64,000 nt of DNA. It comes from an uncultured Spirochaetota bacterium. GTDB lineage: Bacteria; Spirochaetota; Spirochaetia; SZUA-6; Fen-1364. The notes beneath the pieces were generated by a model. The model was not told the origin of the DNA. It worked only from the letters and a program-made list of their open reading frames with translations, and ran no database searches. The position numbers were made by a program, and so were the translations under genes. This document shows, piece by piece, positions 1 through 64,000 of this stretch (within the stretch, counting starts at the first letter, position 1; each line of letters begins with the position of its first letter). The stretch is from the NCBI GenBank assembly GCA_963734545.1, contig CAVTHO010000009.1:244151-308150 (forward strand), given 5' to 3'.

Positions 1-29
1 CATCACCTGATGGGATTGTAGGAACCCGG

Positions 30-2567
30 TCAGCTCCACTTCACCAGGCCGGGGAGGAAGGGATGCACCAGCGCCCTCTGCTTGGGCAGGATGCGCAGCG
101 TGAAACCCTGGCGCCCGGTGCGGTCACACACCACCTCGGCGCAGTACTTCGCGCTGTCTCCCTCGGTGCCGCAGGGGCTCATCTCCAGCCGCCGCGGCTC
201 TTCGATCTCCCCCTGCGAGGAAAGAGCGCCGTAGTACAGCTCCACGTCGATCTCCTCCGGGGAAAGACCGGCCAGGAAGACGCGCGCGTCCACGGAGATC
301 TTCTCCCCGATGGTCAGGATGGAGTGGGAGCTCGAGCTGAGCGCCTCTATGCGGAGCGAGTCCCAGGCCTTCCTGAGCTTCTCCAGATAGGCGGCGACTT
401 CCCGGGAGAGCGCAAAGCCCTTCTGCGTGTTCTTGCGGCCGTTGGCCAGCGCGGGTATGTAGAAGCTCTCGGCGTATTCCCGAAGCATCCTGTGGCTGCT
501 GAACCGCTTGCCTACCTCCCGCATCGACGCCTTCATCTTCCGGATCCACTCGCGCGGCAGGCCGTCGGGGCCCCGGGTGTAGAACTGGGGAATCACCTCC
601 CGCTCCAGCAGGTCGTAGAGCGCCGCGCCTTCCACCTCGTCCTGCAGGGCGTGGTCCTCGTACTCCTCCCCCCTGCCCACGGCCCACCCGATGTGCGTCG
701 AATACGCCTCGTCCCACCACCCGTCGAGGATGGAAAGGTTCAGCGTGCCGTTCATGGCCGCCTTCATGCCGCTGGTGCCGCTCGCCTCCAGGGGACGTCG
801 GGGCGTGTTCAGCCACAGGTCGCTGCCCGACACGAGGTAGCGGGAAATGGTCATGTCGTAATCCTCGAGAAAGACGATTCTGCTGGCGACCCGGGGATTG
901 CTCGTGAAGTGCACGATCTTCTTTATGATCTCCTTGCCCGCCATGTCGTGCGGATGCGCCTTGCCCGCGAAGATCATCTGGATGGGCCGCTCGTTGTTTG
1001 TCAGCAGCTTGATGAGCCGGTCCGGGTCGGAGAGAAGGAGATCCGCCCTCTTGTACGCGGCAAATCGGCGGGCAAAGCTGATCGTGAGGGCGTACGGGGA
1101 GAGCGCGTTGGCGCTGCGGGTGAGCTCCGAGTTGGTGACGCCCCTCCGCTCGAGCTGCGCCTGCAGACGCATGCGGGCAAAGGCGACCATTCGTTCGCGG
1201 CGGCGCTCGTGCGTGCGCCACAGCTCCTCGTCGGAGACCCGGTCAATCCTGTCCCAGATCTCCTGGTTGGTGGGCGTGTCGTAGAACTCCGGGCCGAAGT
1301 AGCGATCCAGAAGGTCGATCATGTCATGGGTGATCCACGAGCGCGGATGCACCCCGTTGGTGATGTGCGTAATGGGGATCTCTTCCAGCGGCAGCGACGG
1401 CCAGATCTTGTGCCACATCTGGCGCGACACCTCGCCGTGCAGCCGGCTCACCGCGTTGTTGTACGCGGAGAGGCGGAGCGCCAGCACCGTGAGGCAGAAC
1501 TCCTCACCCTCATTGTTCGGGTCCTCCCTGCCGAGGCCGAGGAACTCCTTCCAGGACAAACCGAGCTCGCGCGCGATGTCGCCGAAGTACTTCTCCATGA
1601 GGTCGGAGGAGAAGCGCTCATTGCCCGCGGGAACCGGCGTATGGGTCGTGAAGACATTGGTGGACCAGACCGACTGCCACGCCTCCGCGAAGGAGAGCTT
1701 GCCGCCGCGCATGAGCTGGCGGATTCTTTCGATGCCGAGGAACGCGGAGTGTCCCTCGTTCATGTGCATGCAGACCGCCTTGATCCCGAGCGCGGCCAGG
1801 GCGCGGATGCCGCCGATACCCAGCACGATCTCCTGCTGCATGCGGGTTTCGCGGTCCCCGCCGTACAGGGACGCCGTCACGAGGCGCAGCGGCTGGGGAT
1901 TGGCCTCGATGTTCGTATCCAGGAGATAGAGCATGTTCTTGCCGACTTTTACCTGCCAGATCCATGCGGCTGCAGCCGAAGGTCCCAGCTCGACCTGCAC
2001 GGAGATCGGCGCTCCTTTTGCATCGCGGCACAGGGTGACCGGCATGTTGTACCAGTCATTCTCGGGATATGACTCCTGCTGGAAACCGTCCATGTTCAGG
2101 TATTGCTGGAAGTATCCCTGGCGATAGAGCAGCCCCACCCCGACGAGGGGCAGCCCCAGGTCGGAGGAGGTTTTCATGTGATCGCCGGAAAGCATGCCCA
2201 GGCCGCCGGAGTACACCGGCAGCGCGACGTCCAGCCCGTACTCCATGGAGAAATAGGCGATGGCGTCTTCCGCTCCCCCCTTGTACCAGCGCTCCGCCCC
2301 GAGGTAGCGCCTGAACTTGGCCCACACGGCATCCAGCGCCGCAAGGAAGGAGTCGTCGGCGGCCGCCTGCTCCAGCCTGTCCTGGGAAACAAGGCCCAGC
2401 ATGCGCACCGGGCTCTGGCGCGAGGCGATCCAGGCGTCGTAGTCCAGCCGCATGAAGAGCATGATCGCCTCGAAGTTCCAGCTGATCCACAGGTTGTGCG
2501 CCAACTCTTCCAGCGGCTTCAGCTTTGCCGGAATGTTGGGCTTGATCGTGAATGCGAGCAGTCCCAT
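30..2567 (-). CDS. glgP: alpha-glucan (glycogen/maltodextrin) phosphorylase, GT35 family
   Basis: ORF 30..3137(-). The recognisable protein starts at ATG 2567 (MGLLAFTIKPNIPAKLKPLEELAHNLWISWNFEA...). Motifs NEGHSAF, THITNGVHPRSW and EASGTSGMKAAMNGTLNLSILDGWW (PLP-Lys region). The upstream 190 codons of the ORF overlap the divergent mutase gene and were trimmed. No frame breaks. Confidence 0.9.
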   Translation of the reverse strand: MGLLAFTIKPNIPAKLKPLEELAHNLWISWNFEAIMLFMRLDYDAWIASRQSPVRMLGLVSQDRLEQAAADDSFLAALDAVWAKFRRYLGAERWYKGGAEDAIAYFSMEYGLDVALPVYSGGLGMLSGDHMKTSSDLGLPLVGVGLLYRQGYFQQYLNMDGFQQESYPENDWYNMPVTLCRDAKGAPISVQVELGPSAAAAWIWQVKVGKNMLYLLDTNIEANPQPLRLVTASLYGGDRETRMQQEIVLGIGGIRALAALGIKAVCMHMNEGHSAFLGIERIRQLMRGGKLSFAEAWQSVWSTNVFTTHTPVPAGNERFSSDLMEKYFGDIARELGLSWKEFLGLGREDPNNEGEEFCLTVLALRLSAYNNAVSRLHGEVSRQMWHKIWPSLPLEEIPITHITNGVHPRSWITHDMIDLLDRYFGPEFYDTPTNQEIWDRIDRVSDEELWRTHERRRERMVAFARMRLQAQLERRGVTNSELTRSANALSPYALTISFARRFAAYKRADLLLSDPDRLIKLLTNNERPIQMIFAGKAHPHDMAGKEIIKKIVHFTSNPRVASRIVFLEDYDMTISRYLVSGSDLWLNTPRRPLEASGTSGMKAAMNGTLNLSILDGWWDEAYSTHIGWAVGRGEEYEDHALQDEVEGAALYDLLEREVIPQFYTRGPDGLPREWIRKMKASMREVGKRFSSHRMLREYAESFYIPALANGRKNTQKGFALSREVAAYLEKLRKAWDSLRIEALSSSSHSILTIGEKISVDARVFLAGLSPEEIDVELYYGALSSQGEIEEPRRLEMSPCGTEGDSAKYCAEVVCDRTGRQGFTLRILPKQRALVHPFLPGLVKWS

Positions 2568-2675
2568 GTATTCGGATGGTAATGAAAAACAAACGCGCTG
2601 TACAGCGACGTCCCGCGCGCGCCTCTCGCGTGCGACGGATTGCGGCCGGTGCCGAGTCGTATTACATTCTCCCGG

Positions 2676-4044
2676 ATGGGTATCTTCAAATCGTACGACA
2701 TTCGGGGAATCTACGGCAGGGAGTGGGACAGTACGACAGCGCATGCAATCGGCCGTCACCTCCCTGCGCTCCTCGGCGCGCGCCACATTGCGGTGGGCAG
2801 GGACGTGCGGCTTTCCACCGAGGAGGTCTTCCACTCGCTCACACGGGGCCTGACCGAGTCCGGCTGCGACGTTACCGACATCGGGCTGTGTGACACGCCG
2901 GCGGTCTACTTTGCCACGGCGTTCTACGGGATGGAGGGCAGCGTCATGATCACCGCGTCCCACAACCCTCCCGAATACAATGGCCTGAAGATCTCCCGCC
3001 GCGAGGCGGTTCCGGTAGGCTATGACACGGGCCTGGCGCAGCTCGAAGAGCTCGTGAGCCGCAAAACGCTGCCGGAGCCGGCGGGCGCGCCGGGGACCGT
3101 GCGCGTGCGGGACATCCGCGCGGACTATGTGTCGCATCTGGCGCGATTCCGCTCGGATCTCTCACCGCTGCGTGTCGTCATCGACTGCTCCAACGGCATG
3201 GCGGGAGTGTACCTGAGAGACGCGCTGGAAGGCACGTCCGGCAGCTTCACACTCATGTACGAGGAGCGGGACGGGAGCTTTCCCCACCACGCGCCTAATC
3301 CTCTCGTGGAGGAAAACCTGGCGGACCTCAAACGCCGCGTCGTGCGGGAGAAGGCGAGCCTCGGGATCTGCTTCGACGGGGATGCGGACCGGGTCATGTT
3401 CGTCGACGAGACGGGGCGTTTCATCTCCCCCGATCTCATCATCGGTCTCCTGGGCACCTACTACTTCACGCGTCACCCGGAACAGGCTGGCGGGGGGCAG
3501 CCGCGCGGTCACCTACGACGTGCGCTCCTCCCGAAGCGTCGTCGAGTTCCTGCGCGCGCGCGGCGCGGATCCCCTGATCTGCCGGGTGGGACATTCGTTT
3601 GCAAAGAAGCTTCTCCGCGACACGCGGGGGATCGTCGGGGGAGAGCTGGCGGGACACTACTATTTCCGCGAGAACTACTTCTGCGATTCGGGTCTCATCG
3701 CCGCGCTGGTCGTCATGGAAGTACTTGCGGCGGACGGCCGCGCGTTCTCGAGCGTGATGGAGGACATCCGCAAGTACCATTTCTCCGGCGAGCTCAACTT
3801 CACCGTGCCCAACGGCGCGGAGATCGTGCGCAGGGTCCAGGCGGATTACCCCGAGGGACAGCTCACCGACATCGACGGCATCCGGATGGATTTTCCCGAC
3901 TGGTGGTTCAACCTGAGGGTCTCTAATACGGAGCCTCTCCTGAGGCTCGTCGTGGAAGCGGCCACGGAAGGCGGGCTCGAAGAGAGGAAGAAGGAGCTGA
4001 TCGGGAAGATCAGGCTCTACACGGCGGCCGCCATTCGGGGATGA
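2676..4044 (+). CDS. phosphoglucomutase/phosphomannomutase (alpha-D-phosphohexomutase family); one apparent +1 frameshift near 3490
   Basis: MGIFKSYDIRGIYG start at ATG 2676. Phosphoserine loop ITASHNPPEYNGLK and metal site FDGDADRVMF. The N-terminal part is in ORF 2640..3926 and the C-terminal part (AVTYDVRSSRSVVEFL...GHSF...GGELAGHYYF...RVSNTEPLLRL) is in ORF 3382..4044. The frame switches at or next to a G6 run at 3492-3497. Confidence 0.85.
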
Positions 4045-4069
4045 CCCGGCGGCTCTTCCCGGGACCGCC

Positions 4070-5680
4070 CTACTGGGGAGGAATCACGAGCTGCCAGCCC
4101 GGATAGATCAGGTCCGGGTTCTGGATGAGCTTGCGGTTGCGCCTCCAGATGCTGGGCCAGCGGTACGGGTCTCCGTAGATCTCCTTGTATTCCGCGATCC
4201 GCCAGAGACAGTCGCGTCGATCCGGAATCAGGCGCACCGTGTAGACGCCCTTCACCGCGTATGATTTGTAGATGTCGATGTAGCGCTGGGCCTCGTTGAA
4301 GTAGTCCAGGGCCTTGACGTAGTTGCCCGCCGCCTTCTCTTTCAGCCCCTGCACCCAGAGATCGCGCGCCTGCTGCAGGAGGTTCACGGTGGAATCCTCC
4401 GCCAGCACGGCGGTGCTCTGATCCGTCGGAATGCGCAACGACTGGCCGCCGGGAGCGCCGTCCTGCTCCTCCTGCTTCATCATCTGGTCGATTTCCTTGA
4501 GCAGCTCGTCCTCTGTCCAGTTCTGCGGCTTGATGAGGGTGCCGTCCTCCGTCACGATCGTCATCCGTGAAGCATCCTGGAGGGACTTCATGACCTGCGC
4601 CTGGGCCGCCTCCGCCTTTGCCTTCGCCTCTGCCTGCCGGCCGTCACGCGCTTCCCGGGCGATCCGCAGCGTGTCACGGGCAGCCTCCCGGGCAGCACCG
4701 AAGTTCTCCTCCGCGTTGTCCAGGTCCCACGCGTGCCACGCGTCGAGCCCTTTCAGGTAGAGACCGGTGACCTTGTCCTTCTGCTCCGGCGCCCATGTAT
4801 AGAGCTCTTCGTCTTCGGCCTGTTTCATCAGCTGCTCGGTATCGAACTTGAGCGTGCGCACATTGGCCAGCCGGGTCTCCAGCCGGTTGCGGAGGTCCGT
4901 CATGTCTTTGAGCGCCTTGTATGCCCGAGCGCGCGCGTCGGCATACTCGCCGTTCCGGTACAGGCCCGCCGCCTCATCTATCCCCGCCGTCGCGGCGGTG
5001 AAGTCTTCCGGAAGGAACTTGTCAGCCTCGAGAACGAGCAGTTTCTGCCGGGCCGCTTCCATCCGGGCCGCCATTTCCTCTCCGGCGCGCTGAACGGCAT
5101 TGGTGAATGCCAGATCCGCTTTCTCCCGGGAGCCCGCGAGTCTCTGCCGGGCGGAGGCAGGGTCTGTTGTCCGCAGATCGATCCCCTCGTCCAGCAGGCG
5201 CCGCGCCGCATCGTAGTTCTCGCTGTCGTAGTAGTCCGCGTCGACTTCCTTTGCGCGCGCGAGCGCGTTCCGCGCTTCCGTGATCTCCGTGTCAGTGACA
5301 GGACCGGCCTGCTGCGTGGTCTGGATGGTGGTGGTCTGCGCCGTGCCGCCGATCGTGAACGTGGCGCTCGCAACAGGGGAATCATTCCAGCCTGTCTTGT
5401 AGGCGATGGCACGGATCGTGGTTGTGGAGGAGACCTGCAGGGGCCCCGCATACACGGTGCCGCTTGTCGAGGTGGGCGCGCTCGAGTCCGTTGTATAACG
5501 AATCTCCGCGCCTTCGGTGGAGGAGGTGATCGTCACGGTCTGTGTGTCGGTGTATGAACCCTCTGCGGGGTTGAATGCCGGCGCCTCGACCGTGTTTTCC
5601 GGGGGTTTGGGCGCCGACGGGCAATTCACGAGCAGGAGCGACAGAGCGAAGATTGCCGGAAGCCGCATCATACGGGCCAT
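4070..5680 (-). CDS. LysM-domain lipoprotein with N-terminal chitobiase/hexosaminidase-C-like (Fn3-like) domain and helical repeat middle
   Basis: Start chosen at MARMMRLPAIFALSLLLVNC (lipobox-like LVNC), with AGGGAGG 7-8 nt upstream. FNPAEGSYTDTQTVTITSS..AEIRYTTDSSAPT..Y.GPL matches the CHB_HEX_C pattern. The C-terminus YTVRLIPDRRDCLWRIAEYKEIYGDPYRWPSIWRRNRKLIQNPDLIYPGWQLVIP is a LysM fold motif. Confidence 0.7.
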   Translation of the reverse strand: MARMMRLPAIFALSLLLVNCPSAPKPPENTVEAPAFNPAEGSYTDTQTVTITSSTEGAEIRYTTDSSAPTSTSGTVYAGPLQVSSTTTIRAIAYKTGWNDSPVASATFTIGGTAQTTTIQTTQQAGPVTDTEITEARNALARAKEVDADYYDSENYDAARRLLDEGIDLRTTDPASARQRLAGSREKADLAFTNAVQRAGEEMAARMEAARQKLLVLEADKFLPEDFTAATAGIDEAAGLYRNGEYADARARAYKALKDMTDLRNRLETRLANVRTLKFDTEQLMKQAEDEELYTWAPEQKDKVTGLYLKGLDAWHAWDLDNAEENFGAAREAARDTLRIAREARDGRQAEAKAKAEAAQAQVMKSLQDASRMTIVTEDGTLIKPQNWTEDELLKEIDQMMKQEEQDGAPGGQSLRIPTDQSTAVLAEDSTVNLLQQARDLWVQGLKEKAAGNYVKALDYFNEAQRYIDIYKSYAVKGVYTVRLIPDRRDCLWRIAEYKEIYGDPYRWPSIWRRNRKLIQNPDLIYPGWQLVIPPQ

Positions 5681-5735
5681 TGGAAGCCTCCCTGTCGGCG
5701 CATTCTCCAAAGCAGTCTAACAGGGCAAAAATCAG

Positions 5736-5764
5736 TTGTCAACTCAAAGTCGAATTGATAGAAT
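5736..5764 (+). promoter_or_regulatory. sigma70-type promoter TTGTCA-N17-TAGAAT
   Basis: TTGTCA 5736-5741, 17-nt spacer, TAGAAT 5759-5764. It lies about 60 nt upstream of the 5826 ATG, which has an AAGGAGG RBS. The stretch is AT-rich in a GC-rich genome. Confidence 0.5.
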
Positions 5765-5825
5765 GAATTAGAATGCACCGTGGTACGCCGCGGATTTTTT
5801 TGCCTGTCGTGTAAGGAGGCCGCGC

Positions 5826-6983
5826 ATGAGGAAGACAATGGTCCTCTCCGTTCTCTTGCTCTCCTTCGCCGCCGGGCTTCTCTGGGCGCAGTTCTGGAGA
5901 GACTACACCGACACGGATCGCCGGGCCACCGGCGAGGCATACTGGCTGGTGGGCGGGCAGTACGAGGCAATCGGACAACCGGAAGTGGGCGGCTCGTTCA
6001 AGGCCATGGCCAGGGAAATCTACCCGGAGCTGGATCCGGCTGCAATCACCGACCAGGCCCTTCCTTCCGCCGCGGAGATGCTCGCGCAGGGACGAACCAC
6101 GGAAATCGGCGCGGGCGCGGCCGGGATTCCCGCGGGGGCGGTCAATTCGTTCTTCCTGCGGTTTCTCGGCGCGCTGCTGGACAAGGACGCCGCCGGTATC
6201 GCCGGATTCCTGGACGGGTCAGTGTACCTCACGCGGCCGCCCGCCGAGGTGAGCCGGGCGGACGCCCAGGCGGCAATGGAGGATTTCTTCAAGGACGCCC
6301 CGGTCCCGGACCTTCAGCCTTCCCGCGTGTACAACCTGGACAGCATCGTCATAGCCCGGGCCCCGCGCGCCATGCAGGCGGCATGGGGAGAAACCTACAC
6401 GCTCACGGTCAGCGCCGCGGCCGACTACTCGCAGTACGTGAGCTTCTGGGACATGACGCAGCAGTTCTTCATCCGGCGCGTGTCGGGAAACTGGTACCTG
6501 TTCGGGTACGGTCCCACGCCCCCTCCGCTCAACTGGACGCCGCAGAAGGCGCAAGCGGTGGAGCAGCAGGCCCCGGCCACCGCGGCTGAGGCAGACGCCG
6601 GCAACGCCATCACTCATGCCTTCACCTCGTGCCTGTCCGCCCTTCTGAAAAAGGACGCGGAGGGAGCGCTCGCATTCATGAGCCCCAGCGTCCATTTTTT
6701 GCGGATGCGCCAGAGCGTCACACGGGATGAGTTGAAGACCACGCTGCAGGGATATTTCGACACCGCGGATTTCAAGAACGCCGAGGCGTCCGACGTGGTG
6801 GACCTCGACAGCATATTTGTAGAGCCCAGCGCGAGCCCGGTGCCGGGCGTGACAGGAGAGGTCTACATGCTCAACGTGCAGTCCAGGATGGACCTCTCGG
6901 CCGGCATCCCGTTCTGGTCGGGCTATCAGAGGTACTATTTCATGCAGGAGGCGGGGAACTGGGTCATATTCGCGATTCTGTAG
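5826..6983 (+). CDS. secreted hypothetical protein with two tandem NTF2/SnoaL-like halves
   Basis: Signal peptide MRKTMVLSVLLLSFAAGLLWAQ. Two internally similar halves: FFLRFLGALLDKDAAGIAGFLDGSVYL...GNWYLFGY and FTSCLSALLKKDAEGALAFMSPSVHFL...GNWVIFAI. Confidence 0.55.
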   Translation: MRKTMVLSVLLLSFAAGLLWAQFWRDYTDTDRRATGEAYWLVGGQYEAIGQPEVGGSFKAMAREIYPELDPAAITDQALPSAAEMLAQGRTTEIGAGAAGIPAGAVNSFFLRFLGALLDKDAAGIAGFLDGSVYLTRPPAEVSRADAQAAMEDFFKDAPVPDLQPSRVYNLDSIVIARAPRAMQAAWGETYTLTVSAAADYSQYVSFWDMTQQFFIRRVSGNWYLFGYGPTPPPLNWTPQKAQAVEQQAPATAAEADAGNAITHAFTSCLSALLKKDAEGALAFMSPSVHFLRMRQSVTRDELKTTLQGYFDTADFKNAEASDVVDLDSIFVEPSASPVPGVTGEVYMLNVQSRMDLSAGIPFWSGYQRYYFMQEAGNWVIFAIL

Positions 6984-7006
6984 GCCTTCCGCGGTACACC
7001 GCGGAG

Positions 7007-8143
7007 TTGGACGCCGAAGGCGCGCCTCGGCAGGGACGACGTTCGCGTCGAACGGGTACTCCCGTACGCACGAAGCGCGCCTCAGGCCGCGCGGCAATCG
7101 CGCGCGCCTTTTCGATCGGACTTCTGCTGATCGCGGGGACGGCGTTCTGCGAGGGGAAGCTTGGAAGCGTCACGTACCTGGAGGGGGAAGTCTCCATGGT
7201 CCGCGACGGCGCGGAAGTGGACAATCTTGCAATAGGGGCGGACCTTCAGAATTTCGATCTCATAAGAACCGGCTCCGACGGCCTGGCCGAACTGGAGGTC
7301 GCCACATCACAGTCGCCCCGGATGACGATAAAGATCAGTGCGGACACGCAATTCTCCTTTGAGATAGCGGCAATCGAGGGAAAGCAACAGACGACCCTGG
7401 GCATCCTGGGAGGGAGCATCAGCCTGAAGGCATCCCGTCTCGCCGGCACCCAGGCACTATCGGTGAAGACGGATACTGCCGTAATGGGGGTGCGGGGCAC
7501 GCAGTTCGACGTGACGGCACCTCCCACCGGTGACGTCCTGGTGACGTGCGATGAAGGTGAAGTGGTCGTCACGGATGACCAGGGCAAGGAGCTTCACGCA
7601 ATTCCCGGAACCGTCGTGGAAAAAAGGCCGGCCGAGCTGTACCGCACCGTGCCGGTGGCCGTCTCCGACCTTGCGAAGTTTCGCGGGCAATGGAGCTCCG
7701 AGCGCAGGCAGGCGCTGGAAAGAAACGCGCTCCGTTTGATCCAGGCAAACGCGAGACTCTACACCGCCCTTGTGGCGGGGTTGAACGCGGCGTACGCCGA
7801 GCTCGCGAAAAGCCAGGCCATCCTCAGAAAGTGGGCGGACGAGGACAAAAGCGCACGGATCGGTCAACGGGCCGAGGTCATCAGGGAAAGAAGGCAGATC
7901 GGCGGGCTCCTGGTGCGTCTCCGACGCATTCAATTCCAGCTCGAGCGCGTCCAGTTCCGACTTCTGCGGCTGAAATCCTACCACGACAGGGGGATCGGGG
8001 CAGGACAGCTGGAGGGAGGGGAAACTACAGCGCAGTTCTTCGACAGGTTCGCGAATGAGCGGAAAGACGTGGAGCAGAAACTGTCATCAACGCGCTCCGT
8101 GACAAAGATGTACGTGAGGCGGAGCGAGGGAAGGCTGCCGTAG
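7007..8143 (+). CDS. FecR-domain protein (secreted or membrane-anchored)
   Basis: TTG start at 7007; no other in-frame start precedes the hydrophobic segment AFSIGLLLIAGTAFC. The FecR-like beta region is GSVTYLEGEVSMVRDG...IRTGSDGLAELE...VKTDTAVMGVRGTQFDV. The C-terminal half looks helical. The first ~25 codons lie inside the repeat copy. Confidence 0.65.
   Translation: MDAEGAPRQGRRSRRTGTPVRTKRASGRAAIARAFSIGLLLIAGTAFCEGKLGSVTYLEGEVSMVRDGAEVDNLAIGADLQNFDLIRTGSDGLAELEVATSQSPRMTIKISADTQFSFEIAAIEGKQQTTLGILGGSISLKASRLAGTQALSVKTDTAVMGVRGTQFDVTAPPTGDVLVTCDEGEVVVTDDQGKELHAIPGTVVEKRPAELYRTVPVAVSDLAKFRGQWSSERRQALERNALRLIQANARLYTALVAGLNAAYAELAKSQAILRKWADEDKSARIGQRAEVIRERRQIGGLLVRLRRIQFQLERVQFRLLRLKSYHDRGIGAGQLEGGETTAQFFDRFANERKDVEQKLSSTRSVTKMYVRRSEGRLP
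7009..7081 (+). repeat. short copy of local intergenic repeat family (shares the 33-nt core GGACGACGTTCGCGTCGAACGGGTAYTCCCGTA)
   Basis: Core at 7034-7066 matches 8254-8286 with one mismatch and matches 8337-8359. Flanks GGACGCCGAAGGCGCGCC and GAAGCGCGCC resemble the unit ends downstream. The core contains the hairpin CGTTCG-cgt-CGAACG. Confidence 0.7.
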
Positions 8144-8359
8144 CCAGGGATGGCGAGGGCGAGCGAGTCCAGGGATGGACGAAAGCGAGCCCGTAGGCAT
8201 GGACGCCGAGGGGCGCCGAGTACATGGATGTACGGCAGGCGCCCCTTAGACATGGACGACGTTCGCGTCGAACGGGTATTCCCGTATGGCGAGGGGCGCC
8301 GAGTACATGGATGTACGGCAGGCGCCCCTTAGACATGGACGACGTTCGCGTCGAACGGG
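8144..8359 (+). repeat. tandem intergenic repeat: degenerate lead-in plus 83-bp unit x ~1.8
   Basis: Unit 1 is 8208-8290 and unit 2 is 8291-8359 (truncated), near-identical: GAGGGGCGCCGAGTACATGGATGTACGGCAGGCGCCCCTTAGACATGGACGACGTTCGCGTCGAACGGG... Internal hairpins GTACAT-gg-ATGTAC and CGTTCG-cgt-CGAACG. The repeat generates duplicate spurious ORFs (MSKGRLPYIHVLGAPR...). Confidence 0.85.
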
Positions 8360-8411
8360 GGCGCGGGGCGCCAACTTCGTCCGCCGTCGGCGTCCAGTCC
8401 AGGGAGGCAAT

Positions 8412-8445
8412 AAAAAAGGCTGTCCAGAGGGACAGCCTTTTTCTT
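8412..8445. terminator. bidirectional rho-independent terminator
   Basis: AAAAAA-GGCTGTCC-agag-GGACAGCC-TTTTT, with stem 8418-8425 / 8430-8437. It sits between the convergent FecR-domain gene (+) and the ABC ATPase gene (-). Confidence 0.75.
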
Positions 8446-8459
8446 GCACAGTGTGGGTG

Positions 8460-9554
8460 CTAGAATATCGACTTCTCGGTCTCGATGTCGAAGAAATGGA
8501 TCTTGCTCAGGTCAGGGTGCAGGTTGGCGGTGTCCCCGATGTGGAAGGTGAATCGCGGTGCGACCTTTGCGACAAGCTGGTTCGCCTTGGTGCTGACCCA
8601 GAGGTGGATCTCGGAACCGAGCGGCTCGATGACCTCCACCTTTGACGGAATATTATTCACCCTTTCCGGCGCTTCCGTGTAGAGCAGATCTTCGGGTCTC
8701 ACGCCGAAGATGGCATCCTTCCCGGCGTAGTTGCGCAGGGTCTCCGACTGCTGCGGGGTGAGCTCCATCTTGAAGGAGCCTTCATCCGCTATCAGCTTGC
8801 CGTTTTCCATCTTCAGGCTGACCTTCATGAAGTTCATCGGAGGGGACCCGATGAATCCGGCCACGAACCTGTTCACCGGCGTGTTGTACAGACCCAGCGG
8901 CGTGCCGATCTGCTGAATGAGCCCGTCCTTGAGCACCACGATCCTGTCCCCCATGGTCATTGCCTCGATCTGGTCATGGGTGACATAGATCATCGTTGCC
9001 TGGAGCCTGTGGTGCAGCGCGGAAAGCTCGGCCCTCATCTGGACCCTCAGCTTCGCGTCCAGGTTGGAGAGCGGCTCGTCGAAGAGGAATACCTTGGGCT
9101 TGCGCACGATGGCGCGTCCCACCGCGACGCGCTGCCTCTGTCCGCCGGAGAGCGCCTTGGGCTTCCGGTCGAGCAGCTCCTCGATGTCCAGGATCTGCGC
9201 GGCTTCGTGCACGCGCGCGTTGATTTCCGCCTTTGGATACTTGCGGATCTTCAAGCCGAACGCCATGTTGTCATAGACCGTCATGTGGGGATACAGGGCG
9301 TAGTTCTGGAACACCATGGCGATGTCCCGGTCCTTCGGCGCTACGTCGTTCATGAGCTTTCCGTCGATGTAAAGCTCACCGGTCGAGATTTCCTCGAGCC
9401 CCGCGACCATCCTGAGGGTGGTGGTCTTCCCGCAACCCGACGGACCAACCAGGACGACGAATTCCTTGTCATTAATCGTCAGGTTTGCGTTGTCGACGGC
9501 CTTGACGCCGCCTTCATAGATCTTGGTGATGTTTCGCAATTCTACTGTCGCCAT
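8460..9554 (-). CDS. sugar ABC transporter ATP-binding protein (MalK/MsmK/UgpC type)
   Basis: Walker A GPSGCGKTT, Q-loop MVFQNYALYPHM, signature LSGGQRQRVAVGRA, Walker B VFLFDEPLSNLD, and a C-terminal MalK-type regulatory domain. The ATG at 9554 (MATVEL) has GGGAGG 6-7 nt upstream; the ORF-track TTG at 9560 is less likely. Confidence 0.9.
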   Translation of the reverse strand: MATVELRNITKIYEGGVKAVDNANLTINDKEFVVLVGPSGCGKTTTLRMVAGLEEISTGELYIDGKLMNDVAPKDRDIAMVFQNYALYPHMTVYDNMAFGLKIRKYPKAEINARVHEAAQILDIEELLDRKPKALSGGQRQRVAVGRAIVRKPKVFLFDEPLSNLDAKLRVQMRAELSALHHRLQATMIYVTHDQIEAMTMGDRIVVLKDGLIQQIGTPLGLYNTPVNRFVAGFIGSPPMNFMKVSLKMENGKLIADEGSFKMELTPQQSETLRNYAGKDAIFGVRPEDLLYTEAPERVNNIPSKVEVIEPLGSEIHLWVSTKANQLVAKVAPRFTFHIGDTANLHPDLSKIHFFDIETEKSIF

Positions 9555-9575
9555 TGGCAACCTCCCGCGTGGATT

Positions 9576-9618
9576 ATTCTATGGATACCAGAATAGAATA
9601 GAACCCGGGAGATGTCAA
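9576..9618 (-). promoter_or_regulatory. sigma70-type promoter TTGACA-N17-TATTCT overlapped by inverted repeat ATTCTAT-N10-ATAGAAT (candidate operator)
   Basis: Minus strand: TTGACA (plus 9613-9618), TATTCT (plus 9590-9595). The inverted-repeat arms at 9576-9582 and 9593-9599 overlap the -10 box and predicted transcription start, upstream of the ABC ATPase gene. Confidence 0.5.
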
Positions 9619-9658
9619 TTGAAATCTGGGAAACCAGGGGTTCTTTGGGCCTCGCGCC

Positions 9659-10909
9659 TCATTTCTTCTCGGCTTTTTGCCACTCATCGAGCGTTTTGTC
9701 GAGCGGCTGGGTCACCTGTCCCGAGGCTGTCTGGGCAATCCACGGCACGATGACGCTGTCGCGGACCTTTACCCAGTTGTCCGGCAGGAGTCCGGGGAAG
9801 CTGAGGATGCTGTCCAGGGGAATGTGCCCGAGAAGAATGGGGTATTTCTGGGGAAGATCTCTCTCATTGATAGTTTTCAGAGCGGAAAATCCGTCGGTAA
9901 CTCCAAAAACACCGATTCTCTTGGATTGATTCACGTTCAGGAGAGTCTGTTGGACCGCAGGGCTGCAAAACCATTGCAGGAAGGCTCTTGCCTCCCCCTT
10001 GTTGCGGGACGAGCGCAGAACCCCGGCAAAGAGCACGTCGTCCATGACCGGGATGACATTGTCCTGGGAAAGCCATCTGAAATCGAAGTCATGCCTCTTC
10101 TCGACGGGAAGGGCAAAAAAGTCCGTGAACGAAGCGAGCGCGAACAGCGTCTTTCCCGAGGAAAGCAGCTTGTACCAGGGCTGCACGCGGTTACGGCTGG
10201 AGAAGGCGGCGTCCGCGGCCGCTCCTCCATTGACCTGGTTCAGCCACATGCGGATGAAATCCGTGGTCTTGCTCAAGCCGCTTTCATCGTACGCCGGCAG
10301 CTCGTTCCTCCCGGGCCGGAAACGGGCTCCGAACAGCAGCGCCGACGCCGTGAGGAAATCCGCATTCCAGTCTCCCAGGGGCGAAAAACCCATGGCGATG
10401 GGGAGTCCGGTCTTGCTCGTTTTGTTGAAGGCCCTGCTCATTGTCTGCAGGTCATCCAGCGGCATGAACATCTTGTTCGGGAGATCCGCGGAGGTGCGCA
10501 CATAGACGATGGCGGGGAGCGTGAAGGAAATCGGGACGAGGAACGGCCGATTGTCCCGTGATCCCATGGACAACAGCCCCGGGTAGAACCAGGCCGGATC
10601 CATCTTCCCCGGCTTCACGATGTCTCCCAGCGTGTCCAGCCGGTCCATGACGGCGGGTGTAGCCAGCCACTGCCCGACAACGGCGTCCCCCGGCACGCCA
10701 TCCATCACGGCCTGGGAGGGCGTATCCTGGTAGGATATTTCCACTTTGACGTCGGATTGGATGGCGTTGAAGCGATCCACGTACGCGGCCATCTCCGCCC
10801 GGTTCGTGATAAGCTGGACGACCGGCTGCATGCCGAAGCCGCACCCGGTCAGTGCCGCCGCGGCAGACGCGATCATCAGACATGCGAGCGGTCGGATCGG
10901 TCTTCTCAT
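9659..10909 (-). CDS. ABC transporter substrate-binding lipoprotein (family-1-like extracellular solute-binding protein)
   Basis: Start chosen at MRRPIRPLACLMIASAAAALTGC (lipobox LTGC). Size (~416 aa) and sequence are typical of carbohydrate-binding proteins, and it lies directly upstream of the ATPase gene. The family call is made by eye only. Confidence 0.6.
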   Translation of the reverse strand: MRRPIRPLACLMIASAAAALTGCGFGMQPVVQLITNRAEMAAYVDRFNAIQSDVKVEISYQDTPSQAVMDGVPGDAVVGQWLATPAVMDRLDTLGDIVKPGKMDPAWFYPGLLSMGSRDNRPFLVPISFTLPAIVYVRTSADLPNKMFMPLDDLQTMSRAFNKTSKTGLPIAMGFSPLGDWNADFLTASALLFGARFRPGRNELPAYDESGLSKTTDFIRMWLNQVNGGAAADAAFSSRNRVQPWYKLLSSGKTLFALASFTDFFALPVEKRHDFDFRWLSQDNVIPVMDDVLFAGVLRSSRNKGEARAFLQWFCSPAVQQTLLNVNQSKRIGVFGVTDGFSALKTINERDLPQKYPILLGHIPLDSILSFPGLLPDNWVKVRDSVIVPWIAQTASGQVTQPLDKTLDEWQKAEKK

Positions 10910-10916
10910 CCTGAGC

Positions 10917-10945
10917 ACTGTAGGGGGGGGCATTCTTGTTGTCAA
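10917..10945 (-). promoter_or_regulatory. sigma70-type promoter TTGACA-N17-TACAGT (possibly producing a leaderless mRNA)
   Basis: Minus strand: TTGACA (plus 10940-10945), TACAGT (plus 10917-10922). Only 7 nt separate the -10 box from the ATG at 10909. Confidence 0.5.
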
Positions 10946-10977
10946 CACGGGGGGTCTGCTACGATGACAGCAGAAAC

Positions 10978-11916
10978 ATGATGAGCGAGCCGCCCTACCT
11001 TACTTATTCCCGCTACCTGAGGGAGCGCCACGGCTGCACCGTCTATCGCGTGGCGGTGGATGCCGGCTTTTCCTGCCCCAACCGCGCGGATGGAAGGTCC
11101 GGCCGCGGATGCACGTATTGCGCGGAGGACGGCGCCCGGGCCCCGTACCTCGGGAACCGGGAGAGCCTGAAGAACCAGGTGGAGAGCGCCATGTCGTTTC
11201 TCCGCGCGCGATACAGCGCGGAGGCATTCATCCTTTTCTTTCAAGCCTTCTCCAACACGAACGCGGAAGTCGGCGCCCTTCGGCGGATCTATGACAGTGG
11301 ACTGGAGCTCGCTCCGTTTCGTGGCCTGAACGTCGCGACAAGGCCTGACTGCATCGACGAGGACAAGGCGGCGCTTCTGGCCTCCTACAAGGAGCGCGGC
11401 CTGGAGGTGTGGGTGGAGCTGGGGCTTCAGTCGGCGTGCGAATCGACGCTGCGCCGCATCGAAAGGGGACACAGCCGCGAGGATTTCATGCGTGCGTACG
11501 GGCTGCTGAAGGAAAGGGGCCTGAAGGTGGCGGTGCATCTCATCTTCGGGCTGCCGGGGGAAGGATTCGCGCCCATCATGGATACGATCGACACGGTGGC
11601 GCAGCTGGAGCCGGACGGCGTCAAGATCCACAACCTCCATGTCCCCGCGGGCACCGTTCTCGCCGCCGAGCTCGCGAAGGGAGAGCTGACGGTCCCCTCC
11701 CCGCAGCGGCACCTCGAGTACGTCATTGCCGCGATCGAGCGGCTCCCCGCCCGCACCGTCATCATGCGTCTCACCTGCGACACGCCGGCAGAAAGGTTGA
11801 TCGCGCCCAGAGATTTCTGGACCAAGGGAACGTTCACCGCCCGGGTGGCCGCCGAAATGAGGGCGCGCGGGGCGCGCCAGGGGCGGCTGTTCACCGCCGC
11901 GGCCAGCCTTTCGTAG
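10978..11916 (+). CDS. radical SAM protein (TIGR01212/YhcC-like family)
   Basis: MMSEPPYLTYSRYLRERHG...VDAGFSCPNRADGRSGRGCTYC (CxxxxxxxCxxC-type cluster region), FQAFSNT, ELGLQS. The start is trimmed to ATG 10978. Confidence 0.75.
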   Translation: MMSEPPYLTYSRYLRERHGCTVYRVAVDAGFSCPNRADGRSGRGCTYCAEDGARAPYLGNRESLKNQVESAMSFLRARYSAEAFILFFQAFSNTNAEVGALRRIYDSGLELAPFRGLNVATRPDCIDEDKAALLASYKERGLEVWVELGLQSACESTLRRIERGHSREDFMRAYGLLKERGLKVAVHLIFGLPGEGFAPIMDTIDTVAQLEPDGVKIHNLHVPAGTVLAAELAKGELTVPSPQRHLEYVIAAIERLPARTVIMRLTCDTPAERLIAPRDFWTKGTFTARVAAEMRARGARQGRLFTAAASLS

Positions 11917-11990
11917 GCTGCCGCGGAAGGGCTCCGGGCTCGCGGCCGCTCCTGGCGGCATTCCTGTCTACGCTTGACCGTTTGGGAACC

Positions 11991-12498
11991 ATGGTTTACC
12001 CTGACACCAAGAGGCGCGGAGTGGCAATAAAAGACCCGGATATCTTCAGGATCATAGAGAAGATCGGCGATCACTTCTTGAACAATGTGTCCAACCGGTT
12101 CATCCGCAAGGCGCTTGTGGTTCTCGAGCTTCCGCAGGCGGAGTGGGATCGCCTGGAGAACCTCACCAACAAGACGGAGTACTATAAGCAGAACGGCTTC
12201 TCATATGACGAGCTGTACGAGATGGTCCTTGCAGCGGCGCACTTCATCTCCCAGGCGCGGCAGAAGATGGTCCCCAACATCAAGGGGATGCTGGCCCAGG
12301 CGGGAAACGAAAAGGACAAGGTCCTGCGTGACATGGCCGCGCAGAACTTCCCCGTGAATCTCGCCATCCTCTCGGACCTGATCAACGAGCTGTACATGAA
12401 GACCACCGAGCTCGACACGGTCCGAGCACGAGAAGAAGCGCCCTGTCTTCGAACGCATCCCCGAGCTGAAGGACATAGGCAAGCTCCTGGTGAGCTAG
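11991..12498 (+). CDS. hypothetical protein (no recognised family); one +1 frame change near 12420
   Basis: Begins at ATG 11991 (MVYPDTKRRGVAIKDPDIFRIIEKIGDHF...) inside the spurious long ORF 11409..12545. After ...TTELDTV the sensible reading EHEKKRPVFERIPELKDIGKLLVS* continues in the +1 frame to TAG 12496-12498. Confidence 0.5.
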
Positions 12499-12558
12499 GC
12501 GCGGCGCCCAAATCCGCGGACTACCGCGGTCACGGTACTCTGTGACATTCGCGGCGCC

Positions 12559-13845
12559 CTAAAGCTTCTCCGCCGCGGCGTAGATCAGGTCGTACAGCTC
12601 CTGCAGCTTCTCCACGTCCACGCTGGAGAACGCGACGCGGAGGCAGGTGTCGTCCACCGCTATGGTGCCCACGCCGTCTCCCATGAGCAGCGCCTTCCTG
12701 AGGTCCTCCGCTTTTCCTCGATGCAGCCGGAAGCTCATGAAGTATCCCGAGTTGAAGGGGAGAGGGCTGATGGCAGTGCTCTTCTTTTTCGAGAGGATCT
12801 CTCGGGCACGCTCGTAACGCTGCCTCAGGAGCCGGCCCGCTTCCTTCTTCTCCGGCTCTCTGTCAGGACTCTCCATGGCGTGCAGGATCAGGTTCTGCGC
12901 CAGAACGCTGGAATTCGATACGGTGGAGCGCACGGCGCCCATCAGCTTGCGGGTGAGGGCGTCATACTGTTCAGGTGAGAGCCCCCGCGCGCCGAGGGTG
13001 ATGAATCCCGTGCGGAAGCCCCAGGTGAGATCCTCCTTGGTGGAGCCGTCCACCTTGGCCGCAAGGACATTCTCGTGCAGTCCGCACAACCGCGCAAAGA
13101 GCGACTGGGCGTAGATCCCTTCCTCGTAGAAAAGGCCGAAGTACGCGTCATCCATGATGACCAGGCAGTGCGTGCCGGACTCGGCGGCATCCTTGATAAC
13201 CGCAACCACCTCATCTGCTTCTTTCTTCATGAGGGAATAGCCGGTCGGGTTGTTGGGGAAGTTCAGGATCAGCGCAATTCTGCCCGCGCCAGAGGCCTTC
13301 TTGACGGCGCCGCGCAGACCCTCAACGTTGAACGTGCCCGTGGACGAATAAAACGGGAAAGCAGAAATGACCGCCTGGCGCCGGGTTTCGAATATGAGCG
13401 GATAGTTGTCCCAGTGCAGGTCAGGAAGGATCAGTATGTCTCCCTTGTCTACGAAAAGATCGGCCAGCGTGGAGATGCCGCAGGTAAGGCCCGGCGACGA
13501 CGAGCGGAAGGGAGAAGGAGGTGGACCCGATGTCCGGGTTCTTGCGAATGATCTCCTTCTTCCACATCTCCCGAAGCTTTTCCACGCCCTGGGTGGGTGC
13601 ATACGGGAAGATCTCGTCCGGTTCGAGCCCGGGCACCAGGGAACGGATTGTCTGCAGGAAGAGCGGCTTCCCGCGCTTGTGGCGATGCCGACGGTGGCAT
13701 TGGCACGCGTGGCGTGCTTCTTGGCCTCGGCGGACTGCGCGACAATCCCCTTGGGGAAAAACAAGCGTCTGCCCAGCTCGGACAACAGGGCGTCGGCGAC
13801 GCTTCCCTTCAATACGGCATTCAACTCTGACGCAAGCGGGTGCAT
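12559..13845 (-). CDS. class I/II PLP-dependent aminotransferase; two compensating frame changes (~13670 and ~13490)
   Basis: NFPNNPTGYS, IMDDAYFGLFYE, and DGSTKEDLTWGFRTGFI (PLP-Lys region). Residues between ATSAG and LTCGISTL read sensibly only in the frame of ORF 13421..13636 (PGLEPDEIFPYAPTQGVEKLREMWKKEI...). The start MHPLASELN at 13845 fits the upstream promoter. Confidence 0.8.
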   Translation of the reverse strand: MHPLASELNAVLKGSVADALLSELGRRLFFPKGIVAQSAEAKKHATRANATVGIATSAGSRSSCRQSVPWCPGSNRTRSSRMHPPRAWKSFGRCGRRRSFARTRTSGPPPSPFRSSSPGLTCGISTLADLFVDKGDILILPDLHWDNYPLIFETRRQAVISAFPFYSSTGTFNVEGLRGAVKKASGAGRIALILNFPNNPTGYSLMKKEADEVVAVIKDAAESGTHCLVIMDDAYFGLFYEEGIYAQSLFARLCGLHENVLAAKVDGSTKEDLTWGFRTGFITLGARGLSPEQYDALTRKLMGAVRSTVSNSSVLAQNLILHAMESPDREPEKKEAGRLLRQRYERAREILSKKKSTAISPLPFNSGYFMSFRLHRGKAEDLRKALLMGDGVGTIAVDDTCLRVAFSSVDVEKLQELYDLIYAAAEKL

Positions 13846-13851
13846 TCCTGG

Positions 13852-13880
13852 TTTATACGGGAGCGCGGCGGGACTGTCAA
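13852..13880 (-). promoter_or_regulatory. sigma70-type promoter TTGACA-N17-TATAAA; ATG 6 nt after the -10 box (leaderless candidate)
   Basis: Minus strand: TTGACA (plus 13875-13880), 17-nt spacer, TATAAA (plus 13852-13857), then CCAGGA and the ATG at 13845. Confidence 0.55.
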
Positions 13881-13921
13881 CGTTCCCGCTGCCGCCCACC
13901 CCCGGCTCACGCCCGGCCCGC

Positions 13922-13951
13922 TTGACTCGCGACAGCCAATCAGGCTACAAA
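13922..13951 (+). promoter_or_regulatory. candidate sigma70-type promoter TTGACT-N18-TACAAA
   Basis: In the AT-rich divergent intergenic region upstream of the activator gene. An RBS GGAGG at 13996-14000 precedes ATG 14006. Confidence 0.35.
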
Positions 13952-14005
13952 ATTGTAACTTTTAGCTAGCGAATTTACATTTATGTAGGTTCGCCGGAGG
14001 TGGGC

Positions 14006-15577
<1,572 letters not shown>

Positions 15578-15580
15578 ACC

Positions 15581-15596
15581 TGGCACGAACCTTGCA
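15581..15596 (+). promoter_or_regulatory. sigma54 (RpoN) promoter TGGCAC-N5-TTGCA
   Basis: cTGGCACgaaccTTGCAt at 15581-15596 is an exact match to the -24/-12 consensus. It lies 38 nt upstream of the amtB ATG and immediately downstream of the sigma54 activator gene. Confidence 0.75.
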
Positions 15597-15633
15597 TATG
15601 AAGGGCAACGATACTTCGTGCAAGGAGGGTTCA

Positions 15634-16877
15634 ATGCCTGCTATCAATTATGGCGACACCGCCTGGATGCTCGTTTCAACGGCGCTTGTCATGGCCATGA
15701 CAGCTCCAGGGCTTGCCATGTTCTACGGCGGCCTCGTGCGTCGAAAGAACGTGCTGTCCACGATGATGCAGTCTTTCTTCATTCTCTGTCTGATCAGCGT
15801 CCAGTGGGTGCTGTGGGGATACAGCCTGGCATTCGGGCCGGACGCGGGGCATGTCATCGGCAACCTGTCCTGGTTCGCCCTGAACGGAGTGGGCCTGGCG
15901 CCGAACGCCGACTACGCGGCCACGATCCCCCACCAGCTCTTCATGGTCTACCAGATGATGTTTGCAGTCATCACGCCGGCGCTCATCACGGGAGCTTTCG
16001 CAGAGAGAATCAAGTTCTCGACCTTCGTCGTCTTCACGCTCCTGTGGGCAACGCTCGTGTATGACCCCATCGCGCACTGGGTGTGGGGCAAGGACGGATG
16101 GCTGCACAACCTGGGTGCCCTCGACTTTGCGGGCGGAACGGTCGTGCACATTTCCTCGGGGATTTCTGCCCTCGTCTTCGCCCTGGTGATTGGAAAGAGG
16201 GCCGGGTTTCCCAAGATCACTCCGGCACCTCACAACATGACGTACACCCTCATCGGCGCGGCCCTGCTCTGGTTCGGCTGGTTCGGGTTCAACGCGGGCA
16301 GCGCCCTTGCGGCGAATGAGCTGGCCGTCAGCGCATTCATCAACACGAACACGGCCACTGCCATGGCGGGTCTGGCATGGATCATCATTGACTGGTTCGT
16401 CACCAAGAAGCCCACGGTGCTCGGCGCTGCCACGGGCGCGGTTGCAGGATTGGTCGCCATCACGCCGGCCGCGGGGTTCGTCACCCCGATGGGCTCCATT
16501 GCAATCGGTATCGCGGTCGCCATCGTCTGCTACATCGCCGTTGCCGTGATCAAGGGGAAACTGGGCTACGATGATTCCCTGGACGCATTCGGCGTGCATG
16601 GAGTGGGAGGAACGGTGGGAGCGCTGCTCACCGGCGTCTTCGCCTCCAAGCTGATCAACTCAGCCGGCGCCGACGGGGGCATATTCGGCAACTGGAAGCA
16701 GCGTGGGCACACAGGCCATCGCCGTTGCTGGCGGTCATCGCCTACGCGGCGATCGTCACGCTCATCCTCACAAAGGTGCTCGACTGGATCATGGGCCTGC
16801 GCGTGAAGAGCGAGGATGAGGCCATCGGCCTCGACAACACCCAGCACAAAGAGAGCGCCTACACGCTCATCGACTGA
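15634..16877 (+). CDS. amtB: ammonium transporter; two +1 frame changes near 16705 and 16735
   Basis: ATG 15634 follows AAGGAGGG. MPAINYGDTAWMLVSTALVMAMTAPGLAMFYGG, DFAGGTVVHISSG, WFGWFGFNAGSA, DDSLDAFGVHGVGG. The C-terminus VIAYAAIVTLILTKVLDWIMGLRVKSEDEAIGLDNTQHKESAYTLID* is in another frame, ending at TGA 16875-16877. Confidence 0.9.
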
Positions 16878-16888
16878 GGGAGGAAGCC

Positions 16889-17231
16889 ATGAAACTTGAT
16901 CATAGCGATCATACAACCGCACAAGCTCGACGACGTGATGCGCGAGCTGGACGCGCAGGAGATACACCTCAAGACCGTCACAAACGTGCTGGGGTGCGGG
17001 CGGCAGAAGGGCGTCACGGAGGTCTACCGCGGAGTCAAGGAGGCGGGCACCCTTCTCAAGAAGGTGCGCATAGAAATTGGGGTCAACGACGCCTTCGTGC
17101 AGCCGACCGTGGACGCCATCATCAAAGGCGCGCGCACCGGCAACATCGGGGACGGAAAGATATTCGTTCTCCCCATGGAAGAGTGCATCCGTATCCGCAG
17201 CGGGGAAAAAGGAAAAGTAGCCATCGGGTGA
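16889..17231 (+). CDS. glnK: nitrogen regulatory protein P-II
   Basis: [18 protein letters not shown]..., T-loop [28 protein letters not shown] 16889 (MKL) has ideal spacing to GGAGGAAG but is +1 out of frame with the body. The ORF track uses TTG 16896 instead. Located immediately downstream of amtB. Confidence 0.9.
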
Positions 17232-17239
17232 AAGTAATG

Positions 17240-17268
17240 GCGGGGGAGCGGCTTGCGCCCTCCCCCGC
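17240..17268 (+). terminator. GC-rich hairpin after glnK (weak terminator candidate)
   Basis: GCGGGGGAG-N11-CTCCCCCGC followed by a TC-rich, not U-rich, tract. Confidence 0.3.
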
Positions 17269-17339
17269 TCCTCTCTCTCGGGGATCAGCACGCGACAGCC
17301 GGGCGCACCGGCTTCACCCAACCGCATGCGGCCTCCGCC

Positions 17340-17368
17340 TTGACAGGCGGCGTCGGCAGTTGTATAAG
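17340..17368 (+). promoter_or_regulatory. sigma70-type promoter TTGACA-N17-TATAAG
   Basis: TTGACA 17340-17345 and TATAAG 17363-17368. This predicts a leader of ~130 nt before the GTG at 17506. Confidence 0.5.
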
Positions 17369-17505
17369 GGCGCATCTCGTAAACGTTCCCGATTGTCCGA
17401 TTGATGTCCACGGTCATCGCCATCACGACCGAAGCCGTTTTCCTTTTCGCCGCGCCGTCCGCCTCGGGCCTGCTCCTGGACGCGTTTGGAATGAGGGACT
17501 GAAAA

Positions 17506-18672
17506 GTGTCGGGCAGCGTCTCACTCGTGCGGTGCAGTGACTATGATTTCCCGAGAGTCAAGGCATCGGTGAGGCAGGGTCTCGAGCTGCTCGGCGGAAT
17601 TTCCGCCTTCGTCAAGCCCGGCGAGCGGGTGCTGCTCAAGGTGAACCTGCTCATCAGGAGAAAGCCCGAGAAAGCGACGACCACTCACCCTGCCGTTGCA
17701 CGGGCGCTCGCCGAGCTGGTCAGGGAGGCCGGCGGCAAACCCGTCATCGGCGACAGTCCAGGGGGGCGCCATTTCTACACTGCCAGCACCCTTCGATCGG
17801 TCTACGAGACCTGCGGCATGACCGAGGCGGCGCGGGAGAGCGGCGCGGAGCTGAACTGGGATACCGAGGTGGTCGAGGTTCCCTATCCCGAGGGCAGGCG
17901 CGTCAAGCTGGTCAAAACGATCAGGCCCGTGCGCGAGGTGGATAAGATCATCAGCGTGTCCAAGCTCAAGACCCATGGGATGACCGTCTACAGCGGCGCC
18001 GTGAAAAACCTCTTCGGCATAGTCCCCGGCCGGTACAAGGGCGAGTATCACCTGAGATTCGAGGACGTGGACGATTTTGCCGACCTCCTGGTCGATCTCT
18101 GCCTGTTCGCAAAGCCCGTGCTCTCCGTCATGGACGCGGTGGTCGGCATGGAAGGCTACGGGCCGACGAGCGGAAGGCCGCGCGCGGTAGGGCTGATCAT
18201 TTCCAGCCCGGATCCCTATGCCCTCGACGTGGTGGCGGCTGAAATCATCGGCCTGAAGGGCCGGCAGGTCCCGACTATCAGGAAGTCCGCCGAGCGGGGC
18301 TTGTGTCCCTTGCACGCAGAGCAGCTGACCGTGGTGGGAGAGCGGGTCCCGGATGTTGCGGTCCCGACTTTCAGCAAACCGACGGTCAGGATAGCCCTGA
18401 ACTACTACGGACTGCTGCTCCCCGCGGGCTTGAAACGATGGATGGACAATCTGGTCAAGCCGAAACCGCGACTGAATGCGGACGCCTGCAGCGGATGCGG
18501 CGAGTGCGAAGAAGCATGTCCCCCGAAGGCCATTACGATGATGGATCAAAGACCTTCGGTGAATCTTGACGCGTGCATCCGCTGTTTCTGCTGCAACGAG
18601 CTGTGCCCTCGCGGGGCGTTCGCCATCGCCCGGCCGTGGTTCCTGCGGCTGCTCCTGCGCGGCAGCGAATGA
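17506..18672 (+). CDS. DUF362 domain protein with C-terminal 2x[4Fe-4S] ferredoxin domain
   Basis: GTG start after GAGGGA. VLLKVNLL, ISVSKLKTHGMT, VMDAVVGMEGYGP. Two cluster motifs: CSGCGECEEACP and CIRCFCCNELCP. Confidence 0.8.
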   Translation: MSGSVSLVRCSDYDFPRVKASVRQGLELLGGISAFVKPGERVLLKVNLLIRRKPEKATTTHPAVARALAELVREAGGKPVIGDSPGGRHFYTASTLRSVYETCGMTEAARESGAELNWDTEVVEVPYPEGRRVKLVKTIRPVREVDKIISVSKLKTHGMTVYSGAVKNLFGIVPGRYKGEYHLRFEDVDDFADLLVDLCLFAKPVLSVMDAVVGMEGYGPTSGRPRAVGLIISSPDPYALDVVAAEIIGLKGRQVPTIRKSAERGLCPLHAEQLTVVGERVPDVAVPTFSKPTVRIALNYYGLLLPAGLKRWMDNLVKPKPRLNADACSGCGECEEACPPKAITMMDQRPSVNLDACIRCFCCNELCPRGAFAIARPWFLRLLLRGSE

Positions 18673-18713
18673 GCCGGGCGAGAGGCTCGTGTCCTCCCCC
18701 CGCTCCTCTTCCT

Positions 18714-20294
18714 TCAGAAATCCTTCTCCACGTACTCCAGGAAATCGAAGTCCGCGTGGAGTCCCCTGCCGGACAGGTCCTGGCAGCAGAGGGCCGCGAA
18801 TGCACCGGTGAAGCCGCAGGGGACCGCGTGCTCGTCGGAAAGTATCGACGCATCCATCTCCCACCCGATCCGGGCCCAGGTGTTCCCGCCGGGAGAGTAG
18901 CGGAAGCTCAGCCTCTCGTGGTCCATGTCGAAACCGAGGAAGACCCGGTTCCAGCCTTCCACGGGAATCTCCTTCTCCACCGGGTATGAAAGAACGCCGC
19001 GCTCGCAGCGCATGAGGCCGAGGCACCTGGAAGCGTGCGCCGCCCGGCTGATGTAGAGATAGTAGAAGCTGTCGGTGCTGTAGAAAGCGGCAAGCCCGGC
19101 AAGCTGGTGGATGGACGGGGGCTGGAACTCGACGCACGTCGAAACGGAGACCTTGAACGCGCTGATGCGACGCGCGACTATCGCCTGCCGGAAGTTCGAG
19201 AGAATGCTTTCCCGGCCCTTCAGCCTCAGATAGCCCGGCCTCTCGGTCAGGCTCATCAGCGAGTCATCCAGGGGAACGCGAAGAGACTGGTAGCACGGAC
19301 GAAGGATCGGGGCCTCGAAGTCATCACGCGAGGGCTCCGTTTCCCATTCGCGCGTGGGAAGGTCCGGGCCAGCGAACTCCAGGGTGGGCGACCGCCCGCC
19401 CTGCTTCAGACGCAGCCATCCATTCTGGGTCCATTCCACAGCCTGGAGAGAGGTCTCCCGGCCCAGGACCGATCTCCCGTTCGCCAGCGGGCGGCGGCAG
19501 AGATAAGCCATGACCCACTCGCCTCCCTGGGTTTCCACGAGACTCCCGTGCCCGGCGCTCTGGAGGGGAAAAGCGGGATCGTGCGCCGAGGTGAGGAGCG
19601 GATTGCCCGGCATCACCGTGTAGGGGCCGCGGAGCCGCGCCGACCGTGCCACGCTGACGGCATGCGTGGTGAATGTGCCCCCTTCCGCGGTTACCAGGTA
19701 GTAGAAGCCGTTCCGCTTGTACAGGTGGGGGCCTTCCACGAGACCAAGCTCCGTTCCGCCGAAGATCAGCGATTCCTCTCCGACCAGCCGCCGCTGCTCG
19801 GGGCAGTACTCTTGCAGAAGGATTCCTCCGAATCCATTCTGGGCGGGTCGGTAATCCCACAGCACATTGACCAGATACTTTCTTCCGTCGGGATCGTGGA
19901 AAAGGGACGCATCGAAACCCGAGCTGTTGAGGTAGACCGGATCTGACCAGGGGCCCTCGATGGAGGCAGACGTGGTGAGATAGTTATGACAGTCCTTGAC
20001 CTGCCCCGCCCAGCGCTTCATGTCGGTGTACACGAGATGGAAAAGGCCGTCGGACCAGCTCAGGCACGGAGCCCAGACGCCGCCGGAGTTCGGATTGCCG
20101 CGCATGTCCAGGAGGTCGGGCCGGTCCAGGGGCCGGGCGGCAAGGCGCCAGTGCTCGAGATCCCGAGAGTGATGGATACAGACGCCCGGAAACCATTCGA
20201 ATGTCGAGGTGGCGATATAGTAGTCGTCCTCCACGCGCAGGAGGGAAGGGTCAGGATTGAACCCGCGCAGAATGGGATTGCGAATTACGCGCAT
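18714..20294 (-). CDS. glycoside hydrolase family 43 (beta-xylosidase/alpha-L-arabinofuranosidase type) with C-terminal beta-sandwich
   Basis: MRVIRNPILRGFNPDPSLLRVEDDYYIATSTFEWFPG (catalytic Asp region), VWAPCLSW, GFDASLFHDPDG, VEGPHLYKRNGFYYL (catalytic Glu). The start is trimmed to ATG 20294. Confidence 0.85.
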   Translation of the reverse strand: MRVIRNPILRGFNPDPSLLRVEDDYYIATSTFEWFPGVCIHHSRDLEHWRLAARPLDRPDLLDMRGNPNSGGVWAPCLSWSDGLFHLVYTDMKRWAGQVKDCHNYLTTSASIEGPWSDPVYLNSSGFDASLFHDPDGRKYLVNVLWDYRPAQNGFGGILLQEYCPEQRRLVGEESLIFGGTELGLVEGPHLYKRNGFYYLVTAEGGTFTTHAVSVARSARLRGPYTVMPGNPLLTSAHDPAFPLQSAGHGSLVETQGGEWVMAYLCRRPLANGRSVLGRETSLQAVEWTQNGWLRLKQGGRSPTLEFAGPDLPTREWETEPSRDDFEAPILRPCYQSLRVPLDDSLMSLTERPGYLRLKGRESILSNFRQAIVARRISAFKVSVSTCVEFQPPSIHQLAGLAAFYSTDSFYYLYISRAAHASRCLGLMRCERGVLSYPVEKEIPVEGWNRVFLGFDMDHERLSFRYSPGGNTWARIGWEMDASILSDEHAVPCGFTGAFAALCCQDLSGRGLHADFDFLEYVEKDF

Positions 20295-20322
20295 CTTGTT
20301 GCTCTGTGCCGGCTCTTCACGC

Positions 20323-20545
20323 TCATCCCTTGACTGCCCCTCCTGTAAGGCCTGCCACCATATACTTCTGGGCAAAGATGAAGAGCAGGATCGCGGGCAT
20401 CATGGCGGAGTCAGGTAGCCGAGGACGAGGTTCCCGCCCGTCGAATGCTCGCCCATGAAATCCATGACGCCCATTGGAAGTGTGAATCCCAGGCCGCTCG
20501 CTTTCGCCGAGACTACCGCACGTCGGAAGACCCTGAAATCGGATA
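20323..20545 (-). pseudogene. C-terminal remnant of a carbohydrate ABC transporter permease
   Basis: ...MMPAILLFIFAQKYMVAGLTGGAVKG* is a typical permease C-terminus. Upstream, in another frame, is GLGFTLPMGVMDFMGEHSTGGNLVLGYL. The ~200 N-terminal residues are absent and the MATE gene ends at 20591. Confidence 0.6.
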
Positions 20546-20590
20546 AATGCCGGATTCATGGATAGGTGGTATTGCCTACCGCCGGAAGGC

Positions 20591-21997
20591 CTATACTCCT
20601 TCCCTCTGTTCGATGGAAGAAAGCTCGACTGCCACGGCGGCATCGTCCCAGCGCTCGACGAGTATCTTGCGCTTCCAGACGCCGGACCTCCATCGGAGCG
20701 TCATGATGATGCCCCTGACCCATTCATCCAGGCACATCGCACCCCACAATCCGACGAGTCCGAGCCCGAGCCTTACTCCGGCGAGCCATGCCCCGAACGT
20801 CCCTATGAGCATCATTGAGACGATGGCCAGGACCACGGGAAAGCGTACGTCGCCCGCCCCCTTCAGCGCGGGATTGATGATCGTGTTGAAATTCCTGCCG
20901 GGCTCGTGGACCAGGGAGATGAAAAGGATCGTGGCGGCGAGACCGATGATCTCCTGGTCCTGCGTGAAAAGGCCGACGATCGGCGACTCGAACAACTTCA
21001 CTCCTATGACGAATACGAGTGAGATGAGGAATCCCGCGCCGAAGTATCGATACACTCGTTTCTCGGCCTCGGCCTGCCTGCCTGCCCCCACGTAGTAGCC
21101 GACCTTGATCTGGGCAGCCGAGCCTATCGAAATACCGGGCATGAACACAAAGCGCAGCACGGCGATGAGTATTCCATACGTCGCGAGCGCCTGCGTGCCC
21201 ATCCCGGCGATCATGGACAGGATGAGGATCTGTGAAAGATTGTACGTGAGGTACTCGCCCGCAGTGGGCACGCCCACGGCGACGACCGCTCTGTAGACGG
21301 AGCGCGGAACCTGCCGGATCTCGCCGAACGGAAGCGCGACCTCCTTCTTCCGCCGAATGATCAGGGCGTACAACGCGCACGCCACGGCCTGGCTGGCCAC
21401 CGTGGATGCCGCGACGCCGACCACGCCGAGCACGGGGAACCCGAACGGGCCGAAGAGGCAGAGGGCGTTGCCGCTCACGGTCAGGACGAGAGCGACGATG
21501 TTGACGATCATCGGGTCCCGCGGATGCCCCCATGCGCGCAGGATGCTGGCCTGCGTAATGTTGAAGGCCATGAAGAATGACAATCCGCCGTAGATGATGA
21601 GGAACTGGCGGGCGTACAGGGCCACCAGGGGGTCGAGGCGGTAGAAACGAAGGACAGGCCCCGCGATTGCGGCGACAATCCCGGAAAGGACGAGGGAAAA
21701 CGCAACGACCAGGCTGAGGCTGCCGATTCCCACCAGACCCGCCTCGCGACGCCTTCCGGCACCGAGGTTCTGGGTGATGAGGATGCTCGCACCGATGGCC
21801 ACCATCGTGTAGAGAAGCTGAATGAAGAAAGCGAACTGGTTGACCAGGCTCATCGCGGCAACGGCATCCCGGGAGAACCTGCTGAGCATGAAGGTGTCCA
21901 CGCTCATCAGGGAGGTGCGCAGGGTGTTTTCCACCAGGATCGGCCATGCGAGCGTCAGGAGAGGAATGCGGGTTCTGTCGGTGAGCGCGGCTTGCAT
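20591..21997 (-). CDS. MATE family efflux transporter
   Basis: 468 aa and ~12 predicted hydrophobic helices. LAWPILVENTLRTSLMSVDTFMLSRFS, QNLGAG, GVPTAGEYL and ALKGAGDVRFP are typical MATE patterns. Intact. Confidence 0.85.
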   Translation of the reverse strand: MQAALTDRTRIPLLTLAWPILVENTLRTSLMSVDTFMLSRFSRDAVAAMSLVNQFAFFIQLLYTMVAIGASILITQNLGAGRRREAGLVGIGSLSLVVAFSLVLSGIVAAIAGPVLRFYRLDPLVALYARQFLIIYGGLSFFMAFNITQASILRAWGHPRDPMIVNIVALVLTVSGNALCLFGPFGFPVLGVVGVAASTVASQAVACALYALIIRRKKEVALPFGEIRQVPRSVYRAVVAVGVPTAGEYLTYNLSQILILSMIAGMGTQALATYGILIAVLRFVFMPGISIGSAAQIKVGYYVGAGRQAEAEKRVYRYFGAGFLISLVFVIGVKLFESPIVGLFTQDQEIIGLAATILFISLVHEPGRNFNTIINPALKGAGDVRFPVVLAIVSMMLIGTFGAWLAGVRLGLGLVGLWGAMCLDEWVRGIIMTLRWRSGVWKRKILVERWDDAAVAVELSSIEQREGV

Positions 21998-22105
21998 GTG
22001 GGGCCTGCAGCTTACCTGCTTCGAAACGGAGCCACAAGCGCCAGGAGCCCTTCGGCCAGGAGGAACGGCGCGAGGCAGTTGACCGCGAAGCGGAGTAGCA
22101 GGAAC

Positions 22106-22900
22106 TCAGTCCATGTAGTAGCCGCCGTTGATGTTGACGGTTTCCCCATTGATGAACGCGGCGTCGTCGGAGGCGAGAAAGCAGATGAGATGCGAGATGT
22201 CCTCCACCGTCCCGAGCCTGCGCACCGGAATGGACGCCGCCGCCTTCGCCTTCTTCTCATCGGTCCAGTATTTCATCATTTCCGTCATGACCGCATGCGG
22301 GAGCAATGGCATTGCAGGTGACGCCGAACTGCCCCAGCCGCCGGCCGACGGACCGGGTCAGGCTGATGACCGCCCCCTTGCTCGCTCCGTACACGAAGAC
22401 CGTGGAGTTGTCACCGTTCTTGCCGGTGATGGAAGAGACATTGACGATGCGCCCGTACTTCTGGTCCTTCATGATGGGGGTGGCGGCGCGGATGGCGTAC
22501 AAAATGCCCTTCACATTGATGTTCAGGGTCCTGTCGATGATGTCGTCCGTCGTTTCCTCGATGGTGCCGGGAAGCAGCAGTCCCGCGTTGTTCACGAGGA
22601 TGTCCAGCCGCCCGAGCTCGTCTTTTGTGCGCGTGATCAGCATGTCGACCTGCGCGCGGTCCTGGATGTCGCACGCGATCACCATGACCTTGCCCGCGCC
22701 GCCGACCCGGATTGCGCCGCCGGACCGGCGGATTTTGCGTCGCTGCGGATCAGGGCGGCGGTTTCCTCCAGGCCGGCCGCGTCGATGTCGGTGATCACCA
22801 CGGCCGCGCCATCCCGGGCCATTTCCCGTGCGGTCGCCTGTCCCATCCCTTTTGCCGCGCCTGTGATGATCGCGGCCCTTCCCTCGAATCGTGCACCCAT
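22106..22900 (-). CDS. short-chain dehydrogenase/reductase (FabG-like); frame changes near 22715 and 22305
   Basis: MGARFEGRAAIITGAAKGMG (TGxxxGxG), LVNNAG, SSITG...VYGASKGAV (YxxxK), and the C-terminus VEDISHLICFLASDDAAFINGETVNINGGYYMD. Split across ORFs 22679..22900, 22257..23264 (C-terminal part) and 22106..22312. Confidence 0.8.
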
Positions 22901-22942
22901 GAAATCCCTCTCCCTTCAGTTCGCTCAGTACGCCTGGTCTGC

Positions 22943-23740
22943 CTAGTACGCGCCGGTGCTCTTCTGGCCGCTCACAAGGAGGACGCCCGAGCTTGTTCCC
23001 AGACGCGTCGCCCCGGCCCCGATCATGGCAACGGCATCCTCGAAGCTGCGCACGCCTCCGGCTGCTTTGACGCCCATGGTCGGGCCGACAATGCGGCGCA
23101 TGAGCGCAATGTCCGCGACCGTGGCCCCGCCCTTGTTGAATCCCGTGGAGGTCTTCACGAAATCCACGCCCACCTCTTTGGCGATCTGGCAGGCAAGGAC
23201 CTTTTCCTCGTCGGTGAGCATGCAGGTTTCCAGTATCACCTTGAGGAGAATGCCCATTCGGCACGCCCGGCGCACTGCAAGCATGTCCTCCCGCACCGTC
23301 TTCAGATCCCTGGCCTTCATGGCGCCCACGTTCATCACCATGTCGATCTCACCGGCGCCGTTGGCGACGGCCGTCCGCGCTTCGAAGCTCTTCACACGGC
23401 TGTCCATGGCGCCGAGTGGAAAGCCGACAACAGCGCACACTTTCACTCCGGTTCCCCCCAGGCGCCGCGCGCAGTGCTCCACCCACCGGGAGTTCACGCA
23501 TACCGAATAGAAATGATGCTCCGCTGCCTCGGCGCACAGCGTGGTGACCTGCTCTTCCGTGGCCTCGGGCTTCAGCAGCGTATGGTCGATATACCGCGCA
23601 AGATCCGAGGGCCGGAGATCGGAAGTGCGGGGAGCCTGAGCCGCCATGTGCGTCTCCTCTGCCGGGGACTTTGCTCCCTGCATGCCCAGGCGCGCCACGA
23701 CCTCCGCCACGATTTTCTCGATCAACTGGTTCTGGTCCAC
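22943..23740 (-). CDS. deoC: deoxyribose-phosphate aldolase (DeoC/DERA family) with ~45-aa N-terminal extension resembling a BMC encapsulation peptide
   Basis: The core begins [42 protein letters not shown] (Schiff-base Lys region), VKAAGGVR. The GTG start at 23740 lies 9 nt after the BMC-H stop. The extension is [31 protein letters not shown]... Confidence 0.9.
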
Positions 23741-23749
23741 TATTCTGCC

Positions 23750-24055
23750 CTATTTGGCGGACGATTGCCGCCCCAGGGGCAGGGCCGCGTCCACTGACTC
23801 GTGCGGCCGCGGGATCACGTGGGTCGTCACGATCTCCCCCACCTTCTCCGCCGCGCGCGCCCCCGCGTCCACCGCTGCCCGGCAGGCCGCTACGTCACCG
23901 CGCACGATGGCTGTCACGTACCCGCCCCCGATCTTCTCGTATCCCACCAGGTCGACCTTCGCAGACTTCACCATCGCGTCCGCCGCTTCCACCATCGCCG
24001 CGAATCCGCGCGTCTCGATCATGCCCAGCGCTTCAAAACTCACGTTGTCCGCCAT
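23750..24055 (-). CDS. bacterial microcompartment shell protein, BMC-H (PduA/EutM/CcmK family, Pfam00936-type)
   Basis: [85 protein letters not shown]... is collinear with PduA along its whole length. RBS AAGGAAGGG lies upstream. Confidence 0.95.
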
Positions 24056-24131
24056 ATATCCCTTCCTTGCTCTCTCAACGGCTCTCGCCGTCTGCTTCGC
24101 AGCCGCCCTCCCGGCGCGCAGCGCGCGCGAT

Positions 24132-25175
24132 TCATTTCCCGGGCTTCACGACGGCCTTGAACACCGATTGATGCTTGAGGTCTTCGAATGCCTGGTCGAT
24201 CTGCTCGAGAGGGTACTGGCGCGTGATGTAGGGCCGGGGATCGAGATCTCCCGAGGCGATCCAGCCCATTGTCTTTCGATTCTGCGCCGGCGTCGACGCG
24301 TGCACCCCGTGCACGGAGAGCTCCTTGTAATGGATGAGGTTGCTGTCCAGAAATCCCGTGGTCTCTTTTGCCAGCCCGCCGAACAGGCTGATCCTCCCGC
24401 GCTTAGCCGCAAGGGCAACAGCGTCGGACTGCGCCTGGCCCACGGGGCAGGCGGTGATCAGAACATCCACGCCCCTCCCATCCGTCAGCCGCTTGATTTC
24501 CGCGTGGAGATCGACTCTGCCCGATGCTATGGGAACGGCGAAAGGCACCAGGCGCATGGCCTCGCGCAGTCGGCTCTCATTCGGCTCGATAATGACGATC
24601 GGCTCCGCGCCCTGCATCCGGGCGAGCTCCGCGTGCATGCACCCGATGAAGCCCGATCCGAAGATCGCGACAGATTCCCCCTTCTGGATCCGCAGAAACT
24701 CCTGACCGTTGGCGACACAGGCAATCGGCTCGGCGAGCGCCGCCACCTCGTCGGGAACCCCGGCGGGAGTCGCATACACGTTTCCCCGGTCAAAGGCAAT
24801 CGCCGGGACCTCCATGTATTCGGCGAATCCCCCGTCGAACTGGAATCCGATGGTCTGGAGGCTCTCACACAGGTTCGTGTAGCCGCGGCGGCACGCGTAG
24901 CAGGTGCCGCACCCGATGGCCGGCGCCATCGAGATCCTTTCACCGAGCGAAAATCCCTTCCGGTCAGGACCGATCTCGACGATCTCTCCGCACAGCTCAT
25001 GTCCCGTCACGCGCGGGGGGGAGATCCTCTCATTGCCGAACTGCCAGGTCCGGAGGTCCGTTCCGCAGACGGAACAGGCAAGGACGCGGATCACCGCGCT
25101 GTCCGCCCGCGCGTGAGGCTGTGGATAGTCGCCCATCCGCATCGCCCCGGCCTTCTCGTACACGTATGCTCTCAT
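24132..25175 (-). CDS. zinc-dependent medium-chain dehydrogenase/reductase (sorbitol/threonine dehydrogenase-like)
   Basis: MRAYVYEK start at 25175. [20 protein letters not shown], the structural-Zn cluster [15 protein letters not shown], and GSGFIG (Rossmann). Confidence 0.85.
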
Positions 25176-25188
25176 CCTGCGGCCTCTT

Positions 25189-26372
25189 TCAATCTCCCAT
25201 GAGGGCATCAAGGCGCTGCCCGTCACGGGGAACCCACTGTCTCCAATACCTCACCGATTCCTCCAGAGCCGGCAGAATGTCCCTCTTCGTGTCGGTGGTG
25301 CGCACGAAAATTTCGAACGTCAGGTAGATCTCCTCACAACGCGGCGGAAGTCCCGGCAGAGGCTCCCCCTCATAGGACCGCGCAATTGCCTGGAGCACTT
25401 TCGCGGGATGCACGATACCCCCCAGGTTGTTCTCCGGTGTGAACGGGAGATGCGGTGACGACAGTCCGTCCGTCTGCTGCAGATGGACGATCGGGGAGTA
25501 GCATCCGATCCTCTCGAGCCAGCCATAGAGATCGCAGTCGGCCGGAGAGGCGAACAGGTGGGGGTACCGATTCATCTCCGTTTCGATGCGCGCAACGGCT
25601 TCCGTTCCTGCTCCCCCGCCGCGGCGCCTGTCATCCCTGAAGATCTTGAAAGCGGACTCGGGACCGAGCCAGGGCTCGGGTAATCCTCCCCACAGCGCTT
25701 TCCGAATCGTCGCCGCGTCAGGCCGGAGGAACAGCCGCTGTCCGGTCTGGTGCCCGGTGTCCATGGCCACGTACGCACGGGCCCGCCCCGCCGCGTCACC
25801 TCCCGCATGTAGCGCTCCGTGCCGGCAATCGTCCACGGCGGCTGGTGCGGCGTGTACATCTGTTCGAGGACGATCGGAATCGGTCCCTGCTCGTGCGCGA
25901 ACCGGGCCACCTCGGCGAGCTCGTCGTAGAGGATCTCCTCCGCGGCGGCATAGGCGGCGGGATCCTGCAGGGCGCTCTCCGAAATGGCATGGATGAAGAA
26001 GCCGGCGCCCGCTTTGACCGTCGAAGCGATCCTGATCATCACCTTCAGCCAGTCATTGACGATCCGCGCGCGCACACGGGGATCCGGGTGGGCGAGACCG
26101 AGTGTGCGGTACGTGGTGTACCCGGTATAGAAGTTCGCCACCCGCAGGCCCTCCGCCTCCACGGCTTTGCGCACGTCCGTGATCCATTCCGAGAGGTATT
26201 CGAAGCCGCAATAGAAGGGGTCCGCCTCGGTGTCCGCGCTCGCCTCCACGAAGGACACACCCAGCTCGCGGATGATCTTCGCCCACTCGGAGGGTCGGGT
26301 CCATCGTTTCGTCGCGAAGGAGTTGTCCATCGCCAGGTAGATCCGGGGATACTTCGTCACGCTCTGCTCCAT
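25189..26372 (-). CDS. xylose-isomerase-like TIM-barrel sugar (phosphate) isomerase/epimerase; one frame change near 25800
   Basis: MEQSVTKYPRIYLAMDNSFATKRWTRPSEW...GVSFVEASADTE...FFIHAISE... is in ORF 25572..26372. The reading continues as AAGRARAYVAMDTGHQTG...HLQQTDG... in ORF 25189..25836. The specific substrate is unknown. Confidence 0.65.
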
Positions 26373-26384
26373 TTCTTTCCCGGG

Positions 26385-27881
26385 CTATCGGCCCACGACG
26401 TCCAGATATTTTCCGAAAGCCTCGTCCCACGGCGCCTTTGCGTGCGGCTCATAGAAGACGACTTCGGATGACCGCAGGGAAATCTCCCGCCCCTGCGCCA
26501 GCGTCGTGATCTCGCCGTCGTGCTTCAGCTGCATGAGCAGGTTTCCCATCGAAGTGGTCTCCGGGGGCCCCGCCATCACCGGGATGCCGGTGGCATCGGC
26601 CGTCCACTGGCACAACATGCGGTTCTGGATCCCTCCTCCCACGAGGTGGAGCAGGTTCAGCCTTTTCCCGGTGAGCCGCTCCAGGGTTTCCATGTTCTGG
26701 CGGTATTTCAGCACCAGGCTCTCGTACACCGAACGGGCCACGGCCCCTCTCGATCCCGCGAGCCTCTGGCCCTTCTTTTCGCAATAGCCGATGATGACCC
26801 CCGGCATGTCCGCCTGGGGGAGCGCGAACGCCGGATCGTCCACGTCGATGAAGGCTGTCGCGGATCCCGCCTTCTCCGATTCCCCGACGATCTGGTCCCA
26901 GGCGATCTCGGCGCCGTCCGCGGTCCAGCTCTGGCGGCACTGCTGGATGATCCACAGGCCGGTAATGTAGTTCACGAGCATGTTGCGGCCGTCCGCGATC
27001 GCGTTGTTTCCGTAGCCGGACTCGAACGCCGCGTCCGTCACGATGGGCCGGGGCGTCTCGATGCCGGCGATCGACCAGGTCCCCATGGAGATGAACGCCC
27101 AATGCAGGGAGGGATCGGCCACCGGGATACCCGTGACCGCGGAGGCGGTGTCATGCGTCGCGGGCGCGACGACGGGAACCGGTGAAACCGCCAGCTCCTC
27201 GCACACCTGGGGCTGCAGGGGCCCGACGAGGTCCCCGGGCATGACGATTTCTCCCAGCATCGAATCGGAAATGCCCAGACGTGCCAGGATGCGTTTCTCC
27301 CAGGTCCGCGCGTCCTGGTTGCAGAGCAGCGACATTGTTGCGTTGGTGTACTCGTTGACCGCCCGGCCCGTGAGCAGGTAGTTGAGCAGGTCCGGGATCA
27401 TCAGCAGCCGATGGCCGCTGGCGAGCTCGGTAGCGTGGTCGCAGCGGAATGAGTAGAGCTGGTAGAGCCCCATGATGCCCATGGTGGAACCGGCACAGAG
27501 CTGGAACAGCTCGCGGCGGGGGAGCTCCTTGTACAGCAGGGGGATGCGCTCGTGACGCAGCGCTTCCCGGTAGGTCACCGGGTTGGCCAGGAGCCTGCCA
27601 TTACGGTCGATGAAGCCGAAGTCGCAGCCCCACGTGTCGATGCCGAGGGAGATCACATCCGGGTATTTCCGCAGGGAGACCTGGAGGCCGATCTTGAGCT
27701 CCGAAAAGAGACGGAGGATGTCCCAGTAGAGCGTGCCGGCCGCGATGACGGCCCGATTGTCGAAGCGGTAGGTGACATCCATGGTGACGCGCGCGCCGTC
27801 GAAACCGGCGACAATGGCCCGTCCATTGCTCGCTCCGAAGTCGAAAATCAGGTAGTGCTTCACCGCCACGGCCGCCTCCAA
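26385..27881 (-). CDS. FGGY-family carbohydrate kinase, rhamnulokinase-like
   Basis: HYLIFDFGASNGRAIV, GIDTWGCDFGFID, ATHDTASAV, ISMGTWS, HLVGGGIQNRMLCQWTADATG. The TTG at 27881 is the ORF-track start; the GTG at 27869 sits 5 nt after GGAGG and may be the true start. Confidence 0.85.
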   Translation of the reverse strand: MEAAVAVKHYLIFDFGASNGRAIVAGFDGARVTMDVTYRFDNRAVIAAGTLYWDILRLFSELKIGLQVSLRKYPDVISLGIDTWGCDFGFIDRNGRLLANPVTYREALRHERIPLLYKELPRRELFQLCAGSTMGIMGLYQLYSFRCDHATELASGHRLLMIPDLLNYLLTGRAVNEYTNATMSLLCNQDARTWEKRILARLGISDSMLGEIVMPGDLVGPLQPQVCEELAVSPVPVVAPATHDTASAVTGIPVADPSLHWAFISMGTWSIAGIETPRPIVTDAAFESGYGNNAIADGRNMLVNYITGLWIIQQCRQSWTADGAEIAWDQIVGESEKAGSATAFIDVDDPAFALPQADMPGVIIGYCEKKGQRLAGSRGAVARSVYESLVLKYRQNMETLERLTGKRLNLLHLVGGGIQNRMLCQWTADATGIPVMAGPPETTSMGNLLMQLKHDGEITTLAQGREISLRSSEVVFYEPHAKAPWDEAFGKYLDVVGR

Positions 27882-27924
27882 TCAGATATTCTCATTTGCT
27901 CGGTGACTGAATAATTGCTCACTC

Positions 27925-27953
27925 ACCATAATATACACCTCCCGTGCTGTCAA
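27925..27953 (-). promoter_or_regulatory. candidate sigma70-type promoter TTGACA-N17-TATGGT
   Basis: Minus strand: TTGACA (plus 27948-27953). The -10 region is AT-rich (TATATTATGGT). It lies between the SDR remnant and the kinase gene. Confidence 0.4.
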
Positions 27954-27973
27954 GAACGGCAGCCGCCTGCTGC

Positions 27974-28249
27974 CTAGAAAGGGGCGCTCGACCGCCGGCG
28001 GATGTATATCTCGTCTATCGCCGCCGTCGGGGAGAGAGAGAGGAGGAAGAGCACGGCATCCGCGATGTCCTCCGGTCTCATGAGCGCGGAGCGATCGATA
28101 TCCGGGCGCAGGGCCTCCATCAAGCGCGTATCCACTCCCCCCGGGAGCACGGCGGACACGCGGATCCCGTGCGGCTGCGCTTCGGCGGTGCCGATCCCCC
28201 TGCCCGCCCCTGTCACGAGCGCAACCTGTCCGGAAAGATCCGTCTTCAC
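27974..28249 (-). pseudogene. short-chain dehydrogenase remnant with large in-frame internal deletion
   Basis: The 91-aa ORF joins the SDR N-terminus (LSGQVALVTGAGRGIG) directly to the SDR C-terminal region (HGIRVSAVLPGGVDT...PEDIADAVLFLLS). The ~140 residues carrying the NNAG and YxxxK motifs are missing. Confidence 0.7.
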
Positions 28250-29238
28250 GGGGTCTTCCCGCGGAGCAGCTCCCGCGCGGTGCTTTCGTCCGTGATCAGC
28301 ACGTTGATGTACTTCTTCAGCAGGGCCGCGCGAATGGCGTGCACCTTCGACGGTCCTCCGGCCACGCCGATGATCAGCTTTTTCGGATCTCCCATGACGT
28401 CCATGGGGATGCCGATCACCCGGTCGTGGACCTCATCGTCGATGAAGTCACCGTTGGCGTCGAAATAGCGGCACAGGATATCCCCCACCGCGCCCTTGCC
28501 GATCAGGCGTTGAAGGTCCCCCGGGCTGAGATATCCCATTTTGAAGAGGCTCGCCGACTTGGACGCCTCTCCAATTGAGATGAGCAGCACGTCGGCGCGG
28601 CAGGCAATGTCCAGGACCTCTTTGATCCAGGGCTCGGACTTGAAGACCTCGGCCCGCTCCTTGGTCTGCGCGATGGCCGGCGCCCATATATTATAGAAGG
28701 AGGCATCGAGCTTTCGCGCGATCTTCTCCGCCATGATGTACGGGTTCATCGTCACGTTGATCATGAGGTTCCCGATGAGGCTGACAATCTCGATCTTGCC
28801 GGTGACGAGCTGGGGCTCGAAAAAATCCGCCAGGGACGCGGTCGTGTTCCCCCAGCCGATGCCGAGAACGCATTTCTTCAGCGCGCCGATCTTGCGCTCG
28901 AGGTACGCGGCCCCCGCCATGGCAGCGCCCCGCAGCCGGCGGGAGGGGTCTTCAGAGGCCAGGGGGGCCACCACGGCGTCCTTCAATCCGAACTTCTGCC
29001 GGATTTCAGACTCAATGCTCATCAGGTTCTCGTAGGGATGTTTCAACGTGAACTGGATGATATCGAGGTCACGGGCCTTCTCGAGGAGCCGCTGTACTTT
29101 CTGGCGTGAGAGGGAGACCCGCTCCGCAATCTCCTGCTGGGTCATCTTTTCCTTGTAGTACAGCCACGCGATCCGCGTGATAATGTCTTCCTCGGATTCC
29201 TTGCGCGTGGCCTCCTCTTTTCCCCGGCGGTTTTTCAT
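28246..29238 (-). CDS. SorC/DeoR(B. subtilis)-type sugar-binding transcriptional regulator
   Basis: N-terminal HTH IAWLYYKEKMTQQEIAERVSLSRQKVQRLLEKA. The C-terminal putative sugar-binding domain carries GIGWGNT and VGDILCRYFD. Its stop overlaps the remnant start. Confidence 0.85.
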   Translation of the reverse strand: MKNRRGKEEATRKESEEDIITRIAWLYYKEKMTQQEIAERVSLSRQKVQRLLEKARDLDIIQFTLKHPYENLMSIESEIRQKFGLKDAVVAPLASEDPSRRLRGAAMAGAAYLERKIGALKKCVLGIGWGNTTASLADFFEPQLVTGKIEIVSLIGNLMINVTMNPYIMAEKIARKLDASFYNIWAPAIAQTKERAEVFKSEPWIKEVLDIACRADVLLISIGEASKSASLFKMGYLSPGDLQRLIGKGAVGDILCRYFDANGDFIDDEVHDRVIGIPMDVMGDPKKLIIGVAGGPSKVHAIRAALLKKYINVLITDESTARELLRGKTP

Positions 29239-29684
29239 GTGGTGTGCTGAAGCGCGGACTTCACTATACCTTTCTTCAATATGATGTTCGCGTATATCGC
29301 GCTCTCGCTCGTGGCGAGAATGGCGTACGCCTTCTGCGCCCTTTCGTAGAACGCGAACCGCTCGACCAGCTCGAAATCTGTGAACGCCGGGTCGTGGCGG
29401 CGGATGATCTCGCGGTACTCGTCCCAGATCGCGGTCTTCGCGGTATCTCCGGGCACGACCGCCATGAGCGCCACGGGATGCGGCACATAGGCGTCGAGCG
29501 GGAAGAATCGCATGATCGCGTCCAGCAGGGGCGGCACTCCGTGACCGTCGGCACGCAGGAGGCGGCGGGCCATGCTCGAGGCGGGAAAATTGCCGTCCGC
29601 GATGACGAGCTCGTCGCCGTGTCCCATTGAGAGGAGGACGCTCATGAGATCCGGGGAGATGATTGTCGGAATACCTTTCAACAT
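29235..29684 (-). CDS. fucU: RbsD/FucU family mutarotase (L-fucose mutarotase-like)
   Basis: MLKGIPTIISPDLMSVLLSMGHGDELVIADGNFP... and a 149-aa length are typical of FucU/RbsD. It overlaps the SorC gene start by 4 nt. Confidence 0.8.
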   Translation of the reverse strand: MLKGIPTIISPDLMSVLLSMGHGDELVIADGNFPASSMARRLLRADGHGVPPLLDAIMRFFPLDAYVPHPVALMAVVPGDTAKTAIWDEYREIIRRHDPAFTDFELVERFAFYERAQKAYAILATSESAIYANIILKKGIVKSALQHTT

Positions 29685-29734
29685 GATGTGCTCCTTTGAA
29701 ATCTGGCGGCCCTCGCGGGCCGCGCCCTCAATGC

Positions 29735-30050
29735 TACTTGGTCAGATGCACGAACTCGATGCCGGCCGCCTCGCAGAACACCTTCAGCTCCTTGATCCAG
29801 TTCCCATAGGTGCCGTGGATATGGTTGCAGCTCATGGCCTGGATGAATGTCTCCATGTCGCAGTCATTCGGGCGAATGCATGCGGCCAGTTGTCCTGCTC
29901 GATGGCCGCCAGCTTCTCGTCCTCTTCCGCGCCGAATGAGACGAACTCACCATGCACCGCCACCATCTTGTAGTGGGTCGTGCCGCCGCTGCGCGTCAGG
30001 CGCGCCAGCGTGACCTCTCCGGGCCTGGCGATATGATAGACCGAAGGGCC
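29735..30050 (-). pseudogene. C-terminal remnant of an L-fucose/L-arabinose isomerase-family gene
   Basis: ...PGEVTLARLTRSGGTTHYKMVAVHGEFVSFGAEEDEKLAAIEQDNWPHAFAR and then, after a frame change, MDCDMETFIQAMSCNHIHGTYGNWIKELKVFCEAAGIEFVHLTK*. Only ~95 of the expected ~450-600 residues are present. Confidence 0.55.
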
Positions 30051-30177
30051 GCCTGCTGGAAAGGAGAAGCCCTTCCTCTTCCTTTCTGGTCCCCCGGGTC
30101 AACGACCCGGTCTATAGGCAGGAGACACCCCCGCACCAATCCGCCGTTCATCTGCTCACATATTGAATATTTGCTCG

Positions 30178-30206
30178 ACTCTACCAGCCCGACCGCCCGT
30201 TGTCAA
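30178..30206 (-). promoter_or_regulatory. sigma70-type promoter TTGACA-N17-TAGAGT reading into the isomerase remnant/fucU/sorC genes
   Basis: Minus strand: TTGACA (plus 30201-30206), 17-nt spacer, TAGAGT (plus 30178-30183). Confidence 0.5.
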
Positions 30207-30358
30207 GAAGAATCGCATCGCTGTATCCAGCGGGGTACGGCGAGACGCTGCGGCCCATTGACAGGAGGCGGAAAATAGTCTTGTGATATGATCTCTTGCA
30301 TAAACATGCACGCGATGTGGATCGGGGGCGCACTGCCAGGTGCGAAAAGGAGAGCCAT

Positions 30359-32323
30359 ATGCTGGAACTGAGAAAAGGCGCTGACATCCTGGCCGAAGGA
30401 GGAGGCGTCAGGACTCTCGTGGACGCCGAGGCGGTCTTTGCGCGCGCGCTGGATTCGGCCGGCCGCGAGAAGCTCCAGGCAATCCACACCCCGGACGCCC
30501 TTCTGCGCATCGCGAATGCCATTGCCCTGTGCGCCCCCGCGAAGGTCTTCGTGATAAGCGGCTCACGCGAGGACGCGGCTGAATGCCGCCGCATGAGCCT
30601 GGACGGCGGCGAGGAGTGCCCCCTCGCCATGGAAGGACCACACCCTCCACTTCGACCTCCCCGAGGACCAGGGGAGAATGGTGGACCAGACCTACTACAT
30701 CGCCAACGAGGACGAGGAGGTCAGCGTCCTGGCGAAGAAGATGCTCGCGCGCCGAGGCGCTCGCCTACATCCGCGAGCACCATGGGCGGCATCATGAAGG
30801 GCAGGACCATGCTCATCGGGTTCTACAACCGCGGGCCCATCGGCGCCCAGGCGGCCATCCCCGGGCTCATGATCTCCAGCTCCGCCTACGTCCTGCACAG
30901 CGCGAACATCCTCTATCGAAACGTGTTCGACGCAGTTCGACGCGGAGGCGGCGCGCGCGGGGGTGTTCTTCACGAACGTGCACAGCCAGGGAACCAACAG
31001 GTCGGAGGACATTCCCCGGGCGCGCATCTTCATGGACAGGAGCTGGTTCACGACCTTCAGCATGTACTGCACCTACGCCGGCAACACCCTGATGCTCAAG
31101 AAGGGAAACCACCGGTTCGCGGTGGACCTCTGCACCTACTACCGGCGGGAGAAAGAGCTTTCCGAGCACATGTTCATCACGGGGCTGACGGGCCCGAACG
31201 GGAGGAAGACCTTCTTCGCCGGCGCGGCGCCCTCCGGCTGCGGCAAGACCACCACCGCCATGGTCGGCACGGACTACATCGGCGACGACCTTGCGCAGAT
31301 GTGGATCGCGGCGGACGGCACGCTGCGCGCGGTGAATCCCGAGTGCGGCATCTTCGGGATCGTCGAGGACCTCAACAAGGAGGGCGACCCGTACCTCTAC
31401 AAGTGCCTGCGGGAGCCGGGCACGGAGGTGATCTGGTCCAACGTGCTGGTGGACGAGCAGAACGTTCCGCACTGGACGGGCAGCGGCGAGACTCCTCCGG
31501 CGAAAGGGCGAAACTTCCAGGGCGACTGGTGGCCGGGAAAGACGGACAAGAACGGGCAAGCCGGTGCCCATCTCCAACGCCAACGCCCGCATCACGCTCT
31601 CCAACGAGGCAATCGGCAACTACAACCGCGTGATCGCCTCGGATCCCGCCGGGGTGCCCATCAGCGTCATCACCTACAGCGGCCGGGACAGCGACACGAT
31701 GCCTCCGGTGTGGGTGGCGAAGAATCCCGACCACGGCGTGGTCATCGGCGCGTCGATCCTCTCCGCGGCAACGGCAACGGAGGTCGGCGCCAAGGGGGTC
31801 AACCGGCAGCCGTGGGCCAATTCCCCGTTCATCCCCTGCCCTCTCGGGGACTACATGGAGGCGCAGTTCCTCTTCTTCAACTCGAAGAAGTTCTCCGTCG
31901 AAGGGACGACCCCTCATCGCGGGGCTCAACTATTTCCTGCTCGACTGCGCGCGCGGCGGTGACCTGAACAAGCTCCTGGGCGAAAAGCGCGACGTGAGGG
32001 CGTGGCTGTCGTGGCTGGACAGGTACGCGCACGGAGAGGTGAAGGGAATCGAGACACCCATCGGCTTCATACCGCGCTACGAGGATCTGGAAACAGCTCT
32101 TCCGGGAGCAGATCGGCGAAGGAGTACCCGAAGACGCTCTACGAGAAGCAATTCTCCTTCTACGTCGACAACATCCTCGCCCGCATCCAGCTCCAGGAGG
32201 ATGCCTACCGCAAGGAAAAGAAGATGCCCGCGCAGGATCTTCGAGGTCTACGAGGAGCAGAAGAAGGGACTATTGGCGCTGAAGGAGAAGTTCGGCCCCG
32301 TCGTGAAGCCGGACCAGCTGTAG
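30359..32323 (+). CDS. pckG: phosphoenolpyruvate carboxykinase (GTP); about nine +1 frame changes
   Basis: ATG 30359 follows AAAAGGAGAG. VFVISGSREDAAE, HTLHFDLPEDQGR, MLIGFYNRGPIG, P-loop FFAGAAPSGCGKTTTAM, YIGDDLAQMW, NPECGIFGI, VITYSGRDSDTMPPV, PLIAGLNYFL, RAWLSWLDRYAHGE. The pieces lie in ORFs 30296, 30583, 30963, 31564, 31994 and 32002, and in two unlisted frames. Confidence 0.9.
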
Positions 32324-32481
32324 CCATGGACGGCGAAGTCGGCCGAGGCCAGGGACTCCCGGCGCGCCTTCCGCTCCTGGCGGAGTTGCGCGCCTGCCGC
32401 CCTACGGATGGCCGAAAGGCCGACTGCCAGCGTACCGGCTGCGATTGCCGGAATCGCCGGTTTCGGATTTAATAGCAACCA

Positions 32482-33430
32482 GTGGAGCAGATCTCGAACG
32501 AGATCCGCGTCACCTACTCCGACAAAGAGATCGGCGGGCTGCTCAACGGCATCGGCAACGAGCAGCGCCCCTTCAGCCGCCACTTCAGCCAGAGCGAGGA
32601 CTTCTTCCTGCTCCTGGAGGGCGAGTACACGGTCCCCCACCTGCCGATCCATCACGACGTGCGCCTGCACCAGCCGAGCGCCGAATACCTGGCGGCCCTG
32701 AAGCAGGTGATGGAGCAGGTGGCGCGGCTTGCGCCGCAGGTTCTGAAGGATCTCTCCTACTTCTTCGACCCCGCCGAGATCCTCCGCCCCTGCTTCTACC
32801 GCGTCTACCATGTCGAAGAGCAGCTGGTACCTCTACCTTCTTCGCATCGACCTCATGATGAGAGCCGCGGAAAGCACCGTGATCGAGCGGGGCACCAACG
32901 ACCTGACCCCGCTCTACAAGTCCCGCAGGCTCTTCCTGGAGACGACGGTCCTTCCGCTGTCGGAGGTGGCGCGCCAGGACGGCGCCGCGAAATCGTTTCA
33001 CATCAGGCAGACCATCTCCCAGACATGGATCGGGGAGCAGGGGCGGGGCTACTTTCGAGCAGGGCATCTGGATGGACGCCGACCTCACGAAGTTCTTCAG
33101 CAAGCTCTTCCTGCCCGCCGGCAAGAAGACCTACCCGTACTATCCGTACCTGTGCAAGTACAAGACGGTCTGCCAGTCGCCTGATCGCCCTCGCTCCCGA
33201 GGGCCGCGCCTGCCGCGATTCCCGGCCTGCACCGCTCGCTGAAGTTTCTGCTTCCCGCAATGGACCGCATCCAGGCGGAGATGAAGAACGCGAGCTTTTC
33301 CGAGGATATGCCGTTCTTCCAGGAGCTGAAGGGCAAGATCCCTCCCGCATGGTACGACCTGTGGAAGGACATCCGCGTGGAAGCCTACCTGAACGACTCG
33401 GAGATGAGAGAGTTCCGCATTGAAGGCTGA
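32482..33430 (+). CDS. hypothetical protein, no recognised family; about four +1 frame changes
   Basis: MEQISNEIRVTYSDKEIGGLLNGIGNEQRPFSRHF... (ORF 32482), then WYLYLLRIDLMMRAAESTVIERGTNDL... (ORF 32810), then EQGIWMDADLTKFFSKLFLPAGKKTYPYYPYLCKYKTV, then ...LKFLLPAMDRIQAEMKNASFSEDMPFFQELKGKIPPAWYDLWKDIRVEAYLNDSEMREFRIEG*, ending at TGA 33428-33430. Confidence 0.45.
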
Positions 33431-34871
33431 TCTATCCGCCATCTCCGGCATGCAGGTGACTGTCATGGGGCTGGGCATCCACGGCGGCGGGCTGGCCTCC
33501 GCGCTCTTCTTCGCCCGGCGCGGCGCCCGGGTGACCGTGACCGACCTGCGCTCCGCGGGAGGTCCTCCGGGAGCCGATCGAGCAGCTTCGCGAGTTTCCC
33601 ATCCGCTATGTCCTGGAAAGGCACGACGAGGCGGATTTCACAGGGGCCGACCTGGTGATAAAGAACCCCGCCGTCCCCCCTCATCCCCCTACCTCCAGGT
33701 GGCGCTGGAGCAGGCGTGGCCGTCGAGACGGACCTCTCCGTGTTTCTGTCCCTTGTCGAAAAATCCCGTTCTCGCCGTGACCGGCTCAAAGGGCAAGTCC
33801 ACGACCGCGTCGGCCATCGCCTTCGGCCTGGCGCGCCGTGTTCCCCGAGGCACGGCTCGGCGGCAACATCACCGTTTCACCTCTCACCTTCCTGGACGAG
33901 CTGGCCCCCGGCGCCCCTGTGGTGCTGGAGCTTTCATCCTGGCAGCTCGGGGACCTGAAAGGCCGCGGGCTTCTCACCCCGGCCGTTTCCGCCTTCACCG
34001 TCATCCTGCCCGACCACCTGGACAAGTACGCCGGGCATGGATGAATACGTGGCGGACAAAAAGGCGATATTCCAGGAGCAGGGACCGGCGCAGAACGCGA
34101 TATTCAATCTCGACGACCCCTGGCAGCAGGACTTCCCCGCGCGAGACCCGGGCGCGCCCCTTCTTCTACTCTGCGCGCCCGCTGACCGGAGGGAGGTGCG
34201 GCGCGTGGCTCGAAGAGGCCGGCGGCCGAAGCCGGCTGGCACCCGGCGGCGCGGAGGAAGCCATCCTCGGTGACAGCCGCCTCCCCGGGGCTCACAACAG
34301 GATGAATCTCCTGTGCGCCGGGCTGGCGCTGCGCCTTTTCGGCGTTACGGCCGGCGCCGTGCGCGCGGCGCTTGCGGAGTTCCCCGGAGTGGAGCACCGG
34401 CTGGAAATGTTCAGGGAGTGGGAAGGGATCCGGTTCTACAATGATTCCGCCGCGACCATCCCCCACGCCACCGTTCAGGCGCTGAAGGCGCTCCCGGACC
34501 CGATCGTCCTCATCACCGGCGGCACGGACAAGAACATCGACTTCAGCCCGCTCGCGGAAACGGCGCGGCTTCCCCGGGCCATCGTGCTGCTGGCGGGAAC
34601 GGGGACAGAGAAAATCCGCGGCGTGCTCGACGCGCAACAGGTGAGTTATGAAGGCCCGTTCGGGAGCCTGCGTGAAGCGCTCGATGTGGGCATCATGCGC
34701 GCGCGCGGCGCGATGACGGACCGGGGCGTCTCGATACTCTTCTCCCCCGGGTGCACGTCCTTCGGGATGTTCCTGAACGAGTTCGACAGGGGAAGGAAGT
34801 TCAAGGAAACAGTGACGGCCCGGATTTCTACAGGGCCTTCTCCAGAAACAGGGCCCCCGCAATCGGATTGA
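33420..34871 (+). CDS. murD: UDP-N-acetylmuramoyl-L-alanine--D-glutamate ligase; about nine frame changes
   Basis: VTVMGLGIHGGGLASALFFARRGARVTVTD, P-loop LAVTGSKGKSTT, VLELSSWQL, ILPDHLD, LPGAHNRMN, FPGVEHRLE, FYNDSAAT, ITGGTDK, LFSPGCTSFGMF. The pieces lie in ORFs 33420, 33716, 33838 and 34037. Confidence 0.85.
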   Translation: MKADLSAISGMQVTVMGLGIHGGGLASALFFARRGARVTVTDLRSAGGPPGADRAASRVSHPLCPGKARRGGFHRGRPGDKEPRRPPSSPYLQVALEQAWPSRRTSPCFCPLSKNPVLAVTGSKGKSTTASAIAFGLARRVPRGTARRQHHRFTSHLPGRAGPRRPCGAGAFILAARGPERPRASHPGRFRLHRHPARPPGQVRRAWMNTWRTKRRYSRSRDRRRTRYSISTTPGSRTSPRETRARPFFYSARPLTGGRCGAWLEEAGGRSRLAPGGAEEAILGDSRLPGAHNRMNLLCAGLALRLFGVTAGAVRAALAEFPGVEHRLEMFREWEGIRFYNDSAATIPHATVQALKALPDPIVLITGGTDKNIDFSPLAETARLPRAIVLLAGTGTEKIRGVLDAQQVSYEGPFGSLREALDVGIMRARGAMTDRGVSILFSPGCTSFGMFLNEFDRGRKFKETVTARISTGPSPETGPPQSD

Positions 34872-35877
34872 AGATGTACGGCGCGATTTCCTGAAATCCG
34901 AACGATTTGTACAGGGCAACCGCGCTCTTCATGGAAGGGAGCGTGTCCAGACGCATGGAAGTGTACCCGCGGGCCCGGGCTTCCTCGATGAGCCTGATGA
35001 TGAGCGCGCGCCCTATCCCCAGGCCGCGTGCGGCAGGCCTGACATAGAGCCTCTTCATTTCGCAGGTGCGCGCGTCGATCTTCCTCAAAGCCACGCAGCC
35101 GCACGGCTCTCCCCGGTTGCGGGCAAGAATCATCACGCCATCCGGCTGCGCGTATTTCCCCGGCAAGCCTTCCAGCTCGGCATTGAAATCCTGGAATGAC
35201 AGGTCGATCCCTATCGAGGCGGCGTATTCCTTGAAAAGCGCTCTCATGAGCGGCATCTCCGCGGAGGTGGGGACGCTGTAGAGGACCGTGCTCTGAGGGC
35301 CGGCTCCGGCCTTCTTTCTCTTCACAAGGACTTTTCGGTAGTCCCATTCCACCACGAGAAACTGGCCGGCGGACAAGCCGGACTTCAACGCGGCACTGAG
35401 CCACCCCGCCTGGGCATCTCCGATTTCATCCTTCGAGGAGGAGCACTTCATCTCCACGAACACCACCGCCCTGTTCGCCCACAGGATGACGTCCCAGCAT
35501 CCGGCCTTGCTGTTGTTGTTGTTCGCGGCGATGCGCGAGATCAACTGGTTGATGTACGTGTTGAGCGACGCCCCCTTGCTCTGGTTGGGCATCTTGTCGA
35601 AGTATTTTCGATGGTGCGCATCCGCCCAGACCCCCTCCCAGCCGTTCTTCCGAAAGAGCGTGAGCAGGGCAAACTCCGCGAACATGGCCTGCTTGTCCAT
35701 CATCACGAGCGGCTTGTTCGACCAGGATTTGTCCAGCCCGACACCGGGCCGATCGGGACAGGAATTGAAGTCGACGTGATACCCGTGGACGGTCACCTGC
35801 CTCCTTTTTTCCAGGTCGAAGGGAACGTCGGCGGTCGGGACGAGCTCCACGGGCAGAGGGGGGTAGGTGCTGATCAT
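34828..35877 (-). CDS. fusion protein: N-terminal VRR-NUC-like (PD-(D/E)xK) nuclease domain + C-terminal GNAT N-acetyltransferase
   Basis: N-terminal half: FAEFALLTLFRKNGWEGVW ... GCWDVILWANRAVVFVEMKCSSSKDEIGDAQAGWLSAALKSG (E...D...ExK...Q pattern). C-terminal half: CGCVALRKID...CEMKRLYVRPAARGLGIGRALI (GNAT motif A R/Q-x-x-G-x-G/A) ...LYKSFGF. Intact 349-aa ORF. Confidence 0.6.
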   Translation of the reverse strand: MISTYPPLPVELVPTADVPFDLEKRRQVTVHGYHVDFNSCPDRPGVGLDKSWSNKPLVMMDKQAMFAEFALLTLFRKNGWEGVWADAHHRKYFDKMPNQSKGASLNTYINQLISRIAANNNNSKAGCWDVILWANRAVVFVEMKCSSSKDEIGDAQAGWLSAALKSGLSAGQFLVVEWDYRKVLVKRKKAGAGPQSTVLYSVPTSAEMPLMRALFKEYAASIGIDLSFQDFNAELEGLPGKYAQPDGVMILARNRGEPCGCVALRKIDARTCEMKRLYVRPAARGLGIGRALIIRLIEEARARGYTSMRLDTLPSMKSAVALYKSFGFQEIAPYIFNPIAGALFLEKAL

Positions 35878-35901
35878 GCTGTCGCCGTCACCGAGAATAG
35901 G

Positions 35902-36371
35902 TCAGTTCGCGCGCTCAATCAAGTGAGAGCCCGTCTTCTGCGCCCGCGCGCGCGCAAATTGCACGTAGGGCACGATCACGTCATTCATGTACCGCCCGGT
36001 GCCGTCGTAGGTGATGCTCACGACGGGCACCCCGGTGAGCCTCTCGATGTCGCTCGCCATGGCCTCGGTGACCATGGACGGGCAGCAGAACCCCGGACTG
36101 GTCTGCACGAAGAGGGCCAGCTCGGGGTGGAGTTTGTCCGGGCGCCGCGGTAGTTTCCCTCTCGATCGAATCGGATGAGCCCGAACTTCTCGCCTCCCAC
36201 GAAAATGATGGACTTGACCGAAGGAGAAAAACGGCGGCACGCGGCGATCAGCGACACCCGGGTGTCAAAGGCAGCCGCGCCCCGCATGAGCAGCGGGCTT
36301 GCCGAAGTAAAGCCTATGCCCGAAAGGGGGACGGGGCCGATGTCGACCCCGAGGAACCCTGGATCGAGCAT
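35902..36371 (-). pseudogene. short frame-broken ORF; resembles the C-terminal part of CoA-enzyme-activase-associated (DUF2229-type) proteins
   Basis: ORF 36018..36371 (…KSIIFVGGEKFGLIRFDREGNY) continues in ORF 35902..36240 (…PDKLHPELALFVQTSPGFCCPSMVTEAMASDIERLTGVPVVSITYDGTG…). It is only ~155 aa. The family assignment is tentative. Confidence 0.3.
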
Positions 36372-36461
36372 AGGCTGCCATAGTACTCGGATTTGAGGAA
36401 AGTCAACTGGTCCGGCAGCGCGCCCGGGCGTGCGCCGCCGGTTCTCAAGCTGAGATCAGGA

Positions 36462-37040
36462 TCAATAGTTCTCCGCGAGGACCTCGTAGAAGGATTGCGG
36501 ATGCCTGCAGGCAGGGCATTCCTTCGGCGGTTCGGTTCCCTCGAAGACATACCCGCAGTTGATGCAGTGCCACTTGACCGCGGTCTTTCTCTTGAATGTC
36601 TCCCCGCTGACGACATTGTCCACGAGCTTGCGATAGCGCGCCTCGTGGAATCTCTCCGCCTTTGCGATCTGTTCGAATGAGCGCGCCACTTCCGGAAATC
36701 CTTCTTCCCGGGCGATCTTGCCGAACTCGGGATACAGGGTCGTCCACTCCATCTTCTCACCGGCCGCGGCGGCTTCGAGGTTCGACTTCGTGTCCTTGAT
36801 GGCGCCGGCCGGGTACGTCGCGGTGATCTCGAGATCACCGCCCTCGAGGTGGCTGAAATACACTTTTGCGTGCTCTCTCTCGTTGTCCGCGGTCTCCTGG
36901 AAGATGTTCGCAATCTGCTGGAAGTTCTCCTTGCGGGCCGCGCTGGCAAAGTAGGTGTACCTGTTCCTCGCCTGTGACTCTCCCGCGAACGCCTTCAACA
37001 AATTTTGCTCGGTCTTCGATCCTTTGATTGATTTCGCCAT
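36462..37040 (-). CDS. rbr: rubrerythrin
   Basis: MAKSIKGSKTEQNLLKAFAGESQARNRY, ADNEREHAKV, GEKMEW, KAERFHEARY (diiron ExxH sites), and a C-terminal rubredoxin-like CINCG...CPAC. ATG 37040 follows GGGAGGA. Confidence 0.9.
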   Translation of the reverse strand: MAKSIKGSKTEQNLLKAFAGESQARNRYTYFASAARKENFQQIANIFQETADNEREHAKVYFSHLEGGDLEITATYPAGAIKDTKSNLEAAAAGEKMEWTTLYPEFGKIAREEGFPEVARSFEQIAKAERFHEARYRKLVDNVVSGETFKRKTAVKWHCINCGYVFEGTEPPKECPACRHPQSFYEVLAENY

Positions 37041-37064
37041 TCTGGTCCTCCCTGGGGTTTCCTC

Positions 37065-37094
37065 ATGATAGCCGATGCGAGGATCTCCTGTCAA
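37065..37094 (-). promoter_or_regulatory. sigma70-type promoter TTGACA-N18-TATCAT
   Basis: Minus strand: TTGACA (plus 37089-37094), TATCAT (plus 37065-37070), upstream of rbr. Confidence 0.5.
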
Positions 37095-37226
37095 CGAAAA
37101 CGATGTGGGAAACACGCTCCGCAACGCGTCTTCCAGGCCTGGAACACGGCTCCGGCTTGACCAGCCGCGGTTTTTCGGGGTATTCCTTCAACGTACGAAT
37201 CGTACGCAATCAGAGGAGAAAAGCGA

Positions 37227-40188
37227 ATGAGCGCGGCAAAGAACGTCTATCTATTCGGGGGCGGCAAGGCTGACGGCGACGAGAAGATGAAGAACCTTCT
37301 CGGCGGCAAGGGCGCCAATCTCGCCGAGATGGCGGGCCATTCGGACCTTCGCCTGCCCGTTCCCGCGGGATTCACCATCACCACCGAGGTGTGCAACCAT
37401 TTCTTCAAGAACAAGGGCAAGTATCCCGCCGGCCTCGACGCCGAGGTTGCCGCGGGTTTGAAGCACATAGAGAAAATCATGAGCCACAAGTTCGGGGACC
37501 CGGACAATCCCCTCCTGGTCTCCGTGCGCTCGGGCGCGCGCAAGTCCATGCCCGGCATGATGGAGACGGTCCTCAATGTCGGCCTGAACGAGAAAACGGC
37601 GCAGGGCATCATCAAGTCGACCAATAACCCCCGGTTCGTCTATGACGCGTACCGGCGTCTCATCCAGATGTATTCCGACGTGGTCATGGAAAAAGCGGAA
37701 GGAATCGACCCGGCGGAAGGCCAGGGGATCCGGCAGCAGCTCGAGCGCGAGCTGGACAAGATGAAGAAGGCCCGAGGCGTGAAGCAGGACACCGAGCTCA
37801 CGGCAGAGGATCTGAAACAGCTCATCAGGATCTACAAGTCGAAGGTGCGGGAAGTGCTGGGCAAGGACTTCCCCGAGGACCCCATGGAGCAGGTGTGGGG
37901 CGGCATCCGCGCGGTCTTCCAGAGCTGGAACGGCAAGCGCGCCATTTCCTACCGCCGCATCGAGGGCATCCCCGACGAGTGGGGCACTGCCGTCACGGTC
38001 CAGTCCATGGTTTTCGGAAACATGGGGGATGACTCCGGAACGGGTGTCGCCTTCACGCGCAATCCCGCAACGGGTGAGAACGTGTTCTACGGAGAATGGC
38101 TTCCCAACGCCCAGGGAGAGGACGTCGTAGCGGGCATCCGGACGCCCTACCCCATCAATGAGGCGGGCAAGACCGAGCACACCGCTTCGCTGCCCTCCCT
38201 GGAGAAACAGTTCCCGAAGATCTACTCCGAGCTGCACGCCATCGAGCTTCGACTGGAAAGACACTACCATGACATGCTCGACCTGGAGTTCACCATAGAG
38301 AAGGGCAAGCTGTGGATGCTGCAGTGCCGGGTGGGCAAGCGCAATGGCCCCGCGGCTGTCCGCATGGCAGTGGACATGGTCAGGGAAAAGATGATCGTGC
38401 CCGAAGAAGCGGTCACCCGCATCACGCCGGCCCAGCTCGACGAGCTCCTTCACCCCGTCATCGACCCGGTGAAGGAGAAGGTGACCGCCGTGTTCCTCAA
38501 GGGGCTTCCCGCGGGACCCGGCGGCGCTGTCGGCCAGGTGGTGCTCACGGCCAATGACGCGGTGGAATGGACCAGGCAGGGCAAGAAGGTCATCCTCGTG
38601 CGGGAAGAGACCAACCCCGAGGACGTGGAAGGCATGCGGGCCGCGCAGGGCATCCTCACTGCGCGCGGCGGCATGACCTCGCACGCGGCGCTCGTTGCAC
38701 GCGGCTGGGGCAAGTGCTGCATCGTCGGCGCGGGGGACATGCACGTCGACATGGCGGCGCGGCAGATCAACGTGAAAGGCATCGCGGTCAAGCAGGGAGA
38801 CTGGCTCACCCTCAATGGGAGCAAGGGCACCGTGTACCAGGGCGCCCTGCCGCTCATCAAGGCAGCGGGAGAGAACCCCGACTTCGTGGCCTTCATGGGC
38901 ACATGTGACAAGGTGAAAAAACTCGGCGTGCGCACGAACGCGGACACGCCGGCGGATGCCAAGAAGGCGCGCGAGTTCGGGGCAGAGGGCATCGGCCTCT
39001 TCCGGTTCGAGCACATGTTCTACGGGGAAGGCGCGGACAGGCCGCTGTTCCTCCTGCGGCGCATGATCGTTTCCAAGACCGAATCCGAGCGGCGCAAGGC
39101 ACTGGAAGAGCTGTTCCCCTTCATGAAGGACGACGTGAAGAGGACCATGGAAGTCATGGACGGCCTTCCCGTCACGTTCCGGTTCCTCGATCCCCCTCTG
39201 CATGAGTTCGTGCCCAACCGGCCGGAGGAGAGGCAGCGCCTGGCCACCGACCTCGGAATCTCCGCGGAGGAGTTCAGCAAGAGGGCAGACAGCCTGCACG
39301 AGTCAAACCCCATGATGGGACACCGCGGCGTGCGGCTGGGAATCTCCTACCCCGAGATGACGGAGGTGCAGAGCCAGGCAATCCTCGAAGCGGCCGCGGA
39401 GCTGATCCAGGCGGGGAAGAACGCGCAGGCCCGAGATCATGATCCCCGTCACCTCGACCGTGGTCGAGATCGAAGACCAGAAGAAGCTCATCGAGAAGGT
39501 CTACGAGAAGGTGCTCACCAAGTTCGTGATGCCGAAATCGAAGCTCGCGCTGGTTGTCGGGACCATGATCGAGATCCCGCGCGCGTGCGTGACCGCGGAC
39601 AAGTTCGCCGCGCAGTGCGATTTCTTCTCATTCGGCACAAATGACCTGACGCAGATGGGCTTCGGCTTTTCCCGGGACGACATCGGCGGGTTCCTGCCCA
39701 AGTATCTTGAAAAGAAGATTCTCCCGGCAGATCCCTTCCAGACCATCGACCAGGAAGGCATCGGAGAGCTGATCAGGATGGGCATCGACAAGGGCAGGGC
39801 GGTGAAGCCGACCCTCAAGATCGGAATCTGCGGCGAGCACGGCGGAGAGCCCGAGTCCGTGAAGTTCTGCCACAAGGTGGGTATGAGCTACGTATCCTGC
39901 TCCCCGTACCGTGTGCCGCTGGCCAAGCTGGCCGCCGCGCAGGAAGCGGCAGCGGATCTGCAGAAAGCAAGGGCAAAGCCGGCTGCCCGGCCCGCGGCCA
40001 AGGCTGCCAGGCCCGCCGCGAAAAAGGCGAAAGCAGTGAAAAAAGCGCCTGCAAAGAAGCCGGCCGCGAAGAAGGCCCCTGCGAAGAAGGCAGCGGCAAA
40101 GAAGCCGGCCGCGAAGAAAGCAGCGGCCAGGAAGCCCGCTGCCAGGAAGGCCGTGAAGAAACCGGCAGCCAAAGGCAGGAAGAGATAG
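37227..40188 (+). CDS. ppdK: pyruvate, phosphate dikinase with 78-aa Lys/Ala/Pro-rich C-terminal tail; one +1 frame change near 39428
   Basis: LGGKGANLAEM, phosphohistidine region TARGGMTSHAALVARGWGK, FRFEHMF, MMGHRGVRL, FFSFGTNDLTQ, GICGEHGGEP, SCSPYRVP. After ...AGKNAQ the reading continues (P)EIMIPVTSTVVEIE in ORF 39439..40188. The tail is ...ARPAAKKAKAVKKAPAKKPAAKKAPAKKAAAKKPAAKK... Confidence 0.9.
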
Positions 40189-40211
40189 GCCGGCCTTGGA
40201 TTGAATCAGCG

Positions 40212-40247
40212 AGCCCCGCTGTCGGACCGACGGCGGGGCTTTTTTTG
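40212..40247 (+). terminator. rho-independent terminator of ppdK
   Basis: AGCCCCGC-N13-GCGGGGCT followed by T7 (40240-40247). Confidence 0.8.
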
Positions 40248-40275
40248 ATCGTTCAGAAGGAGCGTGGGGCTCAAT

Positions 40276-40932
40276 CTACAGCCGATATCCAAAAAGAACC
40301 GCGAGCTCGAAGTCGAGATTGAGTATCGACACGCCGGAGTATCCTGAGTCCCTCAAGAGCGCAATTCCATCTTTCTCCGGTTGGCTGAGCAGCTTATAGC
40401 CGGCGATAAGCTCGGGCCGCACGTAGATCTTCGGCGTGATCGAGATGTCGGCGCCGACACCGCCCTTGATCCAGAACTCGTTCGAGTCGGCCTTCTGCCG
40501 GCCGCTCAGGTCGTTCCCGATCATGTCGGTGCCGGCGATTGTCAGGTCATACTCGACGCCCAGCATCGGAAAGAGCGTGATCCGGCCGATTTTGAAGGGG
40601 AACTTGCCGTAGCCGGCAAACGCCAGGTGTCCCCCGGACAACTTCCTGTCCGACTCGGTCGTGCTCGCGCCGACGCCTGTCACGGTCGTCTTCTGGTACG
40701 CGCCATTGAACATTCGATAGCCGGCTGTGACCTGCAGGTAGGTCAGATCGACAAACGCCATGAAGGTGAATGGAATTCGGGAGGTCAATGTATCCGAGCT
40801 CGATCCGAAGCCTTCGTATTTCCCCACCGTCATTGAGTAGGCACCGTTTGCCCCGATCCCTGCGCTGATATCTATCCCGAACGCGCCGGCCGCCAGACAC
40901 AACAGGGCGAGCACCGCCACCGCCGATTTCAT
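40276..40932 (-). CDS. outer-membrane beta-barrel protein (paralog 1)
   Basis: Signal peptide MKSAVAVLALLCLAAGAFG, alternating hydrophobic beta-strand pattern, Gly/aromatic-rich. By eye, similar along its length to the next gene (shared FMAFVD..YLQ..AGYRM.NG, FWIKGGVGADIS, YVRPE/YIRPE, GYKLLS, FEL.VLFG.RL). Confidence 0.65.
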   Translation of the reverse strand: MKSAVAVLALLCLAAGAFGIDISAGIGANGAYSMTVGKYEGFGSSSDTLTSRIPFTFMAFVDLTYLQVTAGYRMFNGAYQKTTVTGVGASTTESDRKLSGGHLAFAGYGKFPFKIGRITLFPMLGVEYDLTIAGTDMIGNDLSGRQKADSNEFWIKGGVGADISITPKIYVRPELIAGYKLLSQPEKDGIALLRDSGYSGVSILNLDFELAVLFGYRL

Positions 40933-40994
40933 ACATCCTCCTTTTTTATTTCATGAGATTATCACCTCCTGTTTCCAGAACTCAAGTCAGGCAC

Positions 40995-41022
40995 GAAAAA
41001 AGCCGCCCGAAGGCGGCTTTTA
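40995..41022 (-). terminator. rho-independent terminator (usable on both strands)
   Basis: AAAAAA-AGCCGCC-cgaa-GGCGGCT-TTTT, immediately downstream of paralog 2. Confidence 0.7.
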
Positions 41023-41059
41023 AATTGCGGTACAGCGCGCGTGGCAGGTGCAACCAGAT

Positions 41060-41704
41060 CTACAGCCTGATCCCGAAAAGCACAGACAGCTCGAAGCCCA
41101 GGTCGAGCATTGAAACATCAGTGCCGCCGCCGGCCTTGGTGGCATCAACCAGATCGTTTTCGGGCCCGCTGAGGAGCTTGTAGCCGACGATCACCTCGGG
41201 TCGGATGTAGAATTGCGGGCTGACCGATATGTCGGCGCCCACACCGCCTTTGATCCAGAACTCGGTGGCATCGGACAGGTCCTGGCTGGTCATTTTGACA
41301 CCGGCCGATGTCCCGGAGATGGCCCGGTCATATTCGACTCCCACCATGGGGAAGAACGTGATCGGTCCAAGCTCGATGGGGAATTTGCCGTATGCAGCGA
41401 GAGATACATAGTTGACGTTGAGTTCCACATCGGTTTTCCCGACTTCGGAGCCGTCAACGATGGCTTTCATGGTGTAGCCGTTGAGCATCCGATAACCTGC
41501 TGAGATTTGCAGGTAGCCCACGTCGACAAACGCCATGAAGCCAAACGGTATTCCAGTTATGAGCGTTTCCGTCGGAATTCCAGCCTGTGTTGCCTTCAGC
41601 GATGCCATGTAGTAAGACCCGGTTGCTCCGATTCCTACATCGACTGCAAATCCAGTCGCTGCCATGCATGCCAGGACAAGCACTACCAGTATTAGTCTTT
41701 TCAT
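41060..41704 (-). CDS. outer-membrane beta-barrel protein (paralog 2)
   Basis: Signal peptide MKRLILVVLVLACMAATGFA, with the same architecture and motifs as 40276..40932. Confidence 0.65.
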   Translation of the reverse strand: MKRLILVVLVLACMAATGFAVDVGIGATGSYYMASLKATQAGIPTETLITGIPFGFMAFVDVGYLQISAGYRMLNGYTMKAIVDGSEVGKTDVELNVNYVSLAAYGKFPIELGPITFFPMVGVEYDRAISGTSAGVKMTSQDLSDATEFWIKGGVGADISVSPQFYIRPEVIVGYKLLSGPENDLVDATKAGGGTDVSMLDLGFELSVLFGIRL

Positions 41705-41751
41705 GGATTCTCCTTTTCTTTTATGAAATGGGTGTCCCCGCTACAGCCCGA

Positions 41752-41779
41752 ATTATAGTCCTTTTTCTCCAGAAATCAA
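41752..41779 (-). promoter_or_regulatory. sigma70-type promoter TTGATT-N16-TATAAT
   Basis: Minus strand: TTGATT (plus 41774-41779), TATAAT (plus 41752-41757), inside a conspicuously AT-rich ~70-bp intergenic island. RBS AAAGGAGAA precedes the ATG at 41704. Confidence 0.55.
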
Positions 41780-41795
41780 TTTATGTTTACTATAG

Positions 41796-43061
41796 TTATT
41801 TTGATACATTGGTTTTTGCGGCAAGCAGGGCAGCCTGGGTATTGAGATAGTCCCGCTCCGGAACGCTCGTCGTTCGGCCCGCTGCGGCGAGATAGTGCTC
41901 GATCGCGGCCTTGTCATCTCCGGCCATCTCGTGAAGATGGGCCCGAACCGCATCGAGCCGATAGTGGCGGGCCATCCGCTCATCGGCATCCAGGGCTGCG
42001 AGCAGCTCGAGCCCCACGGCCGGACCATGCACCATTGCCGCGGCAACAGCGTGATTGAGCGTCACCATGGGATTGTCGGTCATGCGCTTGAGCAGGCTGT
42101 ACAAGACCAGGATCTGCGGCCAGTCGGTATCCTCGGCGCGCGCCGCCTCGTCGTGGACGGCCGCGATCGCTGCCTGGAGCTGATACGCGCCGATCGATCC
42201 ACGGGAGAGTGTGCCGCCGAGGAGCGCGACGCCCTCCGAAACAGCCTGCCGGTCCCACAACGCTCGATTCTGCTGCGCGAGCGGGATCAGCTCGCCGTCC
42301 GGCCCGGTGCGCGCCGGGCGCCGCGCATCCGTCAGCAGCATCAGCGCAAGCAGCCCCGCAACCTCGCCGTCTTCCGGGAGCTGGCTGTGAACGGCCCGCG
42401 TGAGCCTGATCGCCTCATTCGAGAGGTCGCTCCGCTGCAGCCGGGGACCGATGCTGCTGGTATAGCCCTCGTTGAAGATCAGGTAGAGCACGTGCAGGAC
42501 CGAGCCCAGCCTTAGGGAGCGCTCCTTGTCGGTGGGCATGGCGAAGGGAACTCCAGACTCCTTGATGCGCTGCTTGGCACGGCTGATCCGCTGTGCCATG
42601 GTCGCTTCGGGAACGAGAAACGCGTTGGCGATCTCGGCGGTGGTGAGGCCGCCGACGGCGCGCAGGGTGAGCGCAATGGCCGACGGCGGGGTGAGCGCGG
42701 GATGGCAGCACATGAACAACAGGACCAGCGTGTCATCCTGGTCAGCCCCGTCATCCGGCTCCGGCGCCGCCGGCGGATCGGTCCATTCCCGCAGGGCCCA
42801 GGATTCTTCGCGCCGTCGGCGCGCGAGCTCGCTGCGCATGGAGTCGATCATGCGGCGGGAGGCGACCTGGATCAGCCACCCCCGCGGGTTGTCCGGCATG
42901 CCCTCCCGGGGCCACTGCACGGCAGCGGCGAGCAGCGCCTCCTGGACCGCGTCCTCCGCTGCGGAAAAGTCGCCGAAACGGCGCATGACCGCCCCGAGCA
43001 CCTTCGGGCCCAGCTCGCCAAGCAGTTTCTCCGAGGCGCCGCGGCCGGATTCGTCTGTCAC
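41796..43061 (-). CDS. ECF-type RNA polymerase sigma factor with long C-terminal helical (TPR-like) extension (ECF41/42-like architecture)
   Basis: Region 2: DAVQEALLAAAVQWPREGMPDNPRGWLIQVASRRMIDSMR. Region 4: LLFMCCHPALTPPSAIALTLRAVGGLTTAEIANAFLVPEATMAQRISRAKQRI. A further ~220 aa of C-terminal domain follows. The GTG start overlaps the upstream stop (GTGA). Confidence 0.8.
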   Translation of the reverse strand: MTDESGRGASEKLLGELGPKVLGAVMRRFGDFSAAEDAVQEALLAAAVQWPREGMPDNPRGWLIQVASRRMIDSMRSELARRRREESWALREWTDPPAAPEPDDGADQDDTLVLLFMCCHPALTPPSAIALTLRAVGGLTTAEIANAFLVPEATMAQRISRAKQRIKESGVPFAMPTDKERSLRLGSVLHVLYLIFNEGYTSSIGPRLQRSDLSNEAIRLTRAVHSQLPEDGEVAGLLALMLLTDARRPARTGPDGELIPLAQQNRALWDRQAVSEGVALLGGTLSRGSIGAYQLQAAIAAVHDEAARAEDTDWPQILVLYSLLKRMTDNPMVTLNHAVAAAMVHGPAVGLELLAALDADERMARHYRLDAVRAHLHEMAGDDKAAIEHYLAAAGRTTSVPERDYLNTQAALLAAKTNVSK

Positions 43062-43459
43062 CAGTCCTCGCTCTGGTGGCCCATCACCGGGCGCACTTCG
43101 ATTGGGACATTTGCGGGCCCGCCCCCGGGTCCCGGCAGTGCCGACAACCGGCCCGCGATCTCGCAGGCGCGCTCCGGACTATCGACGTCGACGATCCAGT
43201 ACCCGGCGAGAAACTCCTTGGACTCGGGGAAGGGGCCGTCCGTAACCGCCGGAGCGCCGTCCGTTCTGGCGCGCACCACCCTCATCCCTTCCGGTCCGCC
43301 GAGACCCTGCGTGCCGACAAGCTCTCCGGCATCGGCGAGCTCCTTGTGGAAACGGTGCAGGAAATCGATGTTCGCCTTGACGTCCTCCGGCGGCCAGGTG
43401 CCGATGTTGTTGGCTTTCCAGTCAGCCACGGAGAATTGCATCATCAATATGTACTTCAT
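43058..43459 (-). CDS. YCII-related (DGPF-type) small protein
   Basis: MKYILMMQFSVADWK...ELVGTQGL...VTDGPFPESKEFLAGYWIVDVDSPERACEIA. ATG 43459 follows GGGAGGA. The longer ORF-track version (to 43933) is rejected. Confidence 0.75.
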   Translation of the reverse strand: MKYILMMQFSVADWKANNIGTWPPEDVKANIDFLHRFHKELADAGELVGTQGLGGPEGMRVVRARTDGAPAVTDGPFPESKEFLAGYWIVDVDSPERACEIAGRLSALPGPGGGPANVPIEVRPVMGHQSEDW

Positions 43460-43611
43460 GACGTTGATCCTCCCTCGGAAACAAGTCGGAGCACGCCGGG
43501 AATCCTCGACACGCCGCGCAGGGAATTCCGACACGATTTGGCCGAATTGTCGATACCGAAAATTCCCGGCGGCATGCGGCAGGCGAGCCGCCAGGCTGTG
43601 GGGGATGGCGC

Positions 43612-43989
43612 CTACGCCGGGCTGCCCGCCGCGCGGGTCTTGCGGGCCCGGAGCAGGGCCGCCGCGAGCAGGACCACGCCCAGCACCATCAGCAGGATCG
43701 CAAAGACGGGCAGCTTGTACGGAAGGTGAAAAACCGACCGCGACATGTCCAGCCCGCCCCACACCAGGGTCAGTATGCCGAGCGTGATCGAAAAGCCGTT
43801 CACGGGTATCCCCTTGAAACGCCGCACCGCGTTCAGCGCGAGCAGGATCACGCCGGTGCCTGCCGCGTCCAGTCCGTTCGGCATGAAGTGCTTCAGGAAG
43901 GAGAGCCCCCACCATACAAAGAGCGTCCCCCACGCAACGGCTTCAAGAATGCCACCCAGGTTCTTCCTGTCTTCCATACATGCCTCCAT
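43612..43989 (-). CDS. small integral membrane protein, hypothetical
   Basis: 125 aa with 3-4 hydrophobic segments (AVAWGTLFVWWGLSFL, GTGVILLALNAV, FSITLGILTLVWGGL, VFAILLMVLGVVLLAAALL). No recognised family. Confidence 0.5.
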   Translation of the reverse strand: MEACMEDRKNLGGILEAVAWGTLFVWWGLSFLKHFMPNGLDAAGTGVILLALNAVRRFKGIPVNGFSITLGILTLVWGGLDMSRSVFHLPYKLPVFAILLMVLGVVLLAAALLRARKTRAAGSPA

Positions 43990-44001
43990 TCCTTCTCTGA
44001 T

Positions 44002-44535
44002 CTACGCGTCCAACCAGCGCTGAAACGCCGGGATATCGCCTGCTTGATATCGCATCTTCATGGCCATCGCCCTGGTCTGCTCTGGGGAAAAGAGGAAGTA
44101 CTTCCCGAGAGCTTTCGCATAGATGCTCCCCTGTTCGTCGTAGAGAGCGCCCTCGGCCGACCAGCACTTTCCCCGTCCCGTTGCCACGCGCGCCCGGGCC
44201 AGGTATTTTTGTCCCAGCAGAACGGGCTTCACGAATCGCACAGTCAGCTCGGCGGTGCATGCCAGGAGGTCGTTCCTGAAGGAAACGCTCCAGCCGCTCA
44301 GCTCGTCGAGCAGAGCGCTGATCACCCCGCCGTGGACCACGTTGTCATAGCCTGTCTGCGCGGCATCCGGCTGGAACCACGCGCATACTTCGCCTTCGTC
44401 GCCCGTGAAGAAGCGCATGCGCAATCCCCGAGGGTGGTGCTGTCCGCAGACATAGCATCCGTCGTAGCTGGGGAGGTACGTGGTGATCCCTGGCTGGCCG
44501 ATGGACTCTGTCGATGAATGCAGCTCCGTGTTCAT
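44002..44535 (-). CDS. PaaI/4HBT-type hotdog-fold thioesterase
   Basis: MNTELHSS start at 44535 after AAAGGAGA. CYVCGQHHPRGL..., VVHGGVISALLDELSG. Confidence 0.7.
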   Translation of the reverse strand: MNTELHSSTESIGQPGITTYLPSYDGCYVCGQHHPRGLRMRFFTGDEGEVCAWFQPDAAQTGYDNVVHGGVISALLDELSGWSVSFRNDLLACTAELTVRFVKPVLLGQKYLARARVATGRGKCWSAEGALYDEQGSIYAKALGKYFLFSPEQTRAMAMKMRYQAGDIPAFQRWLDA

Positions 44536-44556
44536 TCTGTCTCCTTTCAGATATTC

Positions 44557-44578
44557 ACATACCAAACGTTCGGTATGT
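44557..44578. promoter_or_regulatory. 22-bp palindromic operator ACATACCAAACGTTCGGTATGT
   Basis: Near-perfect dyad 22 nt upstream of the thioesterase ATG. It is a paralogous copy of the site at 45229-45250 and lies between TTACAT (-35-like) and GAATAT (-10-like) on the minus strand. Confidence 0.65.
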
Positions 44579-44596
44579 AAGCCTACCAACGAAAGC

Positions 44597-45208
44597 TCAT
44601 GCCCTCAAGCCGCTGATCAACACCTTTTTCAACGTGGCCATGATCGTCCGGTAGTCCACGAGCTCCCGCTCGGATATCGGCCGGGAGCAGGCGGTTCCGC
44701 GCAGCATTCCCACGATGGTGAGCGCGGCAAGCGCCGCGTCTATGTCCTCCCTGACCTGCCCCGCCGCCTGCCCCTTGCGGATGATCTGCTCGACGAAACG
44801 GGTCAGCTCGCCATAGACCTGCTGCAGGGCGGCGGCCAGCTCCGGCCTGACACCTTCCAGCTCCGTCATCATTCCATTGAGAACGAGACAGAAAGCCTCG
44901 TTTCGCTCCAGGAAAAGGGCATGATTGTCCAGCAGCGCGGACAGCCGGTCGATTGCGTCATGGGAGCCTGCCACTTTTCTTGCCACGGAATCTCTCCAGG
45001 TGACGCGGATCTTCTCGATCACGGCGAAGAATATCGCCTCCTTGCTCTCGAAATGATGGTACAGCGCGCCCCTGGTGACCTCGACGGCCCCGGCCAGGTC
45101 GGCGATCGAGGTGGCGATGTAACCCTTACGGACAAAAAGACGGGCTGCCGCCTCGACGATGCGCTCGCGAGTGTGCTCGCTCTGCAATGCTCTGCTCGTT
45201 TTCTCCAT
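44597..45208 (-). CDS. TetR/AcrR family transcriptional regulator
   Basis: RERIVEAAARLFVRKGYIATSIADLAGAVEVTRGALYHHFESKEAIF (TetR HTH). 203 aa. Confidence 0.9.
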   Translation of the reverse strand: MEKTSRALQSEHTRERIVEAAARLFVRKGYIATSIADLAGAVEVTRGALYHHFESKEAIFFAVIEKIRVTWRDSVARKVAGSHDAIDRLSALLDNHALFLERNEAFCLVLNGMMTELEGVRPELAAALQQVYGELTRFVEQIIRKGQAAGQVREDIDAALAALTIVGMLRGTACSRPISERELVDYRTIMATLKKVLISGLRA

Positions 45209-45228
45209 ATGATATTGCCGTTCTGCTC

Positions 45229-45285
45229 ACATACTGAACGATCGGTATGTGAAGAGATATTAGCCCAGGGGGACGTTCCTGTCAA
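45229..45285 (-). promoter_or_regulatory. sigma70-type promoter TTGACA-N17-TAATAT followed by operator ACATACCGATCGTTCAGTATGT
   Basis: Minus strand: TTGACA (plus 45280-45285), TAATAT (plus 45257-45262). The dyad at 45229-45250 sits between the -10 box and the tetR ATG (45208). Confidence 0.6.
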
Positions 45286-45303
45286 GAAAAATCGGCAGAT
45301 TTC

Positions 45304-47823
45304 CTACCGGCCGCCCGACTCGCCGGGAGCCGCAAGATCGTCCGCCACAAAGAGGAGCACCGGCTGAAAGCCCGTGGGATAGCTCATCATTGTGGTCCAG
45401 ACCTGCGTGACACCCGATGCCGTCCACACTTTCCCGTTCTTCGATTTCGCGGAAAGGAGATACCGCACCACGGCGCCTTCCGGCACCTGTATCGCTTTGC
45501 CGAACGTGGCCTTGTCCCGGCCGCGGCCGGGCCGGCTGAAAACGGTGTCCGCACCATAGGGCGCGCGGGTCCGCTCATCCACGATCTGCACCGAGATCGC
45601 ATACTCTCCCTTGTCGTTCCTGTCGAAGTCTTCCTTGTCCGCGGCCCGCTCCCTGCCCCGGGGCATCCGCGAGAGGTAGCCGGTGACCGTGGTGGGGCTG
45701 CCGATGGGGGGCCAGCTCAGTCGAGGATTGTCGCCAAAGACAAGGAACGGTATGTCGACGTTGACCTCGTCGTCGGCAGCCTGCGCTTCGGTATAGGAAA
45801 GGAAATGTCCGGCCACGGTCCGAATGACCGTTTCCACCTCCACCAGCCGATCCCTGTTCAGAGACACTGCGTCGGACCGGGCGGACAGCGCCACCAGGCG
45901 ATCGGCACCCTGCCGTTTCGCCTCGACAGGCGCCGTGAACTGCGCGATAACCTCATTTGTCCGATAGTATCGGACGGTGACCTGCGCCTGCGTGCCGATC
46001 TGATCGCCGTTGCTGGAAAGAGCGGAAACCGTGGGGCCCGGGAGCTTCAGGTTCCTGGCCGTGACGGTGATTCGGTCACGACCGGTCTCCGCGGGCGGCG
46101 GGGGGGAGCCGCCGCCGGCAGGCTGTCCCTTGTCCGGCTGAGGTCCCCCGGGAGGGATTGCGGCACCCGCAGCGTCGCGCGTCACGCGCAGGCTGTAGCG
46201 GAGCCTCGTGCCGTCCTGCGCGGTCACGTCGATGACAACGATGCGCCCGACACCCGGCTGCAGGGGAATGGCGCGTCCTACCTGCCCCGCAGGACTGCCG
46301 TCGATCGCCACCGCTGCTGCCCGGCTCTGCGCGCGGGCGGAGAGCACCACCATCTCGACGTTTGACGGGACCCGTGCTTCATACTGCAGGATCGATGGAT
46401 CGAAGGCAGGCGCGAGCTGCGCGCCCGTGAGCTGCAGCATGGACAGGAGGGCGTTGTCGTCCAGGATCACGGGCGCCGCAGCCCTCTGGATCTGCACGCG
46501 GTAGAGCTTCTGGGAGCCGTCCTCCGCGACCACCACGAAAGAGGCGGCATTGGCCGCGCCGGGATCCACGGCGATGGTGACATCCAGGCGCGGCGCCGGC
46601 TTCAGGTTCGGCAGCTCGGCAACGCTCACCAGCGCCACGGGGCTCGCCGCAACCGCGGTCACCACCACGCTCTCGACGGCGGCCGGCAGCCCGACGCTGT
46701 ACGACACGATCCGCGGCGTGAACACGGGGTTCAGAGCGCCGGACGAGACGCCGAGTGAGGCAAGGTCGGCATTGCGATCCGGCGGGGCCCGGCGTATGTC
46801 CACGAGGTACTGCTGCGCCGTTCCGTCTTCCGCGGTGACGGTGATCGCGATTGCGAGCCGGCCGCGGGGAAAGGCAACCACGGCGCCTGCAGCGGAAGCC
46901 GGGTCTCCCCGGGGCTGAAGCGGCGTCGCGCCGCCCCCGATGGGCAGGGACGCGACGCTCACCGTGGCCACGCCGCTCTGAGGGCGCGCATGCACGACGA
47001 GCTGCTTTGTGGCAAAGGGAGCGAGCGCCTGGTACCTCCCCTGCGAGGGTGAGAAGGCGGGAAAGATCGGAGCGTTCTGCAGATCCAGCGTTTCGAGCGC
47101 GGCGTTGCTGTCCGGCGCGGCCCGGGCGATGCTCACCGTGTACCGGTCCCTGGTCACACCGTCCTCCGCAAGTGTCTCGATGGTGACCGCGCGCTCCTGC
47201 ACCCCCTGGAACTCCACCGTGCCGGTCCCCGCGGCCCCGCGGAACTCGGCTCCGTCTATCGTGACGCTCTTCATGTAGGGGCTCTGGCCCCTTGCTTCAA
47301 CCCGGACGGCGGTGGCCGCAAAGGGGACGACGACAGTATAGCTGTGCACCGCCGGGTTGAATGCCGGCTGTAGAACGGCCCCCCGGGGAAGCACGAGCGC
47401 GGAAAGTCGCGCATTGCTCTGCGCTTCCCGGACGAACACCTTGTATGGCCAGGGCTTCTTTTCCCCAGGCAATTCGATCGCGTAGATCACGGGCACGGAG
47501 AAGTCATTTGGCGTGACGCCGTTCTCCTGGACAACCCGGCTCCCGCTGGAGATCACCGTGATGGCCGCTGCCTTGTTCAGGGTGAGGGTCGCCACCAGGG
47601 TGCGCACGTCTGTCCCCGGGGGAACGACCAGGTGGACCTCCTGGGGAAAGGGACGCTCATCGATCGCACCCGCTATGGTCTGGGCCAGCGATTTGTTCAC
47701 CCCGGCAAGAAAAACGAAACTGTCCAGCGGCCCATGCCCCCTGCCTATGCTGGCGCAGCCCGCAAGGCCCGCGAGGATAATAACCGAGACAACCGCGCCC
47801 CGGAGAAGCTTACGCATATTCAC
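45304..47823 (-). CDS. large lipoprotein with 4-5 cadherin-like beta-sandwich repeats
   Basis: MNMRKLLRGAVVSVIILAGLAGC (lipobox). Repeated modules such as LSALVLPRGAVLQPAFNPAVHSYTVVVP, LETLDLQNAPIFPAFSPSQGRYQALAP, LASLGVSSGALNPVFTPRIVSYSVGLP and LSMLQLTGAQLAPAFDPSILQYEARVP. An extended -10 (TGGTATAAT, plus 47840-47848) lies upstream. Confidence 0.7.
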   Translation of the reverse strand: MNMRKLLRGAVVSVIILAGLAGCASIGRGHGPLDSFVFLAGVNKSLAQTIAGAIDERPFPQEVHLVVPPGTDVRTLVATLTLNKAAAITVISSGSRVVQENGVTPNDFSVPVIYAIELPGEKKPWPYKVFVREAQSNARLSALVLPRGAVLQPAFNPAVHSYTVVVPFAATAVRVEARGQSPYMKSVTIDGAEFRGAAGTGTVEFQGVQERAVTIETLAEDGVTRDRYTVSIARAAPDSNAALETLDLQNAPIFPAFSPSQGRYQALAPFATKQLVVHARPQSGVATVSVASLPIGGGATPLQPRGDPASAAGAVVAFPRGRLAIAITVTAEDGTAQQYLVDIRRAPPDRNADLASLGVSSGALNPVFTPRIVSYSVGLPAAVESVVVTAVAASPVALVSVAELPNLKPAPRLDVTIAVDPGAANAASFVVVAEDGSQKLYRVQIQRAAAPVILDDNALLSMLQLTGAQLAPAFDPSILQYEARVPSNVEMVVLSARAQSRAAAVAIDGSPAGQVGRAIPLQPGVGRIVVIDVTAQDGTRLRYSLRVTRDAAGAAIPPGGPQPDKGQPAGGGSPPPPAETGRDRITVTARNLKLPGPTVSALSSNGDQIGTQAQVTVRYYRTNEVIAQFTAPVEAKRQGADRLVALSARSDAVSLNRDRLVEVETVIRTVAGHFLSYTEAQAADDEVNVDIPFLVFGDNPRLSWPPIGSPTTVTGYLSRMPRGRERAADKEDFDRNDKGEYAISVQIVDERTRAPYGADTVFSRPGRGRDKATFGKAIQVPEGAVVRYLLSAKSKNGKVWTASGVTQVWTTMMSYPTGFQPVLLFVADDLAAPGESGGR

Positions 47824-47872
47824 CTGCTTTCCGGGGGCGATTATACCACGTCTGTAAAACTAGCGGCGCGCC

Positions 47873-50118
47873 CTATGCCTTCTTCCGCGCGAAGGTCATC
47901 CAGGTAGCGCGCACGATGAACACGAAGATGACCAGCCCGCCGATACCGAAGATCGTATCCGGCAGGATCCTCAGGTAGTTCAGCAGCTTGATCACGGGCC
48001 CGAGGTGATCTCGGGGCTTCGCGCGTACCAGACGCCGTACGTGATGGCGTAGTAGAGCTGGTAGAATGCGGACGGGCGAAGGCTGAGGAGCATCATGCCC
48101 AGCAGGCCTCCGTTCAGAAGCCAGAACGCCCATTTCAGCAGTCCGCTCGACCACGCCTTGATCGGCACGATGTGGCGCACGGAGAAGAGCATGAGAGCGA
48201 TGGCGAGGATGCCGTAGACCCCGAAGAGCGCCGTGTGCGCGTGCAGCGGAGTGGTGTTCATGCCCTGCGCGTAGTACAGGACGATCGGCGGGTTGATCAG
48301 GAACCCGAACACGCCCGCGCCCACGACGTTCCAGAACGCCACGGCGATGAAGAAGTACACCGGCCACTTGTACGCGTAGTTGCTGCCCCCCGTCTTCAGC
48401 GTTTTCAGGTTCTGCGCCGTCTCGAAACCGAGCAGCGCCAGCGGAACGATCTCCAGCGCGGAGAACACGGCGCCCAGCGCGATGATGGGTGTCGGCGTGC
48501 CTGTCCAGTAGAGGTGATGGAACGTGCCGATCACCCCTGCCCCCAGGTAGAGGAAGATGCTGACGTAGACGACCTTCAGGGCGAACTTCGGCGCTCACGG
48601 CGCCGATGCGGGACAGGATGAAGGCGAGCACCACGGTGGCGAACACCTCGAAGAAGCCCTCCACCCAGAGGTGGACGACCCACCAGCGCCAGTACTCCGC
48701 GTCCGAGAGATCGCTCGACCTGCCGTAGAGCAGGCCGGCCATGTAGAAGAGCGGGATGGCCACCGCGCTGTACAGCAGCACGTGCGTGAGACCGCCGTTG
48801 TCCTTTTCTCCGGGAAGGGCGGGACGGATGGCCCGTACCACCAGCACGAGCCAGATGATCATGCCGACGATGAGCAGGATCTGCCAGACGCGGCCGAGCT
48901 CGATGTACTCATAGCCCTGGTGGCCGAAGAGGAACCCGTTGGAGCCGAACCGGCCCTGGACGGACAGCCACGTTCCCGCCAGGGATCCGAGCACCACGAT
49001 CACCACGGCCAGGAACAACGCCAGGGAAAGGGTCGCCTGTCGCTTCGGCTCCTTGCCCACGAACGGTCCGATGAAGAGACCCGTGGCCAGGAAGCAGGTG
49101 GCGATCCAGAAGATCGCGAGCTGGAGGTGCCAGGTGCGCACCGCCGCGTAGGGCAGGATCTTCTGAATGGGCACGCCCAGGAAGGTCGCGCCTTCGACGG
49201 TGTAGTGCGCGGTCAGTGCTCCCAGCACGACTTGAAGGACGAACAGCGCCATCGCCGTGATGAAATAGGCCAGTGTCGTCTTCTGACTTCCCGTGGGCTT
49301 CGGCTCGCCGAACTTCGTGCACGAGCTGCGCCGAGTAGTCCGCCTTCGTGCATGTAGCGCGCGTAGAGGAATATCGCGCCTGCCGAGGAAAAGGATGAGG
49401 ATGATGACGCTCACGATGGACCAGATCAGGGTGCCGGCAACCGGCTGGTTGCCCACGAGCGGGTCGAACGGCCAGTTGGTCGTGTAGGTGACGTTGTCTC
49501 CCAGCCGATTGGTGCCCGCCGCCCAGGCCAGCCACGCGAAAAAGCTGGTGAGATTGTGGCCCTCGGCGTCCGTCTTGACGATACCGGGCTGCAGCCCCAT
49601 GCGGTCGTTGCCGTCCCGGAAAAGCGCCGTGTAGTACCCCTGGAGGGCGGCAAAGGCCTCGGCCTGCGCGGGAGTGAAAAGGAGCTTGTCGGCCGCCGGG
49701 TCGTAGCGGTTCGTCTTGATCTCCCGCGTGGCCAGCGCGCGCAGCTCTGCCTTCTTCAGATCGCTCCATGGCATCGAGATCTTTCTGCGTGAAGGCCGCC
49801 GCGGCGTTCGCGGTGTAGGCCGGTGAGCCGTGCCCCCACGTACAGGCCCATGCGGTGCAGAAAGTCCGCCGACCAGTCAGGCGCAAGATAGGAGCCGTGG
49901 CCCCAGATGGTGCCCATGTCCTGCCCGCCCCTGCTCAGGTACAGCTTCTGCCCGCTTTTCACGTCGTCGCGGGTAAAGACGGTCTGGCCCGCGGCGGTTG
50001 TCACCGTGCCGGGGATGGGTGGTTTCTCCTGGTGGATCAGATACCCTCCGAAGAGGAGCACGCCGAACGTAACGGCGAGCATGAAGAGTAAAAGAGCACG
50101 CACCTTTGGATTGTTCAT
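47873..50118 (-). CDS. norZ: quinol-dependent nitric oxide reductase (qNOR, NorB/NorZ type); about eight frame changes
   Basis: ATG 50118 follows GGAGG. The N-terminal extension is MNNPKVRALLLFMLAVTFGVLLFGGYLIH...GTIWGHGSYLAPDWSAD. The heme-copper core carries RTWHLQLAIFWIAT, HLWVEGFFEVF, GTFHHLYWTG and HAHTALFGVYG. The pieces lie in ORFs 49756.., 48909.., 47873.. and 47992... Confidence 0.85.
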
Positions 50119-50162
50119 GCACGGACCTCCTGCGGCGCTGCGGCCAATGATTTTACGGTCGC

Positions 50163-50558
50163 CTAGTCCGCGACCTCGGACAGGTTCGTATCGCGAAGAA
50201 AACCGAGGTACTCCTTCCTGACCCTCGCCCACCCCTCGTGGAGCATGCAGTGCTCCTTCCGGGTGCACTGGGCCCTGCCCAGAATGCATCCCTTGATCCG
50301 GCTCACGTGCTCGATGGGCTCGAGCACGTCGTACAGGGAGATGCTCCCCCGGGCCCGGGCCAGACGGAACCCGCCCCTGCTCCCCTTGCGGCCTTCCAGC
50401 AGGCCGGCCCGGGCAAGCTGGCGCAGGAGCTTGCCCAGGTAGTTCCGCGGGGCCTTGATCCGCGCCGCTATCTCCCCCGCCCCCTTATACGCGCCCGCGG
50501 GGAGGCCGGCGAGGTACGCCATGGCCTTGAGGGCGTGCGTGCCCGTCCGCGTGATCAT
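50163..50558 (-). CDS. Rrf2 family transcriptional regulator (NsrR/IscR-like, three-Cys cluster motif)
   Basis: MITRTGTHALKAMAYLAGLP... aligns with Rrf2 N-termini. GLLEGRKGSRGGFRLA is the wing. The C-terminus is C..(x6)..C..(x5)..C (GCILGRAQCTRKEHC). The ORF-track start at 50588 adds 10 residues and is the alternative. Confidence 0.8.
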   Translation of the reverse strand: MITRTGTHALKAMAYLAGLPAGAYKGAGEIAARIKAPRNYLGKLLRQLARAGLLEGRKGSRGGFRLARARGSISLYDVLEPIEHVSRIKGCILGRAQCTRKEHCMLHEGWARVRKEYLGFLRDTNLSEVAD

Positions 50559-50599
50559 ACGATCCGCTTCTGAATAGGATATTCGCATGCGATTCCCAT

Positions 50600-50628
50600 T
50601 ATTAACACGGGCGCCGAAAACCTGTCAA
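50600..50628 (-). promoter_or_regulatory. sigma70-type promoter TTGACA-N17-TTAATA
   Basis: Minus strand: TTGACA (plus 50623-50628), TTAATA (plus 50600-50605), upstream of the Rrf2-norZ pair and divergent from ubiE. Confidence 0.45.
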
Positions 50629-50690
50629 GAAAAAACTCGAGAGCCGGCCGCCGCTTCTCCCGCCCCCCGGAGCGTGCTATAGTGCGCGGG

Positions 50691-51443
50691 ATGAGTTCAA
50701 AACGCTATCCGCCGATGGAGGCGTTGTCGCCGACCGGGCAGACGCGCGTGGTGCGTGAAATCTTCACGACCGGCCACGAGAGGTACGACCTGCTCAATCA
50801 CCTGCTGAGCTTCCGTCGCGACCTTGGGCTGGCGCGCGGTGGCGGTGAAAAGGATGCGTTTTGGACGCACCCTCAGGTTCCTCGACGTGGCCACCGGCAC
50901 GGCAGACCTGGCAATCGCAGCGGCGCGCCGGTTCCCGCGCATCGCAGTCACCGGCATCGATTTCGCGGCGCCGATGCTGGAGGTCGGACGCAGGAAAGTG
51001 CGGGAGGAGGGACTGCAGGAGCGCATCAGCCTGGAAGAAGGGGACGCACTCGCGCTGCCCTTTCCAGGCGGGTCCTTCGACGTCACGGCGGTTGCGTTCG
51101 GCATGCGCAACATACCGGACCGGCGCCGCGCGCTCGGCGAGATGGCGCGTGTCACGGTCCCGGGCGGGCAGGTGATGATCCTGGAGATGACCTTCGCGCC
51201 CGTCCCGGCTCTTCCGCCCGCTTTACGGCTTCTATCTCAGGCGCGTCCTCCCGGGCATGGCCCGGCTCTTCGCGGGCAATCCGGCGACGTACTCACTACC
51301 TGGGAGACTCGATCAGGCACTTTCCCTCTCCCGACGCCCTCCGCGCCCTCATGGAGGAGGCCGGGCTTCGGGAAGTCACTTATACCCGGCTGACCTTCGG
51401 AGTCGCGTACCTGCACATCGGCCGTGTACCAGGAGGCGCATGA
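50691..51443 (+). CDS. ubiE: demethylmenaquinone/ubiquinone C-methyltransferase; three +1 frame changes (~50826, ~51207, ~51290)
   Basis: VREIFTTGHERYDLLNHLLSF, LDVATGTADLA (SAM motif I), FGMRNIPD, GGQVMILEM, YHYLGDSIRHFP. An extended -10 (TGCTATAGT, 50674-50682) ends 8 nt before ATG 50691. Confidence 0.8.
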   Translation: MSSKRYPPMEALSPTGQTRVVREIFTTGHERYDLLNHLLSFRRDLGLARGGGEKDAFWTHPQVPRRGHRHGRPGNRSGAPVPAHRSHRHRFRGADAGGRTQESAGGGTAGAHQPGRRGRTRAALSRRVLRRHGGCVRHAQHTGPAPRARRDGACHGPGRAGDDPGDDLRARPGSSARFTASISGASSRAWPGSSRAIRRRTHYLGDSIRHFPSPDALRALMEEAGLREVTYTRLTFGVAYLHIGRVPGGA

Positions 51444-52302
<859 letters not shown>

Positions 52303-52355
52303 CACCTCCATGATCGTTGGTTAGATTCTTAACGGCGCCGGGCCGGGCAACAACG

Positions 52356-52760
52356 ATGAGCGCAATACTATCTTTGGCGGTCTATCTTGCAGTCGTCGTC
52401 CTCCTCGTCGGCTTTCTGATGCTGGTGACGCATCTCTCGGGAGAGCGCCACTTCCAGAGCGGCACCGGAATTCCCTACGAATCCGGCGTTCCCCTCACCG
52501 GTTCGGCCCGGCTGCGGTTTGCCGCTGATTTCTACCTCATCGCAATGTTCTTCGTCATCTTCGACATTTCCGCCGTGTTTCTCTTTGCATGGGCGGTGGC
52601 GGCGCGGGAGCTGGGCTGGCCCGGCTACGTTGCTGCCGTGGTATTCATGATCGAAACGGTGGCGGGCCTCGCGTATCTATGGAAGAAGGGCGCCTTCGAC
52701 TGGGGCGCGCGCAGGCTGCGGGAGCACCGGGAAAGGCACGGGATGGGTCATGCTGCGTAG
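52356..52760 (+). CDS. nuoA: NADH-quinone oxidoreductase subunit A
   Basis: YESG.P..G.AR.RF...[13 protein letters not shown]...FLF.WA pattern. 134 aa from ATG 52356. Confidence 0.85.
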
Positions 52761-53370
52761 AAAGCGGCCCGTCGGGCTGCCGCGGGGCCTGGAGCGCCAG
52801 GCCCCGAGCAACGACGTCTACATGGCCCGCAGGAACGACCTGATTGCGTGGGGCAGGAAATACTCGATGTGGCCCTTCAACTTCGGCCTGTCCTGCTGCT
52901 ACGTGGAAATGGCCACTGCCATCACGAGCAAGTACGACATTGCACGGTTCGGCTCAGAGATCATCCGCGGCTCCCCGAGGGAAGCCGACGTCATGGTGGT
53001 GGCAGGGACCGTGTTCGCCAAGATGGCCCCGCTGGTGCTGCACATGTACGAGCAGATGATGGAACCCCGCTGGGTCATCTGCATGGGCTCCTGCGCCAGC
53101 TCGGGAGGAATGTACGATATATACAGCGTCGTGCAGGGAGTGGACTCGTTCCTCCCCGTCGATGTCTACGTCCAGGGATGCCCTCCCAGCCCTGATTCAT
53201 TCATGAGAGGCCTCGTCCTCCTGGGAGAAGCGGTTGCCACGGAGAAGCGCCCGCTCTCGTGGGTCGTGGGACCGCAGGGGGTCATCCGGACGGTGAAACC
53301 GTCGCTGCGCGACAACATGCGCCCGGAACGGCAGAAACAGACAGATTTGCGCTCGCCTGACGAAGTCTAG
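52750..53370 (+). CDS. nuoB: NADH-quinone oxidoreductase subunit B
   Basis: [46 protein letters not shown] (N2 cluster cysteines). Confidence 0.9.
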
Positions 53371-53402
53371 GCGGGCTATCCGCGGCTCGGGAGATTGGGG
53401 AG

Positions 53403-55153
53403 ATGACCGCAACGACGGGAACGATCGGGGAGATCTCTGAAAGGTTCGGCGCGGGCTCTCTCCATGCGCAGCCCACGAAGGACGGGGTCCCCACAGTCTG
53501 GGTAGGCGCGGAGCGCTTCCGGGACGTCCTGGCCTGGCTCAAGTCCGGCCCGGGCGGCTCCTACAGCATGCTGCTGGACATCACGGCCATCGACGAGCGC
53601 GAGCCGGGCGCATCGGGAAGATCAGCCGCCCGCTGATTTCAGCGTCGTGTACCACCTCGTCTCCATGGACCGCAACCGGGATGTGCGGCTCAAGGTGCCG
53701 CTCCAGGGATCGAATCCCGCGCTGCGCACGATCACCGACCTCTGGCCCAACGCGGACTGGTACGAACGCGAGACGTGGGACATGTTCGGCATCACGTTCG
53801 AAGGACATCCGCACCTTCGCCGCATCCTCATGCCTCCCTGGTGGGAGGGTCATCCCCTGCGCAAGGAACACCCTGCCCGGGCGACCGAAATGGGCCCTTA
53901 CCACATGACGAGCGCGGATGCCCAGCGCATGCTGGCCACCCTGGAGTTCAAGCCCGAGGAATGGGGCATGAAACGGGAGAGCGGGGACCACCAGTACATG
54001 TTCCTCAATATCGGCCCGCAGCATCCCTCCACGCACGGCGTTGTCCGCTTCACCGTCCAGCTCGACGGAGAAGAGATCCTGGACCTGGTGCCCGACATCG
54101 GCTTCCATCACCGGGGCGCCGAGAAGATGGGGGAGCGCCAGACCTGGCACACCTACATCCCCTACACGGACCGCATCGACTACCTGGGCGGCCTGCTGAA
54201 CAATTTTCCGTATGTGCTGGCCGTGGAGAAGCTCGCCGGAATCGAGGTGCCCGAGCGCGCGCAGGTGATCCGCGTGATGATGGCGGAGCTGTTCCGCATC
54301 ATCAGCCATCTCGTCTTCTACGGCACTTTCAGCGCGGACCTCGGCCAGATGTCTCCCCTGTTCTGGATGTTCAACGACCGGGAGCGCGCCTTCGACATCG
54401 TGGAGGCCGTCACCGGGGGCCGGATGCACCCCGCCTGGTTCCGCATCGGCGGGAGTGGCCATGGACCTGCCCGCCGGGTGGGACCGCATGATGCGGGACT
54501 TCATCAAGTACATGCGCAGGAGACTGCGTGACTATGACGTGACGGTGATGAAGAACAGGATCGTCAAGGCGCGCACAAAGGGCATTGGCCTGGTGAGCAA
54601 AGAGGAGGCCATTGCGTGGGGGGCCACGGGGCCTTTCCTGCGCGGATCCGGCGTGGACTGGGATCTCCGGAAGAAGAGGCCCTATGGAGGATACGAGAAG
54701 TTCGAGTTCGATGTCCCCATCGGGGCGAACGGGGATTCCTATGACAGGGTCGCCGTCCACGTGGAGGAAATGCGGCAGAGCCTCCGCATCATGGAGCAGT
54801 GCCTGAACAACATGCCGGCAGGGCACTACAAGTCGGATCACCCGCTGGCCACCCCGCCCCGGAAGGAGCGGACGATGCACGACATCGAGACGCTCATCAA
54901 CCACTTCCTCGGCGTGAGCTGGGGACCGGTTGTGCCGCCCGGAGAGGCAATCGCGGTGGCGGAAGGGTCAAAGGGGAATCACGCGTACTACCTCGTGAGT
55001 GACGGGGGGACCATGAGCTACCGGACCCGGATCCGCACGCCATCCTTCGCGCACATCCAGATGGTGCCCATGCTCTGCCGTGGGCTGACCGTCCCCGACA
55101 TGGTGGCAATCCTTGGAAGCATCGACTACGTTCTGGCGGACATCGACAGGTGA
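53403..55153 (+). CDS. nuoCD: fused NADH-quinone oxidoreductase subunits C/D; +1 frame changes near 53610 and 54452
   Basis: NuoC part: ITAIDER...YHLVSM...[25 protein letters not shown]. NuoD part: [60 protein letters not shown]. No stop or start lies between the C and D parts. Confidence 0.85.
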
Positions 55154-55169
55154 GGGGGTCGAAAGGGAC

Positions 55170-55688
55170 ATGCTGAGTCCGGAGGAGAGGCAAAAGATAG
55201 AGGAGGAGGCGCGGCACCACGAGCAAAGGCGGGCCGCCGTCTCCGAGGCGCTTCTGATCGTCCAGGAAAGCCGGGGATGGGTTTCGGATGAGGGCATCGC
55301 GGACGTGGCGGAGATTCTCGGGATGAGCGTGGAGGAAGTGGACGGGATCGCCACTTTCTACGAGCTGATCTACCGCAAGCCCGTGGGAAAGCACGTCATC
55401 ATGGTCTGTGACAGCGTGAGCTGCTGGATCACCGGTGAGGAGCGCATCAGCGCGCATCTCCGCCAGAGGCTGGGCATCGAGCCGGGCGGCACCACGACCG
55501 ACGGGGCGTTCACACTTCTGCCGGTGGGCTGTCTCGGCGCATGTGACGCGGGCCCCGCAATGATGGTGGACGGAGAGCTCTTCGACAATCTGACACCCGA
55601 ACGGGCCGACGAAATCCTGGCGCGCTACGGGCTGCCGCGGGGAGCGGCGGACGGGATGGGAGCAGATGCTCAAGCCGCTCACCGCTGA
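55170..55688 (+). CDS. nuoE: NADH-quinone oxidoreductase subunit E
   Basis: RAAVSEALLIVQESRGWVSDEGIADVAEILGMS...ATFYELI, and [2Fe-2S] cysteines VCDSVSCW...GCLGACDAGP. Confidence 0.85.
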   Translation: MLSPEERQKIEEEARHHEQRRAAVSEALLIVQESRGWVSDEGIADVAEILGMSVEEVDGIATFYELIYRKPVGKHVIMVCDSVSCWITGEERISAHLRQRLGIEPGGTTTDGAFTLLPVGCLGACDAGPAMMVDGELFDNLTPERADEILARYGLPRGAADGMGADAQAAHR

Positions 55689-56983
55689 CATACGTTCCGG
55701 ATCGGGCTGCCCTGGACGTCGGCGCCTACGAGGCGGCCGGCGGATACCAGGGACTGCGCAAGGCGCTTGCCATGAACCCGGTGCAGGTCCAGCAGACAGT
55801 CACCGCCTCGGGACTGCGCGGCAGGGGCGGCGCGGGATTCCCCACCGGGATGAAATGGAGCTTCGTTCCCATGGGAACGGGGCCGGTGGGCGCGGTCGGC
55901 GGGACCGCGGGCGGCATTGCGGATACAGACGGGCACCGCTACATGGTGGTGAACGCGGACGAAAAAGAACCGGGCACCATGAAGGACCGGTGGCTGATGG
56001 AAGGCAATCCGCACGAGCTCATCGAGGGCGCGCTGATCGCCGCATGGGCCATGCAGGCGGATATCGCCTACATCTTCCTCCGCCGTGAATACACGAAGTG
56101 CGCGGCCAGCCTGACAAAGGCCATGGAAGAGGCGCGCCAGCGGACGTACATCGGCCCGCGGGTCCTGGGAACCGGCTGGAATATCGAGATGCGGCTGCAC
56201 CTGAGCGCGGGCCGCTACATGTGCGGGGAGGAGAGCGGGCTGCTGAACGCACTGGAAGGCAGGCGCGGCATCCCTAGGAACAAGCCGCCGTTCCCCCAGG
56301 TGAGCGGGCTCTGGGGAAGGCCCACGGTCGTGAACAACGTGGAGACGCTGTGCAATGTCCCCCACATACTCCGCGAAGGGCCCGAACTGGTACAAGGCGC
56401 TGAGCACCTCGCCGGATTCGGGCACGAAGATCTACGGCGTGAGCGGCAGGGTGAAAAGGCCCGGGCTGTGGGAGCTGCCCATCGGCACGACCATCCGGGA
56501 GATCATCGAAGAGCACGCCGGCGGCATGGCGGACGGCCTTGCGCTCCGCGGTCTCATTCCCGGGGGCGCCTCCACGGATTTCCTCACCGCGGACCAGCTC
56601 GATGTAAGGATGGATTTCGATTCCCTGGTGAAAGGCCGGGAGCCGTCTCGGGCACCGGCACCCTGGTCGTGCTCGACGACCATACGTGCCCGGTCGGCAT
56701 GGTGCTCAGCCTGGAGAAGTTCTTCGCGCGGGAGTCCTGCGGCTGGTGCACGCCGTGCCGTGAGGGTCTGCCGTGGGTCGCGCGCACGCTGGAAGCGCTG
56801 GAGCAAGGCAGGGGGGAGCCCCGGGACCTCGAGGTGCTCGAAAAGCACGTGCGCCTGCTGGCGCCCGGGCGCACTTTCTGCGCTCTCGCCCCCGGGGCGG
56901 TCGAGCCGCTGGGAAGCGCCTTGAAGCTTTTCCGCGATGATTTCGCACGCCACGTACGGGAGAAGAGGTGTCCCTGGAAATGA
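55666..56983 (+). CDS. nuoF: NADH-quinone oxidoreductase subunit F; about four +1 frame changes
   Basis: [17 protein letters not shown] (FMN site), [50 protein letters not shown] (N3 cluster). The pieces lie in ORFs 55666, 55772 and 56355, and in one unlisted frame. Confidence 0.85.
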
Positions 56984-59807
56984 AGACCTTCACCCTGACC
57001 ATAGACGGAAAGCGCTACGAGGTGGAAGGAGAGGGAAAGAACCTCCTCGCCGTGAGCCTCTCCCTCGGCCTGAACCTCCCCTACTTCTGCTGGCATCCCG
57101 CCCTCCACTCGGTGGGCGCCTGCCGCCAGTGCGCCGTGAAGCTGTTCAAGGACGCCTCCGACACCCGGGGCAGGATCGTGATGTCCTGCATGACACCGGT
57201 GGTGGACGGGATGCTCGTTTCCATCGAGGACCCGGAGGCCCGGGCGTTCCGCGGCAGCGTCACCGAGTGGCTCATGGTCAATCACCCGCACGACTGCCCC
57301 ATCTGCGACGAGGGGGGCGAGTGTCACCTGCAGGACATGACGGTGATGACGGGCCACAACTATCGCGGCTACCGATTCACCAAGCGGACATATCACAACC
57401 AGGACCTCGGGCCTTTCCTGAACCACGAAATGAACCGCTGCATCCAGTGCTACCGCTGCATCAGGTTCTACCGCGACTACGCGGGCGGAAAAGACCTGGA
57501 GGTGCTGGGCGCTCACGACAATGTCTACTTCGGCCGTCACACGGACGGGACCCTGGAAAACGAGTTCAGCGGGAATCTCGTGGAGGTCTGCCCCACCGGC
57601 GTGTTCACGGACAAGACCCTGAAAAATCACTACACGCGCAAGTGGGACCTCCAGACCGCGCCCTCCATCTGCACGCACTGCGCAGTCGGCTGCAACATCA
57701 TCCCCGGTGAGCGCTACGGCACCATTCGGAGGGTGCGCACGCGCTACAACGGAGAGGTGAACGGCTACTTCCTGTGCGACAGGGGCCGGTACGGGTACGA
57801 GTTCGTGAACAGCCCGCGAAGAATCCGGCAGGCCCTGGCTGCAAAGGACGGCGTGCTCGCCCCGGTGAGCGCGGAGAACGCCCTCACCCTGGCGCGCGAA
57901 TCACTCGGCGCCGGCAAGGCCATTGGCATTGGCTCTCCCCGCGCTTCGCTGGAAACAAACTACGCCCTTCGGAGGCTGGTGGGCGCTGAGAACTTCTACA
58001 TGGGCGTTTCCGAATCCCGGCTGGGCCTGCACCAGCTCATGCTGAAGGTCCTCCGGGACGGCCCGGCACCAGGCGCATCGGTGAAGCAGGCAGGCGCGTC
58101 GGACGCGGTCCTCGTCCTTGGTGAGGATGTCTGGAACACGGCTCCCATTCTGGCGCTGAACCTCCGCCAGGCCTCGACGAATGTCCCGGCTGCGGCAGCT
58201 ATCAAGAGGCAGAAGCTGAACCGCTGGGATGACACTGCGGTCCGGGAAGCCATCCGGCACGAAAAGGGCCCCTTCTTCGTGGCGGGCGTTGAGGAAACCC
58301 GGCTGGACGATGTGGCAAAGACCGCCTGGCACGCAGCGCCCGCGGACCTCGCGCGTCTCGGGTTTGCGGTGGCCCATGAGATCGACCCCAAGGCGCCCGC
58401 GGTCCCCGGCCTTGCGCCGGACGTCCAGGAGCTCGCGGCAGCCATCGCGCGGGCGCTGCTGGGCGCCGAGCGCCCGCTCGTGGTGAGCGGGGCGGGCCTG
58501 GGCAGCGCGGAGGTCATCCAGGCAGCGGCGAACGTCGCGCGCGCGCTGAAGACGGCGGGCAGGGACGCCCGCATCAGTCTCGTGTTCCCCGAAGCGAACA
58601 GCTTCGGCGCTGCCATGCTCGAAGCGCGCGGCGGAATCGAATCAGCGGCGCGGGCGCTCGGCGCCCGCAAAGGGGCGCAAGGCGCAGAGAAAGGGGCGCG
58701 AGGCGCGGAGAAAGCGGCGCGGGGCGCCGAGAAAGGGGCGCTCGTGATCGCGGAGGCTGACCTCTTCCGCGAGGCGGACCAGAAAACAGTGCGCGACATG
58801 CTCGCGTCAGCCTCACGCGTCATCGCCATCGACCATTCGACGAATGCCACCACCGAGGCAGCGCAGATCGTGCTGCCGGCCGCGACGTACGCGGAGTCTT
58901 CGGGCACGCTCGTTTCCAGCGAAGGCCGGGCCCAGCGCTTCTTCTCCGTCATGCCGCCAATCGGCGACGTGCGGGAAAGCTGGCACTGGCTTGGAGATCT
59001 GGCGGCCGGCGCGGCCGGCGCCGCGTCGGCGCGGGCGCAGGCTCCGGCGCAGGCGCGGGCAGCGCTGCGGGCAACGGCGCCTGGCAGAACCTCGATGCGA
59101 TCATCAATGCCATGACAGCGGAGCTTCCCGAGCTGCGCGGAGTCCGCGAGGCTGCGCCGAATGCCGCGTTCCGTGTCAACGGACTGCGCGTTCCGCGCAA
59201 GTCTTTCCGGGAAAGCGGCCGCACGGCAGTGACGGCACACATAGACCTGCACGAGCCCCGGCCTGCCCAGGATCCTGATTCGCCGCTCGCCTACACCATG
59301 GAAGGACTCGGGCGGGGCGCACCCCCGGCCCTCTTTGCCAGGTTCTGGTCTCCCGGCTGGAACTCCGACCAGTCGCTCAACAAGTTCCAGTCCGAGGTGG
59401 GCGGGCAGCTTATCGGCGGTGACCCGGGGGTGCGCCTGGTGGAGGCGCCCGCGAGCGCGGCAGGGTCGTACTTTGCCGCAGCTCCCGCTGCCCCGGCCGC
59501 TCGTGACGGCCTCCTGCTGCTCGTGCCCCGTTATCACGTGTTCGGGTCAGAGGAGCTCTCCCTCCTTTCACCCGGAGTTGCCGAGCGGTCCCCGCACGCC
59601 TACATCGCGCTCTCTCCCGCCGAGGCGGAGAGCCGCGGTCTGGCGGAAGGGCAGACCGCGCGCGTCACCACAGAGGGAGGCACGGTGATGGACCTGTCAG
59701 TCGTGATCCGGCAGCTTCCGGCGGGCGTGGCCGCGGCCCCCTACGGGCGGCCCGGCCTGACAGGGACCTGGCCCGGCACGGTCCGGGTTGCAAGGGGCGG
59801 CACATGA
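56980..59807 (+). CDS. nuoG: NADH-quinone oxidoreductase subunit G; frame change(s) around 59000-59090
   Basis: ATG 56980 overlaps the nuoF TGA (ATGA). [15 protein letters not shown] (2Fe-2S), [43 protein letters not shown]. The C-terminal part is in ORF 59112..59807. The gene contains a 4x21-bp repeat. Confidence 0.85.
58660..58743 (+). repeat. in-frame tandem repeat, 4 x 21 bp, inside nuoG
   Basis: GGCGCCCGCAAAGGGGCGCAA / GGCGCAGAGAAAGGGGCGCGA / GGCGCGGAGAAAGCGGCGCGG / GGCGCCGAGAAAGGGGCGCTC, encoding [28 protein letters not shown]. Confidence 0.85.
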
Positions 59808-60760
59808 GCGCGGTCGGCCTGTCGATCCTGGTGATCCTCGGGGTCCTGGTCGGCGCCCTGCTGTTCGCCGCCGGGATGATCTGGTTCGAGCGCCGTCTCC
59901 TCGGCGTCTTCCAGGAGCGCTACGGACCCAACAGGGCGGGGCCTTTCGGCGTGCTGCAGGTGATCGCGGACATGCTGAAGATCTTCACGAAGGAGAACTG
60001 GATCCCTCCCTTCGCGGAGAAGGCCGTATTCGTGGTCGCCCCGTCCATCATCATGATCACGACGCTCGCGTCGTTCGCCGTCATCCCCATCGCGCCGGCA
60101 ATCCTCGTGTCCGACCTCGACGTGGGGCTGCTCTTCTTCCTTGCCATGTCTTCATTCGCCGTGTACAGCGTGGCGCTGGCCGGGTGGGCTTCCAACAACA
60201 AGTATTCGCTCCTGGGGAGCATCCGCGCGGTGGGCCAGATGGTGAGCTACGAGGTGTTCATGGGCCTGTCCCTCATGGGAGTGGTGCTCATGGCCGGTTC
60301 CTTCAGCCTGCAGGACATCGTGACCGCCCAGAAGGGGATGTGGTACGTGGTCCCGCAGTTCGTGGGGTTCGTCGTCTTCTTCATTGCGGGACTGGCGGAG
60401 ACGCGCCGCATCCCGTTCGATCTGCCGGAAGCGGAGAGCGAGCTGGTGGCCGGCTATCACACGGAATACTCCGGCTTCAAGTTCGCCATGTTCTATGTCG
60501 GGGAATACATCGGCATCACCCTGATCTCGATGATGATCGTGACGCTGTTCTTCGGCGGGTGGCAGGGACCGTATCTTCCTCCCCTCGTCTGGTTCCTCGT
60601 CAAGACCCTCGCCTTTGTCGCGTTTTTCATCCTGGTGCGTTCGGCGCTGCCCCGTCCGCGCTACGACCAGCTCCTTGCCTTTGGATGGAAGCTCATGCTT
60701 CCCCTCGCCCTCGTGAATCTTGCCGTGACCGGCGGCATCGTGCTTGCCGTCGGCAGATAG
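59804..60760 (+). CDS. nuoH: NADH-quinone oxidoreductase subunit H
   Basis: ERRLLGVFQERYGPNRAGPFGVLQVIADMLK, GWASNNKYSLLGSIRA, AETRRIPFDLPEAESELVAGYHTEYSG. The ATG overlaps the nuoG stop. Intact. Confidence 0.9.
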   Translation: MSAVGLSILVILGVLVGALLFAAGMIWFERRLLGVFQERYGPNRAGPFGVLQVIADMLKIFTKENWIPPFAEKAVFVVAPSIIMITTLASFAVIPIAPAILVSDLDVGLLFFLAMSSFAVYSVALAGWASNNKYSLLGSIRAVGQMVSYEVFMGLSLMGVVLMAGSFSLQDIVTAQKGMWYVVPQFVGFVVFFIAGLAETRRIPFDLPEAESELVAGYHTEYSGFKFAMFYVGEYIGITLISMMIVTLFFGGWQGPYLPPLVWFLVKTLAFVAFFILVRSALPRPRYDQLLAFGWKLMLPLALVNLAVTGGIVLAVGR

Positions 60761-60771
60761 GAGTCGTATAG

Positions 60772-61287
60772 ATGTGGAGCATCCTGAGGACGCTCTGGAT
60801 CACTTTCCGCCACTCCTTCGTGAAAAGGGTGACGGTGCTCTATCCCGAAGTGAAGCGCCTGCTGCCCCCGCGCTGGAGGGGGCGGATCGTTCTCACCCGT
60901 GACCCGGACGGTGAGGAACGCTGCGTTGCCTGCTACCTGTGCTCCGCCGTGTGCCCCGTGGCATGCATTGCGCTCCAGGCAGGCATCGACGAGAAGGGAC
61001 GGAGACGGCCTGATTTCTTCCGCATCAATTTCTCCCGCTGCATCTACTGCGGGCTCTGCGAGGAAGCCTGCCCCACGTTCGCCATCCAGCTCACGCCGGA
61101 CTACGAGATGGCGGAGTACGAGAGAAAGAACCTCGTGTACGAGAAGGAAGACCTCCTGATCTCGGGCACGGGGAAGTACCCCGGCTACAACTTCTACAAG
61201 GTGTCCGGCATGGAGATCAGCGGCAAGGCCAAGGGGGAAGCGGAGAACGAGCGGCCGCCCGTCGACGTGAGGAGTCTCCTGCCGTGA
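60772..61287 (+). CDS. nuoI: NADH-quinone oxidoreductase subunit I
   Basis: Two 4Fe-4S motifs: [12 protein letters not shown] and [12 protein letters not shown]. Intact. Confidence 0.9.
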
Positions 61288-61754
61288 ACACCGTTTTCGC
61301 CCTCAGCGCACTGGTGGCGGTCATCGCCACCGTCCTCGTGATCACGCGGCGCAATGCCGTGCACGCGCTCCTGTACCTGGTGGTGTCGCTGCTGGCCGTT
61401 GCCGTGATCATGTTCCTCCTCGGCGCCGCGTTCGTCGCGGCCCTGGAGGTGATCATCTACGCGGGGGCGATCATGGTCCTGTTCGTGTTCGTGATAATGC
61501 TGATCGGTCATGAAAGCATCGCGATGAATCCCCGGGCCTGGATCGGGCCCTCCGTGCTGAGCGCGATCCTGCTCGTCGAGCTCGCATGGGTGCTGGCCCG
61601 GGGCCCGCTCACCGGAACGGCTGCCACGGAAGTCGGCCCCAAGCAGGTGGGCATCGCGCTTTTCGGTCCGTACCTGCTGGGCGCCGAGATGGCCGCGTTT
61701 CTCCTTCTTGCAGGGCTGGTCGGCGCATACCATCTCGGGCGGAGGAGGAACTAG
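61284..61754 (+). CDS. nuoJ: NADH-quinone oxidoreductase subunit J
   Basis: 156-aa hydrophobic protein with [48 protein letters not shown]. Assigned by position in the operon. Confidence 0.85.
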
Positions 61755-62057
61755 ATGGCATCAGTCTCTCCTGAATACGCCCTCCTGCTGGCCGGCGTTC
61801 TCTTCTGCCTGGGGCTCGTCGGCGTGATCGTGCGCCGCAACCTGCTCTTCATCCTCCTGTGCGTGGAGATCATGCTGAACGCGGCGGGGCTCGCATTCGT
61901 GGCGGCCGGGGCGCGCTGGGGCCAGCCGGACGGCCAGGTGATGTTCATATTCCTGCTCACCATGGCAGCCGCGGAGGTTGCGGTGGGACTGGCGCTCCTG
62001 ATCCTGCATTTCAACCGGCGCAAGACGCTCAATGCCGACCTGATGGGGGGAGGATGA
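61755..62057 (+). CDS. nuoK: NADH-quinone oxidoreductase subunit K
   Basis: 100 aa. [23 protein letters not shown]...[14 protein letters not shown]. Confidence 0.9.
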
Positions 62058-62058
62058 G

Positions 62059-64000
62059 ATGCTGAGCTGGATCTGGTGCATTCCCGCCCTCCCGCTTGCC
62101 GGGTTTCTGGTCCTGGCCGTGCTCGGCGGCAGGCTCTCCCGGACCCTGACAGCGGTCATCGGTGCCGGATCCGTGGGCCTCTCCCTCGCGGCAGCCGCGG
62201 CCGCGAGCGCGCTGTTCGCCGCCTATCCGCCGGCCGGGTCCTCGTACACGCTGCTCCTCTGGCAGTGGGTCAATGTCGGAGGCTTCTCCCCGGCAATCTC
62301 CCTCACGCTGGACTCGCTCTCCGTGGTCATGATCCTCGTGGTGACGGGCGTGGGTTTCCTGATCCATCTCTACTCCACCCGGTTCATGGCCGATGAGGAA
62401 GGCTACAGCAGGTTCTTCGCCTACATGAACCTCTTTGTCGGCTCCATGCTGATCCTCGTGATGGCGGGCAACCTCCTCCTTCTCTACCTGGGTTGGGAAG
62501 GCGTGGGTCTGTGCAGCTACCTGCTCATCGGATTCTGGTACTCGGACCCGGAGAACGGGCGCTCCGCGCGCAAGGCGTTCATCGTGACGCGCATTGGCGA
62601 TGTGTCCCTTGCCATCGGGCTCTTCATCCTCGCAACGACCCTGGGGACCCTCGACGTGCGGGAAATCGCGCAGAAGGCGACATCCCTGTGGCCTGTCGGC
62701 TCGACCCTCGCGGTGGCAACCGCGGCCCTCCTCCTGGGCGGCGCGGTGGGCAAGTCGGCCCAGCTCCCCCTGCAGACCTGGCTTCCGGACGCAATGGCCG
62801 GGCCCTCGCCGGTCAGCGCCCTGATCCACGCGGCCACCATGGTCACGGCGGGCGTGTACCTGATCGCGCGCACGCATGCCCTGTTCCAGCTGGCCCCCGC
62901 CGTGCTCATGGCAGTGGCCATCATCGGCGCGGCCGGCATCCTCGTTGCGGGGCTGAGCGCAACCACGCAGCGGAACATCAAGCGCGTCCTTGCCTACTCC
63001 ACCATGAGCCAGCTCGGCTACATGTTTCTTGCCCTGGGAGTCGGCGCCTGGTCCGGGGCGATCTTTCACCTCGTGACGCACGCCTTCTTCAAGTCCCTGC
63101 TGTTTCTCGGCGCCGGCGTCGTGATCCTGGCCTCGAACCACGAGCATGACATCTTTGCCATGGGCGGCATGGCGAAGAAATCGCCCTTCACGTTCTGGAC
63201 ATTCCTGATCGGCGCTTTCACGCTCGCGGCCATTCCGCCGACAACGGCCGGCTTCTCCAGCAAGGACTTCATCCTGGCCCAGGCGTGGCAGTCGGGAGGC
63301 GCGGGCCGCGTGTTCTGGGCCCTGGGGATCGCGGGCGCGTTCGTCACCTCTGTCTACATATTCCGCCTCATCTTCGTCGTGTTCGGCGGCAAGCCCCGGG
63401 CCGCTGCCCCGGCAGCAGGGCACGGCGCGTCCGGCGCCGCCGGACACGCGGCCACGGGACACGCGGCCGGCAGGAACGGCATGCAGGCGGGCCTGGTCAT
63501 GGGAATCCCTCTTCTTCTCCTTGCGCTGCTCTGCCTGGGCGGCGGCTTTCTTGGTCTGCCCCATTACCTCGGGGGCAAGCCTTTCCTCATCGATTTCCTG
63601 CACACGACCCTGCCGGTGGAAATCGCCCCTGAGCCGTCCGTGCGCACGGAGATGATTCTCCAGGGCCTCGCGGAGGCAGCATCCCTGCTGGGAATACCGG
63701 TGGCGTGGCTCATCGTCAGGCGGCGCCTGCGCGCGTCGCCCGCGGCAGCAGCATCGATGGACAAGGCGGCGCACGTGAGGTTCCTCCAGGGCGGCTGGGG
63801 CTTCGACTGGATCTATGACCAGGTGCTCGTGAAACCCTTCATGCTGCTGGCAAAGGTCAATGCCCGGGACGTGGTGGACCGTCTCTTTGACGGCGTGGGA
63901 GGCCTGAACATGCTTCTGTCCAAGGGGTTGCGCTGGACGCAGAACGGGCGGGTACGCTGGTATGCGGCGGGTGCCGCTGCCGGTGCCGTGCTCATTGCAG
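62059..64000 (+). CDS. nuoL: NADH-quinone oxidoreductase subunit L (3' end beyond the window)
   Basis: Not in the ORF track because there is no stop in the window. I translated it by hand from ATG 62059: MLSWIWCIPALPLAGFLVL..., WEGVGLCSYLLIGFW, GKSAQLPLQTWLPDAMAGPSPVSALIHAATMVTAGVYL, AYSTMSQLGYMF, HAFFKSLLFLGAG. The frame stays open to position 64000 with no frame change. Confidence 0.85.
   Translation, partial: MLSWIWCIPALPLAGFLVLAVLGGRLSRTLTAVIGAGSVGLSLAAAAAASALFAAYPPAGSSYTLLLWQWVNVGGFSPAISLTLDSLSVVMILVVTGVGFLIHLYSTRFMADEEGYSRFFAYMNLFVGSMLILVMAGNLLLLYLGWEGVGLCSYLLIGFWYSDPENGRSARKAFIVTRIGDVSLAIGLFILATTLGTLDVREIAQKATSLWPVGSTLAVATAALLLGGAVGKSAQLPLQTWLPDAMAGPSPVSALIHAATMVTAGVYLIARTHALFQLAPAVLMAVAIIGAAGILVAGLSATTQRNIKRVLAYSTMSQLGYMFLALGVGAWSGAIFHLVTHAFFKSLLFLGAGVVILASNHEHDIFAMGGMAKKSPFTFWTFLIGAFTLAAIPPTTAGFSSKDFILAQAWQSGGAGRVFWALGIAGAFVTSVYIFRLIFVVFGGKPRAAAPAAGHGASGAAGHAATGHAAGRNGMQAGLVMGIPLLLLALLCLGGGFLGLPHYLGGKPFLIDFLHTTLPVEIAPEPSVRTEMILQGLAEAASLLGIPVAWLIVRRRLRASPAAAASMDKAAHVRFLQGGWGFDWIYDQVLVKPFMLLAKVNARDVVDRLFDGVGGLNMLLSKGLRWTQNGRVRWYAAGAAAGAVLIA

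What the first reader, a model, noticed from the sequence alone, without database searches (positions are those of the whole stretch)
23606..24055. Lone BMC-H shell gene followed 9 nt later by a DeoC aldolase with an encapsulation-peptide-like N-terminus
Seen in sequence:
- ORF 23750..24055(-) is an unmistakable PduA/EutM/CcmK-type hexamer protein ([42 protein letters not shown]...IPRPH).
- Its TAG stop is followed after 9 nt by the GTG of a DeoC whose conserved core only starts around residue 46 ([16 protein letters not shown]).
- Residues 3-19 ([17 protein letters not shown]) have the i/i+3/i+4 hydrophobic spacing of an amphipathic helix. A Gly/Ala/Pro/Ser/Glu-rich linker follows.

Established knowledge: short N-terminal amphipathic helices plus a flexible linker are the targeting signals that load cargo enzymes (for example PduP, PduD, EutC) into bacterial microcompartments.

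Inference: this aldolase is BMC cargo, so an aldehyde-generating sugar-phosphate cleavage step is compartmentalised.
Basis: partly seen in the sequence, partly recalled or inferred. Interest (0 to 1): 0.8.

Follow-up and report, generated by a model that had tools for sequence, protein, structure and literature searches.

The report
Cut-down sugar-phosphate microcompartment operon remnant
A shell-protein gene sits directly in front of a deoxyribose-phosphate aldolase that carries a targeting helix; this pair is what is left of a known microcompartment operon (SPU2 type) after the other eight genes were deleted, so the enzyme class is already-known cargo but this locus alone cannot build a closed compartment.

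Summary
ORF 23750..24055(-) is a canonical BMC-H hexamer protein. Nine bases later a GTG starts a DeoC/DERA aldolase, which has a 45-residue N-terminal helix-plus-disordered-linker extension.

This is not a new kind of cargo. DERA with such an extension is the published signature enzyme of sugar-phosphate-utilising (SPU) microcompartments. In about 60 related Spirochaetota, Bacteroidota and Atribacterota loci the operon is H1-Tdp-H2-P-P-AldDH-P-P-RpiB-DERA (SPU2 type).

The window keeps only H2 and DERA, and no other shell, AldDH or RpiB gene lies within its 64 kb. The same junction occurs in an independent metagenome contig. Close relatives show other stages of reduction:
- H1-Tdp-H2-P1-P3-DERA
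- DERA alone with the helix intact
- DERA with a degenerate helix

Since the junction arose, the helix and the sampled part of BMC-H have taken no amino-acid change, while DERA diverged to dS 0.18. Both therefore still look selected.

Whether the aldolase is still enclosed depends on pentamer, trimer and AldDH genes elsewhere in a genome I could not reach. I rate it a reduced variant of a known system, of modest interest.

The parts
23750..24055 (-). BMC-H hexamer shell gene, ortholog of the second hexamer gene (H2) of SPU2 operons
   Evidence: PF00936 at E 2e-31. About 80% identical to HO-5815. The N-terminus [11 protein letters not shown] is identical to H2 of L081, and the coding sequence is 93.3% nt identical to H2 of both L081 and L095.
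24056..24105 (-). Retained native Tdp-H2 intergenic spacer with ribosome-binding site (AAGGAAGGGA). The left deletion boundary lies just upstream, next to the ADH stop codon.
   Evidence: blastn homology to L081 runs to window 24105. The alignment shows a shared GACGGCGAGAGCCGTTGAG...AAGGAAGGGA motif.
23741..23749 (-). 9-nt H2-DERA spacer, apparently the remains of the H2-P1 spacer. The DERA start sits where the P1 start would be (right deletion junction).
   Evidence: Alignment with the L095 H2-P1 junction. The same junction, with 1 nt different, occurs in independent contig L012.
22943..23740 (-). Deoxyribose-phosphate aldolase (DERA/DeoC) CDS, 265 aa, GTG start
   Evidence: PF01791. TIGR00126 equivalog at 286.7 bits. 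PDB DERAs at E 1e-78. D133, K196 and K225 are invariant in 51 homologues.
23681..23734 (-). Encapsulation-peptide-like helix (residues 3-20, [18 protein letters not shown])
   Evidence: AlphaFold2 helix at 3-20. Conserved in about 70 loci. dN/dS 0-0.14.
23606..23680 (-). Low-complexity Gly/Ala/Pro/Ser/Glu linker (residues 21-45)
   Evidence: pLDDT below 50. Variable length and sequence among homologues. dN/dS 0.3-1.4.
23645..23656 (-). Internal GAGGAG-N6-ATG (Met32): a possible alternative start that would give an aldolase without the helix
   Evidence: Read from the sequence. Present only in the window and L012, not in L007, L010 or L013.
24132..25226 (-). Zn-dependent alcohol/polyol dehydrogenase, immediately upstream of BMC-H in the same operon
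   Evidence: PF08240 and PF00107. Colinear with L027 and L007.
25189..26372 (-). Xylose-isomerase-like TIM-barrel gene, split by a frameshift in this assembly
   Evidence: PF01261 on 25572-26372. Colinear with L027 and L016.
26385..27881 (-). FGGY sugar kinase (rhamnulokinase-like). A sigma-70-like promoter match lies at 27953-27925.
   Evidence: PF00370 and PF02782. TIGR02627 at 350 bits, below its cut-off. Promoter scan scored 10/12.
27974..28249 (-). Remnant of an SDR gene with an internal deletion of about 145 codons
   Evidence: NCBIfam SDR profiles match residues 1-25 to profile positions 1-25, and residues 22-84 to profile positions about 170-234. Only the 3' 244 nt align to the intact SDR of L027.
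28246..29238 (-). SorC/DeoR-type sugar-phosphate-binding regulator, also found at the head of canonical SPU2 loci
   Evidence: PF04198 at E 2e-66. 67% nt identical to the regulator upstream of H1 in L001.
29235..29684 (-). RbsD/FucU mutarotase
   Evidence: PF05025. NF011949 L-fucose mutarotase at 144.5 bits, cut-off 141.
22106..22900 (-). SDR oxidoreductase downstream of DERA. The DERA-SDR pair is conserved in relatives. Here it is read in three frames because of two 1-nt homopolymer indels.
   Evidence: PF00106. Alignment with L012, L007 and L010 shows GGG->GG and CC->CCC.

Best explanation
**What it is (shown).** The pair is a reduced derivative of an SPU2-type (sugar-phosphate-utilising) microcompartment operon.
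- In relatives the operon reads H1-Tdp-H2-P1-P2-AldDH-P3-P4-RpiB-DERA.
- Here one deletion removed H1-Tdp but left about 40-50 nt of the Tdp-H2 spacer.
- A second deletion removed P1 through RpiB. It placed the DERA start codon where the P1 start was, 9 nt after the H2 stop.
- The pair now lies at the end of a sugar-catabolic operon: FGGY kinase, TIM-barrel enzyme, Zn-dehydrogenase, H2, DERA, SDR. A SorC/DeoR-type regulator and a FucU mutarotase lie upstream.
- DERA is a normal class I aldolase with its catalytic Asp and two Lys intact. [quoted passage not shown]
- It keeps the helix-plus-linker extension that marks microcompartment-associated DERAs.

**How it works (inferred).** The helix and the sampled part of the hexamer gene stayed free of amino-acid change after the deletions. 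The aldolase is therefore most likely still docked through its helix to a lattice built from BMC-H.
- A closed shell with internal acetaldehyde oxidation would need pentamers, a trimer and an encapsulated AldDH encoded at another site, i.e. a split SPU2 locus.
- Without them, the pair could give at most an open hexamer scaffold.
For: **Family identity**
- Pfam, NCBIfam and PDB matches.
- Published SPU descriptions.

**Canonical architecture in relatives**
- L001-L006.
- About 60 of 80 genome loci.

**Deletion boundaries**
- Homology of all close relatives to the window begins exactly at the DERA start.
- H2 identity and spacer retention.

**The junction is real**
- Contig L012 comes from another metagenome. 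It carries the same H C-terminus and the 9-nt spacer with 1 nt different.

**Reduction series in the same clade**
- L013: P-P-RpiB-DERA.
- L096: H1-Tdp-H2-P1-P3-DERA.
- L007: truncated FGGY-DERA. Its FGGY part is 95% nt identical to L094, which reads FGGY-H1-Tdp.
- L010: the last 70 nt of RpiB, then DERA.
- L034, L036, L037, L038: DERA with no shell genes within the flanks held (±10 kb only for L034 and L036) and a degenerate helix, MDQNQKTQKDIGEAPAGLG.

**Selection**
- dN/dS is 0-0.14 for the helix, 0.3-1.4 for the linker and 0.03-0.08 for the core.
- The window and L012 share the junction and differ at core dS 0.18.
- There are 0 differences in 147 nt of BMC-H, against 23.9 expected if neutral (P 4e-11).
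- There is 1 synonymous difference in the 54-nt helix, against 8.8 expected (P 0.0015).
- Across the BMC domain, window H2 and L081 H2 differ by 1 non-synonymous and about 19 synonymous changes.

**Structure and transcription**
- Helix at 3-20, disordered linker, confident barrel.
- No terminator-like site between FGGY and DERA on the minus strand, and a promoter-like site upstream of FGGY.
Against: - No pentamer, trimer, AldDH or RpiB gene lies in 64 kb. The genome is not in the species-representative collection; the best DERA hit there is 79%. A main or split locus is therefore an assumption.
- The clade shows repeated independent loss of the shell block. That fits ongoing loss of the organelle at least as well as relocation.
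- The DERA start is GTG and has lost the GGAGG site of canonical loci. An internal GAGGAG-N6-ATG could yield a helix-less enzyme.
- BMC-H between the window and L012 is more similar than even core-like constraint predicts (P 6e-4). Recent recombination of that segment would weaken the selection argument.
- L012 covers only the last 48 codons of BMC-H.
Confidence: 0.62

Rival explanations
1. Relic in transit. The organelle has been lost in this organism. DERA now works free in the cytosol as part of the sugar operon. BMC-H and the helix are leftovers that have not yet decayed, or the helix is bypassed by starting at Met32.
For: - At least four different reduced states occur among close relatives.
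- Some DERAs lack nearby shell genes and have a destroyed helix. These show the end-point of this path.
- The metabolosome core enzyme AldDH is absent from 64 kb.
- The start is a weak GTG with an AGGG site, and a strong internal GAGGAG-ATG is specific to this lineage.
- A neighbouring SDR carries a true internal deletion.
- Dwyer 2024 found that the extension makes DERA insoluble when expressed alone. Bypassing it would therefore be advantageous.
Against: - After the junction formed, the lineage diverged to dS 0.18.
- Over that time the sampled half of BMC-H took 0 changes, against about 24 expected if neutral.
- The helix took only 1 synonymous change, against about 9 expected.
- The BMC-H ORF is full length with all interface and pore motifs.
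Confidence: 0.25
2. Self-sufficient two-gene scaffold. BMC-H alone assembles into open sheets or tubes. The helix tethers DERA to them, giving a shell-less enzyme lattice rather than a closed organelle.
For: - Purifying selection acts on exactly the two retained interacting parts after the pentamers and AldDH were lost.
- The two genes are adjacent, 9 nt apart, in one operon.
- Established knowledge, from my own recollection and not tested here: lone BMC-H proteins form sheets and nanotubes in vivo, and encapsulation peptides bind BMC-H.
Against: - No natural example is known to me.
- No benefit is evident for retaining acetaldehyde without closure or AldDH.
- The rest of the genome is unseen, so a complete shell set may exist.
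Confidence: 0.1
3. Assembly artefact. The H-DERA junction was created when a long-read assembly collapsed the operon.
For: The window carries many 1-nt homopolymer indels that split genes (SDR, PPDK, PEPCK, qNOR). This points to an error-prone assembly.
Against: - The same junction, with the same 9-nt spacer bar one base, is in contig L012 from a different JGI metagenome. L012 differs from the window by 5% substitutions in DERA, with a 27:6 synonymous to non-synonymous ratio.
- Homopolymer indels do not produce clean 3-4 kb deletions that end at start codons.
Confidence: 0.03

Closest known systems
SPU2 sugar-phosphate-utilising BMC loci (Sutter et al. 2021, PMC8217296 supplement; first named SPU in Axen et al. 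2014, PMC4207490)
   Same: - The DERA and BMC-H are orthologous to those of loci matching the SPU2 description.
- That description covers Spirochaetes, Bacteroidetes and Atribacteria.
- The enzyme set is only AldDh, pfam01791 and pfam02502.
[quoted passage not shown]
- The head regulator is the same SorC type.
   Different: - The window lacks all BMC-P, BMC-T, AldDH and RpiB. Only H2 and DERA remain, fused by deletions.
[quoted passage not shown]
SPU6 DERA of Chloroflexi bacterium GWB2_54_36 (Dwyer, Sutter & Kerfeld 2024, PMC11585597)
   Same: - A catalytically standard DERA with an N-terminal amphipathic helix absent from non-BMC DERAs. It is proposed as an encapsulation peptide and universal SPU signature.
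   Different: - The SPU6 extension is about 70 residues, with a helix of about 25-30 residues plus two strands. Here it is 45 residues, with an 18-residue helix and a disordered linker.
- SPU6 DERA forms a complex with RpiB, which is missing here.
HO-type BMC genomes with a distal pfam01791 aldolase bearing an EP-like extension (Sutter 2021 main text)
   Same: - Precedent for an encapsulation-peptide-bearing DERA encoded away from the main shell locus yet proposed to be encapsulated.
   Different: - In those genomes the main locus is known. Here no main locus has been seen.
- Here one BMC-H travels with the aldolase.
'EUT module' satellite loci (EutABC plus a EutL shell protein) that extend HO, SPU3 or SPU6 BMCs (Sutter 2021)
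   Same: - One shell protein plus a signature enzyme encoded together as an add-on to a shell made elsewhere.
   Different: - Those modules look like additions. The window pair is demonstrably a deletion remnant of a full operon.
- The catalogue reports no satellite loci for SPU2.
PduA/PduJ with PduP or PduD N-terminal targeting helices (Fan et al. 2010 and 2011, as cited in PMC11585597)
   Same: - A short N-terminal helix with paired hydrophobic residues every 3-4 positions, followed by a flexible linker, on an aldehyde-handling enzyme next to a PduA-like hexamer.
   Different: - Binding of this helix to this hexamer has not been tested.
- Pdu loci encode a complete shell.

Membership tests
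SPU (SPU2) BMC locus | pfam01791 DeoC-type aldolase (DERA) present with catalytic residues | tested here: met
   PF01791 and the TIGR00126 equivalog both match. D133, K196 and K225 are invariant in 51 homologues. PDB DERAs match at E 1e-78.
SPU (SPU2) BMC locus | N-terminal helix-plus-linker extension on DERA that is absent from non-BMC DERAs | tested here: met
   The extension covers residues 1-45, with an AlphaFold2 helix at 3-20. It is conserved in loci with shell genes. It is absent from second-copy housekeeping DERAs in the same loci.
SPU (SPU2) BMC locus | BMC-H (PF00936) shell protein | tested here: met
   PF00936 at E 2e-31. Ortholog of H2 in canonical loci.
SPU (SPU2) BMC locus | BMC-P (PF03319) pentamers in the locus. 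[quoted passage not shown] | tested here: not met
   tblastn with four BMC-P paralogs finds nothing in 64 kb at E below 5.
SPU (SPU2) BMC locus | Aldehyde dehydrogenase (PF00171), present in all curated SPU loci | tested here: not met
   No AldDH hit in the window.
SPU (SPU2) BMC locus | pfam02502 RpiB-type isomerase adjacent to DERA | tested here: not met
   No RpiB hit. In canonical relatives the RpiB stop overlaps the DERA ATG; here BMC-H precedes DERA.
SPU (SPU2) BMC locus | BMC-T (Tdp/Ts) shell protein | tested here: not met
   No Tdp hit in the window. Only about 40-50 nt of the Tdp-H2 spacer survives.
SPU (SPU2) BMC locus | Descent from a canonical SPU2 operon (orthology and synteny) | tested here: met
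   DERA is 88% identical to L013 (P-P-RpiB-DERA-SDR). H2 is 93% nt identical to H2 of L081 and L095. L096 links L095-like shell genes to this DERA type.
Satellite or split BMC locus (Sutter 2021 definition) | A main locus with BMC-H and BMC-P exists elsewhere in the same genome | not testable with these tools
   - Only 64 kb of this genome is available.
- The genome is absent from the species collection; the best DERA hit is 79%.
- Exact-pattern metagenome scans returned nothing.
- Some relatives carry two SPU-type loci: L027 plus L090, L030 plus L040, and the tandem pairs in L060 and L064.
Encapsulation peptide (functional definition) | The helix is necessary and sufficient to target cargo to a shell or BMC-H | not testable with these tools
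   Only sequence, structure-prediction and selection evidence is available.

The most novel reading that the evidence does not exclude
After losing pentamers, trimer, AldDH and RpiB, this lineage may have kept BMC-H plus helix-tagged DERA as a self-sufficient two-gene system. A hexamer sheet or tube would tether the aldolase without enclosing it. That would be a natural 'open' descendant of a microcompartment, maintained by selection.
Probability: 0.12. Interest if true: 0.75.

Novelty: new variant of a known kind. Interest (0 to 1): 0.35.

Why it matters
- **The cargo idea is already published.**
- **What is new is the comparative picture.** One narrow Spirochaetota clade contains a graded series:
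  - the full SPU2 operon;
  - a shell without AldDH;
  - a single hexamer plus aldolase (this window);
  - the aldolase alone;
  - the aldolase with a decayed helix.
- **This makes organelle loss testable.** The series shows in which order parts of a bacterial organelle are lost and which part goes last.
- **It is a natural test of helix function.** The helix degenerates in relatives that have no shell genes in the flanking sequence available.
- **It may interest engineers.** If the hexamer-plus-tagged-enzyme state is functional, it would be a natural minimal scaffold for people who build BMC-H-based enzyme scaffolds.

Tried and rejected
1. **Exact look-up of the window's BMC-H.** It is not on record in the assembly index.
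2. **Two exact-pattern scans of metagenome contigs.** One used a window-specific BMC-H allele and one the H tail plus stop. Both gave 0 hits, so no further contexts for this allele were found.
3. **Genome-collection scan with DERA.** The source genome is not represented (best hit 79%). The key question of other shell genes in the same genome stayed untestable.
4. **Hydrophobic moment as evidence for amphipathicity.** It was unremarkable: 0.33, reached by 28% of shuffles. I rely on conservation, selection and AlphaFold2 instead.
5. **Chimera hypothesis.** The BMC-H is 93% identical to H2 of loci whose DERA is only 56% identical ('type B', with IDHTMLRPEAP). I therefore considered a fusion of a type-B H2 to a type-A DERA. 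I rejected it after L096 showed L095-like shell genes naturally linked to this DERA type.
6. **Frameshifts as pseudogenisation.** I considered that the many frameshifts around the locus mean the operon is decaying. I rejected this because they are 1-nt homopolymer indels. They also split PPDK, PEPCK and a nitric oxide reductase (NorB/COX1-type) gene. Only the SDR remnant at 27974-28249 is a true deletion.
7. **Assembly artefact for the junction.** Rejected because of independent contig L012.
8. **First or second hexamer gene.** The first impression from L094 (H1, 97% aa identity over the core) was superseded. The identical N-terminus, lower dS and shared upstream spacer all point to H2.
Full report
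**1.

ORF 23750..24055(-) encodes a 101-aa protein. It matches the BMC domain PF00936 at E 2.3e-31. It is about 80% identical to HO-5815, the facet-forming hexamer of the solved Haliangium shell. The edge lysine, GGG pore and IPRPH motifs are all intact.

- Its TAG stop is followed by 9 nt and then a GTG at 23740.
- That GTG opens a 265-aa ORF. The ORF matches PF01791 over residues 50-252. It scores 286.7 bits against the NCBIfam deoC equivalog, whose cut-off is 117.3, over residues 47-255.
- Solved DERA structures align only from residue 46/47, so residues 1-45 are an extension.
- AlphaFold2 with 51 homologues gives a helix at residues 3-20, a disordered stretch at 19-37, and a confident barrel from residue 44.
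- The hydrophobic moment of the helix is ordinary. The paired-hydrophobic pattern LIxxIVxxVVxxL is what is conserved.
- tblastn with hexamer, trimer, four pentamer, AldDH and RpiB queries finds nothing else in the 64 kb.

**2. What it is**

The DERA has thousands of homologues. The closest 120 nearly all cover the full length, including the extension. They come mostly from Spirochaetia/Rectinemataceae MAGs.

- The genomic context of a 72%-identical homologue is a complete microcompartment operon. It reads SorC regulator, H1, Tdp, H2, P, P, AldDH, P, P, RpiB, DERA, SDR.
- A scan of one genome per species returned 80 loci. Mapping shell and enzyme genes onto them shows the same ten-gene order in about 60 of them, across Spirochaetota, Bacteroidota, Atribacterota and Moduliflexus.
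- DERA with an N-terminal helix is the proposed universal signature enzyme and putative encapsulation-peptide carrier of SPU microcompartments.

**3. The window carries a cut-down version**

- All close relatives lose homology to the window exactly at the DERA start.
- In canonical loci the RpiB stop overlaps the DERA ATG, and a GGAGG lies about 13 nt upstream. In the window that sequence is replaced by the BMC-H tail, and the start is GTG.
- The hexamer gene is the ortholog of H2, not H1:
  - Its N-terminus is identical to H2 of L081.
  - It is 93.3% nt identical to H2 of both L081 and L095, the same distance that separates those two from each other.
  - About 40-50 nt of the Tdp-H2 spacer, including the ribosome-binding site, is retained upstream.
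- Downstream, the H2 stop and part of the H2-P1 spacer survive. The DERA start sits where the P1 start would be.
- Two deletions therefore explain the arrangement: H1-Tdp, and P1 through RpiB.
- The junction is not an assembly artefact. Contig L012 from a different metagenome has the same H C-terminus and the same 9-nt spacer but for one base. It differs from the window by 5% in DERA, with 27 synonymous and 6 non-synonymous changes.

**4. A reduction series in the same clade**

DERAs 88-96% identical to the window's sit in several different contexts.

| Locus | Context |
|---|---|
| L013 | P-P-RpiB-DERA-SDR (canonical end) |
| L096 | H1-Tdp-H2-P1-P3-DERA-SDR (AldDH, two pentamers and RpiB gone) |
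| Window, L012 | H2-DERA |
| L007 | Zn-ADH, truncated FGGY, DERA |
| L010 | last about 70 nt of RpiB, then DERA |

- The FGGY fragment of L007 is 95% nt identical to L094, where the full kinase is followed by H1-Tdp.
- L007 and L096 share the 28 nt upstream of DERA, so L007 looks derived from an L096-like state.
- In more distant species the full-length DERA has no shell genes within the flanks held (L034, L036, L037, L038; ±10 kb only for L034 and L036). Its helix has decayed to MDQNQKTQKDIGEAPAGLG, with hydrophobic residues replaced by Lys, Thr, Asp, Gly and Pro. In L038 it carries a stop codon.
- This is a natural control. In these relatives the shell genes are absent from the flanks held and the helix has decayed.

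**5. Is the pair still in use?**

- Nei-Gojobori estimates among the window, L012, L007, L010 and L013 give dN/dS of 0-0.14 for helix residues 2-19, 0.3-1.4 for the linker and 0.03-0.08 for the core.
- The informative pair is the window against L012, because both carry the junction and so diverged after the deletion. Their DERA core differs at dS 0.18.
- Over the same period the 147 nt of BMC-H present in L012 took no change. Neutral expectation is 23.9 (P 4e-11).
- The 54-nt helix took one synonymous change, against 8.8 expected (P 0.0015).
- Across the whole BMC domain, window H2 differs from L081 H2 by one amino acid (Ser31, the residue PduA has there) and about 19 synonymous sites.
- On this evidence both parts look maintained by selection after their neighbours were lost.

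Three caveats apply.
- L012 covers only 48 codons of BMC-H.
- BMC-H is more similar than even core-like constraint predicts (P 6e-4). A recent recombination of that segment cannot be excluded.
- The window lineage has a weak start (GTG with AGGG) and a lineage-specific internal GAGGAG-N6-ATG at Met32. That site could produce a helix-less enzyme.

**6. How it most likely works**

*Shown*
- The pair lies at the 3' end of a co-directional gene string: FGGY kinase, TIM-barrel enzyme, Zn-dehydrogenase, H2, DERA, SDR.
- A promoter-like site lies before the kinase, and no terminator-like site lies in between.
- Upstream are a SorC/DeoR-type regulator, a true SDR deletion remnant and a FucU mutarotase.
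- The same block is colinear with L027 of MAG SPRUCE 656. There the Zn-dehydrogenase is followed by H1-Tdp..., and a second, canonical SPU locus (L090) exists in the same assembly.

*Inferred*
- A closed shell, and conversion of acetaldehyde inside it, needs pentamers and an encapsulated AldDH that this locus lacks.
- The options are a split SPU2 locus, an open hexamer scaffold, or a relic.
[quoted passage not shown] Several relatives carry two SPU-type loci.
- I put about 0.6 on 'reduced SPU2 remnant whose two parts are still used together', 0.25 on relic, 0.1 on open scaffold without any other shell gene, and 0.03 on artefact.

**7. Comparison with known systems, and novelty**

- The pair works like, and descends from, SPU2.
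- It fails the locus-level membership criteria (BMC-P, AldDH, RpiB, BMC-T). It should be filed as an SPU2-derived fragment, not as an SPU main locus.
- It resembles 'EUT module' satellites and the distal EP-bearing DERAs of HO-type genomes. Unlike them, it is demonstrably a deletion product.
- The cargo idea is already known. The H2-DERA-only state under selection, and the graded loss series, are to my knowledge undescribed.
- I rate it a new variant of a known kind, with interest about 0.35.

**8. What could not be done**

- The source genome is not in the collections: the best DERA hit in the species set is 79%, the BMC-H is not on record, and exact-pattern metagenome scans were empty.
- The decisive question of other shell genes in the same genome therefore remains open.
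- The many frameshifts in the window are 1-nt homopolymer indels. They also split PPDK, PEPCK and a nitric oxide reductase (NorB/COX1-type) gene. They reflect assembly quality, not gene decay.

Noticed in passing
window 22106-22900, 25189-26372, 30296-32323, 37227-40188, 47873-49774, 14000-15577, 53647-55153: Many genes are split by frameshifts. In the one case checked against relatives (the SDR at 22106-22900) both are 1-nt homopolymer indels (GGG->GG, CC->CCC). This is typical of an uncorrected long-read assembly. ORF calls in this window should be treated accordingly.
   Followed up: partly
window 27974-28249 (-): A 91-aa SDR remnant in which the Gly-rich NAD motif is joined directly to the C-terminal third. 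About 145 codons are missing compared with the intact gene in L027. This is a true internal deletion next to the SorC regulator.
   Followed up: partly
window 39439-40188 (+): The C-terminal piece of pyruvate phosphate dikinase ends in a Lys/Ala/Pro-rich tail of about 80 residues (AKPAARPAAKAARPAAKKAKAVKK...). It weakly matches the histone H1-like HC2 family (E 7e-5, below the cut-off). This is an unusual appendage on a central metabolic enzyme.
   Followed up: no
L034 10001-10765, L036 10001-10765, L037 4120-4884, L038 5690-6367: These DERA orthologs have no shell genes within the flanks held (±10 kb only for L034 and L036). They keep MDQNQ, but the following helix positions are replaced by polar or helix-breaking residues (KTQKDIGEAPAGLG). 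L038 has an in-frame stop. This looks like decay of the targeting helix after loss of the organelle.
   Followed up: partly
L076, L081, L088, L090-L093 versus the window and L013: There are two DERA types in Spirochaetota SPU2 loci: core motif [11 protein letters not shown] versus IDHTMLRPEAP, only about 56% identical. Yet they carry almost the same N-terminal helix ([19 protein letters not shown]...). The helix is far more conserved than the enzyme it is attached to.
   Followed up: partly
L060 1-10660 and L064 1-10669: Two SPU-type loci lie in tandem on one contig. The first lacks AldDH and H1 (Tdp-H-P-P-P-P-RpiB-DERA). The second is complete and has an extra BMC-H before AldDH.
   Followed up: no
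L092 3-993: Another non-canonical junction: the end of a BMC-Tdp gene is followed about 60 nt later by a helix-bearing DERA of the second type.
   Followed up: no
L027 2590-10186 (MAG SPRUCE 656), with L090 in the same assembly: A rearranged locus colinear with the window: FucU-SorC-SDR-DERA-FGGY-TIM-ADH-H1-Tdp... Here DERA lies upstream of the kinase instead of after the shell genes. The same MAG also has a canonical second-type SPU locus.
   Followed up: partly
window 23750-23896 versus L012 1-147: The BMC-H segment is identical between the window and L012, although the adjacent DERA differs by 5%. This is fewer changes than even strong purifying selection predicts (P 6e-4). It suggests extreme codon constraint or a recent recombination of this segment.
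   Followed up: partly
window 40276-40932 (-) and 41060-41704 (-): Two adjacent paralogous genes of about 215 aa with signal peptides, no Pfam match (one was tested) and sequences that look like beta-barrel outer-membrane proteins.
   Followed up: no

Follow-up and report, generated by a model that had tools for sequence, protein, structure and literature searches.

A BMC-H and deoxyribose-5-phosphate aldolase cluster in an uncultured spirochaete is probably an in-place remnant of a sugar operon fused to an SPU-type microcompartment locus

Sugar phosphate utilisation (SPU) loci, covered by three surveys of bacterial microcompartment (BMC) loci (PMC4207490, PMC8217296 and PMC11585597), are distinguished by their deoxyribose-5-phosphate aldolase (DERA) with an N-terminal encapsulation-peptide (EP) extension, and loci of this DeoC type normally carry a full shell and core set (PMC11585597). 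Every curated SPU locus has an aldehyde dehydrogenase (AldDH), a BMC-P triplet or quadruplet and a BMC-T, with RpiB present in most subtypes, and fragments such as the one described here are dropped by the catalogue curators as incomplete (PMC4207490, PMC8217296 and PMC11585597). Satellite BMC loci are defined by shell genes of one Pfam class, PF00936 or PF03319, and the ETU locus of Clostridium kluyveri has no BMC-P, yet polyhedral bodies have been observed in the species (PMC4207490). In host-restricted Salmonella serovars, as described in one report and in studies cited there (PMC4454671), the pdu and eut operons have decayed, mainly through point pseudogenes and with a known ecological shift.

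The locus analysed here lies in a window of 64,000 nucleotides, that is, 64 kb of a 352-kb contig. Pfam searches recovered all of the genes that an initial annotation had named around the BMC-H gene, all on the minus strand, and alignment with relatives added a second SDR gene:

22106-22906, minus strand: second SDR, downstream of DERA, split by two single-base indels (alignment with L169, L001 and L167)
22943-23740, minus strand: DERA (deoC), PF01791, with a GTG start codon
23750-24055, minus strand: BMC-H, 101 aa, intact, the sole shell gene of the window (PF00936, E 2e-31)
24132-25178, minus strand: zinc-type MDR dehydrogenase (threonine/sorbitol dehydrogenase-like), intact (Pfam ADH_N and ADH_zinc_N, 24132-25226)
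25189-26372, minus strand: xylose-isomerase-like TIM-barrel gene (Pfam AP_endonuc_2 at 25572-26372, then in another frame to 25189)
26385-27881, minus strand: FGGY sugar kinase, nearest to rhamnulokinase, intact (Pfam FGGY_N and FGGY_C)
27974-28249, minus strand: SDR remnant (Pfam adh_short fragment)
28246-29238, minus strand: SorC/DeoR-LsrR type sugar-binding transcriptional regulator, intact (Pfam Sugar-bind, E 2e-66)
29235-29684, minus strand: FucU/RbsD family L-fucose mutarotase, intact (Pfam RbsD_FucU)
29742-30073, minus strand: C-terminal remnant (last 109 residues) of a protein of the fucose-isomerase family (Fucose_iso_C, E 1e-23)

Against NCBIfam, the FucU protein cleared the L-fucose mutarotase cut-off (144.5 bits vs 141) and the aldolase was assigned as the deoC equivalog (287 bits, cut-off 117), but the FGGY kinase scored 350 bits against a rhamnulokinase cut-off of 528, the SorC regulator matched DeoR/LsrR-like models under their cut-off, and every match of the MDR dehydrogenase fell under its cut-off. 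The catalytic domain of DERA begins at residue 46, from where PDB DERA chains align over the whole domain, so that the first 45 residues form an N-terminal extension, as had been noticed earlier. This extension, with a helix at residues 2-19 and a linker to residue 45, is an encapsulation peptide and is kept in all relatives; such an amphipathic-helix extension marks the SPU signature enzyme and is missing from non-BMC DERAs.

In other respects the locus differs from SPU loci. Searches by tblastn with the four BMC-P proteins, BMC-T, AldDH and RpiB of a relative gave no match in the 64-kb window at E 1e-5, and when profile HMMs built from relatives (350 BMC-P, 65 BMC-T, 78 AldDH, 111 RpiB and 127 BMC-H sequences) were run against the window's ORFs in all six reading frames, the one BMC-H was the sole significant match (E 3e-53). 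All other profile matches, for BMC-P, BMC-T, AldDH, RpiB and a second BMC-H, had E > 0.1 in the 64 kb, the best with the BMC-P profile having E 1.9. These results bear out the earlier remark that BMC-P, BMC-T, an acylating AldDH and a second BMC-H are missing from the window; PduL and Pta, also looked for then, are no part of the SPU locus type in relatives. Thus, the window has the DERA with its extension but no acylating AldDH (PF00171) by tblastn or the 78-relative profile, none of the at least three BMC-P genes (PF03319) and no RpiB-type isomerase (PF02502) beside DERA, and it has one BMC-H with none of the at least one BMC-T expected. Where a functional metabolosome brings together hexamers, pentamers, a signature enzyme and an AldDH core, the window encodes only the hexamer and the signature enzyme. 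The locus does not run into a contig end, and its incompleteness is biological.

We found intact counterparts in relatives. A metagenome contig, L171, shares 94-97% DNA identity with window positions 23772-30073 and carries, all intact, FucI-FucU-SorC-SDR-FGGY-TIM-MDR-BMC-T-BMC-H-BMC-P-BMC-P-AldDH; the window locus is positionally orthologous to the full SPU locus of this strain. Three contigs of a sister species (L172-L174, 84-85% identical) have, in this order, PEPCK on the opposite strand, an ABC transporter and the genes of this operon as far as BMC-H and BMC-T. FucI (482 aa) and the upstream SDR (241 aa) are intact in L171, L172 and L020, and the TIM-barrel gene (394 aa) in L171. In L171, L172 and L020 the FGGY-TIM-MDR module adjoins a complete shell set with AldDH, the MDR gene being conserved next to the shell genes, and L009 and L095 likewise have the module, attached there to the RpiB-DeoC end of such a locus. 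AldDH was found in L171, L004-L008 and others. Full loci are ordered H-T-H-P-P-AldDH-P-P-RpiB-DERA, with four BMC-P genes per locus, and RpiB lies directly upstream of EP-tagged DERA in 102 of the 111 related loci having enough upstream sequence. In L170, whose aldolase is 88% identical, BMC-P, BMC-P, RpiB and DERA are followed by a partial ORF resembling an SDR, which can be aligned to the downstream SDR region of the window; this SDR is intact in L169, L001 and L167 and always lies 3' of DERA in close relatives whose sequence extends past DERA. The ancestral order, which the near-identical strain and the sister species retain, was ABC transporter, FucI-like isomerase, FucU, SorC, SDR, FGGY, TIM barrel and MDR, followed by BMC-H, BMC-T, BMC-H, two BMC-P, acylating AldDH, two BMC-P, RpiB, EP-tagged DERA and SDR. 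The related loci we examined agree with the published view, stated in the initial annotation, that DeoC-type loci carry the full set, and the synteny comparison proposed there showed that the same operon in relatives (L171, L172-L174 and L020) includes shell genes.

Compared with L171 and with L172-L174, in which the operon is complete and occupies the same place in the chromosome, the window has four clean deletions, which support the earlier suggestion of a decaying locus more strongly than the window sequence by itself could:

30073-30076, minus strand: junction a, 5,056 bp gone (L172 4062-9117 absent from the window by blastn)
28188/28189, minus strand: junction b, an in-frame loss of 450 bp within the SDR (L171 4016-4465 absent)
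24124-24128, minus strand: junction c, 714 bp gone with a CsoS1D-like BMC-T (L171 8532-9245 absent)
23741-23749, minus strand: junction d, where 9 nt separate the stop codon of BMC-H (TAG) from the DERA GTG (comparison with relatives)

Deletion a took out the sugar-binding protein, ABC ATPase and permease genes together with 1.1 kb from the start of FucI, and at junction d relatives carry two BMC-P, AldDH, two BMC-P and RpiB. The breakpoints are sharp, with short microhomology, for example 2-3 nt at junction a and GCGCG at each end of deletion c. Deletions a, b and c are known from the window's assembly only; junction d is also found in L169 and L180, two independent JGI assemblies from other metagenome samples, base-identical save for one substitution, and because of this recurrence we take it to be real. 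In all three assemblies, which differ by about 7% in DNA, BMC-H and DERA are intact with 9 nt between them. Other variants of erosion occur among close relatives: in L167 DERA directly follows BMC-P, and in L001 the order is MDR, an unrelated kinase gene that is truncated, and DERA, with no shell gene.

The best explanation, with a probability of about 0.7, is that the cluster is what is left, in place, of a complete SPU-type BMC locus and an operon for sugar uptake and catabolism fused to it, in a spirochaete from peat or soil that belongs to the Rectinemataceae group. In the lineage of the window, four deletions removed the transporter along with the larger part of the isomerase, the middle of the first SDR, the BMC-T and all genes lying between the final BMC-H and DERA. 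Because the locus has no pentamer, trimer, aldehyde dehydrogenase or RpiB partner, it would no longer be able to build a closed metabolosome, judging from its gene content. DERA would most likely act as an ordinary soluble deoxyribose-5-phosphate aldolase still bearing its targeting helix, the single BMC-H would be a leftover not yet lost, perhaps still made by read-through from upstream genes, and the kinase, TIM-barrel and MDR genes are intact or nearly so, with their transporter and isomerase gone. As in Salmonella pdu and eut, a metabolosome operon has eroded in one lineage and is intact in close relatives, but the decay here, in free-living spirochaetes of peat or soil, proceeded through deletions of kilobase size, and the lineage retains the signature enzyme under selection.

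DERA has been under purifying selection since the deletion, with a dN/dS of 0.09 between the window and L169 (30 synonymous and 9 non-synonymous changes), both deletion-bearing genomes. L167 and the deletion variants of the window type share an identical encapsulation helix, and that of L001 departs from it by one residue. The BMC-H protein, which is 88-90% identical to those of full spirochaete SPU loci, differs from that of L171 at one core residue and in the C-terminal tail, and the last 147 nt of its gene are identical in the window and L169, whereas in the neighbouring DERA about 5% of sites are different. Neutral drift should have altered this intact gene, and both its identity over 147 nt and the unchanged helix in the window-type variants speak against the remnant reading. 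So does the dN/dS of 0.10-0.15 of the remaining genes against L171 (0.10 for the FGGY kinase, 0.12 for FucU), which gives no sign of relaxed constraint, although this comparison cannot date the deletions.

This conservation would suit a working satellite, in which a complete BMC locus lies elsewhere in the genome and its compartment still receives BMC-H and EP-tagged DERA, with BMC-H, helix and aldolase all kept after the deletion. The window has PF00936 as its single shell Pfam class, plus an enzyme, and so fits the formal satellite definition (PMC4207490, PMC8217296); moreover, two SPU loci lie side by side in some related genomes (L053 and L057), and EP-tagged DERA genes are present in other spirochaete genomes (L027 and L029-L031) where shell genes are absent within 10 kb. 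We nevertheless regard a satellite as unlikely: the satellites described so far were added distally to a main locus of the same genome or split off from it, but the window locus sits exactly at the main-locus position of the 94-97% identical strain and the sister species and was born by internal loss rather than by fission or relocation, which argues against the satellite origin considered in the initial annotation. In addition, a non-exhaustive search with same-species BMC-P and AldDH queries found no near-identical protein on a long contig that, like the window's own, is present in both NCBI and ENA. Even less likely is a minimal open scaffold, in which BMC-H sheets or tubes dock DERA through the encapsulation helix as a two-gene unit selected without a closed shell. 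If true, the pair would represent a natural microcompartment-derived scaffold, "shell-less" and persisting after loss of shell and core, but a naturally occurring scaffold made of BMC-H alone and carrying a docked enzyme is not known. In favour of this reading, at least two lineages differing by about 7% in DNA have the junction fixed, with both genes intact, the DERA and BMC-H conservation described above fits, BMC-H proteins self-assemble into sheets and nanotubes and have been used in engineered scaffolds (PMC5534457, PMC10100840), and the ETU locus likewise has hexamer genes without BMC-P (PMC4207490). However, ETU has two AldDH and three AlcDH, with bodies observed, whereas the window's locus has no aldehyde dehydrogenase at all, and acetaldehyde made by DERA would have no obvious gain from a scaffold lacking one. 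The operon has also been lost piecemeal in the window and sister lineages, L001 keeping the same EP-tagged DERA with no shell gene at the locus, and the BMC-H identity may reflect a recombination tract since the comparable stretch is limited to 147 nt.

The initial annotation also raised an alternative pathway by design, in which mutarotase, isomerase, kinase and class I aldolase process a deoxy-sugar and the MDR dehydrogenase takes the place of the acylating AldDH. Although the genes share a strand, with two promoter-like sites ahead of them, and the MDR is intact and conserved, we consider this very unlikely: MDR and AldDH coexist in intact relatives, where the FGGY-TIM-MDR module lies beside the full shell set, so the MDR is no replacement; the isomerase and transporter of the route are deleted; and the aldolase is the deoC equivalog, neither a fuculose- nor a rhamnulose-phosphate aldolase. 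Least probable of all is collapse of the missing genes by poor long-read assembly. The assembly is error-prone, with about 9 single-base insertions in PEPCK and indels in the sigma-54 activator, Amt and downstream SDR genes, but these errors are unlike clean kilobase-scale deletions with microhomology, and the BMC-H/DERA junction was reproduced in the two JGI assemblies.

The FucI remnant has one single-base deletion near 29868, and the TIM-barrel gene is split by one near 25779, the sole indel in 4 kb aligned with L171. Single-base frameshifts such as those of the TIM barrel, downstream SDR and PEPCK probably represent long-read sequencing errors rather than decay. Of the adjacent remnants that had been offered as evidence of decay, FucI and the SDR are thus true deletions, while the frameshifted genes are probably artefacts.

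Both promoters proposed earlier were located as promoter-like sites, each matching 10 of 12 consensus positions:

30178-30206, minus strand: promoter-like site, TTGACA, 17 nt, TAGAGT
27925-27953, minus strand: second promoter-like site, upstream of the kinase, TTGACA, 17 nt, TATGGT

Shuffled sequence would be expected to give 1.5 such sites in the region, which contains 7. Window positions 30076-30233 are homologous to L172 3904-4061, just 5' of the sugar-binding protein gene, and the promoter-like site at 30178-30206 is the putative promoter region left behind by the lost ABC-transporter/FucI operon.

The cluster around the single hexamer (BMC-H) shell gene occupies 30206 to 22106 on the minus strand of the window, whose G+C content is about 64%. 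We identified on this strand every component listed in the initial annotation, from the fucose-isomerase (FucI) remnant to BMC-H and the extended deoxyribose-phosphate aldolase (DERA) gene. No RNA families were detected by an Rfam scan of 18000-34000. The features, in their order along the minus strand, are as follows.

30206 to 22106, minus strand: whole cluster, starting with a promoter-like site
Minus strand, downstream of the first promoter-like site: last 110 codons only of a FucI family gene
Minus strand, after the FucI tail: FucU mutarotase gene, then a SorC/DeoR-type regulator gene
Minus strand, after the SorC regulator and before the second promoter-like site: fragment of 91 codons of a short-chain dehydrogenase (SDR) gene
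Minus strand, after the second promoter-like site: FGGY kinase gene, closest to rhamnulokinase
Minus strand, after the FGGY kinase: xylose-isomerase-like TIM-barrel gene, in two frames
Minus strand, between the TIM-barrel gene and BMC-H: zinc medium-chain dehydrogenase (MDR) gene
Minus strand, 9 nt before DERA: BMC-H gene, single copy
Minus strand, 9 nt after BMC-H: DERA gene, GTG start, 45 extra N-terminal residues
Minus strand, downstream of DERA, to 22106: second SDR gene, in three frames

The 64 kb had also been said to lack pentamer (BMC-P) and trimer (BMC-T) genes, an acylating aldehyde dehydrogenase (AldDH) gene and a second BMC-H, and both searches upheld this. Four BMC-P, BMC-T, AldDH and RpiB of a relative gave no tblastn match in the window at E 1e-5. 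Profile HMMs built from related loci (350 BMC-P, 65 BMC-T, 78 AldDH, 111 RpiB and 127 BMC-H sequences) were run against all six-frame window ORFs of at least 25 residues; the sole match was the one BMC-H (E 3e-53), every other match, including those to the BMC-P, BMC-T, AldDH and RpiB profiles and for a second BMC-H, having E >0.1. Without pentamers, trimers, AldDH and RpiB, a closed functioning metabolosome cannot be encoded here.

The DERA extension opens with an amphipathic helix of the encapsulation-peptide (EP) type, followed by a variable linker, and solved DERA structures align to the window protein from residue 46 only. Such N-terminal extensions are reported to be borne by all DERAs associated with sugar phosphate utilisation (SPU) loci and to be lacking in non-BMC DERAs (Dwyer et al. 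2024, PMC11585597); RpiB forms a complex with SPU DERA (PMC11585597). Relatives of the window DERA number in the thousands, and the nearest 120, labelled Spirochaetia or Rectinemataceae, match it along its whole length, including the extension, at 72-96% identity; the best matches in scans of species-representative genome contigs and of metagenome contigs shared 79% and 80% identity, respectively. On long contigs, relatives 70-80% identical show a uniform order of BMC-H, BMC-T (CsoS1D-like), BMC-H, BMC-P, BMC-P, AldDH, BMC-P, BMC-P, RpiB and DERA, with RpiB immediately upstream of DERA in 102 of the 111 EP-tagged DERA loci having at least 500 nt of upstream sequence. The usual setting of this DERA is thus a locus of the SPU type in the definitions of Axen 2014, Sutter 2021 and Dwyer 2024.

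Intact counterparts of the cluster were found in close relatives. L171, an 11-kb contig of JGI sample 3300056594 reached via the SorC cluster, is 97.3% identical to the window over 24124-28188 and 94% over 28189-30073, and carries FucI (482 aa), FucU, SorC, SDR (241 aa), FGGY kinase, TIM barrel (394 aa), MDR, BMC-T, BMC-H, BMC-P, BMC-P and an incomplete AldDH gene cut at the contig end. The sister-species contigs L172-L174 (84-85% identical) cover the region further upstream, with MurD, DUF8295 and PEPCK on the opposite strand and then, after PEPCK, a XylF-like sugar-binding protein, an ABC ATPase, a permease and the same operon through MDR, BMC-H and BMC-T. The right-hand end is represented by L170 (DERA 88% identical), which has BMC-P, BMC-P, RpiB, DERA and a partial ORF aligning with the downstream SDR region of the window. 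A 125-nt insertion between FucI and FucU in L171 (2383-2507) is not present in the window at that place; since pieces of it match intergenic window positions 7030-7081 and 8256-8336 with 80-90% identity, it resembles a small dispersed repeat element.

Compared with these contigs, four segments are missing from the window. Specifically, deletion (a) removed L172 positions 4062-9117 (5,056 bp), comprising all three genes of the transporter and the initial 1.1 kb of FucI, so that at window 30073/30076 the tail of FucI now adjoins the promoter and ribosome-binding region of the transporter; deletion (b) removed a 450-bp in-frame piece of SDR (L171 4016-4465; junction 28188/28189); deletion (c) removed BMC-T with its flanks (L171 8532-9245; junction 24124-24128, with flanking GCGCG); and deletion (d) removed all sequence between the BMC-H stop codon and the DERA start codon, leaving TAG GGCAGAAT(A/T) GTG, its right-hand breakpoint being placed from L170, L171 and the related contig L005 only. 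Deletions (a)-(c) were seen in this assembly only. Junction (d) recurs in L169 and L180, short-read JGI assemblies from two other samples, 3300056874 and 3300051019, respectively, that share 92-93% identity with the window over the covered BMC-H-DERA-SDR stretch, indicating that this deletion is real and common to diverged lineages. In the more distant relative L181, the shell genes are 88% identical and the DERA DNA 66% identical.

The window cluster is best explained as the main SPU locus, hollowed out where it originally stood. Of the three readings offered in the initial annotation, that of a decaying locus has the best support, four segments being missing relative to the intact L171 and L172-L174. 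A satellite locus, in which BMC-H and the EP-tagged DERA serve a second BMC locus elsewhere, fails as an account of origin, as the cluster stands where the main locus stood, and survives only if such a second locus exists. Incomplete searches that used AldDH (as a fragment) and BMC-P of the same species as queries found no near-identical AldDH or BMC-P on a long NCBI/ENA contig: matches to the L171 AldDH fragment were mostly incomplete proteins, the best of them 91% identical, and carry no weight as a negative, and the closest BMC-P clusters lay on short JGI or ENA contigs, none being on a long contig in both NCBI and ENA, which is suggestive only. The third reading, an unusual pathway with MDR acting in place of AldDH, was not supported, the FGGY-TIM-MDR genes adjoining a complete set of shell genes together with AldDH in L171, L172 and another relative, L020; in L009 and L095, this module comes after RpiB and DERA at the end of a BMC locus. 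A stray insertion of BMC-H was rejected, the full shell set being present in the orthologous clusters (L171, L172-L174). At present, the eroded main locus would most likely encode a soluble DERA whose tag is vestigial, beside a left-over hexamer gene and kinase, TIM and MDR genes orphaned by the loss of transporter and isomerase.

We took the kilobase-scale and 450-bp deletions to be biological and regarded the single-base shifts as unreliable. Alignment with L171 over 6 kb showed no more than four single-base indels in the window. All were deletions, two of them between FucI and FucU and the others in the TIM-barrel gene (~25779) and the FucI remnant (~29868). Such indels are far denser elsewhere: against the intact gene of L172 (651 aa), the neighbouring PEPCK gene (30284-32327, plus strand) contains about nine single-base insertions within 2 kb of coding sequence. 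These PEPCK indels are all insertions, many adjoining GATC- or TCGA-like sites, and suggest systematic long-read base-calling errors at methylated motifs. Indels were also present in the ammonium transporter, sigma-54 activator, small ORF and downstream SDR genes. Compared with L001, a syntenic relative, the sigma-54 activator (13970-15574) is out of frame in places and seems to contain an in-frame stop (14807-14809), while two neighbouring single-base insertions lie in the ammonium transporter (at 16700-16730) and one indel in the small ORF (at 12400-12500); none of the indels in these three genes lies in a long homopolymer. Since a central-metabolism gene, PEPCK, is hit nine times while every segment of it retains 64-79% amino-acid identity, the frameshifts are probably far better explained by base-calling error than by pseudogenisation, and decay of these genes is unlikely. 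We therefore rejected the frameshifts as evidence of pseudogenisation, as PEPCK, the ammonium transporter and the sigma-54 activator carry many of them too. The downstream SDR has in addition a repeat-containing low-complexity insertion within its coding region (22690-22760). In L169 (1160-1240) the insertion measures 72 nt and keeps the frame; the window version, at 41 nt, is shorter by 30 nt and a further single-base deletion, and neither L001 nor L167, another relative, has the insertion.

Between the DERA genes of the window and L169, both bearing junction (d), there were 30 synonymous and 9 non-synonymous differences (dS 0.17, dN/dS 0.09; Nei-Gojobori), the EP helix was identical and the catalytic domain aligned fully to solved DERAs, showing that purifying selection has acted on DERA since deletion (d). 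The last 147 nt of BMC-H (window 23750-23896, L169 1-147) were identical, and differences at about 5% of sites in DERA began right at the junction; at that rate, 147 nt would stay free of differences with a probability of about 5e-4. Over greater distances, BMC-H does not evolve unusually slowly (86% identical between L171 and L172, as are other genes), and the identity may stem either from constraint on this gene or from a recombination tract whose end is the junction. For FucU, SorC, FGGY, TIM, MDR and BMC-H, dN/dS against L171 was 0.10-0.15, a value that mixes time before and after the deletions.

Other relatives have eroded differently. In L167/L168 (DERA 89% identical), the BMC-P C-terminus is followed after 85 nt by DERA, SDR, FucU and GH43; in L167 (1-2305), FucU lies after the downstream SDR and the 47 nt before it match the start of the window FucI remnant, making this arrangement an independent deletion plus rearrangement. 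L001, about 85% identical in DNA and syntenic with window 11625-25189, has the order MDR, FGGY kinase, DERA, SDR, MatE and GH43 and no shell genes. Its kinase (1464-2336; 290 aa, N-terminally truncated), which replaces all shell and core genes, is unrelated to that of the window and has its best match, 34% identical, in L096. L171 itself lacks the first BMC-H found in L172 and L020. Within this clade, the structure of the SPU locus is unstable. Together, the relatives make up a natural series of erosion states of a single metabolosome locus: complete, without one BMC-H, with BMC-P next to DERA, with BMC-H next to DERA, and free of shell genes. The signature aldolase and its targeting helix always outlast the other parts, and the series could reveal dispensable parts and any role of the encapsulation peptide outside a shell.

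A partly deleted SPU locus is ordinary in kind; what gives it value is this series, together with an EP-tagged aldolase that has been kept under selection. Curated SPU loci always hold AldDH and at least three BMC-P, those without being dropped as fragments of incomplete genomes, whereas here the absent parts are shown to be deleted. Under the satellite-locus definitions of BMC catalogues (PMC4207490, PMC8217296), the window locus would be labelled a satellite, a label that would be misleading. Single-BMC-H loci in MAGs, which catalogues at present discard or merge, can be true biological remnants, neither contig-end fragments nor satellites. Locus erosion is also documented for the pdu and eut operons of host-restricted Salmonella (PMC4454671). 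A BMC-P-less locus that still forms bodies is known in Clostridium kluyveri (PMC4207490).

In the intact loci of this spirochaete group, the genes of the SPU compartment are fused to a sugar operon of the FucI/FucU/rhamnulokinase-like type that brings its own transporter, suggesting that this SPU subtype may process an imported sugar, not only DNA-derived deoxyribose. Within the operon, FucU scored above its model cut-off, the XylF-like binding protein just under its cut-offs and the rhamnulokinase-like kinase below its own, and FucI is a distant homologue.

EP-tagged DERAs 69-71% identical to that of the window were also seen in four other spirochaete MAGs (L027, L029, L030 and L031) with no shell gene in the fetched flanks (up to 10 kb each side); BMC loss may have orphaned them, or they may be cargo genes distal to a BMC locus. 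In L050, a run of N (masked; ~9880-10000) lies just upstream of a DERA gene, hiding any N-terminal extension. Two SPU-like loci stand in tandem in L053 and L057, and shell genes lie downstream of DERA in L090 and L091, the latter with four consecutive BMC-P and no AldDH between them. One MAG, SPRUCE 656 (L020 and L083), has two EP-tagged DERA paralogues, one inside a sugar operon (SDR-DERA-FGGY) and 78% identical to the window DERA, the other divergent (59%) and located after RpiB at the end of a BMC locus.
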